Source: a virus
Lineage: Duplodnaviria; Caudoviricetes
IMG/VR virus record: IMGVR_UViG_3300025389_001172
Coordinates: 64,001 to 128,000 of that record
Reading direction: 5' to 3' (one strand)
DNA length: 64,000 nucleotides
Below, piece after piece: positions 1 to 64,000 of this stretch (positions are counted from its first letter, which is position 1; every line of letters starts with the position of its first letter). The notes below the pieces were generated by a model, which saw only the letters and a program-made list of their open reading frames with translations, did not search any database and was not told the origin of the DNA. The position numbers were made by a program, and so were the translations under genes.

Positions 1-262
1 GAAACTGTTCTCGATCTATGAGTTCCACCGCTACCAATCTATGTCCTGCGGGTAAACGAGGTTCTATGAACTCACGTGCCTCATCTTCATTAGTAGCGGA
101 CCAGCTGGGGCTGATCAGCCAGTCTCTCCAGACGCCGTCATTTCTCTGGATCTTCCATACTGTGACATACCAGTCTACTTCGCTGTTTTTTAGATTGTCT
201 AGCTGTGTATCAAACTCTCGGCAAAATCTGGCCTGACCAGAAATCAGTAGTGCTGTTCTCAT
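1..262 (-). CDS. Partial CDS (runs off window start), putative glycan-modifying protein, paralog-like to 5523..6281
   Basis: Read manually: MRTALLISGQARFCREFDTQLDNL..., preceded by CAGGAG RBS; N-terminus resembles MRLALITGGQPRF of 5523..6281. Confidence 0.7.
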   Translation of the reverse strand, partial: MRTALLISGQARFCREFDTQLDNLKNSEVDWYVTVWKIQRNDGVWRDWLISPSWSATNEDEAREFIEPRLPAGHRLVAVELIDREQF

Positions 263-348
263 ATCGTTCTCCTGTCGAATACTTATAATCAAATATCTTG
301 ACAAGGCCAAATAATGATGCTTAAATAAGTGCTACTATAACTAAAACT

Positions 349-1134
349 ATGAAAAGACATCTACTCATTGTACTACGCACCTGCACTATTGTAAACTCAG
401 CCAGCGGTTCAGACAGATATATCTCTGTGTCAAAAAGAGAACTGGTCCAACGCTGTGTCAGCAGTATCGTCGACAGCATCAATCGAGTCACGGACTATGA
501 CATAGAACTAGTCGTGCTAGATGACCACTCCACTCCAGAAGCTGTGGCCGACATCCAGCAGATCATCGGCCATTGCCGCTTTCCCACAGAATTCATTCCT
601 GTGACCGACGGACAGGGCAACGGTTGGACTATGAAGCGTGTTTACCAAGAGGTTGAAGCTCGTTGCAGAGATCTTTGGTATCACATAGAGGATGATTATC
701 TACATGTGCCCGAGGCCATCAATGACATGATCGCCACGGTGGATCAGTTCGAAGCCAACACTGGTAAACTGGTAGCCATCAATCCTCATGATGACATCTG
801 GCGCTATACCAAACAGATCTATCACAGCATCTTGCTACTAGGCCCATATCGACACTATAGGACTGTGCAACACACTACCTATACCTGTCTGGCCAGCCGT
901 GCCCTCTATGATCGCTATCGAAACATATTCCAATCGCTGGTAGACTTGACCATAGGCAACCAAGGTTGGGTCGAAGATAGAAGCATAAATCAGATATGGC
1001 AACAACCAGATGTCATGCTGTTTTCGCCTATTCCAGGACTGGGTTTCCATATCATGGGAGAAGATGGTAAGGACCCTTATTTTGACATCGACGCACTATG
1101 GAACTCTGTTCCTCAACTATGGACCAAAGAATGA
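349..1134 (+). CDS. Glycosyltransferase, GT-A fold (GT2-like)
   Basis: VVLDDHST and YHIEDDYLH (DxD-type) motifs. Confidence 0.75.
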   Translation: MKRHLLIVLRTCTIVNSASGSDRYISVSKRELVQRCVSSIVDSINRVTDYDIELVVLDDHSTPEAVADIQQIIGHCRFPTEFIPVTDGQGNGWTMKRVYQEVEARCRDLWYHIEDDYLHVPEAINDMIATVDQFEANTGKLVAINPHDDIWRYTKQIYHSILLLGPYRHYRTVQHTTYTCLASRALYDRYRNIFQSLVDLTIGNQGWVEDRSINQIWQQPDVMLFSPIPGLGFHIMGEDGKDPYFDIDALWNSVPQLWTKE

Positions 1135-1973
1135 AAGTATACGACTGTTTTACCTTTTTCAATGAACTGGACCTATTGGAAATACGTCTAGAAGAACTAT
1201 ATGATGCGGTGGACTATTTCGTCATCGCTGAAGCCAACATGAGTCACAGTGGCAACGCCAAAGGGTGGGTCCTAGAAGACAACTGGCCGCGTTTTGAGAA
1301 ATTCCATGATAAGATACGCTATCTCAAGATAGATGACTTTCCCGTGACTACCAACAGCTGGGTACGTGAGAAGTTCCAACGTGATGCCCTGCGTCGTGGA
1401 CTCACAGACATGGAACCTGATGATTTGATTGTCATTAGTGATCTAGATGAGATTCCACGTGCTGACATCATTGAGCTGATCAAGGCAGATGAGAATCAGT
1501 ATGAACGCTATGTGCTACGAGTTCCCTTATTCCGCTACAAGTTCAATTTTTTGAAATGGTATCAGCCTGTGGTAAATCAACAGATGATCGTGACTCGTGC
1601 CCATGTGTTTACCAATCCTGAACGTGAGCGTGACTATACACATGCCTGGTTGCCTCCGGCTCCTGATGTGGTCTATCTAGATCATGCGGGGTGGCACTTC
1701 AGTTATCTAGGTGACAATGATCATGCCGTACATAAGCTGAAGAATTTCGCCCATACAGAACAGAACATACCTGAGATCATCGATCACTTCAGTATCGAGA
1801 GAATGATCAAAGAAAAGTGCGGACCGAACCCAGCAGACGTTGAGAAGTTTGAATACATCGTCCTAGATGACTATTTTCCAAAATGTGTCGTAGACGATCA
1901 GGAGAAGTACAAGGACCTGATCATCGAGGATGCCACTGCGAGCATATTTGATTTTTACCCAGAGGAAGTCTAA
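1131..1973 (+). CDS. Glycosyltransferase family 17-like (GnT-III-like)
   Basis: YDCFTFFNELDLLEIRL, ISDLDEIP, GWHFSY, HTE motifs; start at ATGA overlap with previous stop. Confidence 0.85.
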   Translation: MKVYDCFTFFNELDLLEIRLEELYDAVDYFVIAEANMSHSGNAKGWVLEDNWPRFEKFHDKIRYLKIDDFPVTTNSWVREKFQRDALRRGLTDMEPDDLIVISDLDEIPRADIIELIKADENQYERYVLRVPLFRYKFNFLKWYQPVVNQQMIVTRAHVFTNPERERDYTHAWLPPAPDVVYLDHAGWHFSYLGDNDHAVHKLKNFAHTEQNIPEIIDHFSIERMIKEKCGPNPADVEKFEYIVLDDYFPKCVVDDQEKYKDLIIEDATASIFDFYPEEV

Positions 1974-2587
1974 TGACCCAAAAATATACCCTAGACGAAA
2001 TGATTGCTATGACTAATCTGCGTCAGCCCAGTTTCCAGATCATGATCGATCACCTCAAGACCATAGAGGAACCCTTGATCATAGAAACAGGTTGCATACG
2101 ACCCGGTGACCAACCTTGGAGTACCTACGAAAACAGTTTCAAAGACGATGGTATGAGCACCATCATATTCGATCAGTTGATCAACGATCACAATGGAGAA
2201 TTCCACAGCGTGGATCTTACACCAGAACATGTGGAATATGCACAGAGCATGATCAGCGACAAGTCGCAGGTCCACTGCGATGACAGTGTACATTTCCTTT
2301 GGGACGCCAAGAAAAACCTTGAAGAAAATGATCAGTATGTTGATGTTCTATATCTAGACAGCTATGACTGGGTCAAGGGGCGTGAGCCCGAGTGTATGGC
2401 ACATCATATAAAAGAATTGGCCTGTATAGTGTCTAGGATCAGATCAGGCGGATTAGTCGCAGTAGATGACAACTACAAAGAGAACGGTAGAGCGGTAGGC
2501 AAGGGTGTCTATGTGATCGAGTTCATGGAGAGCATCGGTGCTGAGATGATACACGATGGCGTCCAGTGTGTCTGGAGGATGCCATGA
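1973..2587 (+). CDS. Class I SAM-dependent methyltransferase-like
   Basis: IIETGC, SVD, VLYLDSYD, GGLVAVDD motifs. Confidence 0.7.
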   Translation: MTQKYTLDEMIAMTNLRQPSFQIMIDHLKTIEEPLIIETGCIRPGDQPWSTYENSFKDDGMSTIIFDQLINDHNGEFHSVDLTPEHVEYAQSMISDKSQVHCDDSVHFLWDAKKNLEENDQYVDVLYLDSYDWVKGREPECMAHHIKELACIVSRIRSGGLVAVDDNYKENGRAVGKGVYVIEFMESIGAEMIHDGVQCVWRMP

Positions 2588-3468
2588 AGATCTATGACGT
2601 GTTTTCTTTCTACAACGAATTCGACGTATTAGAAATACGTCTCCAGGAACTATGGGACACAGTAGATTATTTCGTCCTATTAGAAGCCAGCACTACCTAT
2701 GTAGGTAATGCTAAACCCTATCTGTTCGAAGAGAACAAGGCCAGATTCGCACCATATCTAGAAAAGATACGCCATATCAAACTAGACGATTCCTTAGAAG
2801 ATCAAAAGAAAATATTTACTAATGAGATAGATGATACCTGGGTGCGTGAAAAATATCAACGTTGGGCCAGCGGTCGTGGTCTAGAAGGCCTACAGCCAGA
2901 AGACATAGTCATAGTCAGCGATCTAGATGAGGTACCCCGTGCTGAGATCATCGAGATGATACGTGAAGATGAAAATGACTATGATCGATATCTCCTATGG
3001 ATTCCACAACTCCAGTACAAGATCAATTACATGAAAACACAGTATCCCAGCCGCCACGGAGTCATCATGGTCACTAGGGGAAGGGCTTTTACTAATCCAC
3101 AACAGGAAAGAGAATACAGTTTCTTCTGGAATCGTAAACCAGACAATACCGTAGAAGTAGATCATGGAGGTTGGCATTTTACCTACTTCGGTGATGAAGA
3201 TCACTGTGTGAATAAACTAAAGAATTTCGCTCATACCGAACAGGCCACCGCAGACGTCATTGACGATTTCGATATCGCATGGCAGATACGCAACAAGTAC
3301 GGTAAGGATGGTGTGGACGTCAAGAGCAATGAGAGATTTGAATATGTGGTGGTCGATGATTACTTTCCTCGATGCATCACAGAAAATATCGAAAAATATC
3401 AGCATATGATCATACCCGATGCGGTATTCCGAGTAGACGATCTCTACAGACCCACAGATAAGAATTAA
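2584..3468 (+). CDS. Glycosyltransferase family 17-like, second paralog
   Basis: YDVFSFYNEFDVLEIRL, VSDLDEVP, GGWHFTY, KLKNFAHTEQ shared with 1131..1973. Confidence 0.85.
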   Translation: MKIYDVFSFYNEFDVLEIRLQELWDTVDYFVLLEASTTYVGNAKPYLFEENKARFAPYLEKIRHIKLDDSLEDQKKIFTNEIDDTWVREKYQRWASGRGLEGLQPEDIVIVSDLDEVPRAEIIEMIREDENDYDRYLLWIPQLQYKINYMKTQYPSRHGVIMVTRGRAFTNPQQEREYSFFWNRKPDNTVEVDHGGWHFTYFGDEDHCVNKLKNFAHTEQATADVIDDFDIAWQIRNKYGKDGVDVKSNERFEYVVVDDYFPRCITENIEKYQHMIIPDAVFRVDDLYRPTDKN

Positions 3469-3475
3469 GGAAAAC

Positions 3476-4255
3476 ATGACAACATTCTCACATTCAGGAA
3501 CCACAGGCGATACATTCTGCGCTCTGGTCATACCAAAGATATTTGGACAGGGCGAGTTTTATCTCAAGCTGAACAATCTAGAACACGTGATAAATTCTAA
3601 ACTAGGTTGGAGCAACAAGGGCAATAGACATGAAGGTCGCATGATCCAAGAAGACTACGAAGTCATGCGTGAGTTGATACTGCATCAACCCTATATCACA
3701 GACTTCAAGGTATGGAATGGCGAGACGATAGACTATGAACTAGAGAATCAATACGATCATTTAGAGACGGGATTCTTTCCGAGGAACTTCAGCAATCAGT
3801 ATGCCCTGGCAGCAGGCCTCGATCCAAAGAAGCATGAGAAAGAACTACAGATGATGCCCTGGATGGAATGTCGTGAACCACGACGGGTTCCTGGTCGTCC
3901 TATAGTCATACATCGCAGTCCCAACTATCAAGAAGGCAATCCTGTTGATAGTCCAACCTGGAGATATTTTATAGACAAAGGTCTGGCCGAGCAGGCAGTG
4001 TTCGTAGGTGCAGAAAGCGATCATGCCTACTTCGAAGATATCTATAAGATCCGTGTGCCACACTATCGCACTCCGGACTGGATGGAATTGGCTAGGATTA
4101 TATCTGGTAGTGAGATGATGATCACCAGCATGGGAGGCCCCAGCGCCTTATGCCTATGCCTAGGCAAGACCATGATCCTAGAACCTCGCAAGAACGAACC
4201 ACACGAACGCCTAGAGATCAACTATCCTCTACGTGCCAACATACAATACTTTTAA
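3476..4255 (+). CDS. Putative glycosyltransferase (GT9/heptosyltransferase-like, GT-B)
   Basis: HSGTTGD N-terminus; ELARIISGSEMMITSMGGPSAL C-terminal segment typical of GT9-like proteins. Confidence 0.55.
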   Translation: MTTFSHSGTTGDTFCALVIPKIFGQGEFYLKLNNLEHVINSKLGWSNKGNRHEGRMIQEDYEVMRELILHQPYITDFKVWNGETIDYELENQYDHLETGFFPRNFSNQYALAAGLDPKKHEKELQMMPWMECREPRRVPGRPIVIHRSPNYQEGNPVDSPTWRYFIDKGLAEQAVFVGAESDHAYFEDIYKIRVPHYRTPDWMELARIISGSEMMITSMGGPSALCLCLGKTMILEPRKNEPHERLEINYPLRANIQYF

Positions 4256-4263
4256 GGAAGAAT

Positions 4264-4812
4264 ATGGAACATTTTTATCAAGACATACCTGGATGGTTCA
4301 GCTATGAACATGTCTACAAGGACCTGGTAGAGCAGGCCGAGTCAGGCAGCCTATTCGTAGAGATAGGATCATACAAAGGCAAGTCATCTGCTTACATGGC
4401 TGTAGAGATAGCCAACAGTGGCAAGGACATACGATTTGAGTGTATCGATCCTATGGAGTTAGGCATAGGCGATTGGACCTGCAATGAAGAAGAACAGCAG
4501 GGCTACGATGAGGCTGGTTTTAATAAACGTCTCAAGAAGGTTAAGAAATTTTATAAACTACACAAGATGACCAGTGACGATGCTGTAAATCTATACGAAG
4601 ATGGCACGATAGATTTTTTAATGATCGATGGTGACCATAGTTATGAAGCGGTCAAAAAGGACATCGAGAACTATCTACCAAAAATGAGATCAGGCGGATT
4701 GATCGTGGGAGATGATGCCTATGAGCCAGGGATACAACAGGCCCTGGCCGAAGCTGCCGGACATCTAGAACCAACAAACACAGGCGTACATTTTTTTATC
4801 AGCATTCCCTAA
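4264..4812 (+). CDS. SAM-dependent methyltransferase (Methyltransf_24-like)
   Basis: FVEIGSYKGKS, IDGDHSYEAV, GGLIVGDD; start at MEHFY after AGGAAG. Confidence 0.85.
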   Translation: MEHFYQDIPGWFSYEHVYKDLVEQAESGSLFVEIGSYKGKSSAYMAVEIANSGKDIRFECIDPMELGIGDWTCNEEEQQGYDEAGFNKRLKKVKKFYKLHKMTSDDAVNLYEDGTIDFLMIDGDHSYEAVKKDIENYLPKMRSGGLIVGDDAYEPGIQQALAEAAGHLEPTNTGVHFFISIP

Positions 4813-4821
4813 GGAGACACA

Positions 4822-5526
4822 ATGACATACATCAAGACAGAAGAAACAAACAACGATATCATTATCAAGAAAGATGGGGAATTCAGTTCTCCTATGGGCA
4901 AACTATTGTATCAGGCATTTGACAATGCGGTAAATGACCAGTTTAAGATCACAGAAGAAGTATTAGCCATGTTGGGCATGAGTGGAAGGAAGTATCGTAA
5001 ATTTATCAATAACCTCATAGAGACCATGCCAGATCCCCGATATCTCGAAACAGGCAGTCTCAAAGGAAGCACAGTCTGTGCGGCCATGTATGGCAACCGG
5101 CTCAAGGCCACCTGTATCGAAAGCTGGCATTGGCCCGTACATCGTCCAGATTTTTTCACCAACACAGACAGCGTGAGAACCAGCGATGTAGATTTCACTC
5201 TTATCGAAAGCGATTTCCGTGCTGTTGATTATAACAACATCGGCAAATACAATGTCTATCTATTTGACGGACCTCACTCGGCTAGAGATCAATACGATGG
5301 AGTATATCTAGCACAGCCTGCGCTAGATGATACCTATATCTTGATCGTAGACGACTGGAACTGGCAAGATGTACAACATGGTACATGGTCAGCTTTGAAA
5401 TATCTCAACTGCCGGGTCACGGACATAATCGAAGTCTTTGCTACCGAGCACGGTCCAGAAGTTGGTAAAGGTAATGAAACCAGCGAATGGCACAAAGGAT
5501 ATTTTTTCGCAGTCGTTGAAAAATGA
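4822..5526 (+). CDS. SAM-dependent methyltransferase-like
   Basis: YLETGSLKGST, FDGPH, IVDDWNW motifs; AGGAG RBS. Confidence 0.75.
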   Translation: MTYIKTEETNNDIIIKKDGEFSSPMGKLLYQAFDNAVNDQFKITEEVLAMLGMSGRKYRKFINNLIETMPDPRYLETGSLKGSTVCAAMYGNRLKATCIESWHWPVHRPDFFTNTDSVRTSDVDFTLIESDFRAVDYNNIGKYNVYLFDGPHSARDQYDGVYLAQPALDDTYILIVDDWNWQDVQHGTWSALKYLNCRVTDIIEVFATEHGPEVGKGNETSEWHKGYFFAVVEK

Positions 5527-6281
5527 GACTAGCACTGATCACTGGAGGACAACCTAGGTTTACTCCAGATTTTACTGACCTAATGAATCAATTGACAGGA
5601 TTTGATTCTGCTGATATCTATATGACCTTATGGAAATCAGAATGGGCTTCTACAGAATCTCAAGCACGATCTAAGATAGAAAATATACTGTTGCCTAATT
5701 ATAATCTCGCCAAGGTTGATGTCGTAGACTTTCCAGAATATGAATTTCCTCCGCACAAGGATCCTATCGCTGACCCTGCACCAGAAAATACCCATTGGTG
5801 GTATAAGCGTGTCATGGGCCAGATAATTAGTCTATCTATGGTATATGATCTATTAGAAGGTGAATACGATGCTGTAGTTAGATTCAGGCTAGATGCTTCT
5901 CTTGACAGACCTATCGATATCAACAATTATGATTTAAAACGAGATCCTATTATTTTTCCCAACGGTCCGGTCACTGGATTTCCAGGTTATGAATGCAACG
6001 ACATGTTTGCCATAGGTACGCAGGAAGCGATGAAACTCTACTGTTCTTTAGGTAAAAATTATCTAGATATGATACCTTTAGCTGATCCCCATTGGGAAAC
6101 ATCCGATCATGGTCCTTGGAGAGGTGAGTGGTTATTAGGTACCTGGCTCAAGCACAACAACTATCCATCTCCTTTGTATCAAGGTGAATTTAATATGAGA
6201 TTGAATACCTATGGTAGATCAAAATACACTGACAAGCACTATCATCATAGAATAGCAACAGACCCTACCGGCAATCAATGA
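5523..6281 (+). CDS. Putative glycan biosynthesis protein
   Basis: ALITGGQPR, YDAVVRFRLD, NDMFAIG pattern; located within GT cluster. Confidence 0.55.
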   Translation: MRLALITGGQPRFTPDFTDLMNQLTGFDSADIYMTLWKSEWASTESQARSKIENILLPNYNLAKVDVVDFPEYEFPPHKDPIADPAPENTHWWYKRVMGQIISLSMVYDLLEGEYDAVVRFRLDASLDRPIDINNYDLKRDPIIFPNGPVTGFPGYECNDMFAIGTQEAMKLYCSLGKNYLDMIPLADPHWETSDHGPWRGEWLLGTWLKHNNYPSPLYQGEFNMRLNTYGRSKYTDKHYHHRIATDPTGNQ

Positions 6282-7024
6282 TCAAGATTATAAAAGAGCT
6301 GAAAGGATTTTCCGGAAATCGTATCTTCTTGGTGGATAACGATAACAGATTGTCGATAAGGAAAAGAGGCAGTGTGGCTCGAAATATAGAAAGAATGAGG
6401 GCACTGGCAGATCAATATCCAGTGCCAAAGATATACGCCTATACCAAAAACAGCCTGGAGATGGAGTACATACATGGGCTGGATATACGTTCATATCTAA
6501 AAATATACCCCTATGAAACTTTATTGAATTTCATCGAGGATACCTTGGATAGATTTAAGCAGACTTCCGTACCCAAAGACTATTCAGAAATTTATAAGAA
6601 TAAATTATCAAAGATAGATCGTATCAGTGACCTGGGATTTAGCCAAGACGAGCTATTCAATCGACTACCGAAGATCCTACCTGCATCGGTCTATCACGGT
6701 GATATGACTTTAGAAAATATCATCTACAACATCAACACAGGCAAGTTCGTGTTGATAGATCCTGTTACCACAGAGTATGACTCTTACATATTCGATATAG
6801 CCAAGATGCGACAGGATCTACATTGTGGATGGTTTATCAGGAACGATCCGGTCATGATTGATGTTAAAATAAAACATATACAACAGCAACTCTTCTCTCG
6901 TTATCCAGAATCAAACAATGACTATCTATTGATACTGATGTTGTTGAGAGTCTACTGCTATACCACCCCTGGTTCATTTGAACACAGATTTCTCACAGAA
7001 AGGATACAATCACTATGGAAGTAA
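6278..7024 (+). CDS. APH/choline-kinase-like phosphotransferase
   Basis: HGDMTLENII catalytic loop, LIDP, DIAK. Confidence 0.8.
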   Translation: MIKIIKELKGFSGNRIFLVDNDNRLSIRKRGSVARNIERMRALADQYPVPKIYAYTKNSLEMEYIHGLDIRSYLKIYPYETLLNFIEDTLDRFKQTSVPKDYSEIYKNKLSKIDRISDLGFSQDELFNRLPKILPASVYHGDMTLENIIYNINTGKFVLIDPVTTEYDSYIFDIAKMRQDLHCGWFIRNDPVMIDVKIKHIQQQLFSRYPESNNDYLLILMLLRVYCYTTPGSFEHRFLTERIQSLWK

Positions 7025-8037
7025 TAGTACCGGCAGCAGGATTATCTACTAGATTTCCCAATATGCGACCAAAATATACCCTGACTGATTTCTCAGGCAA
7101 GCTGATGCTGGAAAGATCAATAGCACCTTTCTTGGGCAAACATCACATCACTGTGGGAATATTGAAAGAACACAATGATCAATATCATACTGGTCGATAT
7201 ATAGAAGACAACTATCCAGATCAGATATCTGTGGTCATTCTAGAAAATCGCACACAGGGTCCTGCTGACACTGTTGATCAGATCATCAAGCAGGCAGGAT
7301 TCACTTCTGAACCTATCCTAGTCAAAGACTGCGACAGTTTCTTTGACTATCCAGCCACTGACGAAAATGCCGTCTGTGTGGCCCGGGTAGAAGACTACGA
7401 AGTGATCAAAAGACTAGCTGCCAAAAGTTTTATCATAAGCAATGATCAAGGAATCGTTATAGATATCATAGAAAAACAGGTGGTGTCTAACAAATTCTGC
7501 GTAGGTGGATATAAATTCAAATCAGCTGATATGTTCACCTCCGCATATCAACAGTTGCGTGATGCACAGATCAAAGAAATATTCGTCAGCCATGTGATAG
7601 AACAGTGTCTCGATCTTGGAGCCATATTCAAAGAACATGTAGTATCAAACTACGTAGATGTAGGAACCGCAGAAGAATGGTTCGAATACAATGATAAAAG
7701 CGTTATATTCTGTGATATAGATGGAACCATCGTCCGAGCACAGGGTAGGCACGAGTGGAATGATGTTCCAACTCCCTTAGCAGATAATATCTCTAGACTA
7801 CAGGAATTAGTAGCACAGGGCAGTAAGATAATTTTCACCACCGCACGTCCCGCACGGGCACATCAGAGAACCTACGAAATGCTGGTAGAATTGGGATTTA
7901 GAGACTTCGAATTGATCAGCAATTTACCCAATGTCAAACGAGTACTGATAAACGACTATAACAATGCCAATCCGTATCCACGAGCCATAGCCGTTAATCT
8001 CCGGAGAGATTCGGATAATCTCCGTGATTTTTTCTAA
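7015..8037 (+). CDS. Nucleotidyltransferase fused to a HAD-family phosphatase
   Basis: IVPAAGLSTRF..RPKY N-terminus; FCDIDGTI and FTTAR in the C-terminal HAD domain. Confidence 0.8.
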   Translation: MEVIVPAAGLSTRFPNMRPKYTLTDFSGKLMLERSIAPFLGKHHITVGILKEHNDQYHTGRYIEDNYPDQISVVILENRTQGPADTVDQIIKQAGFTSEPILVKDCDSFFDYPATDENAVCVARVEDYEVIKRLAAKSFIISNDQGIVIDIIEKQVVSNKFCVGGYKFKSADMFTSAYQQLRDAQIKEIFVSHVIEQCLDLGAIFKEHVVSNYVDVGTAEEWFEYNDKSVIFCDIDGTIVRAQGRHEWNDVPTPLADNISRLQELVAQGSKIIFTTARPARAHQRTYEMLVELGFRDFELISNLPNVKRVLINDYNNANPYPRAIAVNLRRDSDNLRDFF

Positions 8038-8102
8038 TTAAATGCACATATAATTAAGATTATATACGTAGTAAATACTTGAACACATACAAGGAGCGAA
8101 CC

Positions 8103-8381
8103 ATGGATGTTTTCAAGATCATAGCTGATCTGGGTATGCCAGTAGCGGCAGCCTTAGCAGGTGGCTATTTCATTTTTCTCACAATCAAACTGCTATTACA
8201 GGGTGTGCTGGGCAGTATCAAAGGCATGGCCGGCATTATCACAGCCCTAGACAATCGTGTCAAAACCATGAATCACGATGTTATACGTATCGATACCGTG
8301 GTAAGCAACGCACTAGGTCTACGCCCTGATGTGGATCGTATCAGTCGTGCTGACGGTAAAACTGATGCGAGGAGAGATTAA
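8103..8381 (+). CDS. Small single-TM coiled-coil membrane protein (paralog of 8717..9091)
   Basis: AGGAG RBS then MDVFKIIADLGMPVAAALAGGYFIF; TAAATA box upstream. Confidence 0.7.
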   Translation: MDVFKIIADLGMPVAAALAGGYFIFLTIKLLLQGVLGSIKGMAGIITALDNRVKTMNHDVIRIDTVVSNALGLRPDVDRISRADGKTDARRD

Positions 8382-8566
8382 TGTTCCATTATGATTACTC
8401 ATGGGATCTGTTTCCTAACTATCTTAGACTAGACGACGAACTTCCTACTGATCACCTAGGGTGGAAACATGGAGACCTATTCCGTTTTGAAGAAGTCGAT
8501 GGAATAAGGATGCTGAAGAAGGTTGACCCTTTGGAAAAATTCGTGAGAGGATATGGAGATGAATAA
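8381..8566 (+). CDS. Hypothetical protein
   Basis: ORF track; GGAG RBS; stop/start overlaps on both sides. Confidence 0.6.
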   Translation: MFHYDYSWDLFPNYLRLDDELPTDHLGWKHGDLFRFEEVDGIRMLKKVDPLEKFVRGYGDE

Positions 8567-8714
8567 GTGGGCTAAATGGTATGACAGCCAACCACAGCAT
8601 GTTAAAAACTGGATGGATCAACCGAGAGCACTATGGTATGATAGCGATATGTGGAAAGCAGGATTCGTAGGAATGTTTGTTGGAATAGTAATAGGAATAA
8701 TATTTAGAGGATAA
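8559..8714 (+). CDS. Small membrane protein (51 aa, not in ORF track)
   Basis: Manual translation MNKWAKWYDSQPQHVKNWMDQPRALWYDSDMWKAGFVGMFVGIVIGIIFRG; fills the gap between neighbours. Confidence 0.65.
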   Translation: MNKWAKWYDSQPQHVKNWMDQPRALWYDSDMWKAGFVGMFVGIVIGIIFRG

Positions 8715-8716
8715 TC

Positions 8717-9091
8717 ATGGATATCGCTGAGTTAATTAATAAGTTTGGGTTTCCTATAGTCATGGCATTGGGCATGGGATATATTATAAAATATGTATGG
8801 GAATGGTCAACGAAAGAAGTCAAACCTGTTATCTCAGAAGCTAATACAGTTCTCATAGCTCTTATCGATCGGATCCGTATGCTAGACAACGATTTGATAC
8901 GATTAAATCAAAAGGTCAATACTGTGTTGACCATACGCGGTAAAATGATTGAAAGTGATCGTGTCATGGAGACCGCTCTAGTTGAAGCACAGGCCAACAA
9001 GAAATTCCACGACGCGATGGAAGAAGCTGACAAACTCGCTGGCAAAAATAAAACGTCAGATGACCGAGAAGCAGCCGGCGGCAACGGTTAA
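8717..9091 (+). CDS. Small single-TM coiled-coil membrane protein
   Basis: MDIAELINKFGFPIVMALGMGY...LIDRIRMLDNDLIRL aligns by eye with 8103..8381. Confidence 0.7.
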   Translation: MDIAELINKFGFPIVMALGMGYIIKYVWEWSTKEVKPVISEANTVLIALIDRIRMLDNDLIRLNQKVNTVLTIRGKMIESDRVMETALVEAQANKKFHDAMEEADKLAGKNKTSDDREAAGGNG

Positions 9092-9140
9092 TTTTCTCCC
9101 ATATCTATAATCTAATAAATATTCATAATAGGAATGAATC

Positions 9141-10112
9141 ATGGTCATTAGTTTCGGAGCTGGTATACAAATCGGAGTAGGCGCACCGAATCCCAACGCT
9201 ATAGGAGTCGGTCTCCCTACGGTTGTCCCTCCATTGACATCATATAGTGTTAACTATTTGGTAGTGGCTGGTGGCGGCGGTGGTGGTGGTTATTATGGAG
9301 CAGGTGGTGGTGCTGGTGGATTGCTCACAGGAACTTTTACGGCTAATGTTGGAAGTACATACACAGTCCGTGTGGGTAGTGGTGGAACAGGTGGTCCAGG
9401 GACAATTCCAGGAGCCGGCGCCACAAGTGGAACTAACTCTACAATAACAGGTACGGGGATCTCTATCGTGACCTACGGGGGAGGATATGGGGGTATTACA
9501 TGCAGTCCTAACTCGTCTGGAGGACCAGGAGGGTCTGGAGGAGGATTTGCAAATTTTACTCCCTTTTTAAGCCCCACGCAGAAAGTTGGTGCAGGCACAC
9601 CCGGCCAAGGTAATCCTGGCGGATCTGGCGGACCAGGCGGGAGCCAGAACACTTACAGAGGTGGTGGAGGTGGCGGTGCTGGCGGTGTTGGTGGTACAGG
9701 AGTTTTTGCCGGCCTTTGCCAGCCTACAGGACACGGCCCAGGACAGAATCATGCAGGAAATGGCGGAACGGGAACCAACAGCAAGATCACAGGAACACCT
9801 ACCTACTATGCGGGAGGTGGCGGTGCTGGTGGTCCAGGAACTGCCTGCTCGCCTGGTACTGCCAGTGGTTATGGCGGACTCGGTGGTGGTGGGGGTCGTG
9901 AAACACCAGGAAAGACCAATACCGGAGGTGGTGGCGGTGGTGGTGCTGGCTATCCTGCAGGAAAAGGTGGTTCTGGTATAGTGGTAATCAGCTACGAATA
10001 CAACTCACAACTGGGCACAGGCGGCAACTCGATCTACAGCACCGCTACGGGATTGACGACCAATACCAATTGGGTCCATGTGTTTACGACAAGCGGATTC
10101 TATATAGCCTAA
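9141..10112 (+). CDS. Glycine-rich putative virion/tail-associated protein
   Basis: YLVVAGGGGGG, YYAGGGG, GGSGIVVI glycine-rich domain; ATAAATA box upstream. Confidence 0.7.
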   Translation: MVISFGAGIQIGVGAPNPNAIGVGLPTVVPPLTSYSVNYLVVAGGGGGGGYYGAGGGAGGLLTGTFTANVGSTYTVRVGSGGTGGPGTIPGAGATSGTNSTITGTGISIVTYGGGYGGITCSPNSSGGPGGSGGGFANFTPFLSPTQKVGAGTPGQGNPGGSGGPGGSQNTYRGGGGGGAGGVGGTGVFAGLCQPTGHGPGQNHAGNGGTGTNSKITGTPTYYAGGGGAGGPGTACSPGTASGYGGLGGGGGRETPGKTNTGGGGGGGAGYPAGKGGSGIVVISYEYNSQLGTGGNSIYSTATGLTTNTNWVHVFTTSGFYIA

Positions 10113-10113
10113 T

Positions 10114-10815
10114 ATGAACATAATATTATATACTCTAATAGTGACGCACATCACCATCATATCAGTGACACTGTATCTGCATCGTGGTCAGGCACACAGA
10201 GGAATCACGTTCCACCCTATCTTAGAACATTTCATGCGTTTTTGGCTATGGCTTACCACAGGTATGATAACCAAACAGTGGGTGGCCATACATCGCAAGC
10301 ATCATCAATACTCAGATAAACCAGGTGATCCACACTCACCTCACGTATATGGTATCAAGAACATATTTTTGAGAGGAGTGTACTATTATTATCTAGCTGC
10401 CAAAGACTCTCGCATGACATTGACCTATGGTCGAGGTACTCCCGATGATTGGATAGAACGCAAGCTATACTCTAAACATAGCCGTCTAGGAGTAACCTTG
10501 ATGGGCTTTATAAATCTAGCCCTATTCGGCCCTTGGGGATTATTAGTATTGTTGGTTCAAATATTTTGGATACCGTTCTGGGCCGCAGGTGTAGTTAATG
10601 GCCTAGCCCATTGGTGGGGTTATAGAAATGGAGAAACTCGTGATAGATCTAGAAATCTTGTACCTATAGATTTTATCGTTGGCGGTGAGCTCTTGCACAA
10701 TAATCACCATCTTGATCCAGCTAATCCTAAAATGAGTCGTCGTTGGTTTGAGTTTGACATTGGTTGGATGTGGTTAGGCATATTTAGAATATTAAGGCTT
10801 GCTAAACTACGTTAA
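10114..10815 (+). CDS. Membrane fatty-acid (delta-9 type) desaturase
   Basis: Three His boxes HRGQAH, HRKHH, HNNHH; TM segments. Confidence 0.9.
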   Translation: MNIILYTLIVTHITIISVTLYLHRGQAHRGITFHPILEHFMRFWLWLTTGMITKQWVAIHRKHHQYSDKPGDPHSPHVYGIKNIFLRGVYYYYLAAKDSRMTLTYGRGTPDDWIERKLYSKHSRLGVTLMGFINLALFGPWGLLVLLVQIFWIPFWAAGVVNGLAHWWGYRNGETRDRSRNLVPIDFIVGGELLHNNHHLDPANPKMSRRWFEFDIGWMWLGIFRILRLAKLR

Positions 10816-12855
10816 TCACTTCTCCGTTGCTATCCATTCGCCGTTCCAGTTGGGTGGTAAATCTTGTTGCTTCATAAACTCGCAACGTTCAATCCAAATC
10901 TTGTAGTACTTGTCCATTTGTCCACCGAAGCTGCCTTTTAGTTGTTTACACAGGTCGGCAGCTTCATCAAACTTCTTGGCTTTATATAAGTCATGCATCG
11001 CTTCATGCTGTTCTTGATCCTTACTGTAATCGTTACCTTTGGTACGTAGTGCTGTATAGATCAAGTCCGCCACTGTTTTGCCTTTTGGTTGTAGATTATC
11101 TAACATCAGGTAGAAGAAATCATCTCGAGTACGATTGTAGGTTTCTGCACCGATAATACATAGCACACCATAAGCCTTGCAACGTGCTTCTAGTCGTGCC
11201 GCAGTTGAAACCATATCTCCCAAGATGTCGTAACCGTGTCTATCAGTTGATCCCATCTCACCAATGAAGCCAATACCTGAATTACACCCCCAACCCATTG
11301 CGGCTGGTGGCAGGCCTTTGGCTTCCATGATCTTGGTATACTCATCTACACGGTCCAACATCTCTAGTCCTACTCGAACCATTGTACGAGCGTGGTTGGG
11401 ATCTTCTATAGGAGCACCATGGATGTGCATACTGGCATCGCCCACATACTTGATGATCATACCTTTGTTTTCTATCATTGGCTGGCTGATAGCATCCATG
11501 TAGCCATTCATGTACTGACCGAGGCCTGCTACATCATCACCGTAGTGTTCGCCGATAGGAGTGAATCCACGTAGATCAGAGAACATGACGCTGACATCTT
11601 TACGCACACCACGTTTGATTAAGTCTGGATCTTTTTGTAGCATCTCTACCACTTCTTTAGAGCAGTAGCCGGCAAACTGTTTCTTTATCTGAAGTTTTTC
11701 CAAGTACTCAGCCACAAACTTAACTCCATAAGCATGGAGCATGACAAGGACAAGAGCACCACAGATATAAGCACCATCTCCAAGCCAAAGATTCTGCACA
11801 AAAAGATAACGACTGAGGGCAACACAACCAATAGAACTAATAATACCAAAAAGAATGCCAACATAGGTCCACCTCGTTAAAAATAACAGTATAATGCCTA
11901 ATCCTGCCAAGGTCAATATCTCAGCCCCATCTGCCCAATCTGGACGCTGTATCGTCACACCATTGATCATTGTGGCCAACACAGCGGCCTGTACATCTGA
12001 CGGCCATACCGCACCCTTGGATGTTGGAACAGGATTACCTAGGCCCGCGGCTGTTACACCCACTATGACCACAGCACCGCCTAAATCTTTGGGTAGATCT
12101 ACAGCACTCACTGACCTGCTTTGCTGGCTCCAATCTATCCAGATACGACCAAAATTATCTGTGGTAATAGGACCAAACTTTGGAATACGCATCTTTTCTA
12201 CACCCAGCTCGTTCAGTTTGACCTGCACTGTGGTGTCCTGTGCCAGTACACGTAGAGCCTCCATGCTTAGGCTAGGATATAGTTTACCATCTATGGTAGC
12301 TATCAAAGGTATGCGGCGATTCACACCATCTATCTCAGGTAGTGTGTTTACTGTGCCTATGCCCACTGCTGATTCTTCTAGTTCTGGACGATTGGCGATC
12401 ATGCCCGGATAGGTTATGATACGATCTAGGTATTCAGGACCTAGTACTGCAGACCCTGGAGGTCTGGGTTCATTCTTGGTTTTCTGTGAGGGCATGTTGG
12501 GCAATACCACAGGATACTCAGCGAGTGTTTTTGCCAGTTGAGCATCCTTGCCCATACGATCTGGTTCGGCCATGAGCACGTTGAATACTACAAGTCCAGC
12601 CCCACGTCGATACAAATCTCGTATTAGTTTAGCATAACGATCTCTGGGCAGAGGCCATTGTCCATATTTGTCCAGAGTGGCTTCATCTATGTTGACCGTG
12701 ACTATGTTGTTTTCAGTAGGTGCTTTGCTGGTTATCAGAGTATCAAAATAACGCAAGCGGACACTTTCTACGAATGAAGGATCCCATATTCTAATGGCCA
12801 GCATGACGGCCAGTGTAATCAGGGCCATCCAAGGATTCAGTAAGATTTTTTTCAT
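10816..12855 (-). CDS. CHASE2-domain class III adenylate cyclase
   Basis: N-terminal TM, CHASE2 (VNIDEATLDKYGQWPLPR, DGVNRRIP), three TMs, cyclase motifs FSDLRGFT, IKYVGDA, YDILGDMVSTAARLE. Confidence 0.92.
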   Translation of the reverse strand: MKKILLNPWMALITLAVMLAIRIWDPSFVESVRLRYFDTLITSKAPTENNIVTVNIDEATLDKYGQWPLPRDRYAKLIRDLYRRGAGLVVFNVLMAEPDRMGKDAQLAKTLAEYPVVLPNMPSQKTKNEPRPPGSAVLGPEYLDRIITYPGMIANRPELEESAVGIGTVNTLPEIDGVNRRIPLIATIDGKLYPSLSMEALRVLAQDTTVQVKLNELGVEKMRIPKFGPITTDNFGRIWIDWSQQSRSVSAVDLPKDLGGAVVIVGVTAAGLGNPVPTSKGAVWPSDVQAAVLATMINGVTIQRPDWADGAEILTLAGLGIILLFLTRWTYVGILFGIISSIGCVALSRYLFVQNLWLGDGAYICGALVLVMLHAYGVKFVAEYLEKLQIKKQFAGYCSKEVVEMLQKDPDLIKRGVRKDVSVMFSDLRGFTPIGEHYGDDVAGLGQYMNGYMDAISQPMIENKGMIIKYVGDASMHIHGAPIEDPNHARTMVRVGLEMLDRVDEYTKIMEAKGLPPAAMGWGCNSGIGFIGEMGSTDRHGYDILGDMVSTAARLEARCKAYGVLCIIGAETYNRTRDDFFYLMLDNLQPKGKTVADLIYTALRTKGNDYSKDQEQHEAMHDLYKAKKFDEAADLCKQLKGSFGGQMDKYYKIWIERCEFMKQQDLPPNWNGEWIATEK

Positions 12856-12860
12856 AGTAA

Positions 12861-12868
12861 TATTTATA
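12861..12868 (-). promoter_or_regulatory. T4-type late promoter TATAAATA (example of a recurrent motif)
   Basis: Perfect copies also at 15333, 24720, 54783, 56620 (minus) and 30678, 57740 (plus); TAAATA cores before csgF (21583), the autotransporter (17364) and others. Confidence 0.75.
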
Positions 12869-13523
12869 GCAGGCGTTCTAGCCAGCGTTGATTTACAGCC
12901 TTGAGATCTATCAGTGTGACTACATCTGCTGTGTGGAATACAGGATCCCAGCTGGGGTCACTGACAACACAGGCACCTAGTTTTTGATAGACCTGTAGGA
13001 GTTTGGGTATAGCACCTGTTGAAGTATCTTCTTCAAGATAGGGATTCAAAGGCACAGCGTGAGCTCCATCTAGATATCTATAGGTTTCTCTCCAATGATC
13101 ACGTGCGGCGATCACAGCGGTTTCGCTAGGCTTAAGGCTGGTAGCTCCCATGATGTATTCACAGTTTAGGCGCTTGGATAGATCGAACAGATTACCCCAC
13201 AGCATGGGAATCACTGCGGCGTTGCGATAGTCTGGATGCACAGCGGCACGCCCTATCTCTAGTATCTTTGAGTGATCTAATTTTAGGTTGGCTAGATCAA
13301 ATTCGCTTTCTGTATAAAATCCTAGATCACTGTTGACTATGGCTCTGTAGTAGCCCACTACCTTGCGATCACTGACAGCTATCACGTGATAGGCATCTTG
13401 ATCCCATTGATCTTCATCTTGTTCAGGATCTATACCAAAAGCTGACTGCATCATCTTGGCTCGGAATTTAAGAGCAGATTCTATATCATCTTCATATCCT
13501 AGTATTTTGATCTTTAATGACAT
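12864..13523 (-). CDS. GNAT N-acyltransferase, OlsB (ornithine lipid)-like
   Basis: VVGYYR, SEFDL, LEIGRAAVHPDYR, LLQVYQKLGA..DPVFHTAD. Confidence 0.75.
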   Translation of the reverse strand: MSLKIKILGYEDDIESALKFRAKMMQSAFGIDPEQDEDQWDQDAYHVIAVSDRKVVGYYRAIVNSDLGFYTESEFDLANLKLDHSKILEIGRAAVHPDYRNAAVIPMLWGNLFDLSKRLNCEYIMGATSLKPSETAVIAARDHWRETYRYLDGAHAVPLNPYLEEDTSTGAIPKLLQVYQKLGACVVSDPSWDPVFHTADVVTLIDLKAVNQRWLERLL

Positions 13524-14407
13524 TACTGTATCTTGAACCTTACGTATTCTGTGATAAGGTCAGCTACATCTACATCACAATAGGTTTCAAAACCCTTGAA
13601 TCCTGGATTTGAGTTGGCTTCGCATACACGGAACCCACGGTCATCGAACAGCAGATCTACACCAGCTATGTCTAGATTAAGAGCTCGGGCGGTTTCACGA
13701 GCGATGTAGTCAATTTCATCTGTGATCTCATATCGGCTACCAGTACCGCCACCTGTTATGTTAGCACGGAAATCACCTTCTGGTGCTGTGCGTAGCATGG
13801 CCCCCATGACCTTACCACCTATGACCAACACTCGCAGATCCTCACCTGGGCGATCACCTAGATATTCCTGCACGATCATGGTCTTCTTGTTGCCTAGATT
13901 TTCTACGAACTCTACTAATTTCTTGTAGTCTTTCTTACGCTCGCAGAGATGCACGCCTTCGCCATATGAACCTGTTACCACTTTGACCACACAGGGGAAT
14001 CCTATGTTGTCCGTCACCAGGCGATCTTCTATGGGCCAACGTACCAACATGGTGTTGGGTATGGCTATGCCCGCACGGCTCAGGATCTGGCTACTGCGAA
14101 GTTTGTCTTTGACAGTTTCTATGGCCATACTGCCATTTACACAGGGAACACCTGCCTGTTCGAAATGTCGTATAACAGCCAATTGGAAAGGCAGGATGCC
14201 AGCACCTAGCCTGACTAGGACTAATCGTGGCAGTTCCATGTCCTGACCTTTGTATTTGATACCACTCTTGATGTTGCGATCCACGATGATATCAAAATCA
14301 TCAGGATGGCAGGCACGAGCTTCTATACCTTTGGCAGCGAAGCTTTCTATGAGTCTAGTAGACTCATATTCGTTCCGTTCGTTTTTAGTCAAGATCAATA
14401 CTGTCAT
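13523..14407 (-). CDS. rimK: RimK-family ATP-grasp ligase
   Basis: GSYGEGV, DLRVLVIGG, DFRANITGGG, AGVDLL, EANSNPG. Confidence 0.85.
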   Translation of the reverse strand: MTVLILTKNERNEYESTRLIESFAAKGIEARACHPDDFDIIVDRNIKSGIKYKGQDMELPRLVLVRLGAGILPFQLAVIRHFEQAGVPCVNGSMAIETVKDKLRSSQILSRAGIAIPNTMLVRWPIEDRLVTDNIGFPCVVKVVTGSYGEGVHLCERKKDYKKLVEFVENLGNKKTMIVQEYLGDRPGEDLRVLVIGGKVMGAMLRTAPEGDFRANITGGGTGSRYEITDEIDYIARETARALNLDIAGVDLLFDDRGFRVCEANSNPGFKGFETYCDVDVADLITEYVRFKIQ

Positions 14408-15156
14408 TTACCGCTCCATTCTATTATTTCCCAGGTGCCATCCCAGTTCTCTACCAAGGCTGTACAGCTCTCAACCCAATCCCCGTCATTCATATAGACA
14501 ACACCATCTATATCTCGGATCTCAGCTGTATGTATGTGTCCACATATTATACCATCATAGCCCTTGGTTTTGCAATAGTCTGCGAGTAATTTCTCAAAAT
14601 TTAATATATAACCCACTGCCTGTTTGGTGTTCTGTTTTATCCATTTACTGATGCTCCAGTATGGCAGGCCCATACGGCTACGGATCATGGCCCAATAGTC
14701 GTTTAGTCTCACTATGAGATCATATAACCAATCGCCGACGTGCATCAATAGTCTACCGCTAGATACCTGCATGAGACCATCAAACAGATCTCCGTGTATG
14801 ATTAGATACCTACGTCCATCTAATCCGATATAATCCTCACGATTGGAAAATGTTAGACGTCCTAGATTGGGTATGTAGTGTAACCATTTGCGTATAGCTT
14901 CATCGTGATTGCCTGCTATATAGAATACTCGAGTACCTTTCTTGGCCAGTTTCAGTACCCTGCGAATTACGTCTGAATGACTCTGTGGCCAATACCAATT
15001 TTGTTTAAGTCTCCATCCATCTACTATGTCACCTACTAGGTATAGGTTGTCTGATGAATTACGTTTAAGGAAATCCAGTAGTAGTTCTGCTTTACAGCCT
15101 CTCGATCCTAGATGTATGTCGCTGATAAAAATAGAGCGATAATTTGGCTTTTTCAT
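14404..15156 (-). CDS. UDP-2,3-diacylglucosamine hydrolase-like metallophosphoesterase
   Basis: ISDIHLG, VGDIVDGW, GNHD, CGHIH, NDGDWVES. Confidence 0.85.
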   Translation of the reverse strand: MKKPNYRSIFISDIHLGSRGCKAELLLDFLKRNSSDNLYLVGDIVDGWRLKQNWYWPQSHSDVIRRVLKLAKKGTRVFYIAGNHDEAIRKWLHYIPNLGRLTFSNREDYIGLDGRRYLIIHGDLFDGLMQVSSGRLLMHVGDWLYDLIVRLNDYWAMIRSRMGLPYWSISKWIKQNTKQAVGYILNFEKLLADYCKTKGYDGIICGHIHTAEIRDIDGVVYMNDGDWVESCTALVENWDGTWEIIEWSGK

Positions 15157-15179
15157 ACCAATATTTATCGCCCTATATA

Positions 15180-15311
15180 TTACTGTACTTTTTCTGTGTG
15201 TTTATGATTGAGACTTTTCTTTAGGATCTTGAACCAGATCTTTTTGACCTTCTCTAGATTGTGTTCAATTTCAGCCTTGTTCAACTTTGTTACTAATTTT
15301 TGGATTTTCAT
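15180..15311 (-). CDS. Small basic hypothetical protein (43 aa, not in ORF track)
   Basis: MKIQKLVTKLNKAEIEHNLEKVKKIWFKILKKSLNHKHTEKVQ; AAGGAGG RBS; TATAAATA at 15333-15340. Confidence 0.65.
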   Translation of the reverse strand: MKIQKLVTKLNKAEIEHNLEKVKKIWFKILKKSLNHKHTEKVQ

Positions 15312-15344
15312 AATCGGCCCTCCTTGGATAGATATTTATAATAG

Positions 15345-15379
15345 AAAAACGGAAACAATATTAAACTATCGTTTCCGTT
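15345..15379 (-). terminator. Probable intrinsic terminator after the autotransporter
   Basis: ACGGAAAC...GTTTCCGT stem followed by T-run on minus strand. Confidence 0.5.
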
Positions 15380-15399
15380 CTGTTACTGACGCTACAGAT

Positions 15400-17331
15400 T
15401 TAGAATGCTATCTGTACTGAAGCCTGTGCTGAATTGTTAACGAAGCCATTAAATCTTTGGCTGTTGAATCCCAGACGAACCTGTGTACGATCCTTGACAT
15501 TGGTACTGAGTCCAGCACTGACTGTGTTAAGATCCTGTGTATTCCTAGATACTTCAGCATAGACATTGGTACTAGGTAATAGCGGTATGACCTGCTCAAC
15601 TCTCACACCTGATTCATAGCTGGTCTGGCTCTGACGTATTGGATCATAGGTCACAGCAGTCATATCACTACCAGCATCGGCTGCACCGTTGGTCTTGGTA
15701 AGATCATAGCGTGCTCCAACGAATGGACGTATGCCACGATAGGCCGGAGCATAGGCACGACCGTTGACCCAAAGATCAACACCGTTAGTGCTGGCACTGT
15801 TAGCATAGCCTAATTCAGGTAAACTGTGTGCTGTGGAATATCTGTTTACAGCACCTGCGACATCTGCTTTGAATAACCAATCTTTATAACTCTTAAGAGC
15901 ATAAACACCTAGAGCATCTTTCTGTAGTTGTCCACTGCTGTTATCAGAACTCATGTTGACCTGCACACGATGATACTGTGCTCCGACTGTTAGGTCAGAA
16001 CTAATACGGTGATCATAGCCCACACCAATACGACTTGTGTTGAAACTGGTGCTGTCTGGAGTATTGCTACGACTTCCCTGTACATTTACCCAATCAACTC
16101 CGTCACGTCCATTCCAGCCCTGTGTACCATCAGGGTGACGACCTAGTATGTCGCTGTCTAGTCCATGGTTAAGGGCACCGTTGATCTGTCCTAATTTGGC
16201 CAACTGATCGATACGTGTTGTGTAGTCTTGTGGTACTGCTACTACTCCTGTGGCGCTACCATTGGTAGTAACTGTGACCACATTGTTGGCCACCGAACTA
16301 GTCACTACTGGTGTTCCGTTGGTTACCACTACGCTACCGTCACTGTAGGTATCTGTGGTAACAGGTGTTGTTGTAACTGTAGTTGTAACAGGAGTTGTGG
16401 TAACTGTGGTCAATACCCAAGGAGTCACTGTTGTAGTTGTTGTAGTCCTAGTAACTGTTAGTACCTGAGGTGTTTGACCTCTACGAGCATCAGTGAGAGC
16501 CACAGTGCTTGTTGGAGCACCATAGGCTGTGCTGTTGGTAACCACCGGGGTACCGTTGACTGAACTCGAACTCACAGAATTAGCAGTAGTTGAACTCACT
16601 ATAGTTGGAGCTGGAGGTGGAGGTGGATTGGTATTTCCAGCATTACTACCCACGGCTGGAGTGGCCAACGTGGTAAATCCTGAACCTGCTCTCATGCTAC
16701 AGTTTGCCGCGGCTATAGTCACGTCAGCACAGGCGCCAGCATAGACGCCTATCTGGACCCCACTGTTAACTGTGTTATTACCATAAACACTGAATGACAG
16801 TGAATATGTGATTCCAGAAGTAAGGCTAACACCTTGATAGATACCATCGAAACTACCAACGGCACCGTCGATCCAAGAACCTGCTGTTGAGGTGTTGACT
16901 CCTTGTCCACCGTTATAAACCACATTCTGCCAATTCTGTCCTGGTGCTTGCCAAGTACCTGCGGCAGCCGGGGTAGTACCATTCTGATACCATACACCCC
17001 AATACTGCGGAGCCTGTAGTCCATTTTGTCCAGGTATCGCTCCACCTGTGGCAAAATTACCATTGGTGACTAGATTACTACCGCCACCTGTGTTGAGTAA
17101 TACGTTGCCCAGTGTCCAATAGGCCGGATCCTGTCTAAAAGCAAATCCCACATAGTTAGCACCTGTTGTTGATGGTGAGAATGTGTAGGTATAGTTCTGC
17201 CAAGTGTTAGCAGAAGTATATGCTATACCTGTGCTACTGCTGATATTGTCTACTGTGGGTAATAGCTGTGCTATACCAGTGGTTGATACAAAGATCAACA
17301 AGGCCGCAATGGCCCTTTTGATTAATTTCAT
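15400..17331 (-). CDS. Autotransporter-like outer-membrane protein with Pro/Thr-rich stalk
   Basis: Signal peptide, beta-rich N-domain, PPPPPAP linker, TTTPV repeats, C-terminal beta-barrel ending in aromatic residue (VQIAF). Confidence 0.75.
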   Translation of the reverse strand: MKLIKRAIAALLIFVSTTGIAQLLPTVDNISSSTGIAYTSANTWQNYTYTFSPSTTGANYVGFAFRQDPAYWTLGNVLLNTGGGSNLVTNGNFATGGAIPGQNGLQAPQYWGVWYQNGTTPAAAGTWQAPGQNWQNVVYNGGQGVNTSTAGSWIDGAVGSFDGIYQGVSLTSGITYSLSFSVYGNNTVNSGVQIGVYAGACADVTIAAANCSMRAGSGFTTLATPAVGSNAGNTNPPPPPAPTIVSSTTANSVSSSSVNGTPVVTNSTAYGAPTSTVALTDARRGQTPQVLTVTRTTTTTTVTPWVLTTVTTTPVTTTVTTTPVTTDTYSDGSVVVTNGTPVVTSSVANNVVTVTTNGSATGVVAVPQDYTTRIDQLAKLGQINGALNHGLDSDILGRHPDGTQGWNGRDGVDWVNVQGSRSNTPDSTSFNTSRIGVGYDHRISSDLTVGAQYHRVQVNMSSDNSSGQLQKDALGVYALKSYKDWLFKADVAGAVNRYSTAHSLPELGYANSASTNGVDLWVNGRAYAPAYRGIRPFVGARYDLTKTNGAADAGSDMTAVTYDPIRQSQTSYESGVRVEQVIPLLPSTNVYAEVSRNTQDLNTVSAGLSTNVKDRTQVRLGFNSQRFNGFVNNSAQASVQIAF

Positions 17332-17387
17332 ACGTCGCTCCCGTAATGATGTTAGTGTGCTATTATTTACTGCTTATATTATTATAA

Positions 17388-17957
17388 TTAATTGCGTATA
17401 TAACTCCAGCCCGATCCACAAGGATTGCACTGTATGTTCATGCCGCCTTGACTGGCCTGTGTGGGATTGGTCTGCTGAATGGTTACACCAGCACCAGTGG
17501 CACCATTTAGCCAGAGATTGAATGTTTTATCTGCACCGGCACCGCCACTTTGTGTGACATCTACAGTATTGTTATTATTAGTTGTACCTGCAACACCGGT
17601 TATGGTCATGCTGTGATTACCGGCACCGGTCTGCGTGATACCTATGTTGTTGGCCGATCCGTTTAGGTTCTGTATGTTGGCAGTATGATTGCCTGTGCCG
17701 TCTTGGAACATGATAACCCCATTGTTAATACCCGACGGTATGTCTACTGTGGCAGTTTTAGCACCTGTACCCTGCTGTGTTATGTTTATCGTAGTGTTGT
17801 CCGCAGGACTGGTTTTACCTAAGGTTAATGTTGCTGAATGCCCTGATCCATCTTGCGTGATTGAGATGGTGTTGTTGTCACCTACCTGATCTATGTTAAC
17901 AGTATTATCTGCTGCCCACACATTGAAACAGACTAGAGCTAATAGAAATCGTTTCAT
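17388..17957 (-). CDS. Curlin-repeat protein (CsgA/CsgB-like)
   Basis: Signal peptide; repeats such as NTVNIDQVGDNN, ISITQDGSGH, IGITQTGAGNH. Confidence 0.8.
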   Translation of the reverse strand: MKRFLLALVCFNVWAADNTVNIDQVGDNNTISITQDGSGHSATLTLGKTSPADNTTINITQQGTGAKTATVDIPSGINNGVIMFQDGTGNHTANIQNLNGSANNIGITQTGAGNHSMTITGVAGTTNNNNTVDVTQSGGAGADKTFNLWLNGATGAGVTIQQTNPTQASQGGMNIQCNPCGSGWSYIRN

Positions 17958-19090
17958 TTTTGTATTAAGGTAATGGTGGTGTTACTGCCCGAGTTTACTC
18001 GGTTCTTAAAATCTAAAGGGCCCTGTGTCATATAAATGGTGCTGTTTTGATTTTTAGGTACAGTTACACTCATTACGTCACTGCCGTTATCCCGACTTAG
18101 AGTTACAGTATTGTCATCTACTGTGGCTACTATGCCAGATATAGCAGTATAATCTGGCAATAGTCCTGATTTGGTATTGTTCAGCAGGTCTAGCTGTGCA
18201 GCCAACTGTGCATTGATAATGTCCAAGATATTGGCCAAGAACGTTTGATCCAGGAAATTGCGGCTCAGTGTATCTTTGAATAGGTCTTTTTCCTGTGCAT
18301 CAAACGCATTAACCAGGCCGGTTTCTTTTAAGAAGTCTACATCAAGTGCACCTTTAGAGTCTACTCGAACTTGTGTTTTTTCGTTGTTTTGTTGTAGTTG
18401 TTTAGGTGGTGCTACTATTAGCATATTGTTGATAGCATCTTCGCCTATTCGCAACACCACTGGTTTCAATGGCATGACACCGCGAGTTTCTACTTTGGTC
18501 GCTTGAAATGCCTGATCTAGCAGAACTTTACCCACATCGGTTATAACCTCAATCGAGCCAGTTTTACAATCACGTTCTACATCTCGATATCCAGCCGGGC
18601 AACTGGGTAATAGTATGATGGTACTAGCACCTAACTCGTCTACAGTGGCACTGAAATCAGTACCTCGTACAGCAATAGTGGCACTAGGAGTATTGAGAGC
18701 AACCTTACTAGGATCGTTTTTAGCAATAGCACCTGACGCATAACGTACAGTACCCGATGCCATATTAAGCGCCAGCTTGCCTACAGCAGGTCGTTTGGGA
18801 TCGTAGACAAAATCATCAATGACTAACCGGCTGTTTTCGTTTACCTGTACTCGAGTATCATCCTGGAAGGTTATTCCCACCTTGCCCCGGGCTGTCCGTA
18901 TCGCATCCTGCATCTCCACCCCCGAGCCCCGAGTTCCCTCCAAGGTCGTCTTCGACCGTTGTATCGAAGGCGGCACATTAACCTGTTCCGTTATGGTCCC
19001 TATCGCCGCGATGGTGTCTTGCGATGAGATCAGCAAGAGTACGCATAATACTTCCTTCCATATCAATCTCCTCTTAAAAACCATGAACAT
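17954..19090 (-). CDS. FecR-domain periplasmic protein
   Basis: Signal-like N-terminus (start probably 19090 or 19084); ITFQDDTRVQVNENSRLVID and TPSATIAVRGTDF FecR motifs. Confidence 0.85.
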   Translation of the reverse strand: MFMVFKRRLIWKEVLCVLLLISSQDTIAAIGTITEQVNVPPSIQRSKTTLEGTRGSGVEMQDAIRTARGKVGITFQDDTRVQVNENSRLVIDDFVYDPKRPAVGKLALNMASGTVRYASGAIAKNDPSKVALNTPSATIAVRGTDFSATVDELGASTIILLPSCPAGYRDVERDCKTGSIEVITDVGKVLLDQAFQATKVETRGVMPLKPVVLRIGEDAINNMLIVAPPKQLQQNNEKTQVRVDSKGALDVDFLKETGLVNAFDAQEKDLFKDTLSRNFLDQTFLANILDIINAQLAAQLDLLNNTKSGLLPDYTAISGIVATVDDNTVTLSRDNGSDVMSVTVPKNQNSTIYMTQGPLDFKNRVNSGSNTTITLIQK

Positions 19091-19233
19091 TTCTGTAGTT
19101 CTTTCATTATCTGATCGGCCGTGGTACCGTGTACACGAGCTGCCATCTCCACGAAATCTAACCAACGCTGTGCCGCATTGGTCTGTCCGTCGGCCCATTG
19201 CTGATACATATTTTTAAGTGTCCACTGATCCAT
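19063..19233 (-). CDS. Small hypothetical protein (56 aa, not in ORF track) inserted in the csg operon
   Basis: MDQWTLKNMYQQWADGQTNAAQRWLDFVEMAARVHGTTADQIMKELQKCSWFLRGD; starts right after the curlin stop. Confidence 0.6.
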   Translation of the reverse strand: MDQWTLKNMYQQWADGQTNAAQRWLDFVEMAARVHGTTADQIMKELQKCSWFLRGD

Positions 19234-19234
19234 A

Positions 19235-20017
19235 TTAGTGATTGTTTTGATTTATAGTCATACTACCTCCACTGCCAGCGATCTTTAGGTTAGCAATATT
19301 ATCACCACCAGTACCAGTCTGTGTAACACCTACAGTATTACCAGAGCCGGTAATATCAATAGTAGATTGATGACCGTTTACTCCACCGGTTTGCAGGACA
19401 TTGACTGTGTTTGTAGCACCTGCTATGGTCACAGCACTGGTTCCACCTGGACTCTGTAGATCCATGCTGACAGTATTACCGCCCCCGCCGGTTATAGCCA
19501 AGGTACCTGTGATATTATCACCTAGAGCACCAATGGTAGCTGAGTTATTGGCTCCACCAGCTGTGTTGACCGTTATAGTGTTGCTAGCACCAATGGATTT
19601 AATATCGGCCGAGCTGGCATTACCTGATTGTGTCACCCCAATGTTGTTGCCTGAGCTGTTGGTTGTGTTACTACCAAGCTGTATAGTAGCTGAGCTATTC
19701 ATACTGTTACTAACGCTGTAGTTAACTGTACTAGCTGCCACTGATGTGTCAGTCTGTATGCCCAGTCGTAGTGTATTACCGCTACCGACCTGACTTACCG
19801 ATACCTGATTACCATCTCCGTAGATTTTGGCAGGTGTAGTAGAACTTGTACCTACACCTGGTAGGCCCCTAACCACGTTGCCTGCTCCATCCTGTGATAT
19901 GGCTACTATGGCGTTATCGCCGGCCTGATCAATATAGATACTATTGTCTGCGGCCCAACTGTTTATGTTCATAATGGCTAGCATTAGTAGTGTTATTTTA
20001 GCTAGTTTTGTTTTCAT
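19235..20017 (-). CDS. Curlin-repeat protein (CsgA/CsgB-like)
   Basis: Signal peptide; repeats DNSIYIDQAGDN, NQVSVSQVGSGN, NTVGVTQTG. Confidence 0.8.
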   Translation of the reverse strand: MKTKLAKITLLMLAIMNINSWAADNSIYIDQAGDNAIVAISQDGAGNVVRGLPGVGTSSTTPAKIYGDGNQVSVSQVGSGNTLRLGIQTDTSVAASTVNYSVSNSMNSSATIQLGSNTTNSSGNNIGVTQSGNASSADIKSIGASNTITVNTAGGANNSATIGALGDNITGTLAITGGGGNTVSMDLQSPGGTSAVTIAGATNTVNVLQTGGVNGHQSTIDITGSGNTVGVTQTGTGGDNIANLKIAGSGGSMTINQNNH

Positions 20018-20037
20018 TTTGGTTTCCTTACGGTCTG

Positions 20038-21108
20038 TTAGTTGGCCGCTCTTAATCGCTCTCTTTTTACGAATCCTTTTACTCCTATCGCTATTTCTAC
20101 TTCTACTACATCCTTCACGTCTGTGTCTTTAACCGTTGCTACAGTGTTGGCTGGTACTACTACGAAAGGTCCATATAAGGGTCCTTCGAGATTTGATTTA
20201 CGTTTATAAACTTTGGTATTAGCCGCAAACACCATCTTTACTATTTTGGGTTCTTCTGCTTTTTTGACTTCTGGAACTACTACTACTGGAGGTGGAGGCG
20301 GTGCTACAGGTGCCTGCACAGATTCAGGTTTACGATAGTCCCAGATACCCTTGCGCTCACCTTCCTTGATTAGTTCTACCACAGCGGCTTCGATCGTGGC
20401 CTTGACAGCTAGCGTACCTGGTTCGTTTATGGTTAATCCTGCTTCAGCTTCAAATGCCTGTGTACCGTCGTCTAGGAATTTTAACACGGCAAAACTGTCG
20501 GCAGTGCTGTACACTATCTTGGTCACGTGTACAGCCGCCAAGACCTTGCCGGTATTGACACTTATGGCTCGCAAACTGATAGTCACTGTGTCTTTGCTGT
20601 ACTGTGTCTGTGTGCCTATACCCAGGAAACGATGTGCGGCTCCGCCTGATTCAGATCCCGAATCATAACCAATGATACCACCTTCCATGATGATGCCGGC
20701 AAACTGCATGGGCATGAGCGGTTTGGCATTGACACCTTCATAGGCTTCACGCATCTGGCGTATGATTGTGCGTTCTTTGGTTAAAGCATCTATATTGATT
20801 CTTTCTACAACATCAAACCATTGCCCGTGCCCCACATCCTGTAGGGCCTTGATCAAGAACACTTCGGCCCCTTGTGTGACTGCTGTACTCAGACTAGCAA
20901 TACCCGATACTGGTTTGCGTTGTCCGGTTTTATCAGCAAAATTATACACTGCCACGCTGAGCTTTCGCCCCTCTGGTGGTGGTATCGAATCAAACTCTTT
21001 TTGCATGCGATTTGGCACCACTTCGGGTTGGTATTCAAAACCGGCTTTTTGAACTATAGCACAACCTGCAAGTGCAAGTATCATGACGAGGGATAGAATT
21101 TTTTTCAT
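20038..21108 (-). CDS. csgG: Curli secretion pore CsgG
   Basis: Lipobox LALAGC; VAVYNFADKTGQRKP, STAVTQGA, WFDVVER, LTKERTII, EGGIIGYD. Confidence 0.92.
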   Translation of the reverse strand: MKKILSLVMILALAGCAIVQKAGFEYQPEVVPNRMQKEFDSIPPPEGRKLSVAVYNFADKTGQRKPVSGIASLSTAVTQGAEVFLIKALQDVGHGQWFDVVERINIDALTKERTIIRQMREAYEGVNAKPLMPMQFAGIIMEGGIIGYDSGSESGGAAHRFLGIGTQTQYSKDTVTISLRAISVNTGKVLAAVHVTKIVYSTADSFAVLKFLDDGTQAFEAEAGLTINEPGTLAVKATIEAAVVELIKEGERKGIWDYRKPESVQAPVAPPPPPVVVVPEVKKAEEPKIVKMVFAANTKVYKRKSNLEGPLYGPFVVVPANTVATVKDTDVKDVVEVEIAIGVKGFVKRERLRAAN

Positions 21109-21109
21109 A

Positions 21110-21565
21110 TTAAAATTGGAATTGTCCTAGAGGTACTGTGACCTGTGTTTGATTGCCCACTGTGTCAGTCACTGTGAGGTATACATTTGAGCTATCTTTG
21201 GTCCAGAATATGGTATTGCCTTCAAAGTTCAATGACCCACTTGTACTACCACCCGATGCAAACATGGCAGTGGCTAGATTCTGGCTGATCTGTGCGTAGA
21301 TACGGCTTTCTAGATTGTTCAAGAACTTGGCCAAATTGGTGTTCTGTGCGGCTGCCGCCTGTGCCTGTAGTGCAGCCTGTATGTCTTTGGCTATCTGTTG
21401 CTGACGTGTGTATTCCTGGTTTTCTATGGTCAACACATGACTGCTGTAACCGTTGCCGTTAAAACTAGGACTTTTGAAACTGTAATCAGCCATTGGTGTA
21501 GAAACGGCTAGGGGCGTCCAGGATAGGATACCAGCAGTAAGTAAGATTTTGTATAGTGTATTCAA
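21110..21565 (-). CDS. csgF: Curli assembly protein CsgF
   Basis: Signal peptide, YSFKSPSFNGNG, FLNNLESRIYAQIS; TTG start after AGGAG; adjacent to csgG. Confidence 0.85.
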   Translation of the reverse strand: MNTLYKILLTAGILSWTPLAVSTPMADYSFKSPSFNGNGYSSHVLTIENQEYTRQQQIAKDIQAALQAQAAAAQNTNLAKFLNNLESRIYAQISQNLATAMFASGGSTSGSLNFEGNTIFWTKDSSNVYLTVTDTVGNQTQVTVPLGQFQF

Positions 21566-21613
21566 GGTTTGACTCCTATTAGTATTTAACAGGAATCTGA
21601 TGTTTTTATTGTG

Positions 21614-22669
21614 TTAGATTATATCTTTGGGTATAGGAAGTTGATTTCCTTCTTGATCTACGTAAATAACATCTTTTGTTCCTGATTTTCCAAATGCTCG
21701 TGTAGCAGTAGCCGCGTGTACTCCTAATCCTCTAATACCAGTTTTAGATCTATCATTTTGATTTCTGATGGTAAAATACATCATATGACTTTTTGGAACA
21801 TCTGCTAATTTTGTAATTACAGCATGACACTCTATTTCTATAAAGTTTCCATTTTGTACAAAATGATGTGGTTGGAAATCTTGTATAACTATACCCCCAT
21901 GTGGATTGATATCAGTCCCAAATATAGTTTTAAGTACATCTTCAGGAGTAGGTTGAACAACAATTTCTCTATCAATCCTGTAAATTGGAACAATCTGACC
22001 TTTAATTTCTCTATCTTTAAGTTTAGACAATTTAACCAAACCGTCGTTTATTAATTTTTTTATAATTGGAAACGCTCTTGGTCCAAATAAAGAATCAGCA
22101 GTTTCCCAATTTTCAGCATCGGTTTGTTTAATAGAAACAGGAATTCTTCTATCTGGACTAAAAAGTGCTACATCACCCTTCAATCCGCCTTGAGTTTTAC
22201 TTCCAATATGTTCAACTCTGTTAACTTTTGGAACATCCAAAATTCTTCCTTGATCATCCTTAAATCTCACGTTTACCGAGCCAGATGCATCGATTTCTTT
22301 TTGTATTAATTTTGCTAGAGCTATTTCATTCGCCTTACCACTATGTTTAGTCCCTTGTGTTTTATTATTTTTGTAGGCAATAGTGAACGGGCTACCATCA
22401 ATAACGATACCCCCTAAACTAGAAGTATTTTTATTAGGATCAAAATGTGTATTACGACCTAATTCTTTAGCCAATACAGGTACTAATTGTTGCATGGCAT
22501 TTAATCGCCATTTGTTTTGATCCTTATCCGGAAAATCAATTAATGGTAATATTTTGTTGCCATTTTTTTTGATACCTTTAATATCCGGAACAATCCTATT
22601 GAGAACTAACTCTAAATCGTTATAGGTTAACGAATCTGATATTTCAAAAAGTAAGTCAATTATACGCAT
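21614..22669 (-). CDS. AT-rich putative PD-(D/E)XK-like nuclease with capsid-targeting-like N-terminus
   Basis: KANE...KGDVAL...VSIKQ pattern; MRIIDLLFE N-terminus; visibly AT-richer than flanks. Confidence 0.5.
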   Translation of the reverse strand: MRIIDLLFEISDSLTYNDLELVLNRIVPDIKGIKKNGNKILPLIDFPDKDQNKWRLNAMQQLVPVLAKELGRNTHFDPNKNTSSLGGIVIDGSPFTIAYKNNKTQGTKHSGKANEIALAKLIQKEIDASGSVNVRFKDDQGRILDVPKVNRVEHIGSKTQGGLKGDVALFSPDRRIPVSIKQTDAENWETADSLFGPRAFPIIKKLINDGLVKLSKLKDREIKGQIVPIYRIDREIVVQPTPEDVLKTIFGTDINPHGGIVIQDFQPHHFVQNGNFIEIECHAVITKLADVPKSHMMYFTIRNQNDRSKTGIRGLGVHAATATRAFGKSGTKDVIYVDQEGNQLPIPKDII

Positions 22670-22679
22670 AATACGTTAT

Positions 22680-23351
22680 TTACCCAAATTCAGGAAACAG
22701 TATCTCATCTACGAATTTGCGTATTACAGTTTCTTCTACACCCATTGAGACCATACTGCGTACTACATGCGGATTCTGCTTTTGATAACGGCAGTATCGA
22801 TCTTGCTCCGCACGATAATCCGCATCTTCTTGCTTATAGCTTCCTATATTGGCCAGATAGTAGTGTAGGCTTTTCATCGCTATATGGCACAGTGATTCTA
22901 GTTCTGCTTCTTCATTGACATTGCCCGCGGCTATCATGCTAGGACTGAATATGGCTCGGGCCCAATCGGGTAATTCTCTAGGCTTGTTCCACTGTAGATC
23001 TTCTGTTTCTTCGGCAAACCATGACATCATAGGATGTTGAGGATCCGCAGTAGCTGAGAAATCTAGGAATGTGCCTGTGATCTTGTTTGGACCGCAGACA
23101 GCATCAAATCCCCAGATCGGACCTGGATCATTTAATTTTGGAAATATAGTGCAGTGTAAGATGTATATTTTATGACTCTGTCGTTTATCTACGATTTCTA
23201 CGTGGGCTCTACGGTATGAACCGCTGTGGAATATGGCATTGTGCCAATCGTACCCTTCGATATGATTATTAAACAGTTTACCTGATGTGGCTAATTTATA
23301 TTCTATATCTCGGGCTAATTTTTCTATACGGTCTTGTACATTAACAGTCAT
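22680..23351 (-). CDS. Ferredoxin-dependent bilin reductase (PcyA/PcyX-like)
   Basis: YRRAHVE, LHCTIFP, PIWGFD, ITGTFLDFS, RELPDWARAIFS, YCRYQKQNPH; adjacent to heme oxygenase. Confidence 0.85.
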   Translation of the reverse strand: MTVNVQDRIEKLARDIEYKLATSGKLFNNHIEGYDWHNAIFHSGSYRRAHVEIVDKRQSHKIYILHCTIFPKLNDPGPIWGFDAVCGPNKITGTFLDFSATADPQHPMMSWFAEETEDLQWNKPRELPDWARAIFSPSMIAAGNVNEEAELESLCHIAMKSLHYYLANIGSYKQEDADYRAEQDRYCRYQKQNPHVVRSMVSMGVEETVIRKFVDEILFPEFG

Positions 23352-23868
23352 AGGTCCCTAGTATCTTGATAGCCCAATCAAAAGCCACGTTGGCTTCATC
23401 AGCCATACTGTCATCTAGCATACCACGCAATACGAACATGAGGTCTTTGCTGTTTTCGAACTCTAGATGACTATGTGGAGCATCTATGATCTTCTTGATC
23501 ATCTGTCCGCCAAACATATCACCCATGTGCCAGGTATACAGGTGTGCCAGCACTGCGTTAGGATCGGTAAGGTCTCTGATATAACCGCAGTAGTCTGTGG
23601 TCTCTAGCTTTAAGAAATGTCGGTCATCTCTGCCCTGCATCATTTCTTCATAGTCTGCCAGTATGAGTTCTGCACGTTCGATGCCTGGGAGATCGTCTAA
23701 CAGCCCTAGAGCCTGGCAGCGAATCTCGATACTCTTGTACCAAGAGTATTTTTGATAGGTATAATCGATCCATACCTCCATCGGCAGTGTGTGATCAAAT
23801 ACGGCCTGCATGAATCGAGTACTTTCTGCGGCCTTGTGGCGTTCTTGTGTTAGTTCTTTGAGGCTCAT
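23341..23868 (-). CDS. Heme oxygenase (HemO/Ho1-like)
   Basis: LKELTQERHKAAE, AHLYTWHMGDMFGGQMIKK, EANVAF. Confidence 0.9.
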   Translation of the reverse strand: MSLKELTQERHKAAESTRFMQAVFDHTLPMEVWIDYTYQKYSWYKSIEIRCQALGLLDDLPGIERAELILADYEEMMQGRDDRHFLKLETTDYCGYIRDLTDPNAVLAHLYTWHMGDMFGGQMIKKIIDAPHSHLEFENSKDLMFVLRGMLDDSMADEANVAFDWAIKILGTYDC

Positions 23869-24176
23869 TCTGGTACTGCCTTGATCAATAATGGGAAGTT
23901 ATTAGCACGGCTTAGCTCAGTGGCATCTATGACTTTCTGCTCAGCTATTTCGTGCGTGTAGATGCCCGCTACTCCGGAGCCTTCATCGTGTATCTGTTGG
24001 GTGATCCTGATCGCCGAATCAGTGGTATGTCTAAATATTCTAACCAGTAATAGAATTACAAATTCCACGGTTGTATAATCGTCATTGAGGATTACCACTT
24101 TATACCTGCTGGGTTCTTTGATCCGTTTATCGGTAGTGTTGTCTACGATTACTACTTCTTCTATGTCAGTTGCCAT
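23865..24176 (-). CDS. clpS: ATP-dependent Clp protease adaptor ClpS
   Basis: YKVVILNDDYTTVEFV, IHDEGSGVAGIYTHEIAEQK, FPL. Confidence 0.92.
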   Translation of the reverse strand: MATDIEEVVIVDNTTDKRIKEPSRYKVVILNDDYTTVEFVILLLVRIFRHTTDSAIRITQQIHDEGSGVAGIYTHEIAEQKVIDATELSRANNFPLLIKAVPE

Positions 24177-24193
24177 GATCTGTGTCGGTAGAT

Positions 24194-24224
24194 AAAATTA
24201 AGTTGGGGGAGGATTCCCCCAACT
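24194..24224 (-). terminator. Intrinsic terminator after hsp20
   Basis: GTTGGGGGA-loop-TCCCCCAAC stem followed by T-rich tract on minus strand. Confidence 0.65.
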
Positions 24225-24227
24225 GTG

Positions 24228-24662
24228 TCACTCAGCCTTGATTTTTAATATTCTCGGCTTTAATGCTTCTGGAATAACACGAGTAAGTTCTATGGTCAGC
24301 ACACCATTTCGTATGCGACCTTCACCTACTTCCATGTGTTCTGCCAGTGTCCAGCTACGAGTGAAATCACGTGTAGCCAGGCCACGCTGTAGATACACAG
24401 TATCTTCATCGTCGGCACCTTTTCGATGGCCTTTTACAACCAACTGATTTTGATCAACTTCGACTGCAATCTCGTCTGGTTCAAATCCTGTCACAGCGAT
24501 CTCGATCTCATATGAGTTCTCATCGTGTTTCAATATATTGAACGGAGGATAGTTGTTGTTGATTTGATTTGCAAAGCGTGCCTCGAAGTTATCGAATAAG
24601 CTGTCAAATCCTAATAGTGCTCTGTTTAGAGCGTTGGTGTCGAAACGTACTAATTGTGTCAT
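24228..24662 (-). CDS. Small heat-shock protein Hsp20 (IbpA-like)
   Basis: NYPPFNI, YEIEIAVTGF, YLQRGLATRDF, NGVLTIEL. Confidence 0.92.
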   Translation of the reverse strand: MTQLVRFDTNALNRALLGFDSLFDNFEARFANQINNNYPPFNILKHDENSYEIEIAVTGFEPDEIAVEVDQNQLVVKGHRKGADDEDTVYLQRGLATRDFTRSWTLAEHMEVGEGRIRNGVLTIELTRVIPEALKPRILKIKAE

Positions 24663-24746
24663 TGTTTTCTCCTTGTTTAAGTAAGATATATGTAAGGCCC
24701 ATTAGGTACCCTACATATATATTTATACACTGATTTATTACCCCTG

Positions 24747-26642
24747 TCAATCTTTTTTCACTTCTGTAGCATCCACATCTACTACACCGTCATCTGCGGG
24801 CGGAGTATCAGTAGTAGCATCAGCAGGAGGCTCTTTGGCCTTTTGGATTGGCTGTGCTGCCGCATATAGGTCGCTGGTCTTCTGTGTGATCACTTCTCTG
24901 TCTTCACCCTTGACTGCTTCCTCTACTTCTGCCATGGCCGATTCGATCTTGGTGACTTCATCTGGTGTTAGTTTGTCTTTGACTTCTGCTAGATCAGCTC
25001 GGACTGAGTTCAACTGTGACTCTGCGAAGTTACGGGTTTCGATCAGCTCACGTTGCTTCTTGTCATCCTCGGCATTGGCTTCGGCTTCCTTGATCATGCG
25101 ATCGATCTCTTCCTTGCTGAGTCCAGAATCACTCTTGATGGTGATCTTGTTTTCTTTGCCTGTACCCTTGTCCTTGGCACTGATCTTCATGATACCGTTG
25201 GCATCGATGTCAAAGGTCACTTCGATCTGCGGAGTACCACGGCGTGCTGGAGGAATACCAGTTAGGTCGAACTCGCCCAATAACTTGTTATAGTTGGCCA
25301 GTTCACGCTCACCTTGGAATACCTTGATAGTCACGGCAGGTTGATTGTCTTCAGCTGTGGAGAACACCTGGCTGGTCTTGGTAGGGATAGTGGTGTTCTT
25401 CTGGATCACCTTGGTCATGACCCCGCCCATGGTCTCGATACCTAGACTCAAAGGAGTCACGTCTAGCAACAGGACATCAGTTCGTCCACCACCTAGTACA
25501 TCACCTTGGATGGCAGCACCAGCGGCCACCGCTTCGTCTGGGTTTACATCCTTGCGAGGAGCCTTGCCAAACAGTTTCTCTACGGCTTCCTGTACCTTGG
25601 GCATGCGAGTCATACCACCTACCAGTATCACTTCGTCGATGTCGTCTGTAGTGACACCTGCATCTGTCATAGCGGTCTTGCATGGTGCTAGGCTTCGTTG
25701 GATCAACTCATCAACTAGGCTTTCCAGTTTGGCACGAGTCAGTTTGATATTAAGATGTTTTGGACCACTGGCATCTGCTGTGATGTAGGGCAGGTTGACA
25801 TCTGTCTGTGCTGAACTAGACAGTTCGATCTTGGCTTTTTCTGCGGCTTCTTTCAAGCGTTGCAGTGCCAATACGTCTTTGGTTAGATCAACACCTGAAT
25901 CTTTCTTGAATGAGTCAACCAAGAAGTCCATGATGCGTTGGTCGAAGTCTTCACCGCCGAGGAATGTGTCACCGTTGGTAGACAAGACTTCGATCTGCTT
26001 TTCACCTTCCACGTTGGCGATCTCGATAATGCTGACATCAAATGTACCACCACCTAGATCATAGACAGCGATCTTGCGATCTTTTTTATCCTGTTTGTCT
26101 ACACCATAGGCCAAGGCAGCCGCTGTGGGTTCGTTGATGATACGCAGGACTTCTAAGCCTGCGATCTTTCCTGCATCTTTGGTAGCTTGACGTTGTGAAT
26201 CATTGAAGTAGGCTGGAACTGTGATAACCGCCTGATCAACTTCGTAGCCAAGATAGTCTTCAGCGGTCTTTTTCATCTTGCGGAGAACTTCTGCTGAGAT
26301 CTGCGGAGGTGCTAGTTTTTCACCGTTGGCTTCTACCCACGCATCTCCGTTGTCTGCTTGGATGATCTGGTAGGGCATCAAGTCGATGTCTTTCTGTACA
26401 GCATCTTCTGTAAATTTACGACCGATCAAGCGTTTAGACGCATAGATCGTGTTCTTTGGATTGGTCACTGCCTGGCGTTTAGCTGAGGCACCGACTAGGA
26501 TTTCATCGTTGGCATAGGCCACGATGGATGGCGTTGTACGAGCGCCTTCTGAATTTTCGATTACTTTGGGGATTCCGCCTTCGATAACAGCCACGCAACT
26601 ATTAGTGGTGCCAAGGTCAATTCCGATCACAACTTTACTCAT
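24747..26642 (-). CDS. dnaK: Chaperone DnaK (Hsp70)
   Basis: [27 protein letters not shown]; start MSKVV after AAGGAG. Confidence 0.97.
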
Positions 26643-26731
26643 TAGTTTTCTCCTTATTAAGTGAGTATATCCGGGCACTATGCCCATTCGTAGCATCCAT
26701 TAGGTATACCACACCTTTATTTAGTATACAT

Positions 26732-27040
26732 TTAATCTATCTTTTTGTCAACCTGATCTTCGTCAATCACATGATCCGCCACTGGTCCAAACCGATCTAG
26801 ATAGTTTTCTTTGTAGCTCTTTTTAGATGCTTCAGCATCGTATTCTGCCTGCAATTCGCTATTTTCCTTGATTTTTAACAGCCAAGGATGGAGCAGTTTA
26901 TCAGTGATCCTGCGACTCAGTTCTTCTATGACCTGTTCAGCGGGCTCGCCCTGTGCGATACGTTGTAGTGCTATGCCGTACTCATAGATGCGGACACGTT
27001 CTACCCACTTTTCATATTCTTCGTTAGGATCGTATTTCAT
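26732..27040 (-). CDS. Stand-alone glutamyl-tRNA reductase (HemA) dimerisation-domain-like protein
   Basis: ALQRIAQGEPAEQVIEELSRRITDKLLHP resembles the HemA C-terminal domain; no catalytic domains. Confidence 0.65.
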   Translation of the reverse strand: MKYDPNEEYEKWVERVRIYEYGIALQRIAQGEPAEQVIEELSRRITDKLLHPWLLKIKENSELQAEYDAEASKKSYKENYLDRFGPVADHVIDEDQVDKKID

Positions 27041-27264
27041 CCGCCCCACCTCAACATAAACATAAGCTGATCCTGTTCTGTCTTGAAAAAATATGTGCTA
27101 CGATAGTCTGGATCGAATACTGCCGCCGCGGGATCTTCTCCTAACTTGTACCAAGTTTCATTCCAAGGTCCTATATTTTCTACGCACCACTGCTGTACCT
27201 CGGGCCACCGATGTTTGGTATAGGCTGTATATATTAATCTTTTGTTAAGTTTAGGATAGGTCAT
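27037..27264 (-). CDS. Small LRW-family protein
   Basis: QWCVENIGP...YFFKTEQDQLMFMLRWGG. Confidence 0.75.
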   Translation of the reverse strand: MTYPKLNKRLIYTAYTKHRWPEVQQWCVENIGPWNETWYKLGEDPAAAVFDPDYRSTYFFKTEQDQLMFMLRWGG

Positions 27265-27479
27265 TATGATCCCCACCTCAATAAGAACATCATATGATCT
27301 TGGGCACTGTGGAACTCAAAAACACCGTCTCCAATGTACCACCATCCTCGATGGCCAAATCTCTCTTCACACCATTCCAGGCAAGGCTTCCAACCCAGAT
27401 AACGATGGCCTGATATAGTGTTTAGTGATTCATATGGTGCAGGTATGCTGGCTATATGTCTTTTTGATATTTCGTTCAT
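27264..27479 (-). CDS. Small LRW-family protein
   Basis: EWCEERFG...FEFHSAQDHMMFLLRWGS. Confidence 0.75.
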   Translation of the reverse strand: MNEISKRHIASIPAPYESLNTISGHRYLGWKPCLEWCEERFGHRGWWYIGDGVFEFHSAQDHMMFLLRWGS

Positions 27480-27664
27480 TATGAACCCCACCTTAATAAG
27501 AACATCATATGATCCTGAGCATTGTAGAAATATATACACCTGTTTCTTTCAAACCAAGTCTTGTGTCCAACAGGTCCAAACTGTCGGTAGCACCAGCTTA
27601 AAACCTCCAGATCCACCTGATTGTTTAACTCAACTATGTGGTATTCGTGACGATCTACCTTCAT
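27479..27664 (-). CDS. Small LRW-family protein
   Basis: SWCYRQFGP...YFYNAQDHMMFLLRWGS. Confidence 0.75.
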   Translation of the reverse strand: MKVDRHEYHIVELNNQVDLEVLSWCYRQFGPVGHKTWFERNRCIYFYNAQDHMMFLLRWGS

Positions 27665-27864
27665 AGCCACCTCAACACAAACATTAAATAATCCTGCTCA
27701 CGATTAAACTCAAATACACCTTCACCCTGGTACCGCCAACCGGCCTTGACAGTTTGCTCGCACCAGCGTATGCAGGGTGACCATCCTGGATAGGTTAGGC
27801 CCATAATTTCCTGCTGACCTGGAGATGAGACGCTGGCTATATATCTATCTTGTTGACTGTTCAC
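27661..27864 (-). CDS. Small LRW-family protein (GTG start)
   Basis: RWCEQTV...FEFNREQDYLMFVLRWL. Confidence 0.75.
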   Translation of the reverse strand: MNSQQDRYIASVSSPGQQEIMGLTYPGWSPCIRWCEQTVKAGWRYQGEGVFEFNREQDYLMFVLRWL

Positions 27865-28175
27865 GACCACCTCAAAATAAACATAGTAGCATCTTTTTCT
27901 TTTTCAAAGATAAAGTCTCGGCCCCGACGCTCGTATGCACCTTTACAATTTTCTTCCAACCAGTACCTGATATCTATGGCGTGTTTGTTATCTACTAGAG
28001 TAGGCAACATAACACGAGTCCATCCTATACTTTTGAGCATACCCCAAAGTATTTCACGATCAATTTCTTCTTGCATTTCCTTGGCCTTAGCTTCTATCAT
28101 TTCTTTTTCTAAGATAGTCTGCTGGTCATTTACCCACGTTTTCATACTGTCTATACATTCTGGACTTAGATTCAT
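27861..28175 (-). CDS. Small LRW-family protein
   Basis: MQEEIDREIL...YWLEENC...FIFEKEKDATMFILRWS. Confidence 0.75.
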   Translation of the reverse strand: MNLSPECIDSMKTWVNDQQTILEKEMIEAKAKEMQEEIDREILWGMLKSIGWTRVMLPTLVDNKHAIDIRYWLEENCKGAYERRGRDFIFEKEKDATMFILRWS

Positions 28176-28420
28176 GCCCACCTCAGGGTAAACAACAAAT
28201 AATCCCGTTCATCCTGCCACACCACCCGGTCAGGATTATACATAATTCTAACACCGGGATTTAGCTCTTCAAACTTACGATCAAATAACCGTTCTCGAGT
28301 ATGATTATTACAATCTGGATAATTTGAACTTATGTAATACACACAGTTTAACAAAGATTTGGGTATCTTTTTCATTCGTTCTTCGTGTGGAAAATCTACA
28401 GGAATTACAATTTCTATCAT
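28172..28420 (-). CDS. Small LRW-family protein
   Basis: ...VVWQDERDYLLFTLRWA. Confidence 0.7.
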   Translation of the reverse strand: MIEIVIPVDFPHEERMKKIPKSLLNCVYYISSNYPDCNNHTRERLFDRKFEELNPGVRIMYNPDRVVWQDERDYLLFTLRWA

Positions 28421-28635
28421 GACCACCTCAATAAAAACAATGTGTATAATTTTTTGTCGAGTTGGTAGCATCTCTGGCCGTCCCGGGTCTCCCCTACCGT
28501 CCAGGGACCTTGTTGTCTTATCCAGATTTCAATTTCTTCTCGATAGACTTCTACCACAACAATATGATGCGTTTTGCCTAAAACTTGAAATCCGGGCATG
28601 ACCTTACCAAAACAATCAAGGTATATATATGTCAT
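28417..28635 (-). CDS. Small LRW-family protein
   Basis: EIWIRQQG...KKLYTLFLLRWS. Confidence 0.7.
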   Translation of the reverse strand: MTYIYLDCFGKVMPGFQVLGKTHHIVVVEVYREEIEIWIRQQGPWTVGETRDGQRCYQLDKKLYTLFLLRWS

Positions 28636-28822
28636 AGCCACCTCAGTGCAAATAGTGCGGCTTTTTTTGGACAGTCGAATTCCCACCGTCGGCCCATACC
28701 GCGTTCTCGCCTAGATATCGGCCCAGTCTGAATTTGAGACCCAGAGATTCTATTATTTCCCGGTCAATTTGGTCTTGCATTGCCTTTGCTATTGATGTCA
28801 TTATTGCATCTTCTGTAATCAT
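28632..28822 (-). pseudogene. Frameshifted or internally deleted LRW-family member
   Basis: N-terminus MQDQIDREII in one frame (stop 28643); family C-terminus GRRWEFDCPKKAALFALRWL in another frame (28632-28697). Confidence 0.65.
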
Positions 28823-29049
28823 AGCCACCTCAACAAGAACATGGCCAGATCTTGTTCTTTCTCGAAACGAAAGATATGATAGGCCATACGAGCGTGATAA
28901 CCCAGGGTGTCAATACACCACTGATTGATCTCATCATAGATCGATTCTGTGAGGGGAACGGCATAATCTACACCAGATAGTTTATACGAGGGTTGATCCC
29001 ACACCTCGGCTACCCATTTACGTCCCTGTCGTCTGTAGTCTATGTCCAT
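28819..29049 (-). CDS. Small LRW-family protein
   Basis: EINQWCIDTLG...FRFEKEQDLAMFLLRWL. Confidence 0.75.
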   Translation of the reverse strand: MDIDYRRQGRKWVAEVWDQPSYKLSGVDYAVPLTESIYDEINQWCIDTLGYHARMAYHIFRFEKEQDLAMFLLRWL

Positions 29050-29294
29050 TCTGCGTATTTCATCTTAAACATCAGTATATCCTTGTCATCCCAGAAGTAA
29101 AATCCATAACAGACGTCATACATGGGACTGACGTCGCTGGTGTTGACTTCTTCCATCCATAGGAAACTATGGCAGTTCTCTATGGCCCAGTATTTGATAT
29201 CTTTGATCTTTGGCGGATCTCCTAACACTATCAGCGTACACTGATCTAGGAGTTCCTGTGGAGGTTCATAGGGAAATAAGTAGTTACTGATCAT
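29040..29294 (-). CDS. Divergent LRW-family protein
   Basis: YWAIENC...FYFWDDKDILMFKMKY. Confidence 0.65.
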   Translation of the reverse strand: MISNYLFPYEPPQELLDQCTLIVLGDPPKIKDIKYWAIENCHSFLWMEEVNTSDVSPMYDVCYGFYFWDDKDILMFKMKYAEWT

Positions 29295-29551
29295 CTCATC
29301 AGGCTCCCTACAAACTCCACGGTGATCTGAGACTCAGGTATGACATCCCCTCCATGTTCCAATATAAACATAGTAGCATCTTTTTCACTGACAAAATGCC
29401 AGTCCATCCAATCTGTATCTATATTGGTCATGTATCTATCACCGGGCAGTCCGAACTGTTCAAAGGTGCGTGCCAAGATCTCATTCCACATGACATGCTC
29501 GTTGGCAGGATCATTGATCTCATTCCAATAGAGTCGCACAGTTGTGGTCAT
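29291..29551 (-). CDS. Divergent LRW-family protein
   Basis: EQFGLPGDRY...HFVSEKDATMFILE. Confidence 0.65.
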   Translation of the reverse strand: MTTTVRLYWNEINDPANEHVMWNEILARTFEQFGLPGDRYMTNIDTDWMDWHFVSEKDATMFILEHGGDVIPESQITVEFVGSLMR

Positions 29552-30372
29552 ACAGTAAACGAAAATCCAGGATCAAAATGGTCTGTGGGCTCATAGCCAA
29601 CATAGCCACGAGGATTACTGACAACACGAGTCTCACCGATATAATAACTTACCGGATCGTGCATATGGCCATGTACCCAAGTATGGATGTTGGGATTGTC
29701 CAGAATGAACTGATCCATGTTGCTGGAGTATCCACCATTCATAGTGGTATCATACCGATATTTCTCGTTGACACTCTGGAAGCTGGGAGAGTGATGAGTA
29801 ATCACAACAAAGGGCTTGTCACGGTTCAACTCCAATATGGTCTTGAAATACTGTTTGGTCTTGAAGTGTATCTCAGCAGTACGTTCCGGCGTCAGCTTGT
29901 GCCAGACGCTTCTATCAGGATAGAATTCTGTGATTGCCCTGTAGTCATTCATCCCCATCTTGAGATGCATGGCCGTGATTGGGTCGCCTCCATTGAGGTC
30001 GGTCCATAGGGTAGAGCCCATAAACATGACTCCACGATATTCTTCTACCTGATCCTCTAGCAGGGTCACGTTGGCTGGCAAGATCTTTAGGAGTTCATCG
30101 TAGGTCTTGTAGAGTTTGCCACCATAGTGCTCGTGATTGCCCATGACCATGAATACCTTGTCATATTTGGCGCATTCTACACGGAAGAATTCACTACAGG
30201 GAAATTCTCGATTGGGTTCTCCGGTTGGGTATAGAGTTTTGGTACTGTGGAATTCTGTGGTGAGCCTGCGAGCTTCGCAGACGTCACCGGCGAGAATTAA
30301 AACCTCCCCACCTGGGAGTTCGCAGTATCCACCAACATCTAGATGTAAATCACTTACCAAACTCACCTTCAT
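29548..30372 (-). CDS. Calcineurin-like metallophosphoesterase
   Basis: SDLH, LAGD, GNHE, THH, HGHMH, NPRGY. Confidence 0.9.
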   Translation of the reverse strand: MKVSLVSDLHLDVGGYCELPGGEVLILAGDVCEARRLTTEFHSTKTLYPTGEPNREFPCSEFFRVECAKYDKVFMVMGNHEHYGGKLYKTYDELLKILPANVTLLEDQVEEYRGVMFMGSTLWTDLNGGDPITAMHLKMGMNDYRAITEFYPDRSVWHKLTPERTAEIHFKTKQYFKTILELNRDKPFVVITHHSPSFQSVNEKYRYDTTMNGGYSSNMDQFILDNPNIHTWVHGHMHDPVSYYIGETRVVSNPRGYVGYEPTDHFDPGFSFTV

Positions 30373-30373
30373 A

Positions 30374-30640
30374 TCAACTCCACCTTAATCCAAAATGTGC
30401 GGCTTCTTTTTCAGAGCCAAAATAGATACGGATCCTACCGTTGTCGGCACTCATCCACGCCCACAGTGTATTCTTTTTACCAGTTTTATAGTAGTAGTCC
30501 AGCTCACAGCTAGGTCCCCAGGTTTCCCAGCACCACTGTCTGTGTTCTACAAATGTGTCGGCATCTTTATAGATATACTGAACCATATGGGTAAACGTAT
30601 CTCCACCTGAGTATTGACGTGTTAGTTTTTTGATCTTCAT
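30374..30640 (-). CDS. Small LRW-family protein, first gene of the array
   Basis: QWCWETWGP...IYFGSEKEAAHFGLRWS; ATG 6 nt after TATAAT. Confidence 0.75.
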   Translation of the reverse strand: MKIKKLTRQYSGGDTFTHMVQYIYKDADTFVEHRQWCWETWGPSCELDYYYKTGKKNTLWAWMSADNGRIRIYFGSEKEAAHFGLRWS

Positions 30641-30646
30641 ATTATT

Positions 30647-30675
30647 ATTATACAATCTTTTTGGTAAAAAGTCAA
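30647..30675 (-). promoter_or_regulatory. Sigma70-type promoter driving the LRW array
   Basis: TTGACT-N17-TATAAT. Confidence 0.75.
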
Positions 30676-30690
30676 CATATAAATATACTT

Positions 30691-30840
30691 ATGAACAACA
30701 ATGATGAGTACATTGAACCACCTCCAGAACCACTAACACAGGGAGAGTGGATCTTCTTCGGAATAGCACTCACTTTCCTATTTTTCGAACTATACTACAT
30801 GTGGACATGGTGCCAATGGATATCAAATTGCCCCAGATGA
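30691..30840 (+). CDS. Small membrane protein (49 aa, not in ORF track)
   Basis: MNNNDEYIEPPPEPLTQGEWIFFGIALTFLFFELYYMWTWCQWISNCPR; TATAAATA at 30678-30685 just upstream. Confidence 0.55.
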   Translation: MNNNDEYIEPPPEPLTQGEWIFFGIALTFLFFELYYMWTWCQWISNCPR

Positions 30841-30963
30841 ACAGAGAATTTTGGAAAGAAGCGGTAGATATCTGGACGGAAATACTAGCCGCACTCGCCG
30901 AAACTAGATAGTAATACCGGGAATCTCAACCGGATTTAATTTTTCTTTTTTAATTTTTACCGG

Positions 30964-31530
30964 TTAAACTGGTGGAGGTAAATTCTCAAGTCCTATTTTC
31001 TTTTGATGAGCTTCTTTTTTCTTTTTCTTTTCTTCTAACAGAGCTTGTTTTTCTTGTTTGGCATTTAGTCTTGCTTGACGAGCACGGGCGTTCTCTTCAG
31101 TCTTTCTACGTGCGGGTCCCATTGGTTTAAAATTATATCCATATTTGAGAGCATCTTTGCATTGTATATTCTGTTCTACAATATGACGTAGATCTTCACG
31201 TCCACATAGTAATCTTTCACGGCATAGATCTACATTATCGATCATTAGGTCAACGCCGTAGATGGTTCGGAGTGCCTGCTCAAACGTACTACCATTTTCC
31301 ATTTTACGGATTAGTACTTCCCCTAAAAACTGTCCGTCACCGCAACTCGGGTCAAGGAAGGTCTTTGCGGGATCTGTAAACTGCTCAGCAGGAATTTGTT
31401 CCAGCATCTCACGCACCAGTTCAGTAGGAGTAAAAACCTCACCAGTGGCCTTTACCCTCAGTTTATCACGTTCTACTCCACCCATATAGGCACGGTTGCG
31501 AATGTGATCTATAACTTCTTCAATTTTCAT
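30964..31530 (-). CDS. Short amino-methyltransferase subunit (SAM-binding half only)
   Basis: GEVFTP, TFLDPSCGDGQFL (motif I), IYGVDL, DAL; no NPPY/DPPY; Lys-rich tail. Confidence 0.8.
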   Translation of the reverse strand: MKIEEVIDHIRNRAYMGGVERDKLRVKATGEVFTPTELVREMLEQIPAEQFTDPAKTFLDPSCGDGQFLGEVLIRKMENGSTFEQALRTIYGVDLMIDNVDLCRERLLCGREDLRHIVEQNIQCKDALKYGYNFKPMGPARRKTEENARARQARLNAKQEKQALLEEKKKKKEAHQKKIGLENLPPPV

Positions 31531-34500
31531 TTATACCAGTTTTTCTTAAAAGACTTAAACATTCCATAATCTGTATAGTAAGTATTCCATTTAGTAGATG
31601 CAATTAATCTCTTGCCTTTGTCACTATTAAGAAACTCTATAATTTCTTCTCCTTCTTCTTCAGAAGAAATAGGAATACCAAATGTAAGTTGACTCATACC
31701 GTACTCACCCTTAAAATCGTTGTAAGGATATTGGAGTTCATTCTGATTTAACAGAACCTTTGCTACACCAAAATGTGTAGTGTCATTTTCTTGTGACTTA
31801 TCAAAGTATTTTATACCAAGGCCGGATTTATTAATAGTATGTACAACTTGATACTTGTAATCTTTTGTTTGAACATCACTGTGTTTCTTTTGTGTATGAT
31901 AGAAGGTATTATACAACACTGATGTCCCTTTTCCTAACAATTGAGAAATCTCATCAATTGCATAGTTAGGGAGCCAATCAAAATTGACAAGATCTAAATC
32001 ATGTGTAACGCCTTCGTGATCTACTACAATTGTATTTTTGTATTTTGCCTTCTTTTGTAAAATATAATAATCAACACGTACCCCAATACCAAACCAATCT
32101 TGATCTCCTTTGCCAGAACTCATTACAAGTTTTTCCATCTGGTTATCTTGTGTAAGCAATTTCCAAAAGTCATTTCGGTCTTCAGGTTTACGCCAAGCAT
32201 TGGGATGGATAAAAGCAAAGTGTCCGTTATCTTTCAATAGAGAAAGTCCTTTGTTTACAAACTCTGCCCACAACTCAGATGCGCCGCGGCTACCCATTCT
32301 ACTATCAGATTTAGGTTTTTGGTAAGGCGGATTGCCTATAATAACGTCAAATTCCATATTAATTTCTTCCCATTTAAAAGTTTCAAAACCTAGTCTTTCT
32401 AGGTGACTCCTGAAGTATTCAAACTGTTCGCCGCACACTATACGAGCAAGTGGGAATCTTTCACGTAGCATCAACGGAATAGTTCCATTTAACGCATTAG
32501 GAACAAGAATAGTAACATCTTCCTTATTATATTTATTTTTAGGAAGATTGTCAACTAATTGTTTAGCTAATTGAAATGGAACATATACTAAACCAATATC
32601 TCTTTTGTAATCGTTGTTTAAAAAGATATCGTCATACACTTCAATTGGTGCTAATCCTTTGTATGCTAACTGTTTGTCATTTAAATTCTTAACAACCATG
32701 TCCTTAATAACGGCATCGTTCTCAATGGTATCAATGACTACGTCAATTTCCTCAGGAAACATTTTAGCCAACACAGGATTGTTTAAAACTACAGAATAAT
32801 CATAATTGACAATGCTGTAGGCAATCCACTTAGCCTCAACCATCACCGTTTGAATAGCGTTAGCAATTTGCGTAATAGTGTTTAACTCTTCCTTAGTATA
32901 GGGCTTTCCTGTTTTTGGATTATCACCTAATTTAGTTTTTACCTTAGAACCATTATCTTTGGTCACGCCCGCCTTAGGAGCAGACTTCTTAAACTTTTTT
33001 GTGTCAAGGTCCTCCCACGCAGAAAGGTCCATTGCTACCAGACGAGTTTCCAACGAGGCCGAAGGAAGTCGATCCTTACTACGATTCTTTAAAAATTCTT
33101 GTACTTCTGCTAAAATAGAGTCTGGATTAATCTTCAGAGGACCACCGGTTGTATATTCAGTAAGTGGAATACATTCAAGCATCTCGTACTCGGTACCACC
33201 ATTAAGGGCAATAGCATTCATCTTGGCCATTCTACCCATAGTAAGGCCAATCTCCATAGCAGGAGCAAAGCAATACATTTTAACTTCATCCTTGCCTGGA
33301 TACTCGCGGATCATACGACCCAGCAGTTGTTCAAAGTTAGCAATGTTATTCATCTTGGCCATTAGCACAATATGGCCGAGTGCAGGAATGTCTGTCCCTG
33401 TTAGGAACTTGCCACAAGTAAGGATGACAACACGACCGTGTTGCTTAACCAAAGATTCAATGTACTTGCCAATAGTTGTAGTTTTTGGACATTCTTTCTC
33501 TAGTGTATAACTATCAGTGAAATATGTCTTACTGTTAGTGTTAAGCAAGGCTGCAAGATCTGGAATGTAATCTGCGGCGCCATCGCCGTCTTGGCCTTCA
33601 GGCAGTACCCAAAAGCCGCAAGTCGTAGCAACATCGCTAAGTTCTTTGTCATTGACAATGCTCAGAGGATTCTTTTTCTTAGAAGAGGTATCGTGATACA
33701 TTTTGTCACGGATATCTAGCAGTTCTGCCCTAAGAACAAATTTGTCATTGTTTCGAACAAACAACTTGCGTGGATCAAATCCTTCTTCTTCTGAATACAT
33801 TGCCGCAATCTTAGAACTTACATTAGATAATGGTGTACTAACAGCATCAATACGGATAGTAGGAAGTTTAGTATACTCTTTATATTTTAAACCCCATAAC
33901 AAAGTGCGACTAACAATTTGTTCCCAGTTGTATTTGTCTAATACATTATAAGGAGTAGCAGTAAGGTCAAGCTCATATTCTGCTGTCATATTAGCAAGAC
34001 GCTGACTAGTTACCTCACCACCATACTGTGCGTGACGTTCATCGCGAATCCAAAGATTAACATTACCGCTAAGTGCGTGATATTTGGCACGGAGCTCTTT
34101 AGTATCTGCGTCAACCGTGCTGTTGGCATCTTCGCCATATCGAAGATCTTGTACAGTGAGCACAACAAAAATTAACTCGTCGTTGTCGGCAAGTTGACGT
34201 AAATCTGTAACAGAGTGTTTAGCAAACTCTATACTATCCATATAGGTAACTTTAAGATTACGACTGGCACCAAAGTGGAAGTCGTTAATGTTTTCTTCAA
34301 ACGATTTTTTAGTGTCTGTAATAGGAGTAGTAACTAATACAATACCGCCCCTTTGGCAAAGGCGAAATGCGACTTCAATACTAATTTTCGTCTTGCCTCG
34401 GCTAGTATATGCGGCATACAAACAAAGACGATGTTGGATAAGACGTTCATAAATCTCTTCAATATCTTCTTCTTGTTTGAAACGCCAAATAATAGGATCT

Positions 34501-34961
34501 TTGGTATCAAAAGATTCCTTAAGATTAAAATATTGTTTAATCACATCTATCAGAATAGACAGATGACCTACTCTATCATATCCGATTAGAGCTTCACTAT
34601 TTGTATTTTCTTCTTGGATAGATCCCACATTGGCTCTAAATGGAATACGATTTTTCTTATATAGATTGTTAATGAGTATCCGTACGCTGTCGTCTTGATC
34701 AGAATCAATAGTAGCAGATTTATCAAAAACAAAAAGATCATTGGCAATAAAATCAGTTGACATAGCAGACTTCATTCCCCCGTATCTACGTTCAAACGCT
34801 TCGGCTGGAGTTAACCCTGCATAACTTTCAGCAGTGGCTTTTCCGAGTTTATCTCGGGCCACATATAAGATACCTTGATCTTTTGTAAGGCATCCATTAT
34901 TATGATTATTAGAAAGCCAGTGTACTTTGGCCTGGGAACCATCTACTATAACACTCATCAA
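31527..34961 (-). CDS. Restriction-modification-like fusion: SF2 helicase-like ATPase + N6-adenine MTase catalytic/TRD region
   Basis: AYTSRGKT, IRDERH, LTATPY, TGTDIP, QLLGRMIR; FDVIIGNPPY; degenerate motif I (ILVPNALNG). Confidence 0.75.
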   Translation of the reverse strand: MMSVIVDGSQAKVHWLSNNHNNGCLTKDQGILYVARDKLGKATAESYAGLTPAEAFERRYGGMKSAMSTDFIANDLFVFDKSATIDSDQDDSVRILINNLYKKNRIPFRANVGSIQEENTNSEALIGYDRVGHLSILIDVIKQYFNLKESFDTKDPIIWRFKQEEDIEEIYERLIQHRLCLYAAYTSRGKTKISIEVAFRLCQRGGIVLVTTPITDTKKSFEENINDFHFGASRNLKVTYMDSIEFAKHSVTDLRQLADNDELIFVVLTVQDLRYGEDANSTVDADTKELRAKYHALSGNVNLWIRDERHAQYGGEVTSQRLANMTAEYELDLTATPYNVLDKYNWEQIVSRTLLWGLKYKEYTKLPTIRIDAVSTPLSNVSSKIAAMYSEEEGFDPRKLFVRNNDKFVLRAELLDIRDKMYHDTSSKKKNPLSIVNDKELSDVATTCGFWVLPEGQDGDGAADYIPDLAALLNTNSKTYFTDSYTLEKECPKTTTIGKYIESLVKQHGRVVILTCGKFLTGTDIPALGHIVLMAKMNNIANFEQLLGRMIREYPGKDEVKMYCFAPAMEIGLTMGRMAKMNAIALNGGTEYEMLECIPLTEYTTGGPLKINPDSILAEVQEFLKNRSKDRLPSASLETRLVAMDLSAWEDLDTKKFKKSAPKAGVTKDNGSKVKTKLGDNPKTGKPYTKEELNTITQIANAIQTVMVEAKWIAYSIVNYDYSVVLNNPVLAKMFPEEIDVVIDTIENDAVIKDMVVKNLNDKQLAYKGLAPIEVYDDIFLNNDYKRDIGLVYVPFQLAKQLVDNLPKNKYNKEDVTILVPNALNGTIPLMLRERFPLARIVCGEQFEYFRSHLERLGFETFKWEEINMEFDVIIGNPPYQKPKSDSRMGSRGASELWAEFVNKGLSLLKDNGHFAFIHPNAWRKPEDRNDFWKLLTQDNQMEKLVMSSGKGDQDWFGIGVRVDYYILQKKAKYKNTIVVDHEGVTHDLDLVNFDWLPNYAIDEISQLLGKGTSVLYNTFYHTQKKHSDVQTKDYKYQVVHTINKSGLGIKYFDKSQENDTTHFGVAKVLLNQNELQYPYNDFKGEYGMSQLTFGIPISSEEEGEEIIEFLNSDKGKRLIASTKWNTYYTDYGMFKSFKKNWYK

Positions 34962-34986
34962 ATACCTTTCTTTTTAATGTAATAAT

Positions 34987-35015
34987 ATTATACTATGGTT
35001 TTACCACGTAGTCAA
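34987..35015 (-). promoter_or_regulatory. Sigma70-type promoter of the R-M-like operon
   Basis: TTGACT-N17-TATAAT. Confidence 0.75.
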
Positions 35016-35546
35016 CTATTTTGGACGAATCTTTAATTTGGCATATATGTTCTGTACACCAACAGCCTGCCGGATAGCATCTTGTAGAGCATCATGTTTA
35101 CTAGCCTGCGGCATATCTGGATCATAGCCCAAATCAAATATAGTGCGTGTATCACGTATCTGCCAGAACTGCCAAGGCGGAGTCCTTTCCAACTGTCTGT
35201 AGATGTCCTCTATGATAGCGATATCGAATATGCTACCGTGGCTCCAAAAAGCATCACAGCCCCATGCGAACTTGTGGAATCGATCTATAGCTTCTGCCAG
35301 AGGTACCCGATCGTTGGGACTGAATGCTTCTTCCATGATAGCAGGATCCTGCCGAGCCCACCAGTCCAATGTGTTTGGATCCACTTCACGACCTAGCTTG
35401 TCCTGATCGTCTATATCTACTCGAAAGTAGAGTGTTTCTCCATAGCCATTTCCCCATGGATTGAATTTAACTGCTCCTAGTGTGAGTACCGTGGCTTTTG
35501 GTGTAACGGCCATAGTTTCTAGGTCTACCATTAAGTGTGTTGGCAT
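35016..35546 (-). CDS. DEDD 3'-5' exonuclease (Rv2179c/DexA-like)
   Basis: MVDLET, WSHGSIFD, RDTRT, HDALQDA. Confidence 0.85.
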   Translation of the reverse strand: MPTHLMVDLETMAVTPKATVLTLGAVKFNPWGNGYGETLYFRVDIDDQDKLGREVDPNTLDWWARQDPAIMEEAFSPNDRVPLAEAIDRFHKFAWGCDAFWSHGSIFDIAIIEDIYRQLERTPPWQFWQIRDTRTIFDLGYDPDMPQASKHDALQDAIRQAVGVQNIYAKLKIRPK

Positions 35547-35572
35547 AAAATACTTTCTGTATATAAAACTAT

Positions 35573-35601
35573 ATTATACCGGAAAATTTGGTAAATGTCA
35601 A
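35573..35601 (-). promoter_or_regulatory. Consensus sigma70 promoter
   Basis: TTGACA-N17-TATAAT. Confidence 0.8.
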
Positions 35602-35837
35602 TACATCTTTTTGGGTAATTGTTGATCTCTCAGCTTCTTCTTCCAACGTGCCTTGGCCGCTCCTTTGGCTCTTTTTCTCTTGGTAGTGGGTTTTTCGTAG
35701 AACATCTTGGCCTTGACATCTTCCAATTTTCCACTGTCATCTACCCGCTGTTTGAATTTGCGGAGAGCGGTGTTTATGGGCATGTCACCCACGATGATCT
35801 TGATACCGCGTACTGCCTCTTTGTTATTTCTGCTCAT
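35598..35837 (-). CDS. rpsU: Ribosomal protein bS21
   Basis: INTALRKFKQRV..SGKL..VKAKMFYEKPTTKRKRAKGAAKAR. Confidence 0.85.
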   Translation of the reverse strand: MSRNNKEAVRGIKIIVGDMPINTALRKFKQRVDDSGKLEDVKAKMFYEKPTTKRKRAKGAAKARWKKKLRDQQLPKKMY

Positions 35838-37056
35838 TAATCTTTGCTTTTTTATCGAATACCATGATGGCCGGACTGCCATTTATCGTATCTTTATTTA
35901 CTACTATTTTGGTTAAACCACGTGCAACTAGGTTTTGAGCGTCAAATTGATAGGGCAACAGGGTCTTTTCTATGATATTTTTTAGTCCACGAGCATTGGT
36001 TTTCAACTCTTTGGCACGTTGGGCTATTTCTTCTAGAGCAGAGTCTTCAAATTCTAGATCTATACCGTCCAGCTCAAAGATGTATTGATACTGTTTTACG
36101 ATACTGTTTTTGGGTTCCTTGAGTATCTGTATGAGTTCTGGAATACTTAATTCTTCCACGGTCACAGTCAACCCAAAACGACCAACAAATTCTGGAATAA
36201 ATCCATATTTGATTATGTCTTTGGTGGTGGTCATATTATATACATTATCAGTATCGGGTGTTTCTGATACATTGTCCAAAAAACCAATACTGCGTCTGTT
36301 GAGTCGTTGCTCTATGATTTTATCCAAACCTACAAATGCTCCCCCGCAGATAAACAGGATTCCTTCTGTATTGATCTCCTGCATGTCTGATCCAGGGTGT
36401 TTACGTTTACCTGTACTAGGTACCCGCATGATAGATCCTTCGATCATTTTTAGCAGAGCCTGCTGTACGCCTTCTCCACTAACGTCTCGGGTGATGCTGA
36501 CATTCTCACCTTTACGTGCGATCTTATCGATTTCATCTATATAGACTATGCCACGTTCGGCCTTGTCTAGATCTCCATCTGCGGCTGAGATCAATCTGTT
36601 GAGTATGCTCTCTACATCATCACCTACATAGCCCGCTTCGGTTATCCCTGTAGCATCACAGATAGCGAATGGTACATCTAGGTATTCGGCTATCTTGCGG
36701 ACCATCATGGTCTTGCCACAGCCTGTAGGGCCCAACATGAGCACGTTAGTCTTTTCTAATCGGATCTTTTTACTGGGATTGTTGATACGTTTGAAATGCT
36801 GTGCCACTGCCACACACAGGGCAATCTTGGCCTCATCCTGTCCTACCACATACTCATCTAGATAATCTTTCAGCTTGGTGGGATTGACGGTGATCTTGTC
36901 TGCAGGAAACTTTTTAATTTTCTCATCTTCCAAGATGTTGACACACAGTACCACACAGTCATTGCAGATACTAGAGTTATCACCCACGATGAGTTTTTCT
37001 ACATCCTCTTTGCTCTTACCGCAGAAATGACAGCTATGGTTTAGTTGTTTGCTCAC
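35824..37056 (-). CDS. clpX: ATP-dependent Clp protease ATPase ClpX
   Basis: CHFCGK..ICNDC zinc domain, GPTGCGKT, AGYVGDDVE, RDVSGEGVQQALLK, RKHP, IGF loop. Confidence 0.96.
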   Translation of the reverse strand: MSKQLNHSCHFCGKSKEDVEKLIVGDNSSICNDCVVLCVNILEDEKIKKFPADKITVNPTKLKDYLDEYVVGQDEAKIALCVAVAQHFKRINNPSKKIRLEKTNVLMLGPTGCGKTMMVRKIAEYLDVPFAICDATGITEAGYVGDDVESILNRLISAADGDLDKAERGIVYIDEIDKIARKGENVSITRDVSGEGVQQALLKMIEGSIMRVPSTGKRKHPGSDMQEINTEGILFICGGAFVGLDKIIEQRLNRRSIGFLDNVSETPDTDNVYNMTTTKDIIKYGFIPEFVGRFGLTVTVEELSIPELIQILKEPKNSIVKQYQYIFELDGIDLEFEDSALEEIAQRAKELKTNARGLKNIIEKTLLPYQFDAQNLVARGLTKIVVNKDTINGSPAIMVFDKKAKINEQK

Positions 37057-37438
37057 CTAACGCTCTTTCTAAAAATTGATCTACAGACGCCACACGATTA
37101 GGGTTAATATGACTGTATACCGCGGCGATGTTTTCATCTCGTGTTTCATAACACACACCACTCTTGCCTATAGCATAGCCCATGATCGCTTGAGAAATAT
37201 CATTTACCCCGTCTACATTTATGTACTTATACTCACATCGATTCAGTGCGTATAAAAACCAACCCATGTTGGCTTCTCCGTTGTAGACATAGATATTGAT
37301 GTCCTCATCTAAGGCACTGGTCTTTAACCAACGGCTCACTGCATCTTGTCCAGAGTCATCTAAATGCACGAACAGAATGCTGAGATTACTGTTTTCAAAA
37401 ATATCAGGTGGGGTTACCAGTGTTATACTGCCCTGCAT
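37034..37438 (-). CDS. Hypothetical protein
   Basis: ORF track; fits the operon. Confidence 0.65.
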   Translation of the reverse strand: MQGSITLVTPPDIFENSNLSILFVHLDDSGQDAVSRWLKTSALDEDINIYVYNGEANMGWFLYALNRCEYKYINVDGVNDISQAIMGYAIGKSGVCYETRDENIAAVYSHINPNRVASVDQFLERALGEQTTKP

Positions 37439-37439
37439 A

Positions 37440-38753
37440 TTATAAACGAGCCTTGACTCTGTCGACTAGTTCAGCTGGTACTTCGTTCATGTGCATACGG
37501 CCCGCACGGATGTTGGCGGCTAGATATATCACATGGTCCTCATCGTCGGGCAATGGGGCACCTTCTGTGGTGGCGGTGGTCCAGATATTGCTTTCAGTCT
37601 GTTCCTCATTCTGCACATAGCCTTCTGGTTTGGTGGGAGGTGGAAACACCTTCATTTTCACCACACGGGATTCCTCTGTGGCCATGACAGGCTGTGGAGG
37701 GGCAGATACAGTCTGTGCAGATTCCGCAGATCGATCATTGGCCTTCCAGGTTTTTATGAACTCGTCGGCTGCCTTAAATAGATGTTCTTGGGCGAGGATC
37801 TCACCCTGGGCTCTATGCAGTTCTGCATCTGCTTCTAGGGCACTGATCTGTTCTGGAGTAAGTGGGCCATCGTCCGGCTCGTATGTGAATGCAGGACCAG
37901 TCTGAACCCATTCGCCGTTGGGCATACGCACACCTTCGAAATCCATATGGACAGGTTTACTAGGTTCTGGTTGATATTCTCTAAATCTTTGAAAACTGTA
38001 TTGGCTGGCCAATAGGAGCACGATAGCTAGGGGATCTAGAACCACCACGATCAATATGCTGACCCAGCTGACTGCTTTTTCTAATATGTTAGCGTCTGGA
38101 TTGCTACCATAGACGAATGATGCTATATACTTTATCGGTCCAACCTCAGCTTCCACTTTCCTAACTTCTGCGGCAATTGGCGCTCTTTCTTCGTTAAGAG
38201 CGGTAATCCGTTGCTGACTTGCTGATATGTCCGCAAGCAGGCGAGCACGTTCTTTCTGCTGGCTTCTGCGTATATCGACGGATCTGGCCGCCCCACCTTC
38301 CGACGTTGAGCGTGCCATGACTTGGTCCACCGCCTCATCCATCTGTTTGAGTGCCTTGCGATCTGCATCTATATTGTCCTTTTCAGTTTTGATCTTTTCA
38401 TCATATACCGCTATCTTAGCCTGCACGTCACCTGATACCAGACTTTGATCTGAGTGTGCCTTGCTCAAGAAACCAAACACACCTACTGAGGTAATCAGCA
38501 TCAGCAAAGCGATAGCTGGTAGGATATAGGCCTTGAGAAAAGCCGGAGACCAATCCCAGTTCTGCTTGACCCATACTGTGGCTGAAAGTTTGCCAACACC
38601 TAATACAGCACCCATGACTATGATGGGAATCAGTGCGGCTGGATAGATAGCTATCAGCCCCATTATAGAGTAGAACTCGGCGATACAGCTAATCGCTATG
38701 CCACTGACTAATGCTAGCCAGGCAATGAATTTATCATTGAATGTTGGTTTCAT
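37440..38753 (-). CDS. Multi-TM membrane protein with coiled coil
   Basis: Three N-terminal TMs, coiled coil, EVGPIKYIA, fourth TM with DPLA. Confidence 0.7.
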   Translation of the reverse strand: MKPTFNDKFIAWLALVSGIAISCIAEFYSIMGLIAIYPAALIPIIVMGAVLGVGKLSATVWVKQNWDWSPAFLKAYILPAIALLMLITSVGVFGFLSKAHSDQSLVSGDVQAKIAVYDEKIKTEKDNIDADRKALKQMDEAVDQVMARSTSEGGAARSVDIRRSQQKERARLLADISASQQRITALNEERAPIAAEVRKVEAEVGPIKYIASFVYGSNPDANILEKAVSWVSILIVVVLDPLAIVLLLASQYSFQRFREYQPEPSKPVHMDFEGVRMPNGEWVQTGPAFTYEPDDGPLTPEQISALEADAELHRAQGEILAQEHLFKAADEFIKTWKANDRSAESAQTVSAPPQPVMATEESRVVKMKVFPPPTKPEGYVQNEEQTESNIWTTATTEGAPLPDDEDHVIYLAANIRAGRMHMNEVPAELVDRVKARL

Positions 38754-38761
38754 AGATCTAT

Positions 38762-39295
38762 TTATTGATCTTCTACAAACTCAAATAGTCCTGTTGATTT
38801 TAATAATGGAGTTTTTTTACCGGTAGGTTTTGTTTTATTTCCAAATGGTCGATAACCGTGTTTACGTTGATGTGCATCTGAAAGATCATCTTCGATTCTT
38901 TGTAATTCACTCCTAGGATTATCTAACTCAAAAGGAGCATTGGTATAGTCTTTAATAGTCACCACTATGTCGTCTTTATCAAATTTACATTTGAAGGTAG
39001 TTTCAATATTTTTAATAATTTCATCCATATCTTTTTTAGTAGATGGACACCTTTTTAAGTTAGGTTTAGTCCATCCTGGCATGTGACCTATTTGTGTATA
39101 TATTCGTTCACCATAGTCGTTACCATTGCCTCCATGCTTATGCTGGATTCCGTATTTTACAGTTTGTCCTTTCCATGATATTTTGTAAACATAAAATCTA
39201 ATTTTTTGCTTACGACAGAACCTCATAATAGAAGTATAGTCATTTATTAAATTTAATGAAATAGTATAAGTTGGCGGGATATAATCTGTTATCAT
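38762..39295 (-). CDS. AT-rich putative GIY-YIG-like nuclease
   Basis: YVYKI...VKYG...ERIYTQ and late E..L...P.GN pattern; AT-rich. Confidence 0.45.
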   Translation of the reverse strand: MITDYIPPTYTISLNLINDYTSIMRFCRKQKIRFYVYKISWKGQTVKYGIQHKHGGNGNDYGERIYTQIGHMPGWTKPNLKRCPSTKKDMDEIIKNIETTFKCKFDKDDIVVTIKDYTNAPFELDNPRSELQRIEDDLSDAHQRKHGYRPFGNKTKPTGKKTPLLKSTGLFEFVEDQ

Positions 39296-39684
39296 CTTCT
39301 CATCCTGGAAATATCTACGGCCTCTTCATCACTGAACACAGGGACAGCGTTGCTCTTGTGCATGGTACCGATACCTTTAATTTTGGTACCTGTGTAGAGA
39401 GTGTCGGCTTTTTTAGTGCAGGCTATGGCACCTGTGTCTCTGCTGGGGATATAGGGAGTCTCACGTCCTGGAGGAACTCTTGGACTGGAAGTTAATACTG
39501 CATCAGTAAGAGCACGAGCCTTCTTGCGAGCTTCTGCTTCTACACCCTGTTTCTTCAGCAGGGCCTTCCAATCTGCTTCTAGTTTCTCAGCCCGGCGTTT
39601 GGCTTCAGCTGAAGGCCATTTACGTTTACCTTTGGGTTTACCTGTGGTACTGAACATCGGTGGTAGTAGGTGCATCCCGCTCAT
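39292..39684 (-). CDS. Hypothetical basic phage protein
   Basis: YTGTKIKGIGTMHKSNAVPVFS motif, recalled from T4-like phages. Confidence 0.65.
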   Translation of the reverse strand: MSGMHLLPPMFSTTGKPKGKRKWPSAEAKRRAEKLEADWKALLKKQGVEAEARKKARALTDAVLTSSPRVPPGRETPYIPSRDTGAIACTKKADTLYTGTKIKGIGTMHKSNAVPVFSDEEAVDISRMRR

Positions 39685-40085
39685 TCAAATTCCTTTACTA
39701 TCTGTTTATATCCAGCGACTGTTGGATGGACGCTATCCGGTGATAGTCCTTTAATGGGTATCACAATATCACCGTATTCTTTGGCTATCTGTCGCACGAT
39801 GTCCTGTATCTCTGGTTTGATCGCAGGTAGAATCCAATAGACACGATCAGCTTTGGTATTGATACGCAGTGTTTCCAATTCACGTTCGGTATTGACACCT
39901 ATATAGTCATTGCTACCCAAACTGATGATCACATGCCGGGCTTCGGGCCTGAGACCGTCTACCATTAGGAACTTCTTGTTCCACTGCCACGAATTCCATC
40001 CACCTTTGGCATAGACAGCACAGTTTGGTGCAAACTTGGCAGTACCTACGGCGATGCTGTCTCCTAGTATCATACAATCAAGCAT
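39681..40085 (-). CDS. SGNH/GDSL hydrolase
   Basis: LGDSIAVG, SLGSND, DSVHP. Confidence 0.8.
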   Translation of the reverse strand: MLDCMILGDSIAVGTAKFAPNCAVYAKGGWNSWQWNKKFLMVDGLRPEARHVIISLGSNDYIGVNTERELETLRINTKADRVYWILPAIKPEIQDIVRQIAKEYGDIVIPIKGLSPDSVHPTVAGYKQIVKEFE

Positions 40086-40503
40086 GGATTTCCTCTCTTA
40101 AATATCGTACCAGTTCTTTATCGGTGGGTTCAACGGTGTAGTTCTGCTTGAAGAATATTTCATAGCTGTCACTGCCATACTTGCCGATACCATATAACAT
40201 TGTAGCATCTCGGCCGTCCCATGTCAAGAAATCTCTGCTCATGTCATACAATCTCTTGTAACGCACATTCGCCATGCCCAGGGGCCAGATCACATCCTTG
40301 ACTTCTTCTTCGGTAGCTCGGCAGAAATTACCTAGCGTGGGCCAACGGTCCACGAAGATAGGGAATACAGTTTTGACCGGCTTGCGACCAGTTTGGTTGA
40401 GCATTATGACTGCTACCATGTGTTGCCACGCACCCTGCCAATTATCAAGACCAGCCGGTAACTGTTGCTGTACCATTAGGTCATCACGGAGTGGTTCTAT
40501 CAT
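40078..40503 (-). CDS. HhH-GPD DNA glycosylase (MBD4-like)
   Basis: IMLNQT, PLGMANVR, LYGIGKYGSDSYEIF, PTDKEL. Confidence 0.8.
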   Translation of the reverse strand: MIEPLRDDLMVQQQLPAGLDNWQGAWQHMVAVIMLNQTGRKPVKTVFPIFVDRWPTLGNFCRATEEEVKDVIWPLGMANVRYKRLYDMSRDFLTWDGRDATMLYGIGKYGSDSYEIFFKQNYTVEPTDKELVRYLREEIHA

Positions 40504-40820
40504 TATGCCTCTACAGTTTCTGGCATCATTATCGGTGTGATGACCTGCTGTATGGCCTTTTGTTCTTTTTTGGCTAGTCCAGTGAAACGTAGGATCTCAC
40601 CAGTTGGAGCGATTTTAATGCTACCGGCAACTACCCAAATTTCAGTACCCGATGCATCAGTACCTGCCAGTTTTCGGACTACACCGTTGACTGTGCCATC
40701 ACCTGCTGTTTTTCCACGGTTCCAAGTGTATGTACCATTCTTGCCCGTCCAGGTGTAGAAATTACCAGAATTCTTTTCACAGTAATCTCCTAATGCTTTT
40801 ATGGTTGCTTCTGCTGACAT
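40503..40820 (-). CDS. Hypothetical protein
   Basis: Start MSAEAT after AGGAG; TTGCAG-N17-TATAAT at 40851-40879. Confidence 0.65.
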   Translation of the reverse strand: MSAEATIKALGDYCEKNSGNFYTWTGKNGTYTWNRGKTAGDGTVNGVVRKLAGTDASGTEIWVVAGSIKIAPTGEILRFTGLAKKEQKAIQQVITPIMMPETVEA

Positions 40821-40892
40821 TTTACTTCTCCTATGTGTGTAAGTATTACTATTATATGGTACAACCAAAAGATCTGCAACCAGGAATTTTAC

Positions 40893-40921
40893 CAAAAAGA
40901 AACCCCGCGGTTGGCGGGGCT
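40893..40921 (-). terminator. Intrinsic terminator after rubredoxin
   Basis: CCCCGC-loop-GCGGGG followed by TTTCTTTTT on minus strand. Confidence 0.7.
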
Positions 40922-40935
40922 GTTGTTGATACTGT

Positions 40936-41070
40936 TTATAGGACGTAGTATTCGTCTTTGCCAACTCCACATTCTGGGCAGAGAAAATCTTCTGGAAGGT
41001 CTTCCCATTTACCTTCTACTGCTTCATCATGTTCGTGGCCACATACCACGCATACGTAGGTCTGTTCCAT
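40936..41070 (-). CDS. Rubredoxin (44 aa, not in ORF track)
   Basis: [44 protein letters not shown] with two CxxCG motifs. Confidence 0.9.
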
Positions 41071-41537
41071 TATCTTGTCTCCGTTTGTAATAAATCTTGT
41101 AATTTTGTTTTATAGGCACGGGCGTGACGCTCTTCGACTTTCTTCAGTGCGGCGAAACGTTTTTCAGCCTTGCGTAGGACAGCGATAAACTGTTCTGCAT
41201 GTTCTCGGCTTTCTGCTATCTGATCCTGCATTTCTTTTTCAGCTTCATGGTTACCTTCCAATACAGCATTCTTTTCAAATTCTGGATACATCGTGGTAAA
41301 CTCATAGGTCTCGCCTTCGATGGCTTTTTCCAAACATTCTTTAGTCGTTGGTTTACCTATCAACAGTTCCAAATGACCCCAAGCGTGTTTGAGTTCTTGA
41401 TCTGCTGTGTGCTCAAAATGCTGTGCGATTTCTTCGAATCCTTCTTCACGAGCGATACGGGCGAAGTAACGATACTTGATGTGGGCTTGGCTTTCACCTG
41501 CCAGCGCATTCTCTAGATTTTTAATTGTGATAGACAT
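41070..41537 (-). CDS. Rubrerythrin
   Basis: [33 protein letters not shown]. Confidence 0.9.
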
Positions 41538-41618
41538 TGTTTCTCCTTTATGTGTGTCTGATAATAACAGTCAGTGTTTCTACTGATAAATTATTGTAAT
41601 AGTATTTAACAATAAGAT

Positions 41619-41678
41619 CTATCATTTCTATTGATTTCTTCAATAATTATTTTAATAAGGCCTATAGATTTTTTCAAT
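41619..41678. promoter_or_regulatory. OxyR/LysR-type operator-like boxes upstream of rubrerythrin
   Basis: CTAT-N7-ATTG-N7-CAAT (41619-41644) and ATAG-N7-CAAT (41664-41678). Confidence 0.5.
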
Positions 41679-41681
41679 AAC

Positions 41682-41704
41682 AAAAAACCCGCCGAAGCGG
41701 GTTC
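41682..41704 (-). terminator. Intrinsic terminator
   Basis: AACCCGC-TTCG-GCGGGTT plus T-run on minus strand. Confidence 0.8.
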
Positions 41705-41724
41705 CCTGTATCACAAAGGTTAAA

Positions 41725-42273
41725 TTAGAAACCACGTGTATAGATTAAATTTACACTGTGACTTTGGCTGTCGCCGTACTGCTTGTCATAACGTAGACCA
41801 AGTTGATCTTTTGGTGTTAGATCATATGCCAATGTAGCACGAGCAGTGTTGGTTTTATCAGCGATAGAGCTATCAAATGCTGTACGATAGCGATAGCCTA
41901 GTTTTGCTGAAACTCCAGATCCCAATGCGGCTGTGATACCTGGCTCAACTGAGTAGTAGCCAAAATCTGTAGAGCCTGTAAACTTGTTACCAACAGCTAC
42001 GCGAGTATAGAGGCCAATCATACCAGCTGGCTGGCTGTAAGTACCACCTACTTCAGCACGAGTGCTGAGACTGTCTGTAGGGCTTACATATTGCGTCACG
42101 CCTAGGTCGGCTGTGATATTTTTAGTTACTGACTCTTTGACAGTGATACCATAATTGTGGCTGTCAGCCGCACCATTGTCTCCACTTTGGAATTGGTCTT
42201 CTAATGATACTGACGCCGCGTTTACTGTGCCTATAAATGCCAGTGAGGCTAAAATTGCAATAATTTTCTTCAT
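41725..42273 (-). CDS. Small outer-membrane beta-barrel/porin-like protein
   Basis: Signal peptide, alternating beta strands, C-terminal YTRGF. Confidence 0.75.
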   Translation of the reverse strand: MKKIIAILASLAFIGTVNAASVSLEDQFQSGDNGAADSHNYGITVKESVTKNITADLGVTQYVSPTDSLSTRAEVGGTYSQPAGMIGLYTRVAVGNKFTGSTDFGYYSVEPGITAALGSGVSAKLGYRYRTAFDSSIADKTNTARATLAYDLTPKDQLGLRYDKQYGDSQSHSVNLIYTRGF

Positions 42274-42356
42274 GATTTAGTTTCCTTTTTGTTATGATAC
42301 ATCTTTTAGATTAAGATATATTCTATATTATATATCCTATATGAGATTACACCTAT

Positions 42357-42385
42357 GAAAAAGCGGCCATAAATAGCCGCTTTTT
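42357..42385 (-). terminator. Bidirectional terminator after tmRNA
   Basis: AAAAAGCGGC-loop-GCCGCTTTTT. Confidence 0.8.
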
Positions 42386-42710
42386 GGTTGTTTTGGTTAC
42401 AAGGTAAGTCCTACCCCGTGAGGATCATGCCGCTAAGGCATATACCTCATCATTAGATGCGTTAGCATTTATAGATTTGCTTGATTAAGGATCATCGCCT
42501 ATCCTGTTGCCTTTTTCGCTATCTCACCATGTCGAACCCAGGTCAGACCCATCAAAAGAACACTACCCTGTATTACGCCTCAGGCATACCCGATGCTCAG
42601 GATTCTTGCTCTACTAGCCACCGTGACGGATAGTAATGTTCTTATGGTGGATCTGGTGGGAATCGAACCCACGTCCACAATGCCTTTGCTAGAAAGGAAT
42701 TACAACAATT
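42386..42710 (-). ncRNA. ssrA: Circularly permuted (two-piece) tmRNA; outer ends approximate
   Basis: Acceptor piece first (GGTTCGATTCC T-arm, CAGATCCACCA ending 42645), intervening segment 42551-42644, coding piece from 42550 (GGGTCTG, G3:U70 pair); tag ORF 42425-42466 ANASNDEVYALAA-stop. Confidence 0.92.
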
Positions 42711-42713
42711 CTT

Positions 42714-43328
42714 TTATTGATTCCAATACTTAGGAACACCATATACTTCTACAACAACTCTACGATTCTCACTGCGACCTTCAGCTGTTTTATTTGTAGC
42801 CACTGGCTCTCTTTCGCCTTTGGTGTCTGTGTATATACGACCTGCTTCTAGACCTCGACTGATTAAATATTTTTTTACAGCTTCTGCACGACGCTGACCT
42901 AACTGTAAATTATAACTGTCTGTACCAACACTGTCAGTATGACCTACTACGATCGCAATTTCTACTGTCATGGTATTCAATTTCATCACTAATTGATCTA
43001 ATTCTATTTTACCCGCTGGCTTGATTACTGATCGATCAAAATCAAATAATGAGTTTGCTAGATAGGTTAATTTACCTGTTACTACAGCTTTAGGAGTCGG
43101 TGCTGGATTTACTGCCGGCGCTTTCGTTGGCACCACTGGCTGTAATGCCCCATCACATCTTGGATCGGCTGAGGCCGGTGTCCATGAGCTATCTCTCCAG
43201 CATAGGCCAGAGGAATTGGTCACGGGACTACCCTGGCTGGTCCAATTGTCGTTGACCATAGGCTCTGGTAAAAGATTAGCCTGTGCTACGCCTGCGACTG
43301 CTAATAATCCAAACAATAATACTTTCAT
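42714..43328 (-). CDS. OmpA-family protein (betaproteobacterial type)
   Basis: NSSGLCWRDSSWTPA, LFDFDRS, GHTDSVG, LGQRRAEAV, NRRV; TTGACA-N17-TATAAT at 43347-43375. Confidence 0.9.
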   Translation of the reverse strand: MKVLLFGLLAVAGVAQANLLPEPMVNDNWTSQGSPVTNSSGLCWRDSSWTPASADPRCDGALQPVVPTKAPAVNPAPTPKAVVTGKLTYLANSLFDFDRSVIKPAGKIELDQLVMKLNTMTVEIAIVVGHTDSVGTDSYNLQLGQRRAEAVKKYLISRGLEAGRIYTDTKGEREPVATNKTAEGRSENRRVVVEVYGVPKYWNQ

Positions 43329-43483
43329 GATTTACCTTAAAATTTAATTATAACCCCGTATGACATTATTGTCAATCTTGGGATTACCTTTTGCCAATTC
43401 TCGTTCAACCCACTGTTTTCTTTCCTGTTCCTTACGTTCTTTTTCAGTCTGCACAGGTTGTTTCACAGGTTGTGGTTTTTCTA

Positions 43484-43804
43484 TCAATTTGGTACCAGTA
43501 CTGGCCTCTGTTGATTGGTAGCTGGATCTGTCATCATCTGCCAATGATATCCCACCGGTGGTTCCTGTACGATCTGAGGTTGCTGGATGTATACAGGAGG
43601 TTGCTGGATGTATACAGGAGCAGGTTCGTAGTAATGAGGACGACTCAACTCATAGCCAACAACTCCGCCTATCAGTGCTGGTGCGATCCAACCTCCACCC
43701 CAACAACATCTACCACCTCTCCAATGCGCATCTGCTTGGGTAGCGAACAGTGTGCTCATTGCTAAGATACTGCCAAATACCGCTACATAGATAAGTCTCT
43801 TCAT
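43484..43804 (-). CDS. Secreted proline-rich small protein
   Basis: Signal peptide, GWIAPALIGGVVGY, tandem PVYIQQP repeat. Confidence 0.7.
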   Translation of the reverse strand: MKRLIYVAVFGSILAMSTLFATQADAHWRGGRCCWGGGWIAPALIGGVVGYELSRPHYYEPAPVYIQQPPVYIQQPQIVQEPPVGYHWQMMTDPATNQQRPVLVPN

Positions 43805-43959
43805 GGATGTCTCCAAACGAATTATAAAAGTGACGGAATCCTAGGGCTTGATATGTCTCCGTCTAACCACTCTGTGTCTCTCACACAAGCAAGTAGCTAT
43901 GCCACTTTACCCCTACGGATAATATATTTATTATACTATCGAATCAAAATACTCGCAAC

Positions 43960-44808
43960 CTATGACCTGCTTGGTCTCCAAATTCCTGCTAGGGTGCCGT
44001 CACCATTTCCTCTGTAACCACTGGGCCACATTATAGATACAGTGCTACGAGAAGGATTATTTCCCCTACCTCCTTGATTACCACCAACAAAGGTCAATGC
44101 ACCATTTTTATTAGTATAAACTAAATTCACATGTCCAAAATTCCAAAGAGCTATGTCACCCGGTTGTGCATCAGCACTGGATACTTTACTAGCACTCCAT
44201 TTTCCTGGATTATTTCTTATAGCCCAACTGCTGGCTTCTGGACACCATTTGTATCCATTCTGTTTCAACGCAAAATTTACAAACCCCATACACCATGCAG
44301 TTTGATCATTGTTTGCGTAGGCTGCGATGCCTATGGATTTCCAAATATTGATGATATTGGGGTTGCCGGGATTTACCGGAGCCGCAGGTACAGGGGGACT
44401 GCGTCTAGTCCATTGGCCCTGTTCAGCTTCTTGTAACCTAGCGGCCAGCCAGCTGACTATGTTATCCGATACCGCAGGATCAACAGTGCCTGGAACCGTG
44501 GTTATTTCGGTTGTAGGAGTTCCTTGATAGCCTTGTTCTGGACCACCGTTGTCTACTGCTGTAGCAGGCAATGATTGAGGCTGTAGGCTAGCCAACTCTG
44601 TGATAGCCGCTTGATTAAGATCCACTTTCGATATCTGAGGTGCCGCTATGTCCACCGCAAAGGCAGAGCTACTCGGCCCTGCCTGAGCATATAAAACTAC
44701 AGGAACTCCGTTGATGAACACATTAGGTGATTGATACAGATCATCTACGGCAGGGCTATTACTGTTACGCTGTTGCCCATAGTTATTGATCCAAGGTTTA
44801 GTAGCCAT
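43960..44808 (-). CDS. CHAP/NlpC-type peptidoglycan amidase (TIGR02594-like), possibly baseplate-associated
   Basis: DQTAWCMGFVN, PGDIALW, GHVNLV, GGNQ. Confidence 0.8.
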   Translation of the reverse strand: MATKPWINNYGQQRNSNSPAVDDLYQSPNVFINGVPVVLYAQAGPSSSAFAVDIAAPQISKVDLNQAAITELASLQPQSLPATAVDNGGPEQGYQGTPTTEITTVPGTVDPAVSDNIVSWLAARLQEAEQGQWTRRSPPVPAAPVNPGNPNIINIWKSIGIAAYANNDQTAWCMGFVNFALKQNGYKWCPEASSWAIRNNPGKWSASKVSSADAQPGDIALWNFGHVNLVYTNKNGALTFVGGNQGGRGNNPSRSTVSIMWPSGYRGNGDGTLAGIWRPSRS

Positions 44809-44811
44809 CTA

Positions 44812-45441
44812 TTAAGTTCCAGATGATACGCCAGCGGCAGCCGCGACATTTCGGGCTGTGGTTTCTGCACTTTTAACAGCCGGAGTGATGATAGCACTGG
44901 CCTGTGCCTTCACATTAGCAATGATCTGATCAACTCCCAATGCCTGTTTAGCCCAATCTTCTGCATCTCCAAGGGTGCTGTTTATCTTGTCTTTGACGAA
45001 ATTTTCTACTTTGGACACTTCTGAAATTATAGTGCCTTCTTTAAGTTGAGATTTTAATTGCTCAGTGATATTAGGTAGTTGTGGTAATGCCTGTCCATTT
45101 TGTGTAAGTGTTTGGCTAACCACTTCTGTGTCAAAATTATTTTTCTTGATCACACTGGCAGCCATGGCCTGTTGGGTCACGGCGGCATCACTGACAGCAC
45201 TACTGGCATTACCTACTGCTTTTGATACAGATAAAATAGCACCGCTAGAAGCTTTGGCAGTATCGGCAACGGCTCCTACAGCTGAGACCAGGTCAGCTAG
45301 AGTGCCCTGTATCTGTTTCAATACCACAGTTTGAGCATTGATCGCGGTAGCGATAGCGGTTAACTCAGCGCCATTGTCAATAGCTGTAAAAACGCCAGCA
45401 CCACCGGTGGCCCCCATTGGGGTTTGAATTGGAACTCCCAT
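44812..45441 (-). CDS. Hypothetical Ala-rich protein
   Basis: ORF track; GGAG RBS; TAAATA upstream. Confidence 0.65.
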   Translation of the reverse strand: MGVPIQTPMGATGGAGVFTAIDNGAELTAIATAINAQTVVLKQIQGTLADLVSAVGAVADTAKASSGAILSVSKAVGNASSAVSDAAVTQQAMAASVIKKNNFDTEVVSQTLTQNGQALPQLPNITEQLKSQLKEGTIISEVSKVENFVKDKINSTLGDAEDWAKQALGVDQIIANVKAQASAIITPAVKSAETTARNVAAAAGVSSGT

Positions 45442-45463
45442 TTTATTCTCCTAGATAATAATA

Positions 45464-45754
45464 CTATTTAACCAGGCTGATTCCAGTGGTGTCTTCGATG
45501 TACTGTTTGCTGGCCGCCTGTTTGCTGGCCACGATGAAAAAGGTATTCTTTTTGTCTAGTGTGACCTGCTTGTCCTCGCCTAGGAACACCCAGGGAATTA
45601 GTCCTAGCCCCGATCCACTCATGGTTATGGCCAACGGTCTACTGATCACTATGGTATCTACAGTTTCTGATTCGAAACGGGCGATTATCTCATCGCCATT
45701 TAATAGTTTGATACTTACTACATCTCCTTGGGAGAATCCTTTGTTGATTAACAT
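45464..45754 (-). CDS. Hypothetical protein (possibly Sm-like)
   Basis: GDVVSIKLLNGDEIIAR, YIEDTTGI. Confidence 0.6.
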   Translation of the reverse strand: MLINKGFSQGDVVSIKLLNGDEIIARFESETVDTIVISRPLAITMSGSGLGLIPWVFLGEDKQVTLDKKNTFFIVASKQAASKQYIEDTTGISLVK

Positions 45755-45761
45755 ATTGTCC

Positions 45762-46271
45762 TTATTTGTCTTCTGGTTTGGGTATTTCGCACAGTGCTTC
45801 TAATGTCTTGTAATGATCGTAGGCTCTTTTGAGAGCTTCGAAGTGTTCTAGCTTCGCAGGATCTGGAACTAAGATAGCCAACCGTTCTTCCATCTTCTCC
45901 ATGAATTCTTTTAGACTGCGACCATTGATCAAGACATCAGCCCCTTCACCTTCTAGTTCCAGCTGACCGCCTGTACTTCCACTACCATTAGAATATGGCA
46001 TACCTGTCCAAGCGGGATTAGTATTGTTAGTGGTTATGATGTTCCCACCGTTAAACACAGAGCTAGACAGAGTAGGTATGGTAAAACTCCCATAACTGCC
46101 TGTATTTGCTGTGATAGTTACATTGTTAGGCCAACTGAACCCACTCAGCTCACTGGTAGTCAGCTTGCTGAGATCTATGGTGTTGAGATCTACCTCAGCG
46201 TCCTCTACGATCTCTGATGGTTTGACACCTCTCAGGGCATCTTTAATGCGTTCTAATTCTGCGTTATCCAT
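45762..46271 (-). CDS. Hypothetical protein
   Basis: ORF track; C-terminal EERLAILVPD..LKRAYDHYK. Confidence 0.65.
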   Translation of the reverse strand: MDNAELERIKDALRGVKPSEIVEDAEVDLNTIDLSKLTTSELSGFSWPNNVTITANTGSYGSFTIPTLSSSVFNGGNIITTNNTNPAWTGMPYSNGSGSTGGQLELEGEGADVLINGRSLKEFMEKMEERLAILVPDPAKLEHFEALKRAYDHYKTLEALCEIPKPEDK

Positions 46272-46488
46272 TTAGTCTAGCCCGTAATTCTGTGAATCCA
46301 CCTACCAGTTCTCCATCTAGGAATATCTGTGGAACTGTACGTGCATTTGGCACTGCCTCTAACAACTGTTCTTTAGTCCAATCTGTACTGACATTTCTTT
46401 CTTCGAACTCAATACCTCTAGATTTTAACAGGTTTTTGGCCTGATCACAATAGGGGCACTGATTCCGACTCCATACAATAGCCTTCAT
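46264..46488 (-). CDS. Glutaredoxin
   Basis: CPYC, TVPQIF, GGF. Confidence 0.93.
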   Translation of the reverse strand: MKAIVWSRNQCPYCDQAKNLLKSRGIEFEERNVSTDWTKEQLLEAVPNARTVPQIFLDGELVGGFTELRARLNG

Positions 46489-46499
46489 ATTATTTTCCT

Positions 46500-47603
46500 T
46501 TATAGTTCTGGTAATTCTTCATAATCAACAGAATCGCTCATGACACCTACGACATAATTGGTCGATTCGGTCTCCTGTAGTGCTGATTGTTTCTTGTTGA
46601 TGTTGACGTGTCGGTTAAACCAAGGGATAGGACTAGACTTAGGGTGTTCGCCTTGATACTTGATGCCAATCTCTTTGAGTCGGGTGAATGCTGTGTAGTC
46701 TACGAAATCTTTTAAGATAGTTTCATTAAGTCCGATAACAGGACCTAGTTTGAACAGATATTCAGCCCAGGCCTTTTCTTCCTCTATAACATCCATGTAC
46801 ATCTGATAGACTTCAGCTTCACATTCTGCTTTAGCTTCTACAAACCGTTCATCATCTTTGATGACATTGTTGATCAACCAAGCAGTCCATTCTGCGTGCA
46901 GGATCTCATCCTGTAGGATCAGTGAAATGATGTTGCCATTGCCGATATAGATCTTGTTCTCTACCATAGCCAGGCTGGTCGCGAATGACACCATGAAGCG
47001 GAATGCTTCTAGAGCATAGCTGGCGTTGAGTGCCAACCAGATAGCACGGATATGACTCTTTTCTGTTACAGATCCCGGACTGACTTCTTTGAAGCAGTTG
47101 ATCTGATGTAGGTCTTCATAGTACTTGCCAATGTTGGCAGCCATTTCTACGATCTCTCGGGTATCGTGTATTTTATTAAATTCGTCTTTAGGAACACCGT
47201 AGACATTACGTATGATGTGGCTGTAGCTTTTTGAATGTATCGCTGTTTCAAAAAAACTCCAGTTGGTCACCAATGCTTCTAGTTCCGGAATAGATATCAC
47301 AGGAGAGAATACCTGTATAGGAGCACGGCCTTGGATAGAATCTAATGCTGTCTGACGCAGTAGATTGCTGGTAAAGATATGCTTGACTGCATCGCTGGCA
47401 TCTTTATGATCCATCTTGTCTTTGGTTAGGCTGATCTCTTCTGGAACCCAAAAGAAACCACGAGCTGTCTCTTCGTACCTGGCGATCTTGGGATACTTGA
47501 CTTCCTCGAAACGTTGTACAGTCACCGGACCTTCTGGATCCAAAAACATCTTACGTTTGAGATAATTTGTTGGTTTTGATAGGTTATATTGTTCTTTACT
47601 CAT
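46500..47603 (-). CDS. nrdB: Ribonucleotide reductase class Ia beta subunit
   Basis: FFWVPEEI, QTALDSIQ, ETAIHSKSY, DEILH. Confidence 0.95.
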   Translation of the reverse strand: MSKEQYNLSKPTNYLKRKMFLDPEGPVTVQRFEEVKYPKIARYEETARGFFWVPEEISLTKDKMDHKDASDAVKHIFTSNLLRQTALDSIQGRAPIQVFSPVISIPELEALVTNWSFFETAIHSKSYSHIIRNVYGVPKDEFNKIHDTREIVEMAANIGKYYEDLHQINCFKEVSPGSVTEKSHIRAIWLALNASYALEAFRFMVSFATSLAMVENKIYIGNGNIISLILQDEILHAEWTAWLINNVIKDDERFVEAKAECEAEVYQMYMDVIEEEKAWAEYLFKLGPVIGLNETILKDFVDYTAFTRLKEIGIKYQGEHPKSSPIPWFNRHVNINKKQSALQETESTNYVVGVMSDSVDYEELPEL

Positions 47604-49930
47604 AATTTACAGGCCTCGCAGTCAGCATCATCTAGCATAGTATCATCACTTGCCAAAGGTACAGAGATTTGGATAGATTGATTAGTCCCGGTTATTTCTG
47701 ATTTAGCACCAACCTTGTTGATCAGGCTATAGTACATGGTCTTGATACCCCACTTGTAGGCCAGCATTAAATTCTTAGCGATCAATGTACCAGGCACCTT
47801 ACCACCGTAGTTGGCGGGGTTATAGAAAGTGTTGGTACTGAGGCTCTGATCTATGTAGGCAGCCAACACAGCGGCTGTCTTGAGATAGTCTACACAATCT
47901 GTCTGTTCCCACATAAGTTGGTAACGATTCTTTAATCTACGATACTCTGGTACTACCTGTACGAATGATCCTGCTTTAGATTCTTTCACAGATATCATCT
48001 CCATTGGCATTTCAATACCATTAGTAGAGTTTAGAACAACTGAGCTAGATTCAACAGGAGCCACTGCCATAAGTGTAGCATTACGGATTCCATACTGCTT
48101 CATACGCTCACGCAGAGGTTCCCAATCCATACTAGGAGTAAAATCTGTTAATTCATCAACACCAATACTTCTGCGCTCCCAAGGAAACACTCCCTTACCG
48201 TAGTGTGTGTATGAGCTACGCTTACAGGCCCCTCTTTCTTGGGCAAGTTCTACACTCATCTCGGTAAGGAAATAGGCCTGGTGTTCCATCCAACGCTTGA
48301 CTTCGGCGAGTGCTTCGGATGTTCCATATTTGAAACTACGCTTGGCGTGCCAATAGGCTAGATTGGTAATACCCACTCCTAGTGGTTCGAAGTCTTCATT
48401 AGCCAGCTTGCTCTGTACTGACAAAAAATCTTGATACTGTAGTAGATTACTGAGACTGCGTACCAACACACGGCAGGCCTTACGCATCTGCTGTGGATTG
48501 TTGAAGGCTCCCCAGTTGATAGATCCCAGTGTACATAACGCTATGCGTCCCGCCGGATCTTCAATACGTTGGAAAGGTCTGGTTGGTAGTAGGATCTCTT
48601 GGCAGAGATTTGATTGGTATATAGGATCGGTCGTAGTGTCAAACGGTCCTTGGTTAATAACATTATCGATGTTGACTAGATAGATGCGTCCTGTATCGGT
48701 ACGCTCTTTCAAGATACCATTCTTAAACATTTCTTCAGCTGATAAGACTTTCTTTTTGATCTTTGGATCTGCTTCATACTCGAGATATAATTTTTCAAAC
48801 TCAGCACTGTCTCTATAGTAGGCTTCATATAGATCCGGTACAGCATGTGGATCGAATAGTGTTATGTTTCCACCTGTGCGGTAACGATTCCAGAACATCT
48901 TGTTGACTACTACAGAATAGTCCATCTGACGAACACGGGTTTCCTCAGTGCCTTGATTATTTTTCAACACAATGAGGTCTTCGAACTGAGCGTGCCAGAT
49001 GGGAAATGTCACTGTGCATGACGCATTACGGATACCACCTTGGCTACATGAGCGTAGATCAGCGAACCATTTCTTCAAGAATGGAATCATACCTGTGTGC
49101 TTGATCTCTCCATTGCGTATAGGGGCGCCGAGAGGACGTATACGGCCAATCTCTAATCCTATGCCAGCACGTTTGCTAGCATACTTGGCCATCATTTCTC
49201 CTGCGGCAAATATGCTATCCAACGTGTCATCACTAGTAATAAGTACGCAAGAACTAAACTGCTTAGTGGTAGTGCCCAGCCCAGCCAATACCGGTGTTGC
49301 AAGAGTAAAATGTCCATCTGAGGCACACTCGTAATATTCTTTAACATACTTCAATCTCCGATCTTTGGGTTCATTGTGGAAGGCAGTGGCCGCGGCGATG
49401 GCATAACGAACCTGTGGTGTTTCGTATATCTGCCCAGTGGCACGATTCTGTACCAGATATTTCTCTGCCAACTGTGCTATAGCGGCATAGGTATACTCTT
49501 CATCCTTGTGGTGATCTATGAACAAGTCGATGATGTTCCACTCATCTTCTGTATACCAATCTAATAGCTCAGCGGTATACATACCTGCGGCTACATTGGT
49601 CTTGACTATGTCATAGAGCTTCGGTGGATCATACTCACCATAGACTTCTTTACGCAACATGCTCACACGCTGGCGGCCAGCTACATACTGATAGTTTACG
49701 TTGTTGATTTCTGGATTTTCTGTTTCGTCTATGAGGTCCACCATGGCCTTGAGCAAGAGCTCGTCTATGGTTTTAGTGCTCATGCCATCATGTAGTTCTA
49801 TCTGGGCCTTGATTTCGATCATACTGGGGCTCACTCCATCAATGCCCTTACAATCGTGTGCTACCTGTCTCTGTATTTTGCTGATGTCGAGTGGTACTCG
49901 TTCACCATTACGTTTTACAACTGTAATCAT
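47600..49930 (-). CDS. nrdA: Ribonucleotide reductase class Ia alpha subunit
   Basis: ATP cone MITVVKRNG, QFSSC, SNLCQEI, KTMYY, C-terminal CEACKL. Confidence 0.95.
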   Translation of the reverse strand: MITVVKRNGERVPLDISKIQRQVAHDCKGIDGVSPSMIEIKAQIELHDGMSTKTIDELLLKAMVDLIDETENPEINNVNYQYVAGRQRVSMLRKEVYGEYDPPKLYDIVKTNVAAGMYTAELLDWYTEDEWNIIDLFIDHHKDEEYTYAAIAQLAEKYLVQNRATGQIYETPQVRYAIAAATAFHNEPKDRRLKYVKEYYECASDGHFTLATPVLAGLGTTTKQFSSCVLITSDDTLDSIFAAGEMMAKYASKRAGIGLEIGRIRPLGAPIRNGEIKHTGMIPFLKKWFADLRSCSQGGIRNASCTVTFPIWHAQFEDLIVLKNNQGTEETRVRQMDYSVVVNKMFWNRYRTGGNITLFDPHAVPDLYEAYYRDSAEFEKLYLEYEADPKIKKKVLSAEEMFKNGILKERTDTGRIYLVNIDNVINQGPFDTTTDPIYQSNLCQEILLPTRPFQRIEDPAGRIALCTLGSINWGAFNNPQQMRKACRVLVRSLSNLLQYQDFLSVQSKLANEDFEPLGVGITNLAYWHAKRSFKYGTSEALAEVKRWMEHQAYFLTEMSVELAQERGACKRSSYTHYGKGVFPWERRSIGVDELTDFTPSMDWEPLRERMKQYGIRNATLMAVAPVESSSVVLNSTNGIEMPMEMISVKESKAGSFVQVVPEYRRLKNRYQLMWEQTDCVDYLKTAAVLAAYIDQSLSTNTFYNPANYGGKVPGTLIAKNLMLAYKWGIKTMYYSLINKVGAKSEITGTNQSIQISVPLASDDTMLDDADCEACKL

Positions 49931-49983
49931 CTGACGCCTTATCTGTTTAAGTATTGCTGAAAATATATTGCTGGAATTGATAT

Positions 49984-50418
49984 TTACCTTGGAACTTTCA
50001 GTTCGGTAAGATTTTCTATTAAAAATGAATCTGGCACTTTTTCCAGCAGTTCTGGTCCATTGTCGTTGTAGTTTATAGCCCAGGAATTCTCTACGCATAC
50101 GATATTATACTGTCTGTTATTTGCGTTGTCTAGCATGATCCGGACATCTATGGTAGAATCTTGATAGCGTTTGGTCATCTTTAGGCTCCAACCTATCATC
50201 AATGCTTTGGTAAAATCATCATAGCGATTCTCTGCTATGATTTCCCACGGTGTAGGCCAAGCTCGTTGATGGAATGGATCTACACGATTATTGTAGGGAA
50301 CAAATGGTGAATCTTTCCAGAATTCCCAAACGGTATTGAATGGATCCTCGGAGGTCTCTAATTGATCTCGGAGATCCGCCCAGGCAGATATCCGCTCGTC
50401 TACTGATAATGTGAACAT
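49984..50418 (-). CDS. Hypothetical protein
   Basis: ORF track; WPTPWEII motif. Confidence 0.65.
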   Translation of the reverse strand: MFTLSVDERISAWADLRDQLETSEDPFNTVWEFWKDSPFVPYNNRVDPFHQRAWPTPWEIIAENRYDDFTKALMIGWSLKMTKRYQDSTIDVRIMLDNANNRQYNIVCVENSWAINYNDNGPELLEKVPDSFLIENLTELKVPR

Positions 50419-52206
50419 CTAGGATATCTGTTTGATCTGATAGTCTATACGATAAGGACCGTTTTGATTAGGATCTACATCAATTATATCAAATCCTAAT
50501 ATCTGGAGTGTAACATAGTTATGACTTCCTGCCTGACTAGAGTCGATATTCCAAACAGCGTCATTCACTCGGTTTATATAAGAATAGTTATAGTAATCGC
50601 TGACTGTTCCTATCTGATCTCCATCCTGATATTCAGTATATGCACCTCTGGGATTGATCCCGATGATGTTAATCAACAGATCTCCTTTCCTAGAATAACC
50701 AGTAGTATCATTCCATAATTCATAGTGTACGGTAATAGATTGCTCTCCACCGTTCAGAGGAAAGCTAACCAGGTTGTTGGTGACGTCGCTGAGCTCTCTA
50801 CGATAAACAGATTCATCTTGGATACCACCCGGTCCTGCGATATAGGGATTATAATAGAAATCTGGTAAATTTGTCTGTATAGCTATTTGAGCAAAATTTT
50901 TACGAACAAAAATATCATTTATGGATTTATTTCCTGACGAATTAAACGATATCACCGGAGTTCCTACTCCTGGGGAACTAGGATAATTGTAATCACTGAT
51001 AGGATTTCCGTCACCACTAACACCATTGCCTACATCCTTGAATGAATTATTCGAGCTAACACTGTAGCCAGGATATGGATATACATTGGTTGTAGCTGTT
51101 CCTAATAGAATGGCCTGATTGCTGATCCTTTCAAATCTACTGCTATCAAATACTCCGCCTATCAGTCCGGGATTGTTAATGTCAGACCACATACTGATAC
51201 CTGTCTGTAGGTAATCAAATGAACAGTTACTTACAAAGAATCTGTTGATAGTTCCTACTGTTTGGGTCACAGCAGATCCTAAATTTTGGAATTTACATCT
51301 AGATATTTTAATGTTACCTGCAGGGGCGTTATCTAATAGTTGATCACCTATGATACCACTGCGCAGTCTTATGGCATTACCATAGTTGGTTGATGTGACC
51401 AGATCTGCTGTGCCGAAGTTAACATTGTGGATCTCTGTATCCACTACCTGATCTAGCGATACTAGGACAGCATTGTAGGCATTGGTAGAGGTGAACAGCA
51501 ATGACATTCCTTCGATGTGTACGTTGCCGGCATTCTGTCCATCATGGATGCTCATATCCATAGAATTGTCATCAAAATTTTGACCTCCAGCATCTACGGT
51601 CCTAAACAAAGATTGACCATCACCTGATGGAACGAATATGATATTAGTAAGACCTGCTCCTTCTCCTACTAATGAAGCGTAAGGAGGAAGGTCGATGGTT
51701 CCAGAAACAAAATATGTGCCGGCAGGTATGATGAGACGTCTGCGAGCATCTTGTCGAGCAAAGGTATTGTAACCACCAGCGCCATCTTGGAAATATAAAT
51801 TTTCTATAGCTGAGGTTAGTGTAAGAGTTATATCGTTGCCCTGTGATTGGTGAAAACTAGGGCTTAGAGATGGATCATAGTCTGTTAAACTGACCCAATT
51901 ATCCAGTTTGGTTGAGATGGTAGTTGTAGTAGAATGTACATACTGCGTATCGGCTCTGTATTGATAGCTACTGGTACCTGCTAAATTTCCTGGGGGTTGT
52001 ATTAGGGAAAAAATATTACTTAGATCGTTTTCGGTCAATATGCGAGTGTTATTGTCATCCACTGCACCCTCGATGATACGCTTACCTATATAGAGATTTT
52101 CAGTATCTTCTGCCCAGCCAAATTCTCCAGGATCCAATTGCGGAATACCTGTTTGAAATTCTTGTCCTCTACGTACTTGGATTTTTGAGATTGAAATCTG
52201 TGCCAT
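50419..52206 (-). CDS. Virion/tail-associated protein with beta-helix (pectate-lyase-like) domain
   Basis: ISKIQVRRG..LDPGEFGWA.D...LYIG N-terminus; IIPAGTY, LVGEGAG beta-helix start. Confidence 0.7.
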   Translation of the reverse strand: MAQISISKIQVRRGQEFQTGIPQLDPGEFGWAEDTENLYIGKRIIEGAVDDNNTRILTENDLSNIFSLIQPPGNLAGTSSYQYRADTQYVHSTTTTISTKLDNWVSLTDYDPSLSPSFHQSQGNDITLTLTSAIENLYFQDGAGGYNTFARQDARRRLIIPAGTYFVSGTIDLPPYASLVGEGAGLTNIIFVPSGDGQSLFRTVDAGGQNFDDNSMDMSIHDGQNAGNVHIEGMSLLFTSTNAYNAVLVSLDQVVDTEIHNVNFGTADLVTSTNYGNAIRLRSGIIGDQLLDNAPAGNIKISRCKFQNLGSAVTQTVGTINRFFVSNCSFDYLQTGISMWSDINNPGLIGGVFDSSRFERISNQAILLGTATTNVYPYPGYSVSSNNSFKDVGNGVSGDGNPISDYNYPSSPGVGTPVISFNSSGNKSINDIFVRKNFAQIAIQTNLPDFYYNPYIAGPGGIQDESVYRRELSDVTNNLVSFPLNGGEQSITVHYELWNDTTGYSRKGDLLINIIGINPRGAYTEYQDGDQIGTVSDYYNYSYINRVNDAVWNIDSSQAGSHNYVTLQILGFDIIDVDPNQNGPYRIDYQIKQIS

Positions 52207-52247
52207 GTCTGCTCCCTATATAGGGTATTTATCAGGTGAGCAGTGGT

Positions 52248-52964
52248 TTATAACCTGTAGTATTCTTCTACTTTGTTGAGCCACTGATCTTCCCAATAGT
52301 TAAAATCTTTAGGCAATAGATCGAATTGTTGATATGTTTCTCCACCGACTTTAAGACTGTCATCTCCGCGGCTACACATGAATACCACACCGCGGCGGAT
52401 ATCGGTTCCGTAGACCTCGTTGTGAGCTAGTATATATGCTACTAACTGCATCCGGTAGTCGTCAATCCATTCTGCTTTTTTAGGTTTATTGGTCTGTTTG
52501 TGGTCCATAACGGCTGGTTCTCCGTCATAAACGCCTACTAAATCAGTAGTTCCGCTGTATAATCCGGGAAAATATAAGCTCTGCTCCATGGCCCACACTT
52601 CATTAACCTTAGCCAATCCGTTTATGACTATCTGATCTGCCATGGCATTGGCCTTGATGTGTACAGGATTATTTCCAGGCTGTCGTTGTTCGCCGATTAA
52701 GAATCTTTCTAGATTATTGTGCATGGCTGTTCCCACACCAGCCGCTTCATTGGCTATACGTTGAGCATTGTCATGTCCCACACGATCCTTCCAAGCATTA
52801 AGGTGTGTCATGTCTTTGGTGGCCGAAAGTATAGTAGTTACACTAGGTAGCTTTTCACCATCTGGAGTTTGGTAAACTCTCTTGCGTGTCACTGGATCGT
52901 TGATCTGGACGCAGTTTTTATATTGGAATCGTTCTACAAATGGTGGAGGTGTATAAGTTGTCAT
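52248..52964 (-). CDS. PD-(D/E)XK exonuclease
   Basis: LPSVTTIL, GTAMH, YSGTTDLVG, MDHKQ, QLVAY; TTGACA-N17-TATAAT at 52972-53000. Confidence 0.85.
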   Translation of the reverse strand: MTTYTPPPFVERFQYKNCVQINDPVTRKRVYQTPDGEKLPSVTTILSATKDMTHLNAWKDRVGHDNAQRIANEAAGVGTAMHNNLERFLIGEQRQPGNNPVHIKANAMADQIVINGLAKVNEVWAMEQSLYFPGLYSGTTDLVGVYDGEPAVMDHKQTNKPKKAEWIDDYRMQLVAYILAHNEVYGTDIRRGVVFMCSRGDDSLKVGGETYQQFDLLPKDFNYWEDQWLNKVEEYYRL

Positions 52965-52996
52965 AAACTTAATTATAACAATCCTGTACTACGATG

Positions 52997-53347
52997 TCAA
53001 ATCTTGGGAGTTAGGCTAGAATTGGATTTGGCCATCTGATCCACGCTGGGACCAGTAGCTGGCATATCTTGTCCAGCTTGTTCTGGATCTTTTTCTTTGG
53101 TATTGAGTATCACATTGCCCTTATCATCTTGGCTGATTTTTAACACCTTACCATTGGGATCAGTATCATTGGCAAATTTGATCAGGCCATCTGGAGTGCT
53201 AATACCTAGATTGAACGGAGCGATGGATTTCAATACAGCAGAAAAAGGTAGAGTGCTAGGTTGACCGTCTTTGTCTGCCAAGCCTCTTAGGACACGAAGG
53301 ACCAGCTCAGCTGATCCCTCTGATGATGCAAATTCTCTTAATCTCAT
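52997..53347 (-). CDS. Hypothetical putative head protein
   Basis: MRLREF N-terminus; coupled to upstream core-like gene. Confidence 0.6.
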   Translation of the reverse strand: MRLREFASSEGSAELVLRVLRGLADKDGQPSTLPFSAVLKSIAPFNLGISTPDGLIKFANDTDPNGKVLKISQDDKGNVILNTKEKDPEQAGQDMPATGPSVDQMAKSNSSLTPKI

Positions 53348-54759
53348 CTAGCTAATTTAGCTATGATCGAGTGTGATTCAGCTAGTTTGCGAGCACGACG
53401 TTCTGCACGGCTTTCACGCATCTCACGGTTGCTTGAGCTAGCATCAGCGGCTGCGAATTCATCACCTAGATCTGCACCTGCTTCTGGATTCATCTCATCT
53501 GGAGCGACAGAATCTAAACCTGCGTCCATGCCTGCATCCATAGCTGGCTCAGCTCCCATTGGTTCCTCTGGAGCGGCTTCACCTGCTAGTACAGCAACAG
53601 CATTAGATACTGCTTCACGTTGTTGTGTTAGGACTTCTAGTGTGGCTGATAGAGCAGGACCTACTGCGTTCTTGAATGCTTCAGCTTCTGCGGCACCGAA
53701 GTCAGCACGGATAGCATCTGCTAGTTCGATCATAGATTTAGTCTGATATTGACCAACACGTTGCATCCAGCTTGTGTAATCATTTACGATATCACCAGCG
53801 GCAGTGATGGCCTTGGCCTTACCTTCTTCATCTTCAGCTAGTAGGAACTGTAAACTTTCATTTACAAAACGAACATTGTGTTTGAAATTGCTTTCTTCTA
53901 ATTTACCTTGCTTGGCTAGTTTGGCACGTACAGCACCTGCTACACGCTCACCTGCTTCTTTGCTACCATAACGCTTGCCTGCTGACTTGGCAATCTTAGC
54001 AAAATTCTTACCTGGTTTACCTTCGTCTTTGCCTTCCCACATACCCATACATTCTTTGCAATCACAATCTTTATGATGCTTCATGCCTTCGTCTAGGTCG
54101 TCATCTTTCTTTTTCTTATTGTCTGTTTTTTCAGCTTTTTTAGTGTAAACTGTACCTGTTGAAGTTTTCTTTTTGTCAAACTTGCCTGTGGTCTTTTCTT
54201 TAGTCTCACCTGGAACTGGGAAAGCTTCTTTTACTTTCTCGTCTTTGTCTTTGCATCCACATAGATTGATAGGCTTCTTGCAACCGGGACACATTTTCTT
54301 GGCAGCTTCTTGGAATGGCTTACCTGCTTTGGCAGCGGCTTTAGCACGACTACCCCATACTTCATCTTTAGGACTTTCGATCTTACCATCGCCGTCATAG
54401 TCTTTAGTAGCTTTTTTTGAGCCTGTTGGTTTCTTAACAGCCTTGACACCTTTTTTATTTTCGTTTAGTTGGTCGATCTTGTCACGCAACTGTTTCATTT
54501 GTTCGCCTAGCATTTCTTTTATCCTCGTGTTTAGCAACTCTAACATTGCTTTGTCTTTTTGGTACGACTCGTTGTTTAATAGATCATTGATCTTCGATGT
54601 GCTCTCATGTTGGAAGATACGTGTACGAAACTTGTTACGTATATCTTCTAACTGCTCGCGATCATACTTTTCTAGATTGACCCTAGATCCGAATTGTTTT
54701 TCTAAGTTTTCATGTAACTTAGCACTGGTTACCGCAATCTTAAAATCTGATGTCTTCAT
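53344..54759 (-). CDS. Putative prohead core/scaffold-like protein
   Basis: Highly charged, many hydrophobic-x-E sites, acidic tail; TATAAATA at 54783-54790. Confidence 0.55.
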   Translation of the reverse strand: MKTSDFKIAVTSAKLHENLEKQFGSRVNLEKYDREQLEDIRNKFRTRIFQHESTSKINDLLNNESYQKDKAMLELLNTRIKEMLGEQMKQLRDKIDQLNENKKGVKAVKKPTGSKKATKDYDGDGKIESPKDEVWGSRAKAAAKAGKPFQEAAKKMCPGCKKPINLCGCKDKDEKVKEAFPVPGETKEKTTGKFDKKKTSTGTVYTKKAEKTDNKKKKDDDLDEGMKHHKDCDCKECMGMWEGKDEGKPGKNFAKIAKSAGKRYGSKEAGERVAGAVRAKLAKQGKLEESNFKHNVRFVNESLQFLLAEDEEGKAKAITAAGDIVNDYTSWMQRVGQYQTKSMIELADAIRADFGAAEAEAFKNAVGPALSATLEVLTQQREAVSNAVAVLAGEAAPEEPMGAEPAMDAGMDAGLDSVAPDEMNPEAGADLGDEFAAADASSSNREMRESRAERRARKLAESHSIIAKLAR

Positions 54760-54785
54760 AGCTGGTCCAAAAATTTATATTGTAT

Positions 54786-55250
54786 TTATACCAGTTTGCG
54801 GAGTTTTTCAAATCTCTGGACTATGCCTCTCTGGAACTGCTCTTTGCGATTTTTAGCGATAGCCTCTTTTATCTTGGATAGTTCATAACTATCGAAATTC
54901 AGTTTAGGATCTTTGACTCTGTGATTGTACAGCGTTTCTTTGAACAGGGCGAATCCGTATTCTCGGTCCTGATTCACTATCCTAGGATCTAGTATCCTGC
55001 CTAGTGCTAGATCATTGGCTATCAAGGCCGCAGTCTGTGGTAGATTAATACCTTCTACTATGACTTCACCATTTGAATTATATATGGCATAGAATCCTGT
55101 GTTTTGATTTACCACACGGAAACGTCCTATGTTTATGCTACCATCAGAATTTTTTACAGGTATTACTATTCCTCGTTGGCGAAAGTCGGCTCTGACTTTT
55201 TCAGAGACTCTTTCTATCTTTTCGTACAGGTCATTGGGTATCGGTTTCAT
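54786..55250 (-). CDS. Hypothetical protein
   Basis: ORF track. Confidence 0.6.
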   Translation of the reverse strand: MKPIPNDLYEKIERVSEKVRADFRQRGIVIPVKNSDGSINIGRFRVVNQNTGFYAIYNSNGEVIVEGINLPQTAALIANDLALGRILDPRIVNQDREYGFALFKETLYNHRVKDPKLNFDSYELSKIKEAIAKNRKEQFQRGIVQRFEKLRKLV

Positions 55251-55443
55251 TTAGGTTCTTCAATAATGTAGTGCTATCATTACTTATTGAATATAAACCC
55301 TTGCGGACCATGTTCTGGGCTAACCACTGCTCATGCTCATCGAGACTGGTGATTTTCACACGATCCTTGTGTGTGCGTATAAATTCTTGCTCTTCATTAG
55401 TAACGGCAATGCTCATGCCGGATAATAACTGTGCTATTTTCAT
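55231..55443 (-). CDS. Hypothetical protein
   Basis: ORF track; overlaps neighbours. Confidence 0.6.
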   Translation of the reverse strand: MKIAQLLSGMSIAVTNEEQEFIRTHKDRVKITSLDEHEQWLAQNMVRKGLYSISNDSTTLLKNLNETDTQ

Positions 55444-55904
55444 TGTAATTTCTCTAAAGCTTCAGCTAACCGTCTGAGAGACTCTGCCGCTTTTTGATAT
55501 TGGTCATCGTTGGCCGCCTGTTGCATTTTTTGTTGAGCGGTAACTCCTGTATTGATTCCAGCTTTGATTTGATTAGCGGCCTGATTATTCTGTAGAGCAT
55601 CTGCTATACCAGGCAACAGATTTTTTAACTGTTGGGCAACACCGGGATTCATCGCCTGTTTTGGATCTGTTAGAGCCCCTGCTATTTTAGAAGTATCTAT
55701 ATTTCCAGTGGCACCTGCGGCACCTAGTAGACTTTTTAGATTGTTAAGATTATTTTTAATGTTACTGATATTCTGACCCATCTGTGTACTATTGGTACCT
55801 GTATTAGCGGTGTTAGCCACAGTTGGCTGAGTAGGACCCAAAGGTGCACCTGCTCCGGGAGGAACTGAGCCTACAGTTTGTTCGACTAAATCTCGTATTT
55901 TCAT
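55440..55904 (-). CDS. Hypothetical Q/N-rich putative head-internal protein
   Basis: MKIRDLVE N-terminus. Confidence 0.6.
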   Translation of the reverse strand: MKIRDLVEQTVGSVPPGAGAPLGPTQPTVANTANTGTNSTQMGQNISNIKNNLNNLKSLLGAAGATGNIDTSKIAGALTDPKQAMNPGVAQQLKNLLPGIADALQNNQAANQIKAGINTGVTAQQKMQQAANDDQYQKAAESLRRLAEALEKLQ

Positions 55905-55907
55905 ATA

Positions 55908-56141
55908 TTATTTTTGTAATAGAACTACTAGTATACTAGCCACAGCGGTTATAATAGTTCCAGCTGTGCCGATCAGTATCTTGGTCATATTAGAATGACC
56001 ATCTTCTATACATTTTTGTAGTCCACTGACCTTAGTCTCGATTGAAGTCAATCGTAGTTCTATAGCTTCATATCTCTGTGAGCACAGTTCTACGTGTGCT
56101 TCTAGATTCTGTTTTTCAATATTCGTAGGCTTACCAGCCAT
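55908..56141 (-). CDS. Coiled-coil protein with C-terminal TM
   Basis: EKQNLEAHVELCSQRY, hydrophobic C-terminus; GGAG RBS. Confidence 0.7.
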   Translation of the reverse strand: MAGKPTNIEKQNLEAHVELCSQRYEAIELRLTSIETKVSGLQKCIEDGHSNMTKILIGTAGTIITAVASILVVLLQK

Positions 56142-56185
56142 GACATTTCTCCGTTAGGGTTACAAGATGCTACATTGTTACTTGC

Positions 56186-56602
56186 CTAAATTGTGCCTGG
56201 TTGTGCCTTGATGATCGTATTTTTATAAGTGCTATCTTTTAGATCAAAGATTGCCTTGTCAATATTTATCGTTTCTGTTAGATTTATTATCACAGGAATC
56301 TGGTCCATATCTGCTATCAAGAACTCTAGATCGTCTCCATAGACAGCTGGGCGATCTGGAGAGAACCAGAATGTCCATACTGCCTGTTTACCCTTATATC
56401 TATTACCGAATCCCATACCTTTAATATCTACTAGCTCTACAGAGGGATTGCCGTCGTAGAGGATCACTGAACGTATTTCTGCACACTGTCTCAAGGTTGT
56501 GAAATTTCTATACTGATTTAGTTCTAGCTGTGTGCCTTGATTGGGTCTAGTCACATTGGTGTTGGTGATGTCAATCAGGGTCTGTATTTCTATCGTGTCC
56601 AT
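56186..56602 (-). CDS. Hypothetical protein
   Basis: Start MDTIEI after TATAAATA (56620-56627). Confidence 0.6.
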   Translation of the reverse strand: MDTIEIQTLIDITNTNVTRPNQGTQLELNQYRNFTTLRQCAEIRSVILYDGNPSVELVDIKGMGFGNRYKGKQAVWTFWFSPDRPAVYGDDLEFLIADMDQIPVIINLTETINIDKAIFDLKDSTYKNTIIKAQPGTI

Positions 56603-56643
56603 AATGTACCTATATAAAGTATTTATAGACAACGGCAGGGATC

Positions 56644-56672
56644 AAAAAAAATCCCTACCGAAGCAGGGATTT
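56644..56672 (-). terminator. Intrinsic terminator
   Basis: AAAATCCCTG-CTTCG-GTAGGGATTTTTTTT on minus strand. Confidence 0.8.
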
Positions 56673-56695
56673 TGTAGTTACTTAATACTTATGAA

Positions 56696-57244
56696 TTAAG
56701 CTACGTCGATTTTATTCAACAATGATGGATCCATTTCGATCAATTCATTCTGCTCAACGCTGCCTGTAGCAAAACCAGTGTATGTTGTGCTTGTGTTAGC
56801 TGTGATAGCAGATACGAAATCACTTTCTGTCTTCATGAAACCGTCTTGGTTGCCACCGAATAGGTAGTAACGTGTAACAGTAGCCATGTTGCTATTGTCG
56901 TTCAATGAAGGAACATTTTGTAACAATGTTTGTAATGTTACGGCCATTCCGTTGTCACCTGTGAACACTGGAGCGTCTGTGTTTGCTGTGTCTACTGCTA
57001 GACCAACAACAAAACGTGACCAGTTGTCACTTACATATGGTGTACCAATGAACAAGATTTCTGCTTGTAATTGGATCGTCTGGATCGCTAGACGGAATCT
57101 CTCTGTATCTAGACGACGATATGAATTGTCTTGAGATACGTTAAGATCTACGTGCTTGATTTCATAGAAGCCGATCTGACGACCGATGAAACTACCTGGG
57201 TATGCCTTGTAATTTGGGGCATTGCTATAACCGATTCCTGCCAT
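56696..57244 (-). CDS. Putative virion structural protein
   Basis: TAAATA promoter, leader hairpin, AAGGAG RBS, own terminator. Confidence 0.55.
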   Translation of the reverse strand: MAGIGYSNAPNYKAYPGSFIGRQIGFYEIKHVDLNVSQDNSYRRLDTERFRLAIQTIQLQAEILFIGTPYVSDNWSRFVVGLAVDTANTDAPVFTGDNGMAVTLQTLLQNVPSLNDNSNMATVTRYYLFGGNQDGFMKTESDFVSAITANTSTTYTGFATGSVEQNELIEMDPSLLNKIDVA

Positions 57245-57340
57245 GTTAATTCTCCTTATCTTTTTAGAGCCCCGTTCTGGGACTATTGTAAGAGTATTTA
57301 GCGGATTTGGAAAAAAATATAGAAAATGGTGTGAAAATGA

Positions 57341-57640
57341 TCAATCTTCGTCTTTTAGGTCACCCTCTACTATGTGTAGATGCTGAGCTGTTTCTTTGTT
57401 ATCACGCAGACGACGTATGCTACGTATGAACTTGTTTGGATCCCCACCTTTGATGCTGTTGATGAATCTGCGCTCTAGTTCGTAGGCCTGCTCAGGTTCG
57501 AAATTTTCTTTGATCAGATTGAGTAGGTTGATGGCAGAATCTATAACGTGTGTAGCTCGGCTTTCTATAATAGCTTCACCGTGTTTCTTCTCTGCTATAG
57601 AGTTGAGTTCTTCTAATAGACTGCGAGTGGCTCTTTTCAA
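57341..57640 (-). CDS. Hypothetical phage protein
   Basis: ORF track; TAAATA upstream. Confidence 0.65.
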   Translation of the reverse strand: MKRATRSLLEELNSIAEKKHGEAIIESRATHVIDSAINLLNLIKENFEPEQAYELERRFINSIKGGDPNKFIRSIRRLRDNKETAQHLHIVEGDLKDED

Positions 57641-57799
57641 GATATATTTCCTTTTGGTATTTAGTGATATCCACTCATGAGTATAACATAATATTTGGCA
57701 AACAACACCTTGATTTTAATCTTGTAGTAATCATATAAGTATAAATACTGATGTTAGTAGAAACCATGAGTCTCTGCTAAAAACAAAGGAAAACACAAA

Positions 57800-57976
57800 A
57801 TGTTAAACACAATCAAAGAATTTTTCAAAGATATAACGAGATTTGAAACCTGTAAAAACGCTCAAACAGAAATCGATAGATATATTTCCAGCAAATGTCC
57901 ACAGACCGTAGCAGATGTTGAATACTGGACTCGGGAGTACAATCGCTGTGGTCAATTAAGAGGGATCATAAGATGA
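57800..57976 (+). CDS. Small hypothetical protein (58 aa, not in ORF track)
   Basis: MLNTIKEFFKDITRFETCKNAQTEIDRYISSKCPQTVADVEYWTREYNRCGQLRGIIR; TATAAATA 57740-57747 and AAGGA RBS. Confidence 0.6.
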   Translation: MLNTIKEFFKDITRFETCKNAQTEIDRYISSKCPQTVADVEYWTREYNRCGQLRGIIR

Positions 57977-58122
57977 AACTCCTAAAAACCATAGTCAAGG
58001 CAGTACTTGAAGGACGTGATGCTTATGTAGCATACAAGATGAAACACTCCGGAGTCATGAAGTAATTAAATAATGTTGCGCCGCAAGGTGCAATAAATAC
58101 ACACATACACATAGGAGTTGTT

Positions 58123-58539
58123 ATGACAACAAAGTTTTCACACGTCAAAGGTACTGAAGCCGAATTCAAAGGCGGAGGACTGAGAGATTTTTTCGTTTAC
58201 AAAGATCTAGGAGTAGCGGCGGCTACCGATGGTCGCGTCCTAGCACACATCACCAAAGCTAACTTACCTCCAGAATCGTCAGGCGGTACAGGATGGCACA
58301 TACACGTGGCTGAGTTCCAAATCGTTTACATGTTGAAAGGTTGGGCCAAGTTCATGTACGAAGACAAGATACATTTAGTGGAAGCAGGCGATTGTGTACA
58401 GCAACGTCCGGGTATCGTGCATTATCTCTACGACTACTCACCGGACATGGAATACTTGGAAATCATTACTCCAGCAGACTACGGCACAGAGCCTGCAGAA
58501 GCGCCTTGCGAAATACCAGAACCCGAGGCATGGAAATAG
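58123..58539 (+). CDS. Cupin-domain protein
   Basis: GWHIH..FQIVYMLKGW, EAGDCVQQRPGIVH. Confidence 0.85.
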   Translation: MTTKFSHVKGTEAEFKGGGLRDFFVYKDLGVAAATDGRVLAHITKANLPPESSGGTGWHIHVAEFQIVYMLKGWAKFMYEDKIHLVEAGDCVQQRPGIVHYLYDYSPDMEYLEIITPADYGTEPAEAPCEIPEPEAWK

Positions 58540-58542
58540 CTC

Positions 58543-59118
58543 ATGCGGTTGGTTTACATCCATGGGGCCAGTGCTACCAGCGAAAGCTTCAACTATATAA
58601 GAAGCAAGCTGGGCGGACGAGATATGACTGTAGACTATGATAGTCGTAATGGATTTGAAAATAATCTAGCGGCCATCAAAGAACAGATTGGCAAGACTCA
58701 AGACATATTCTTTGTAGCACACAGTCTAGGCGGGATCTATAGTCTACATCTAGCCAATGCTATTCCCAAACAAGTATTAGGAGCTGTTACACTGAGCACA
58801 CCCTACGGTGGTGCAGAAGTGGCAGATTTTGCCAAGTTCTTTCTACCCTTCAGCAGATTAATGCGCGACATAGGCCCTAGCTCATGGGCTATGAGACAGG
58901 CAGACAAGATCAAGATACAGCATCCATGGTGCAACGTGGTCACTGTAAGAGGACAGAGTCCGTTTATGGCAGAAGCCAATGACGGAGTTGTAACCATAGC
59001 TAGTATGCGTCATCATGCTGATATGGAATTAGTGGAAGTAGATTACAACCACTATGAAGTAGTGCTGAGTGATAAAATTGTAGATATTATTCGAGAACGA
59101 ACAAAAAAGTTCACATAA
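58543..59118 (+). CDS. Alpha/beta hydrolase (lipase/esterase-like)
   Basis: YIHGA, AHSLGG, STPYGG, NDGVV, H near C-terminus. Confidence 0.85.
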   Translation: MRLVYIHGASATSESFNYIRSKLGGRDMTVDYDSRNGFENNLAAIKEQIGKTQDIFFVAHSLGGIYSLHLANAIPKQVLGAVTLSTPYGGAEVADFAKFFLPFSRLMRDIGPSSWAMRQADKIKIQHPWCNVVTVRGQSPFMAEANDGVVTIASMRHHADMELVEVDYNHYEVVLSDKIVDIIRERTKKFT

Positions 59119-59216
59119 TAGTTGTTTATTATCATTTAGGCATATATAATAGTACAGTAGAGAAAAACAAGTATCTACTGAGTAGTACACAGACATTACA
59201 CACAGAGGAGAAAAAT

Positions 59217-59495
59217 ATGTCAACATCATTTGAAACACCAAAATTACCAGAAGTAAAATTCAACAAGAACGGCTACGAAATACGTTCAGACATTCTTGGA
59301 ATGGCAAAAAGCCTAGTACAAGATGACTTTCATGCCAAGTTCCAAGGTTGGGAAATGTCAACTGCTAAAGATCCAAAGACTGGCAAGTTAGTTACCACAG
59401 TTGGTATGCCAGAATTTCCAGGTCTTGACAAAGTATTAGAAACAGCAGAAAAAATGTATGAGTTTGTAAACAAAGGTGTAGCAATAAAGAAATAA
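59217..59495 (+). CDS. Hypothetical phage protein
   Basis: GAGGAG RBS; KNGYEIRSDILGMAK, VLETAEKMYEFV. Confidence 0.65.
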   Translation: MSTSFETPKLPEVKFNKNGYEIRSDILGMAKSLVQDDFHAKFQGWEMSTAKDPKTGKLVTTVGMPEFPGLDKVLETAEKMYEFVNKGVAIKK

Positions 59496-59525
59496 TATAA
59501 TAATTAAAATATTAAGGCATAGCCA

Positions 59526-59552
59526 GACCCTGGGGATTCCCGGGGTTTTTTA
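59526..59552 (+). terminator. Intrinsic terminator between convergent genes
   Basis: CCCTGGG-GATT-CCCGGGG followed by TTTTTT. Confidence 0.75.
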
Positions 59553-60356
59553 TTGGCCCTGTTCTGCCCAATCAGGATCTCCCGGATGTACCTGACTGTA
59601 CCCACGCTTCCACTCTTTCCTATATTGATCGGCTGGTAGGAGATCATCGAAGGTCAGTCCTTTGGCGACTCTATCTTTGATCTGAGGGAATAATTTCTGT
59701 ATATAGGCTTTATCCTTGCTACGTGGACCAATAACTTCGCTGGTACCTGATCCAGTATCATAGGATATCCACCACTCAGTAGGTTCGACACGTTTTGGAG
59801 GATTTCCATATGTATAGCCATTGCCGCTGATCCGTAGTTTTTTAGGATTAGTATATTCTGTCTGTGGTTGAGGTTTGTTTACCTGAGGTTGTTGGTTGGG
59901 ATTCTCACCTTGTCTGCGCCATGGTTCTACCTTGACACCTAATTTTGCCGCATGGTTTAAGAATGCCTTGGGTATCTTTAAGTTGGGATCAAACTGGATG
60001 GCTACCACGAAAGGGGCCTTGACCGGAATAGGTTTATATACTCGTTCTTCAGTTTCGTATTTGTAGTGCATCATAGCACCTACCTTGGGTCGGGCTATTA
60101 TACCCGCACGAGTCAGTGCGTCTTTATCAACCACGAACTGAGCCACAGCATGTCCATAAGGGAAACGCAGATATTGGCTACGGCTGAGGCTGATATTGTC
60201 AGGTTCTGGATTGTCCTCATCTTGATCAAACTGGAATGGTTCGTGAGGTTTTATGTATCCGCTCTTTAGGATCCTCATCACAGTAGGACCATCTGGTACT
60301 CCGTGATATAGGTAGTTGCCGCCTACCGCTTCTAGGATGAATTCTTCAGCTCTCAT
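59550..60356 (-). CDS. Putative ADP-ribosyltransferase-fold protein with capsid-targeting-like N-terminus
   Basis: MRAEEFILE; YLYHG...SLSRS...ETEERV (H-S-ExE pattern). Confidence 0.55.
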   Translation of the reverse strand: MRAEEFILEAVGGNYLYHGVPDGPTVMRILKSGYIKPHEPFQFDQDEDNPEPDNISLSRSQYLRFPYGHAVAQFVVDKDALTRAGIIARPKVGAMMHYKYETEERVYKPIPVKAPFVVAIQFDPNLKIPKAFLNHAAKLGVKVEPWRRQGENPNQQPQVNKPQPQTEYTNPKKLRISGNGYTYGNPPKRVEPTEWWISYDTGSGTSEVIGPRSKDKAYIQKLFPQIKDRVAKGLTFDDLLPADQYRKEWKRGYSQVHPGDPDWAEQGQ

Positions 60357-62014
60357 TTCTTTTTTGCCTTGGCACGGCCTGCCTTCATATTGGCTAGCCA
60401 GTGAGACATCCTGGCCTTTTCACCTGTAGAGTGTTTGGCAGTGTTACGTAGGCTAGTGACTGAGGCCTTGGTATTGACTCCCATACGTTTGGCTAGGCCC
60501 TTGCGTCCAGGATGCTTGCCATCAGCGAAGTTTTCTTCTATGCCTGCGAATGCTTGAATTTTGTATATTGCGAATTGATTTCCATTGACTACTTTGCTGG
60601 TCCATCCCGGTAGACTACCAGCTAACCGCTGTATCATCCTGGTATATAGTTTGGCTCTATTTGGTTCTGAGGCCCAGAAGTACAACATCACAGGCTTGTT
60701 CTTTTTGATATACTGTAGCATAGCATTAACCACTATACCAAAGACTTCAGCGGCAGCTCCGGTACCTTCGATACCCATTTTATAATCACGAACTGATCTT
60801 CCTGTTTGGTTGAACATCACATAACGACATCTGTCAAATATGTCGTCTGGGATACCTTCATCAAAGAAATCATCTGGACTTCCGTGATCTGGTTCTTGAT
60901 ATGGATGAGAAAAACTTAAATTATATTGGACGCCATTGCTAGCGGTAAAAGTCATCTCAACTGATTCTGGGTCACTATTATCCCATTTTGCTTGTTTACC
61001 CGCATTGGTATCGAATATCTCATCTAGGCCCTCGGTGATTGGTTTAGATGATAGATATTCTGGATACTGTTTGTTGAAGTGGCGCATTACGATACCAGCG
61101 ACAGCGTGTGCTTCATTCTCGATAGGTGATCCGGTACGACCACTGTCACTATCCAGCTGATGTTCAGTATCCTGTTTATAGTGTGTAAGCTCATGAGCCA
61201 CGGTGCGCAGGATATCATTAGGATGTCGATTCATCAGCCCTACATAGAGAACATGCTCACCGTTCTCATACTTGCCAAAGGTAGGCTGTACATCATCATG
61301 TATGTGTGCTTCGAACTTCATTCTAGGTAAATTCTTGAGACCTATATACTTCATAGCTATAGGAAGGAATTTTTCAAACATCTCTAAGAAGTTGTCTTTA
61401 TGATCAGATAAGTTTTTACCTTCTGAGATAGGTTCTGTAGTACCTTCAGGTCCTACATAATAGGCACGGAAATCAATATCTGGGTATTCATTTTTGAGAC
61501 TGTTGAATACATGTAGATTGCTATCCGAATCATCATATAGTCGTATGTGATCATACAGACCAGTATCAGCATACTTTCTTACGAACACAGCTTTCTTCTC
61601 AGCCGGGATAGCATCACCTGGTAGATTACCTGCACGATGCACATGTATCTGACTCATGTCTATTCCTAGATCGGTAAACGTCTTTAGGAATAGATCTCGA
61701 TCATCAAAATCACTCCTAGCTGTAAGCATTATGACCTTGCTGTTTTCTCCATGTGCTAATATAGTCTTTAGCTTGCGGATCATGGGCCCAATAGGCCGGC
61801 TTTCTTTATTAAATTTTTCAGCTGACCGGAATTCTCCAAAATCAAATTCTTCACCTGGCTTTAGTTGGTACCGATTAAAATCTTGATTGGTCAGTCGTTG
61901 GACAATTTTGCCATCTTTGACCACAGAAATTTGAGCAGTGGTATGTAATAATGTGTCATCTATGTCAAAGATGATTAGGTCTTTCTTTGAACGGCTAAAC
62001 TCTCTAGCTCGCAT
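60353..62014 (-). CDS. Multi-domain putative head-internal protein (HAD-like + HExxH zincin-like + other modules)
   Basis: FDIDDTL, LTAR, LYDD; AHELTH..E; linkers ending ISE, ITE, LDE, IEE. Confidence 0.65.
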   Translation of the reverse strand: MRAREFSRSKKDLIIFDIDDTLLHTTAQISVVKDGKIVQRLTNQDFNRYQLKPGEEFDFGEFRSAEKFNKESRPIGPMIRKLKTILAHGENSKVIMLTARSDFDDRDLFLKTFTDLGIDMSQIHVHRAGNLPGDAIPAEKKAVFVRKYADTGLYDHIRLYDDSDSNLHVFNSLKNEYPDIDFRAYYVGPEGTTEPISEGKNLSDHKDNFLEMFEKFLPIAMKYIGLKNLPRMKFEAHIHDDVQPTFGKYENGEHVLYVGLMNRHPNDILRTVAHELTHYKQDTEHQLDSDSGRTGSPIENEAHAVAGIVMRHFNKQYPEYLSSKPITEGLDEIFDTNAGKQAKWDNSDPESVEMTFTASNGVQYNLSFSHPYQEPDHGSPDDFFDEGIPDDIFDRCRYVMFNQTGRSVRDYKMGIEGTGAAAEVFGIVVNAMLQYIKKNKPVMLYFWASEPNRAKLYTRMIQRLAGSLPGWTSKVVNGNQFAIYKIQAFAGIEENFADGKHPGRKGLAKRMGVNTKASVTSLRNTAKHSTGEKARMSHWLANMKAGRAKAKKK

Positions 62015-62016
62015 GA

Positions 62017-63186
62017 TTAGGCCTCTTTAGAGATTTCGTAGTCCGTCTCTGGATATTGTGGATATTTGTTCCGTAATTTAGATAACAGATGCTCTCGGCT
62101 GTCAGCAGGTATATGTGCTGTGCGATCGCTAGGAATGTGTCTCACTGTCCATGTACCTGGAGTGTTATCAGCATCACCTTCTTCAGCCTCTGGTTCTTGC
62201 TCGCCACTGGCATAGGATAGTGGGAACTTGGTTTTGAGATCATTTATTTCCTTGGATATGTCATAACCTTTACCATTGGTTAGGTCTTTGCTCATCACTG
62301 TGATCTGTTCAGCGTGACTGGCTATGGCATCAACTATTTCTTTCATCAGACCGGGGAACAGTTCTGCGAACTTTTGATCATTCTTAGATAGATTGTGGCG
62401 TCCACGATCATCTTGATCAGCATTGACCAATTGATCAGTCACCGCATGCATCTGCCACTTGCCATCTTTGTTGTTCATATTGGTTTTATCTAGCACACTG
62501 ACTATCATACCATCTGGAGCATAGCGTGGAAACCATGTGGTACCACTCGATGAGCCTGTACAGAAATTGGCCTGATAGCCCGTTGAGTTGTTGAACACAT
62601 AACATGAACCGTAGTCAAATGGTACCGTGACTAGGAAACGATCATTGTCGATCAAGGTAAGATCTTTTTTCTCACGCTTCATCTTTTCTATCTTCTCAGC
62701 ATCTTTGATGCGTCTCAATTCGTGGCGATAGTCCGGATCATTGCGTAGTCGCTGTAGCTGTTTGATATTTGAAAACTTGTTGAAATCTTGATCGCGTGGT
62801 TTTAATAGGCCACGCTTGCTCAGTGCCGCCCATATACCTAGAGCATCACCACCTTCGCCATTGATATCTTCATAGTCTGCCTGTCCATTGATATACAGGC
62901 GGGTTAACCAATCATCGAATTTACCACCAGCTGATAGATCACCGTAGTCATTGCGACGGAGTGTGTCGTCGATGAGATCGCTCCATGCCTGTACCACTTG
63001 ATCATCTGTAGGTTTTGGTCCCAGGCGAGCTACTATGTTTTTAGGTATAGTATGATCGTGGCGGAAGGCTATGGACAGCATCTTGGTCTGTTTAGGATCT
63101 TTAAGGATTTTAGCAGACACATTAGCCTCTGTGACTTCAGATTCTTGGATCACATAAGGATGTTCTAGAATATGTGTTAGTTTCAT
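62017..63186 (-). CDS. Hypothetical putative head-internal protein
   Basis: MKLTHILE..IQE..VTE N-terminus; FCTGSS..WF..Y and KWQMH segment. Confidence 0.6.
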   Translation of the reverse strand: MKLTHILEHPYVIQESEVTEANVSAKILKDPKQTKMLSIAFRHDHTIPKNIVARLGPKPTDDQVVQAWSDLIDDTLRRNDYGDLSAGGKFDDWLTRLYINGQADYEDINGEGGDALGIWAALSKRGLLKPRDQDFNKFSNIKQLQRLRNDPDYRHELRRIKDAEKIEKMKREKKDLTLIDNDRFLVTVPFDYGSCYVFNNSTGYQANFCTGSSSGTTWFPRYAPDGMIVSVLDKTNMNNKDGKWQMHAVTDQLVNADQDDRGRHNLSKNDQKFAELFPGLMKEIVDAIASHAEQITVMSKDLTNGKGYDISKEINDLKTKFPLSYASGEQEPEAEEGDADNTPGTWTVRHIPSDRTAHIPADSREHLLSKLRNKYPQYPETDYEISKEA

Positions 63187-64000
63187 TATGATATTAGGCT
63201 TCGTTTGAAGAAACTCAGTATGGTTCCTAGTTTTTTAGTATCACCGCTGGAGATATCTGCCAGTAGTTTATTTGCACCCTCATCACTACCGGGTCGATAC
63301 TCTCCTCCATAGGATTTTGTAATTTCCCGGGTGTCGTCTGGATAGTAATGGCTAGCGGCCAGTATTACCGCTGTCTTAACAGCTTTATTGAATATGTCAG
63401 GAATCCTGTCACTATCTTCGTTTTCTAGAGTAACTAGGGCATTACTTAAATCTCTCAACTGACTCAGTTTGGTAGATGCCTTGTCAAAACTATCATTCTT
63501 GACCATGATGCCTACCATACCTTTGATATCTGCTATGGCAGCCCTGGCAGCTCTTTCCCAAAGCGGTTTGAATTTAATCACTAACTTACTAGGCGACATA
63601 GGACTACCGGCAGCACTTTGTTTTTGACCAGCACGTTTGGTCTGTATGTCTTTGACAGTGCCTTTTTCATCGCCTGTGTAAAAAGCTGAAGGTTTTCCAC
63701 CTAGCCGTTCTTTGAGGAAATCCATGATGGTGCCACCACGATTATTGCTAAAAGTTTCAACTTCTCCACCAGTACTGGCAAGTGCCATATAGCTGCCATG
63801 GGTCTGTTTGATAGCACCAACTCCTCGGGGATATTTCATGATGACCCAAGATCCTCGATAGTTGTCTTTGAGATCGCTCCAGCTGATCTTGTCTAGCTTC
63901 CTATATGACTGATCGTGACTTAGCCGTTCTTTTTGGTGTAGATACTTGACCACTTCTTGGCCACCTGGTAGACCTTTAATGAGATCCATGGTAGTGCTGG
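63186..64000 (-). CDS. Partial hypothetical protein (frame open to window end)
   Basis: ORF track 63186..63989; no stop upstream before the edge, so the true start is probably outside the window. Confidence 0.55.
   Translation of the reverse strand, partial: STTMDLIKGLPGGQEVVKYLHQKERLSHDQSYRKLDKISWSDLKDNYRGSWVIMKYPRGVGAIKQTHGSYMALASTGGEVETFSNNRGGTIMDFLKERLGGKPSAFYTGDEKGTVKDIQTKRAGQKQSAAGSPMSPSKLVIKFKPLWERAARAAIADIKGMVGIMVKNDSFDKASTKLSQLRDLSNALVTLENEDSDRIPDIFNKAVKTAVILAASHYYPDDTREITKSYGGEYRPGSDEGANKLLADISSGDTKKLGTILSFFKRSLIS

Follow-up and report, generated by a model that had tools for sequence, protein, structure and literature searches.

The minus strand of the 64,000-nucleotide window analysed here, part of a 141-kb IMG/VR phage record, carries csgF, csgG, a curlin gene, a gene for an exported FecR-fold protein, a second curlin gene, an autotransporter gene, and the gene of a CHASE2 class III cyclase, as identified by Pfam matches (Table 1). 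Thus, all genes named in a preliminary description of the window are present. We read the locus, with a probability of about one in two, as the copy in a large, uncultured T4-like phage of the published viral module of curli, FecR, and adenylate cyclase genes, with envelope cargo inserted. Its most likely role is fibre export combined with an envelope sensor, and a relay from csg/FecR to the cyclase is plausible.

The gene content of the module is published: the arrangement csgF-csgG-csgA/B-FecR-csgA/B-adenylate cyclase was described in pelagiphages by Wittmers et al (2022; PMC9599517), and expression of the viral curli module was seen there in metatranscriptomes. Neither the CHASE2 domain nor the FecR-CHASE2 pairing is noted in that paper (0 mentions of “CHASE”), and the FecR-CHASE2 reading goes beyond it.

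Table 1. Genes and sequence signals of the phage block in order of transcription; positions are those of the window.
Feature	Position	Strand	Pfam match	Remarks
TAAATA late-promoter-like box	21583..21588	-		17 nt upstream of csgF, then ribosome-binding site
csgF	21110..21565	-	PF10614, E 3.6e-13	151 aa, TTG start, signal peptide
csgG, outer-membrane lipoprotein	20038..21108	-	PF03783, E 3.8e-43	356 aa
Curlin-repeat protein 1	19235..20017	-	PF07012, E 3.8e-6	260 aa, signal peptide
Exported FecR-fold protein	17954..19090	-	PF04773, E 4.3e-10	378 aa from likely start
Curlin-repeat protein 2	17388..17957	-	PF07012, E 2.4e-9	189 aa, signal peptide
TAAATA box	17364-17369	-		before autotransporter
Autotransporter	15400..17331	-	PF03797, E 1e-11	643 aa; match in last 286 aa
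Intrinsic-terminator-like hairpin	15346..15381	-		after autotransporter gene; 15-pair stem and T run
Exact TATAAATA box	15333-15340	-		upstream of 44-aa ORF
44-aa ORF	15176..15310	-		with ribosome-binding site, downstream of TATAAATA box
LpxH-like calcineurin-type metallophosphoesterase	14404..15156	-	PF00149, E 1e-15	250 aa, cargo
RimK-family ATP-grasp ligase	13523..14407	-	PF08443, E 6e-47	294 aa, cargo
OlsB-like GNAT N-acyltransferase	12864..13523	-	PF13444, E 1e-17	219 aa, cargo
TATAAATA box	12856..12868	-		before cyclase; ends 5 nt before ATG
Membrane CHASE2 class III cyclase	10816..12855	-	PF05226, E 5e-43; PF00211 (Guanylate_cyc), E 2e-13	679 aa

The secretion unit, the FecR-fold protein, and the cargo

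As shown by its predicted products, the block holds a complete type VIII secretion unit of the alphaproteobacterial style, comprising a CsgG lipoprotein pore, CsgF, and two Sec-exported curlin-repeat proteins. CsgG has the lipobox LALAGC, whose Cys16 does not vary among 49 homologues, and the model of the protein matches curli CsgG in structure comparison (6lqh_A, Z 15.9). A Pro-rich linker leads to a C-terminal SH3b-like domain (residues about 286–356), whose predicted model resembles the endolysin SH3b domain 4krt_B (Z 8.1, rmsd 1.9). In NCBIfam, curlin-repeat protein 2 matches CsgA (E 6e-6) and curlin-repeat protein 1 weakly matches CsgB. The curlins are probably exported. The previously noted absence of csgE and csgD from the window extends to the whole 141-kb record, in which neither CsgE (PF10627) nor GerE/CsgD-type domains (PF00196) find a match. 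The earlier suggestion that the block does not serve ordinary amyloid production is not upheld, since the alpha-type curli unit is complete and both curlins bear signal peptides, which keeps fibre export likely.

For Melnitz, it was argued from structural modelling and synteny that CsgG/CsgF has been converted into a gated pore resembling a pinholin or secretin, which times lysis (PMC9004378). Transferred to the phage block, where late-type promoters would suit such a role, the other genes would be accessory. However, that proposal assumed no fibre genes, whereas curlin-repeat proteins with signal peptides are encoded by this block and also by Melnitz. Moreover, CsgG is an outer-membrane pore while holins act at the inner membrane, and FecR and the cyclase are left unexplained; we regard this possibility as very improbable.

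The FecR ORF spans 17954–19198, and its true start is probably 19090, because 49 homologues begin their Sec signal peptide there (signal peptide in 49/49). In the predicted model (pLDDT 81.6), residues 26–230 match the signalling domain of PupR (6ovm_R, Z 15.1) and also BDI_1681 (4m0h, Z 13.8). Since the protein lacks a barrel, a lipobox, and an STN subdomain, its contact with the outer membrane is a conjecture.

Between curlin 2 and the cyclase lie the autotransporter gene, the terminator, which is a strong one, the 44-aa ORF, and the genes of the metallophosphoesterase, the ATP-grasp ligase, and the GNAT. Here, the preliminary description correctly placed the autotransporter but omitted the terminator and the other intervening genes, including the three cargo genes directly before the cyclase. 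The autotransporter consists of a signal peptide, a passenger of no assigned family, a Thr-rich linker, and a C-terminal β-barrel; its identity is backed by the ESM Atlas, where its neighbours are autotransporters. It is cargo as well, with homologues in only a few relatives (L049, L065, L080, and L081). The metallophosphoesterase gene is found in about 6/80 related loci, and its product scores 50 bits against the LpxH family of NCBIfam, below the cut-off of 134. The ligase exceeds the cut-off of TIGR00768 with 223 bits, while the GNAT gives weak OlsB matches in NCBIfam, below cut-off.

Linkage of csg, FecR, and cyclase genes

Both csgG and FecR are present in 51/52 cyclase-anchored phage loci of IMG/VR, counting those with at least 9 kb upstream. 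Conversely, csgG-anchored marine loci contain the cyclase in 18/18 and FecR in 34/34 cases. The linkage survives rearrangement: in three cyclase-anchored loci, the csg block stands in inverted orientation on the opposite flank of the cyclase. Independent occurrence of these genes across related phages, named beforehand as the observation that would speak against a relay, is not seen. These data support that csg genes, FecR, and cyclase are a co-inherited unit. Nevertheless, FecR distances track those of the csg products (r 0.82–0.91; CsgF and CsgG, r 0.84–0.91) but those of the CHASE2 domain with r 0.53 only, and therefore cyclase alleles have been reshuffled against FecR alleles. This joint evolution of FecR with the csg genes, and not with the cyclase, counts against a tight relay, as does the absence of a phage cAMP receptor from the record and five relatives.

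Of 51 bacterial CHASE2 loci, 34 have a FecR-domain ORF at most 10 kb from the CHASE2 gene, and in 31 of these the distance does not exceed 2 kb; this is independent of the output domain. FecR is the commonest Pfam family among the upstream CHASE2 neighbours, ahead of TPR, OmpA, and SlipAM. FecR-CHASE2 loci often include an outer-membrane or peptidoglycan-binding partner: Sulfurovum combines a FecR-OmpA-barrel fusion with a class II cAMP phosphodiesterase, and in Sulfurimonas and Hyphococcus luteus a TPR/barrel gene is followed by FecR and then the cyclase. The bacterial association of FecR with CHASE2, often tied to the outer membrane, had been put forward before and is thus backed (51 loci; PMC9239204, PMC5192318). 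Further, when the phage FecR domain was compared with five whole bacterial genomes, the top match was precisely the FecR gene next to CHASE2 in three of them. None of the 51 bacterial CHASE2 loci contains csg genes, and none of seven alphaproteobacterial csg loci has a FecR or CHASE2 gene within 10 kb. This separation gives the phage block the appearance of a chimera, joining a curli secretion unit to an envelope sensor of the FecR-CHASE2 type.

Alternatively, curli-like fibres on the infected cell could be the whole point, serving either to aggregate cells (“sibling capture”) or to keep other phages off, as in similar published hypotheses (PMC7029224, PMC9599517). FecR would then be a periplasmic T8SS helper replacing the missing CsgE, CsgC, or CsgH, and the cyclase a separate host-takeover gene, adjacent only by descent. 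This fits the complete T8SS with its two signal-peptide curlins, the evolution of FecR with the csg block, the 4-nt overlap of the FecR stop with the curlin 2 start, the cyclase's own promoter-like box, and the recombination and variable cargo site that split the cyclase from the rest. It is at odds, however, with the near-perfect two-way co-occurrence surviving inversion, with the phage FecR being most similar to FecR proteins that accompany CHASE2 sensors in bacteria, and with sampled bacterial csg loci having no FecR gene. In addition, Buchholz et al found no clumping of Melnitz-infected cells (PMC9004378). We consider fibres as the sole purpose rather unlikely.

The cyclase, its promoter-like boxes, and a possible sensor

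The cyclase is composed of TM1, a periplasmic CHASE2 domain, three TMs, the catalytic domain, and a helical C-terminal tail, with D427, K469, D473, D543, S550, and R554 as catalytic residues. The ATP-type specificity residues pointed out earlier, K of IKYVGD and D of YDILGD, are present and conserved; overlooked was that, in the phage enzyme, Ser takes the place of the class III transition-state Asn (MVSTAAR). This replacement occurs in 72/82 phage loci, and all bacterial cyclases compared carry Ser/Thr and Asn at the positions that are Asp/Ser in the phage cyclase. In mammalian cyclase, the Asn-to-Ser change strongly lowers kcat, and in the phage enzyme it would count against the sensor explanation.

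The csg, FecR, and cyclase genes are all served by late-promoter-like TAAATA boxes of one class. Those before csgF, the autotransporter, and the cyclase, noticed previously, are real and belong to a motif enriched in non-coding sequence: 45/88 sites fall into the non-coding 7.4% of the 141-kb record, and 40 lie 0–60 nt upstream of a same-strand gene. Near the csgF start, TAAATA is found in 54/59 related loci compared to 11% background, with the consensus TAAATAcTAaTA, then GGGAGCGAA. The metallophosphoesterase gene is preceded by ATAAATA-N5-ATG. At the cyclase, the box comes without a ribosome-binding site in a leaderless-type arrangement, and TAAATA-N4-5-ATG recurs in most related loci regardless of the upstream gene (TAAATA near the start in 47/78 loci versus 11% background; ATAAATA in 30/78 versus 3.4%). 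FecR and cyclase, 5 kb apart in the window, belong to different transcription units with the terminator between them, which counts against the sensor explanation.

Fibre export and envelope sensing may be combined as follows. Late in infection, curlin subunits would be exported to the cell surface through CsgG/CsgF. The FecR-fold protein and the CHASE2 cyclase would constitute a two-part envelope sensor, borrowed from the widespread bacterial FecR-CHASE2 arrangement, in which the first component is usually an outer-membrane or peptidoglycan-bound one; we find it fairly probable that the two form a working pair. In the phage, the curli machinery may replace the outer component, as suggested by the peptidoglycan-binding-type SH3b domain of CsgG and by the position of the FecR gene between two curlin genes, with putative translational coupling to the second. 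Pore, fibre, or envelope state would thus set cyclase output, although the T8SS as physical input of the sensor is a doubtful, if possible, element. The cyclase is predicted to make cAMP (Lys/Asp specificity pair), which would act on host receptors, because a cNMP-binding domain was found neither in the record, which is 39% complete, nor in five relatives (193–300 kb). Superinfection sensing by such a relay is pure speculation.

The wiring could also be reversed: the FecR-CHASE2 pair would respond to an envelope or nutrient signal that has nothing to do with curli, and cAMP would control expression or timing of curli or host genes via host CRP. Such a role has been published as “putatively regulatory”, by analogy with E. 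coli, where CRP-cAMP controls csgD (PMC9599517), and bacterial FecR-CHASE2 pairs are stand-alone sensors. Yet the csg genes stand behind a phage late-promoter-like box rather than a CRP-type promoter, CsgD is missing from the whole record, little time is left for a transcriptional loop late in the lytic cycle, and no phage cAMP receptor was found in the record and the five relatives. Reverse wiring is therefore improbable.

Comparison with known systems

The phage FecR shares the periplasmic domain fold of FecR/PupR in FecA-FecR-FecI and PupB-PupR cell-surface signalling. Unlike these regulators, it has no cytoplasmic anti-sigma part, membrane anchor, or STN subdomain, and the block contains neither an ECF sigma factor nor a TonB-dependent transducer; we reject its identity as an iron regulator. 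In the documented NsrA-CyaK/CyaD1/D2 relay of Sinorhizobium meliloti (PMC7529298, PMC13001267), activation of inner-membrane CHASE2 adenylate cyclases by an external protein signal depends on an outer-membrane protein. In contrast, the phage block has no NsrA-like barrel and no counterpart of the downstream receptor Clr.

Alphaproteobacterial csg operons, with CsgG 40–46% identical to the phage protein, likewise group csgF and csgG with curlin genes and have neither csgE nor csgD alongside, but, unlike the phage block, the seven sampled loci stand apart from FecR and CHASE2 genes. The pelagiphage viral T8SS (HTVC008M, Melnitz; PMC9599517, PMC7029224, PMC9004378) has the same gene order of csgF, csgG, curlin, FecR, curlin, and cyclase, with 37–45% amino-acid identity between the phage block and Melnitz or HTVC008M, and also contains no csgE, csgC, or csgD. 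The block described here differs by its larger T4-like phage record, by about 4.5 kb of cargo plus a terminator between curlin 2 and cyclase, and by the linker and SH3b domain of CsgG.

Bacterial FecR-CHASE2 clusters are known from Campylobacterota (CHASE2 cyclase, FecR outer-membrane protein, TPR protein, and phosphodiesterase; PMC9239204) and from Burkholderia BiofilmReg (LysM/FecR with a CHASE2 kinase; PMC5192318). Unlike in these clusters, the phage FecR is soluble, without barrel, LysM, or OmpA part, and its gene is embedded among curlin genes. Common to both are an exported FecR-domain protein encoded with a 1+3 TM CHASE2 sensor and a third component linked to the outer membrane or peptidoglycan, and in the Campylobacterota the output is cAMP, as predicted for the phage.

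Gene content of the block and its export components

The virus record, a single sequence of 141,321 bp with 43% G+C and an estimated completeness of 39% (CheckV), carries on its minus strand the genes listed below, which were named by Pfam and NCBIfam. The window takes in bases 64001-128000 of this record. The gene block of the preliminary description is thereby borne out and its gene names stand; three enzymes ahead of the cyclase and an altered catalytic Asn had been overlooked.

Genes and signals of the minus-strand block in transcription order
Feature	Position in the window	Strand	Assignment and remarks
CsgF	21110-21565	minus	PF10614, E 3.6e-13; signal peptide
CsgG	20038-21108	minus	PF03783, E 3.8e-43; lipobox
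First curlin-repeat protein	19235-20017	minus	PF07012; signal peptide
FecR-domain protein	ORF 17954-19198, likely start 19090	minus	Pfam/NCBIfam
Second curlin	17388-17957	minus	PF07012; start overlaps FecR stop by 4 nt
Autotransporter, 643 aa	15400-17331	minus	PF03797
Terminator hairpin, then exact TATAAATA, then 44-aa ORF	between autotransporter and phosphoesterase genes	minus	
LpxH-like metallophosphoesterase	14404-15156	minus	
RimK-family ligase	13523-14407	minus	
OlsB-like GNAT	12864-13523	minus	
CHASE2 + class III cyclase protein	10816-12855	minus	

As in a type VIII (curli) secretion system, the CsgG protein displays the CsgG fold and a lipobox with the invariant Cys16, and its gene is adjoined by csgF. 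The CsgG model matches curli CsgG (6lqh_A) with Z 15.9 at 34% identity, while CsgF carries an N-terminal FxSPSFNGN-type stretch, which resembles the peptide that binds E. coli CsgF to CsgG. Both Sec-exported curlin proteins match PF07012 (E 2.4e-9 and 3.8e-6), and the curlin repeat Q-x-G-x-x-N-x-A/I-x3-Q is visible in their sequences. Plausible signal peptides are found on all exported components of the block. Judged from these features, phage CsgG and CsgF may export curlin fibres. CsgE (PF10627) and a GerE/CsgD-type protein (PF00196) gave no match in the whole 141-kb record, which extends their absence beyond the window for which it had been claimed; alphaproteobacterial csg operons likewise lack CsgE and CsgD. 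The 643-aa protein has the layout of a type Va autotransporter with signal peptide, passenger, and C-terminal PF03797 beta-barrel (E 1e-11, 45.5 bits, cut-off 26), ends in a terminal Phe, and is placed consistently by its Atlas neighbours.

In most relatives, the second curlin comprises 370-716 aa (e.g. L004:7352-9502 and L158:10638-11963, two related loci fetched here). In these long proteins, the repeats are confined to the C-terminal half, and the N-terminal 200-500 residues may form a domain that the fibre displays.

The surroundings of the block hold further genes. A fatty-acid desaturase (10114-10815, plus strand) is convergent with the cyclase gene and adjoins it in about 20 related loci; together with the LpxH-like phosphoesterase, the RimK-type ligase, and the OlsB-like N-acyltransferase, it gives the region 10114-15156 an envelope/lipid theme. 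Directly upstream of csgF, a 351-aa protein (21614-22669) is preceded by a separate TAAATA box, 7 nt ahead of the start, and has no Pfam match, its only assignment being phrog_12709 of unknown function. Host-type genes for a ferredoxin-dependent bilin reductase, heme oxygenase, ClpS, Hsp20, and a full-length DnaK/Hsp70 also lie upstream of csgF, at 22680-26696.

Conservation of the unit among phages

The closest annotated relatives of the cyclase are encoded by Methylophilales phage Melnitz (44% identity) and Pelagibacter phage HTVC008M (37%), which share the order csgF-csgG-curlin-FecR-curlin-cyclase. This published pelagiphage order is kept in the window, with cargo genes inserted ahead of the cyclase. 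The relatives in both phages are detectable by protein-level search only, and megablast of the block DNA against the phage collection returned no match. The record also encodes a tmRNA (42334-42737, minus strand) with the tag ANASNDEVYALAA; a tmRNA has been published for Melnitz.

Phage csgF and csgG were described by Zaragoza-Solas et al. 2020 and Buchholz et al. 2022 (PMC9004378), with no mention of FecR or the cyclase. In myo- and podoviral pelagiphages, Wittmers et al. 2022 (PMC9599517) reported CsgF, CsgG, CsgA/B, FecR, a second CsgA/B, and an adenylate cyclase; the order was conserved, the trees pointed towards Alphaproteobacteria, and the module was expressed in metatranscriptomes. There, FecR and the cyclase were termed putatively regulatory, FecR was treated as an iron regulator, and the word CHASE does not occur. 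A literature search found no publication naming both "CHASE2" and "CsgG" and none relevant to the function of a phage-encoded adenylate cyclase. The unit in the window belongs to this published phage module, the function of which three papers acknowledge as a mystery, and here carries envelope-related cargo. A histidine kinase is reported to lie upstream in podoviruses.

The module is very common in aquatic phages: an IMG/VR search with the cyclase alignment alone returned at least 584 related stretches. Of the loci fetched, 52 extend 9 kb or more upstream of the cyclase; CsgG and FecR accompany the cyclase in 51 of them, the csg block being inverted and on the other side of the cyclase in three of the 51. 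With HTVC008M CsgG as the query, FecR was present in all 34 loci with enough downstream sequence and the cyclase in 18 of 18. Owing to these counts, the independent occurrence that the preliminary description had named as evidence against its relay was not found. Thus, the genes of the block form a real conserved unit.

Ten phage-like contigs with cyclases 35-75% identical to that of the window sit in metagenome-assembled genomes of unrelated phyla. The longer ones carry csg, FecR, and cyclase genes, the shortest the cyclase alone. These contigs (L083-L090, L095, L101), labelled Chitinophagaceae, Luteolibacter, Bacteroidetes, Legionellales, Pirellulales, Flavobacteriaceae, Rhodobacteraceae, and Pelagibacter, probably represent phage DNA that was binned in error.

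Bacterial counterparts of the two halves

A one-genome-per-species scan with the cyclase alignment yielded, besides the ten phage-like contigs, 51 bona fide bacterial CHASE2 loci with 20-30% identity to the window's cyclase, and no bacterial source of the whole module. In profile searches, a FecR-domain ORF lay within 10 kb of the CHASE2 gene in 34 of the 51 loci and within 2 kb in 31, independent of whether the output was a cyclase or a longer kinase-type domain. CsgG, CsgF, and curlins were found in none of the 51. Among the two genes upstream of 40 bacterial CHASE2 loci, FecR was the top Pfam family (18), followed by TPR (12), OmpA (6), and SlipAM barrels (6). In Hyphococcus luteus, a TPR/barrel gene is followed by FecR and the CHASE2 cyclase, an order identical in Sulfurimonas. 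Sulfurovum has a FecR-OmpA-like barrel fusion beside the cyclase and a GAF-bearing class II cAMP phosphodiesterase, and Desulfopila combines FecR with an OmpA-type peptidoglycan-binding protein. Moreover, of five bacterial genomes searched with the phage FecR domain, three gave the CHASE2-adjacent FecR gene as the top genome-wide match. The pairing has been noted in Campylobacterota and Burkholderia (PMC9239204, PMC5192318), and for CHASE2 cyclases that take their input from the outer membrane, the Sinorhizobium NsrA-CyaK relay is a genetic precedent (PMC7529298). The FecR-CHASE2 sensor pair is widespread but barely studied.

Conversely, CsgG proteins 40-46% identical to phage CsgG were found in seven of 401 sampled alphaproteobacterial genomes, where csgF and curlins are present and neither FecR nor CHASE2 occurs within 10 kb of the csg loci. 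Since most of these bacterial CHASE2 loci have FecR without csg and the csg loci sampled lack FecR and CHASE2, the phage block is best understood as a chimera that joins two bacterial modules and sets the FecR gene between the curlin genes. FecR relatives form more than 6,000 protein clusters in metagenomes; the large protein search with the phage FecR returned close phage relatives only and no bacterial context.

The phage FecR model (pLDDT 81.6) has three parts. The confident beta domain (residues 26-230) matches the periplasmic signalling domain of PupR, an anti-sigma regulator (Z 15.1, rmsd 2.7 over 135 residues) and BDI_1681 (Z 13.8), followed by a poorly modelled helical stretch and a small C-terminal beta domain. 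The C-terminal 60 residues gave Ig-like matches only (Z ~3.5), none of them informative; a C-terminal "plug" suggested by a Foldseek match to the adhesin anchoring domain 5ix9 was dropped, as VIA-align places this match on residues 27-123. The protein consists of a cleavable signal peptide and a periplasmic fold, and since the anti-sigma domain, the transmembrane anchor, and STN are missing, it is not a FecR-type anti-sigma factor. Further, its gene neighbours are curlins, whereas a FecIRA-type system requires an ECF sigma factor and a TonB-dependent transducer.

In the phage cyclase, a periplasmic domain lies between one N-terminal transmembrane segment and three more, as in CHASE2 proteins; the PF05226 match spans positions 3-254 of the 257 in the profile, and hydrophobic segments are located at 3-29 and 307-382.

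Promoter-like boxes, cyclase active site, and proposed coupling to FecR

The TAAATA boxes pointed out previously behave as genuine signals in this genome: of the 88 sites in the record, 45 fall within the 7.4% non-coding sequence, and 40 sit 0-60 nt upstream of a same-strand gene. The csgF-proximal box is present in 54 of 59 related loci, compared with a background of 11%, and is followed by a conserved ribosome-binding site. In most relatives, 4-5 nt separate the cyclase box from the ATG irrespective of the upstream gene, a gap too short for a ribosome-binding site. The same arrangement, (A/T)TAAATA-N5-ATG without ribosome-binding site, precedes the cyclase (12856-12868), the phosphoesterase (15157-15167), a 437-aa gene (38754-38764), and two genes just past the window end, at least three genes besides the first two; ahead of the cyclase, an ATAAATA-N5-ATG-type arrangement is kept in dozens of related loci. 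A T4-type late promoter box spans -13 to -6. If the boxes are such promoters, the mRNAs of the cyclase, the phosphoesterase, and similar genes would be leaderless.

The class III residues of the cyclase are present and conserved in the phage clade, namely the metal-binding D427 and D473, the substrate pair K469 and D543, and the transition-state R554. The Lys/Asp pair points to ATP as substrate. The transition-state Asn of GD-x-V-N-x-A-x-R is replaced by Ser550. Asp at the substrate position combined with Ser at the Asn position occurs in 72 of 82 phage loci including the window and Melnitz, and Ser/Thr combined with Asn in HTVC008M-type phages and all bacterial CHASE2 cyclases compared. Because these changes are coupled and conserved, the altered active site is probably functional. 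Neither this record nor five relatives of 193-300 kb yielded a cNMP-binding domain; all six records are incomplete. Of the defence-system models, PycC alone matched, and weakly (41 bits), which the shared fold accounts for; no Pycsar effector gene was found with the phage cyclase. The metallophosphoesterase, LpxH-like below every curated cut-off and present in only about 6 of 80 relatives, could conceivably be a cAMP phosphodiesterase by analogy with those in Campylobacterota clusters.

Pairwise distance matrices from 78 phage loci form two blocks: CsgF, CsgG, and both FecR halves correlate with r 0.82-0.91, and CHASE2, the transmembrane region, and the catalytic domain with r 0.71-0.90. Between the blocks, r is 0.32-0.66, the 0.53 for FecR against CHASE2 being a weak co-evolution signal. 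Recombination therefore shuffles cyclase alleles against FecR alleles. Additionally, the stretch between FecR and the cyclase is a cargo site of 0-6 kb across relatives and 5 kb in the window, where a terminator and separate promoter boxes divide the two genes. The two-block distances, the cargo site, the terminator, the odd active site, and the missing cNMP receptor point against a tight relay. The relay proposed in the preliminary description, from pore and curlin via FecR and CHASE2 to cAMP, is supported in part: its FecR-CHASE2 half has solid comparative evidence behind it.

A curli-type export unit joined to a FecR-CHASE2 envelope sensor that makes cAMP, with the curli machinery as its outer component, is our main reading (probability about 0.5). 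It opens concrete, cheap experiments and would illuminate what bacterial CHASE2 sensors detect. The step from pore/curlin to FecR is a conjecture, as is a role of the module in sensing superinfection. We consider it unlikely that the curli pore and fibres are made not for their own sake but as an antenna in the outer membrane, feeding a trans-envelope sensor built by the phage that signals from CsgG/curlin through FecR and CHASE2 to cAMP. If they were, a lytic phage would read conditions outside the infected cell (contact, other phages, envelope damage) and tune the physiology of its host or the timing of lysis, a functional analogue of T4 lysis inhibition made from bacterial signalling parts. 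The window itself brings a modest gain: the published cassette now reaches into a different, larger phage lineage, and the pre-cyclase site is seen to gather envelope-related cargo.

The C-terminus of CsgG (window 20038-20340) is formed by a Pro-rich linker and a predicted SH3b-like domain (Z 8.1, rmsd 1.9 over 63 residues), the type with which endolysins bind cell walls; 31 of 78 phage CsgG homologues have such a tail after a linker of 40-100 residues. As a parallel rather than as proof, this tail echoes the LysM/OmpA peptidoglycan-binding parts of bacterial FecR-CHASE2 clusters.

Follow-up and report, generated by a model that had tools for sequence, protein, structure and literature searches.

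The window, by which we mean the whole 64-kb stretch of DNA that was analysed, carries on its minus strand (30640-27037) a run of genes from one small-protein family, consisting of nine intact members, one frameshifted chimera and two divergent members. A metallophosphoesterase (MPE) gene is embedded within the run, and a second non-member, x1, follows its last cassette (Table 1). Gene coordinates are given after start correction. Several listed open reading frames (ORFs) began at the GTG inside AGGTGG; this start was replaced, an ATG or GTG overlapping the preceding stop being the better one.

Table 1 Features of the array and its borders, in window coordinates
Feature	Position	Strand	Length	Basis	3' end and junction
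Sigma70-like promoter, heads operon	30647..30675	-		TTGACT-17-TATAAT; 11/12 matches, best on strand	
m1, first family member	30374..30640	-	88 aa	HMM E 1.9e-17; 85% identical orthologue in L072	...HFGLRWS-stop; TTA AGG TGG AGT TGA, then T ATG of next gene
MPE, calcineurin-like, non-member	29548..30372	-	274 aa	PF00149 (Metallophos), E 6e-9	
d1, divergent member	29291..29551	-	86 aa	HMM E 3.3e-4	...EKDATMFILEHGG, then 17-aa tail without RW
d2, divergent member	29040..29294	-	84 aa	HMM E 7.8e-4; 93% identical in L072	...DILMFKMKYAEWT-stop
m2	28819..29049	-	76 aa	HMM and junction reading	...MFLLRWL-stop; TTGAGGTGGCTATGA
r1, remnant	28643..28822	-	59 codons	Other-frame C-terminus matched by HMM, E 1e-4	Donor frame ...AALFALRWL-stop; CTGAGGTGGCTATGA kept
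m3	28417..28635	-	72 aa	HMM and junction reading	...LFLLRWS-stop; ATGA
m4	28172..28420	-	82 aa	HMM and junction reading	...LFTLRWA-stop; CTGAGGTGGGCATGA
m5	27861..28175	-	104 aa	HMM	...MFILRWS-stop; GTGA
m6, GTG start	27661..27864	-	67 aa	HMM and junction reading	...MFVLRWL-stop; ATGA
m7	27479..27664	-	61 aa	HMM and junction reading	...MFLLRWGS-stop; AGGTGGGGTTCATAATG
m8, member with predicted fold	27264..27479	-	71 aa	HMM and junction reading	...MFLLRWGS-stop; TAATG
m9	27037..27264	-	75 aa	HMM and junction reading	...MFMLRWGG-stop; AGGTGGGGCGGATGA, feeding x1
x1, non-member, last gene of operon	26732..27040	-	102 aa	Stand-alone GlutR dimerisation-like domain, PF00745, E 7.6e-8	
Next sigma70-like promoter, ahead of dnaK	26723..26751	-		TTGACA-17-TATACT	

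Organization of the array

The initial annotation had described about twelve small paralogues with LRW in their last codons, two divergent members in the same run, and one sigma70 promoter at the head. All of this is borne out. An HMM derived from the nine intact genes refinds them at E 6e-28 to 2e-17, recovers the remnant and both divergent members, and detects an extra family member beyond the window at genome positions 53872-53696. The head promoter is identical in L072 and L073, two relatives with ~83% identity in their coding DNA. Promoter-like sites between the genes score 9/12, which is the background level, and among the small genes no terminator-like site was found on the minus strand, the only one lying inside the phosphoesterase ORF. 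The ATG of m1 lies 6 nt past the -10 box and m1 has no Shine-Dalgarno (SD) sequence, so that the mRNA looks leaderless. At the other end, the promoter ahead of dnaK is the downstream limit of the transcription unit. From m1 to x1, stops and starts overlap or lie a few nucleotides apart on one transcript, as in a translationally coupled operon.

The start of the MPE gene is served by AAGGTGGAG of the m1 3' end (duplex -9.2 kcal/mol), and 32 of 74 related loci have an MPE homologue upstream of their array. The following gene, d1, overlaps MPE through an ATGA with a duplex of -3.1 kcal/mol, and shares 36 nt at 86% identity with the 3' module of m5. In the remnant r1, an m5-like 5' half is fused, with a change of frame, to the final ~60 nt of a different cassette, an intact version of which is present in L077. 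The same r1 remnant, and with it the window haplotype, recurs in independent samples, on at least 11 contigs, and is therefore not an artefact of assembly. The members m3 to m9 span 28635-27037 with sizes of 61-104 aa; m5, with its long N-terminal helix, belongs to the most widespread subfamily. An x1 orthologue with 66% identity closes the array in L072. The order exoribonuclease, MPE, array, x1 and DnaK is conserved within the phage lineage, and the neighbouring genes include the chaperone and protease genes DnaK, Hsp20, ClpS and ClpX.

An undescribed family of small proteins

Structurally, the family consists of a core of ~55 residues in beta-alpha-beta-beta-alpha order, with a hypervariable N-terminus and hypervariable loops. 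Conservation is concentrated in a W-C helix and a terminal D-x-x-x-F-x-L-[RK]-W helix. None of the nine intact members departs from the F, L, R and W in F-x-L-R-W, and in a 141-sequence alignment the annotated upstream W-C motif is retained with an invariant W and a C conserved at 90% or more. Among 149 best representatives, [RK]W plus exactly one residue forms the C-terminal end in 107. The family extends to 3586 clusters at 50% identity and 596 word-index homologues, all of them unnamed. An AlphaFold2 model of m8 (pLDDT 86.2, pTM 0.74) predicts a small beta-alpha-beta-beta-alpha sandwich, and hhalign relates the m5-like to the short subfamily at 98.3%. These models support a fold core common to the array members, in line with the common small fold initially suggested.

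Database comparisons gave no name to this fold. For ten members, no Pfam match was better than E 0.01 and none passed the cut-off, the best PHROG match reached only E 0.011, and a scan of 141 family members against profiles returned scattered sub-threshold matches only. Foldseek found no match in the PDB at E <= 0.001. The best structural neighbour, 1uso_B (DCoH), aligns with a VIA-align Z of 5.5 (rmsd 2.4 Å, 59 aligned residues, 8% identity), a value that speaks for no more than a generic alpha/beta sandwich. The three-stranded sheet with two packing helices resembles DCoH / pterin-4a-carbinolamine dehydratase-like, RRM, ACT and KH sandwiches, but the Z of the DCoH-like match is below VIA-align's own level for more than a common arrangement, and no common motifs were noted. 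Weak structural neighbours of the family occur in Agrobacterium phage Atu_ph07. The array members belong to a large family of small, cytoplasmic proteins of phages that had hitherto not been described.

Junctions and codon choice

All ten Arg-Trp pairs in the array are written AGG TGG, preceded by TTG (6), TTA (2) or CTG (2) and followed by ATGA (6), GTGA (1), TAATG (2) or TGAtATG (1). The initial claim of ten AGG TGG junctions before an overlapping or adjacent start is matched in full, with TGAtATG as an additional form. The resulting (G/A)AGGTGG is complementary to CACCUC of the 16S 3' tail and forms a suitably spaced SD within the upstream ORF; at ATGA junctions, where the ATG overlaps the stop, the GAGG core is 5 nt from the ATG. 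Anti-SD duplexes predicted for the ten LRW-fed starts, computed against a bacterial-type 16S tail that may not be the host's, range from -9.2 to -14.1 kcal/mol, compared with a median of -4.8 kcal/mol for 126 long genes. The window contains eight copies of TTRAGGTGG, all within the array, with 0.93 expected and none of 100 shuffles yielding at least eight. Since AGGTGG lies upstream of only 2 of the 126 long genes of this genome, the flavour of the SD is set by the Arg-Trp codons and not by the phage's usual AAGGAG. With AGG TGG next to an overlapping start, the 3' end of a cassette serves at the same time as ribosome-binding site for whichever gene lies downstream. LRW codons feed non-members likewise, namely MPE, x1 and, in L078, a gene of 124 aa. 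The starts of d1, m2 and m1 are without any SD. Taken together, the sequences support the view that the LRW codons provide a strong, well-spaced SD for any gene that would follow.

AGG accounts for 7.3% of Arg codons in the 126 long ORFs of this genome, where Arg before Trp is written CGT 12 times, CGC 7 times and AGG twice. In a comparison of relatives, covering 143 unique junctions whose counts take no account of shared ancestry, 48% of the motif's Arg codons are AGG, as against 5.2% of those in the remainder of these domains (odds ratio 17); relative to the genes' own background, AGG is enriched ~7-fold. A start lies within 12 nt at 52 of 53 AGG junctions versus 74 of 90 with other codons. 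Whether AGG is kept where no gene follows had been posed as a check, and its use there falls to 1 of the 14 members without a start within 40 nt. The choice of AGG appears to be specific to the LRW site, as these counts support.

About half of the junctions in other phages carry AGA, AAA, AAG or CGN and are still overlapped or tightly coupled, so the SD is not obligatory for coupling. Of the self-coupling cassette originally proposed, comparison supports a putative strong SD for the next gene, non-members included. The cultured jumbo Sinorhizobium phage Phosso (PV764938.1) encodes the same family, with ~16 ORFs of 65-145 aa (profile E 1e-7 to 1e-3), all annotated as hypothetical protein and ending in ...DAMLFKL[RTA]W-x(1-2)-stop. 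Where the array is one long run, these members are distributed in small clusters across 469 kb, and overlap with the next gene is limited to some of the junctions. R, T or A may stand in the Arg position, and an Arg there is mostly encoded by CGC or CGT. This dispersal and variability indicate that the dual use of the codons is lineage-specific.

Proposed cassette exchange and interpretation

Copy number among relatives ranges from 2 to at least 20, always clustered, with 2-5 members in one locus of some phages and at least 20 in one run of L074. Close relatives keep the m1-MPE-d1-d2-m2 and x1 flanks at 66-93% identity, and between these lie ~4-5 LRW-type members in L072, 10 in the window and roughly 15 in L078/L079. 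Interior members of close relatives stand in another order and are 38-73% identical. Such variable content fits the expansion and shuffling that had been predicted for the array. The strain variant L077 is 100% identical to the window over 503 nt, and both breakpoints lie inside cassettes, 35-60 nt upstream of the stop; one of them, in the one strain pair examined, coincides with the start of the conserved 3' module. In the strain variant P0016 / L077, m4 has a different 3' module, and patches of this module are common to non-adjacent cassettes.

Both ingredients of the mechanism, translational coupling and a region of hyperplasticity in a phage genome, are known, and here they are combined in a new form on an undescribed family. 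As in coupled polycistronic operons, stop and start overlap or adjoin, and the final codons of the preceding gene contain the SD, with ~5 nt aligned spacing. What differs is that the SD is written by an Arg-Trp motif common to paralogues, over ten consecutive junctions, so that the translation signal travels with the cassette and is not tuned per gene. For E. coli, it has been reported that coupling does not proceed mainly by re-initiation (PMC7538156), which makes the resident SD the relevant signal. In T4-type hyperplastic regions, PeSL cassettes are found among small, non-essential, fast-turnover early genes, and their short repeated border element is the substrate of modular shuffling between close relatives (PMC2839356, PMC4122927), a role that the 3' module of the array may share. 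PeSL units are, however, non-coding, with a sigma70 promoter and a stem-loop terminator around unrelated ORFans (PMC2839356, PMC4122927), whereas the array combines one promoter and no internal terminators with a coding repeat (3' helix module plus SD) and paralogous genes. A PeSL-type layout, with a strong early sigma70 promoter and a stem-loop terminator for each small ORF, was rejected on finding a single head promoter and no inter-gene hairpin.

The uniform AGG TGG could be a legacy of recent duplication and Arg-Trp conservation that has no role in translation, with the ATGA overlaps alone coupling the genes. The 54 nt common to m7 and m8 at 89% identity fit such a legacy, as do the SD-less starts of d1 and m2 and the many relatives with AGA, AAA or CGN that still overlap the next gene. 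Nearby synonymous sites, however, are scrambled in the ten copies (Phe TTT/TTC; Leu TTG/TTA/CTG), yet AGG is found in 10 of 10. Together with the rarity of AGG at the remaining Arg positions in these genes, its near absence where no gene lies downstream, and a spacing and pairing energy typical of a strong SD, this makes a mere legacy improbable. We see a similarly slim chance that the junction TTGAGGTGGNNATGA is mainly another nucleic-acid signal, such as a recombination hot spot or the target, on early mRNAs, of a RegB-/RegA-like RNA-processing or repressor protein of the phage, its SD likeness being secondary. T4 RegB cleaves at GGAG in early SDs, the junction repeat recurs in nine to ten in-register copies, and the exchange breakpoints lie in or beside the 3' module. 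Their distance from the stop nevertheless keeps them away from the 9-mer itself, the motif stands at the exact SD distance from every start, and no RegB-/RegA-like enzyme was identified in this analysis; such a signal would, moreover, be compatible with an SD role.

The proteins, for their part, could serve the phage's own machinery instead of being host-directed effectors, as adaptors or regulators for DnaK, Hsp20, ClpS, ClpX or the phosphoesterase, or as assembly factors. The conserved synteny points in this direction, although synteny in one lineage is no proof of a functional link, and the best structural neighbours, such as DCoH, are protein-binding sandwiches. A further point in its favour is the T4 Gp23 capsid profile (PF07068), which weakly matches the N-terminal helix of m5-like proteins at profile positions ~164-228 of 376: among ten m5-like homologues, one scores 29.2 bits and three score 14-21 bits against a cut-off of 24.4 bits. 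Yet m5 itself gives no match; a PF07068 gene to compare with is absent from the 141-kb record. Copy number and content also differ strongly among close relatives, as the parts of a conserved machine seldom do, and we regard this role as unlikely.

We consider it likely that this ~3.9-kb operon of a large (jumbo), metagenome-only phage is a tandem, diversifying array of paralogues, and the comparisons above support reading its genes as putative self-coupling, shuffling cassettes. Ribosomes would initiate de novo, or stay engaged, at every junction, and one promoter with one near-leaderless first gene would suffice for the whole run. Because the same ~25-40-nt module ends every cassette, recombination between 3' modules would add, delete or swap cassettes while frame, stop, SD and start stay intact, so that expression would survive the gain, loss or exchange of a unit. 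The array may be expressed early, to judge from the promoter consensus. In the weakest step of this proposal, its products are probably early binders directed at the host and built on a single scaffold, for example takeover or counter-defence factors. We further postulate, as a tentative and rather doubtful extension, that the LRW module is a self-chaining cassette whose last ~10 codons act both as a portable stop/SD/start unit and as a patch of recombination homology, and that Arg(AGG) at the penultimate structural position is maintained no less by selection on translation than by selection on the protein. The array might in this way expand, contract and be rearranged with no need for integrase, promoter or terminator elements. 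It would be a counterpart, made of coding sequence, to integron or PeSL cassettes and would feed a rapidly diversifying library of early proteins.

Organization of the LRW gene array

All genes of the array lie on the minus strand. They comprise nine intact members of the LRW family (m1 to m9), two divergent members (d1 and d2), a frameshifted chimeric remnant (r1) and two non-members, a metallophosphoesterase gene (MPE) and x1. The latter is the last gene of the operon and also closes the array in relatives. The initial annotation had described a tandem run of small paralogs behind one promoter, in which the codons of the C-terminal Leu-Arg-Trp (LRW) supply the Shine-Dalgarno (SD) sequence of the next gene, and this description proved accurate. 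Start codons were corrected by sequence, as automatic ORF calls often chose the GTG inside AGGTGG; an ATG or GTG overlapping the preceding stop is the better start candidate.

Features of the array and its flanks, in order of transcription (window coordinates)
Feature	Coordinates	Strand	Length	Description
Head promoter	30675-30647	-		sigma70-like, TTGACT-17-TATAAT; best match on the strand
m1		-	88 aa	first gene after the head promoter
MPE		-	274 aa	calcineurin-like metallophosphoesterase, PF00149
d1		-	86 aa	divergent member
d2		-	84 aa	divergent member
m2		-	76 aa	intact member
r1		-	59 codons	remnant
m3		-	72 aa	intact member
m4		-	82 aa	intact member
m5	27861-28175	-	104 aa	intact member
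m6		-	67 aa	intact member
m7		-	61 aa	intact member
m8		-	71 aa	intact member
m9		-	75 aa	intact member
x1	26732-27040	-	102 aa	stand-alone GlutR (HemA) dimerisation-like domain, non-member; PF00745, E 7.6e-8
Second promoter	26751-26723	-		sigma70-like, ahead of dnaK

The intergenic stretch of ~60 nt that carries the head promoter is virtually identical in relatives with ~83% coding-DNA identity, and the segment from promoter to m1 start (30638-30675) is identical in the related loci L072 and L073. The m1 gene has no SD and its ATG lies 6 nt past the -10 box TATAAT, so that its mRNA may be leaderless or nearly so. A search for minus-strand terminator-like hairpins found none among the small genes; the single one detected sits inside the phosphoesterase ORF.

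The window covers bases 64001-128000 of an IMG/VR record of 141,321 nt. This record is 39% complete by CheckV, which makes it part of a phage genome of roughly 350 kb; relatives sharing the gene neighbourhood reach 265-353 kb. The genes around the array are typical of 'huge' phages: the window also encodes DnaK, a helicase-methyltransferase and, at 22680-23868, ~3 kb downstream of x1, a heme oxygenase with a ferredoxin-dependent bilin reductase, while the syntenic relative L072 encodes ClpX-like, S21, Hsp20 and ClpS proteins. Between x1 and dnaK the window holds the dnaK promoter only, whereas L072 carries an inserted 484-aa gene and a Dam-type methyltransferase (PF02086) at its positions 10947-13445. 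The 141-kb record further contains a permuted tmRNA (window 42334-42737, minus strand; genome 106334-106737; tag ANASNDEVYALAA, ARAGORN) and, just upstream of the window, a cluster of seven tRNAs including Trp-CCA (genome 58082-61895). A tRNA-Arg(CCU) for the rare AGG codon is absent from the seven tRNAs of this 39% complete fragment.

Junction sequence, codon choice and predicted ribosome binding

In the alignment of the nine intact members, F, L, R and W of the F-x-L-R-W motif are invariant. An HMM built from them recovers all nine (E 6e-28 to 2e-17) and also matches d1 (3e-4), d2 (8e-4), r1 at its C-terminus, read in a second frame (1e-4), and a member outside the window (genome 53872-53696). 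This outside member, 58 aa long and ending in LFALKWAE, is the first of a separate minus-strand pair (genome 53872-53403) with AGG in neither gene; the second, of ~110 aa, ends in FYLRWGKTDV. Arg-Trp is written AGG TGG in all ten array copies, after a Leu codon with G or A in third position, and is followed by ATGA (6), TAATG (2), GTGA (1) or TGAtATG (1). The string TTRAGGTGG occurs eight times in the 64-kb window, each time inside the array, against 0.93 occurrences expected.

GAGGTG pairs exactly with CACCUC of the bacterial 16S 3' tail. For such a bacterial-type tail, predicted anti-SD duplexes range from -9.2 to -14.1 kcal/mol at the ten LRW-fed starts; the predicted medians are -4.8 kcal/mol for 126 long genes and -3.3 for random positions. 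The starts of d1 and m2, which follow genes without LRW, have no SD (-3.1 and -1.8 kcal/mol). At ATGA junctions the GAGG core lies 5 nt from the ATG, a spacing set by [RK]-W plus exactly one residue, which is found in 107 of the best 149 family representatives. At the m1-to-MPE junction the stop precedes the start, and a GGAG at 5 nt comes from Trp-Ser (TGG AGT); L072 keeps this GGAG although its Arg codon there is AGA. AGGTGG stands upstream of only two of the 126 long genes, the usual SD of this phage being AGGA or AAGGAG, so the protein motif imposes the flavour of SD within the array. Re-initiation has been argued not to be the main coupling route in E. coli (PMC7538156), which would make the resident SD the relevant signal.

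The uniform AGG could reflect either selection or common descent. Across 126 long ORFs of this genome AGG makes up 7.3% of Arg codons, and Arg directly before Trp is written CGT (12), CGC (7) or AGG (2). The synonymous sites beside AGG vary among the ten copies (Phe TTT/TTC; Leu TTG/TTA/CTG), and common descent alone therefore does not explain ten AGG codons out of ten. We extended the comparison to 143 non-identical junctions, taken from this genome, 69 IMG/VR loci and additional contigs. With kinship ignored, AGG encodes 48% of the Arg residues at the motif and 5.2% of those elsewhere in the same domains (odds ratio 17), and a start follows within 12 nt at 52 of 53 AGG junctions compared with 74 of 90 others (Fisher p 0.003, likewise ignoring kinship). 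Where no gene follows, a case singled out by the initial annotation, the codon is mostly lost: among 14 members without a start within 40 nt, one uses AGG.

Family-wide, the Arg site is occupied by AGG (53), AGA (29), AAA (22), AAG (11) or CGN (28), and most genes with non-AGG codons still overlap the next gene. AGA TGG and AAA TGG each contain an ATG in the reading frame of the downstream gene; in the pair at genome 53872-53403, the ATG within AAA TGG (Lys-Trp) of the first gene appears to be the start of the second. In the cultured Sinorhizobium phage Phosso (PV764938.1, L081) the site is R, T or A, with Arg mostly CGC or CGT, which together with the varied codons indicates that the protein tolerates other residues. 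AGG thus appears to be a strong preference of the arrayed lineages and not a family-wide rule.

Fold, distribution and turnover of the family

A profile search of 5.8 billion proteins returned 596 matches, none with a Pfam domain or a meaningful name, and an exhaustive search of 1.84 billion cluster representatives (50% identity) yielded 3586 at E <= 1e-3. The domain occupies the extreme C-terminus in the best 149 representatives. The homologs P0161 and P0237 are among a few two-domain fusions, as expected upon stop loss between cassettes. A further 505-aa protein, P0217, contains five tandem repeats of ~95 aa, each of which fits the family profile at the W-C helix alone (IxNWCKTNFGDKEVWERRL); P0217 is probably a repeat protein with no kinship to the family, or else a very remote branch of it. 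The family occurs in freshwater-type metagenomic jumbo phages and in Phosso, where about 16-24 members, all annotated as hypothetical, lie scattered across 469 kb; one of them directly follows a tRNA-Arg(CCU), the tRNA that reads AGG (Phosso 2821-3189).

The AF2 model of m8 (141-sequence alignment; pLDDT 86.2, pTM 0.74) follows the order beta(8-11)-alpha(31-41)-beta(46-50)-beta(53-56)-alpha(59-69). The m5 model (16-sequence alignment) is poor, with pLDDT 63.6, and was left out of fold searches; at this low confidence it shows a long N-terminal helix followed by the elements of m8 in the same order. Profiles of the m5-like subfamily, which has this helix, and the short subfamily, which includes m8, align in hhalign with 98.3% over the last 39 columns. 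Together these comparisons agree with the common small fold initially proposed. The members are Trp-rich (about 6.5% Trp) and mildly acidic to neutral, and no hydrophobic segment was found in their sequences.

Pfam and PHROG scans of ten members gave no usable match. Against 50,697 GenBank phages, blastn of the region and tblastn of m5 found no match, and tblastn of m8 gave one weak match (E 0.6), which led to Phosso. Foldseek against the PDB returned nothing at E <= 0.001 and a profile search of PDB sequences nothing below E 0.33; the best VIA-align hits among 48,161 chains (Z up to 5.5) were DCoH-like and other small alpha/beta sandwiches, a generic likeness only. Matches in BFVD and the ESM Atlas were uncharacterised phage proteins. 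The JGI name 'RuBisCO small subunit', carried by one homolog, was rejected, as it reflects a sub-threshold Pfam match seen in three of 141 members (lowest E 0.008). A DNA-mimic or nucleic-acid-binding assignment by charge was likewise rejected, the members having pI 5-9 and net charges of -4 to +3. Neither the family nor such an array was found described in the literature.

Array content varies among relatives, as the initial annotation had anticipated. At the 69 IMG/VR loci that the m5-like profile detects, the surrounding +/-6 kb contain between 1 and 7 members, which invariably share a strand; in five large records (up to 353 kb and 98% complete), a single locus accounts for all 2-5 members, and L074 carries at least 20 in a ~6-kb run with the junction TTGAGGTGGNCATGA. 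The closest relative, L072 (MPE 88% identical), retains m1-MPE-d1-d2-m2 and x1 at 66-93% identity, while its interior holds only four genes in an altered order, counterparts of m8, m9 and m7 plus a short m5-like one, with 38-67% identity. Between the same flanks, L078 and L079 (about 77% nucleotide identity) have roughly 15 members and two unrelated genes. Patches of 86-89% identity also link the 3' modules of non-adjacent cassettes, d1 with m5 and m7 with m8.

Over 503 nt (28711-28209) the window and a strain-level variant, L077, are 100% identical. L077 has an intact cassette at the position of r1; the 3' module of its m4 is not that of the window but matches m6 in the last 25 nt, and the cassette after it also differs. 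The comparison identifies r1 as an out-of-frame recombination scar joining an m5-like 5' half to the 3' end of an L077-type cassette; the junction is kept, so that m3 retains its SD. An assembly artefact is ruled out as the origin of r1, since the gene order and the 59-codon ORF recur on at least 11 contigs of independent samples (ENA, JGI, Logan).

Possible roles and significance

The initial proposal on gene organization withstood examination of fold, array content and codon retention. We consider it likely that the locus is a paralog array with SDs in its LRW codons and turnover of cassettes. Parts of this arrangement are already known, namely translational coupling, jumbo-phage multigene families and hyperplastic regions, in which small early genes shuffle at repeated border elements (PMC2839356). 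New would be a conserved protein terminus that serves as a portable ribosome-binding site and homology patch, in an undescribed large family.

The initial annotation further proposed that the members act as host-directed effectors. Three features fit fast-evolving binders of host targets, a role we regard as a minority prospect: the N-terminus and loops are hypervariable around a conserved core, the promoter is of host type, and turnover is rapid even among close relatives. Synteny is conserved with the phosphoesterase (32 of 74 loci) and with chaperone genes, which points instead towards work in the phage's own machinery, as does a weak Gp23-like match. In the Gp23 major-capsid Pfam profile, positions ~164-228 of 376 weakly match the long N-terminal helix and first strand of m5-like proteins (homologs P0229, P0166, P0093 and P0163), with one homolog reaching 29.2 bits (cut-off 24.4) and m5 itself giving no match. 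The m5-like N-terminus may be derived from or mimic a capsid protein, or the likeness may be due to chance in an amphipathic helix.

As read from sequence, the array offers a clean case of dual coding in nature: the terminus of a conserved protein domain would double as the ribosome-binding site of the next gene, and codon usage supplies an internal control. The family is very large and unannotated, and its confident fold model and clear hallmarks now make annotation and testing possible, for which the cultured Phosso provides a system. The differences between arrays of strains and close relatives are the signature expected of host arms-race genes. Should the proteins turn out to act in counter-defence or takeover, the arrays would supply many such factors and be easy to recognise.
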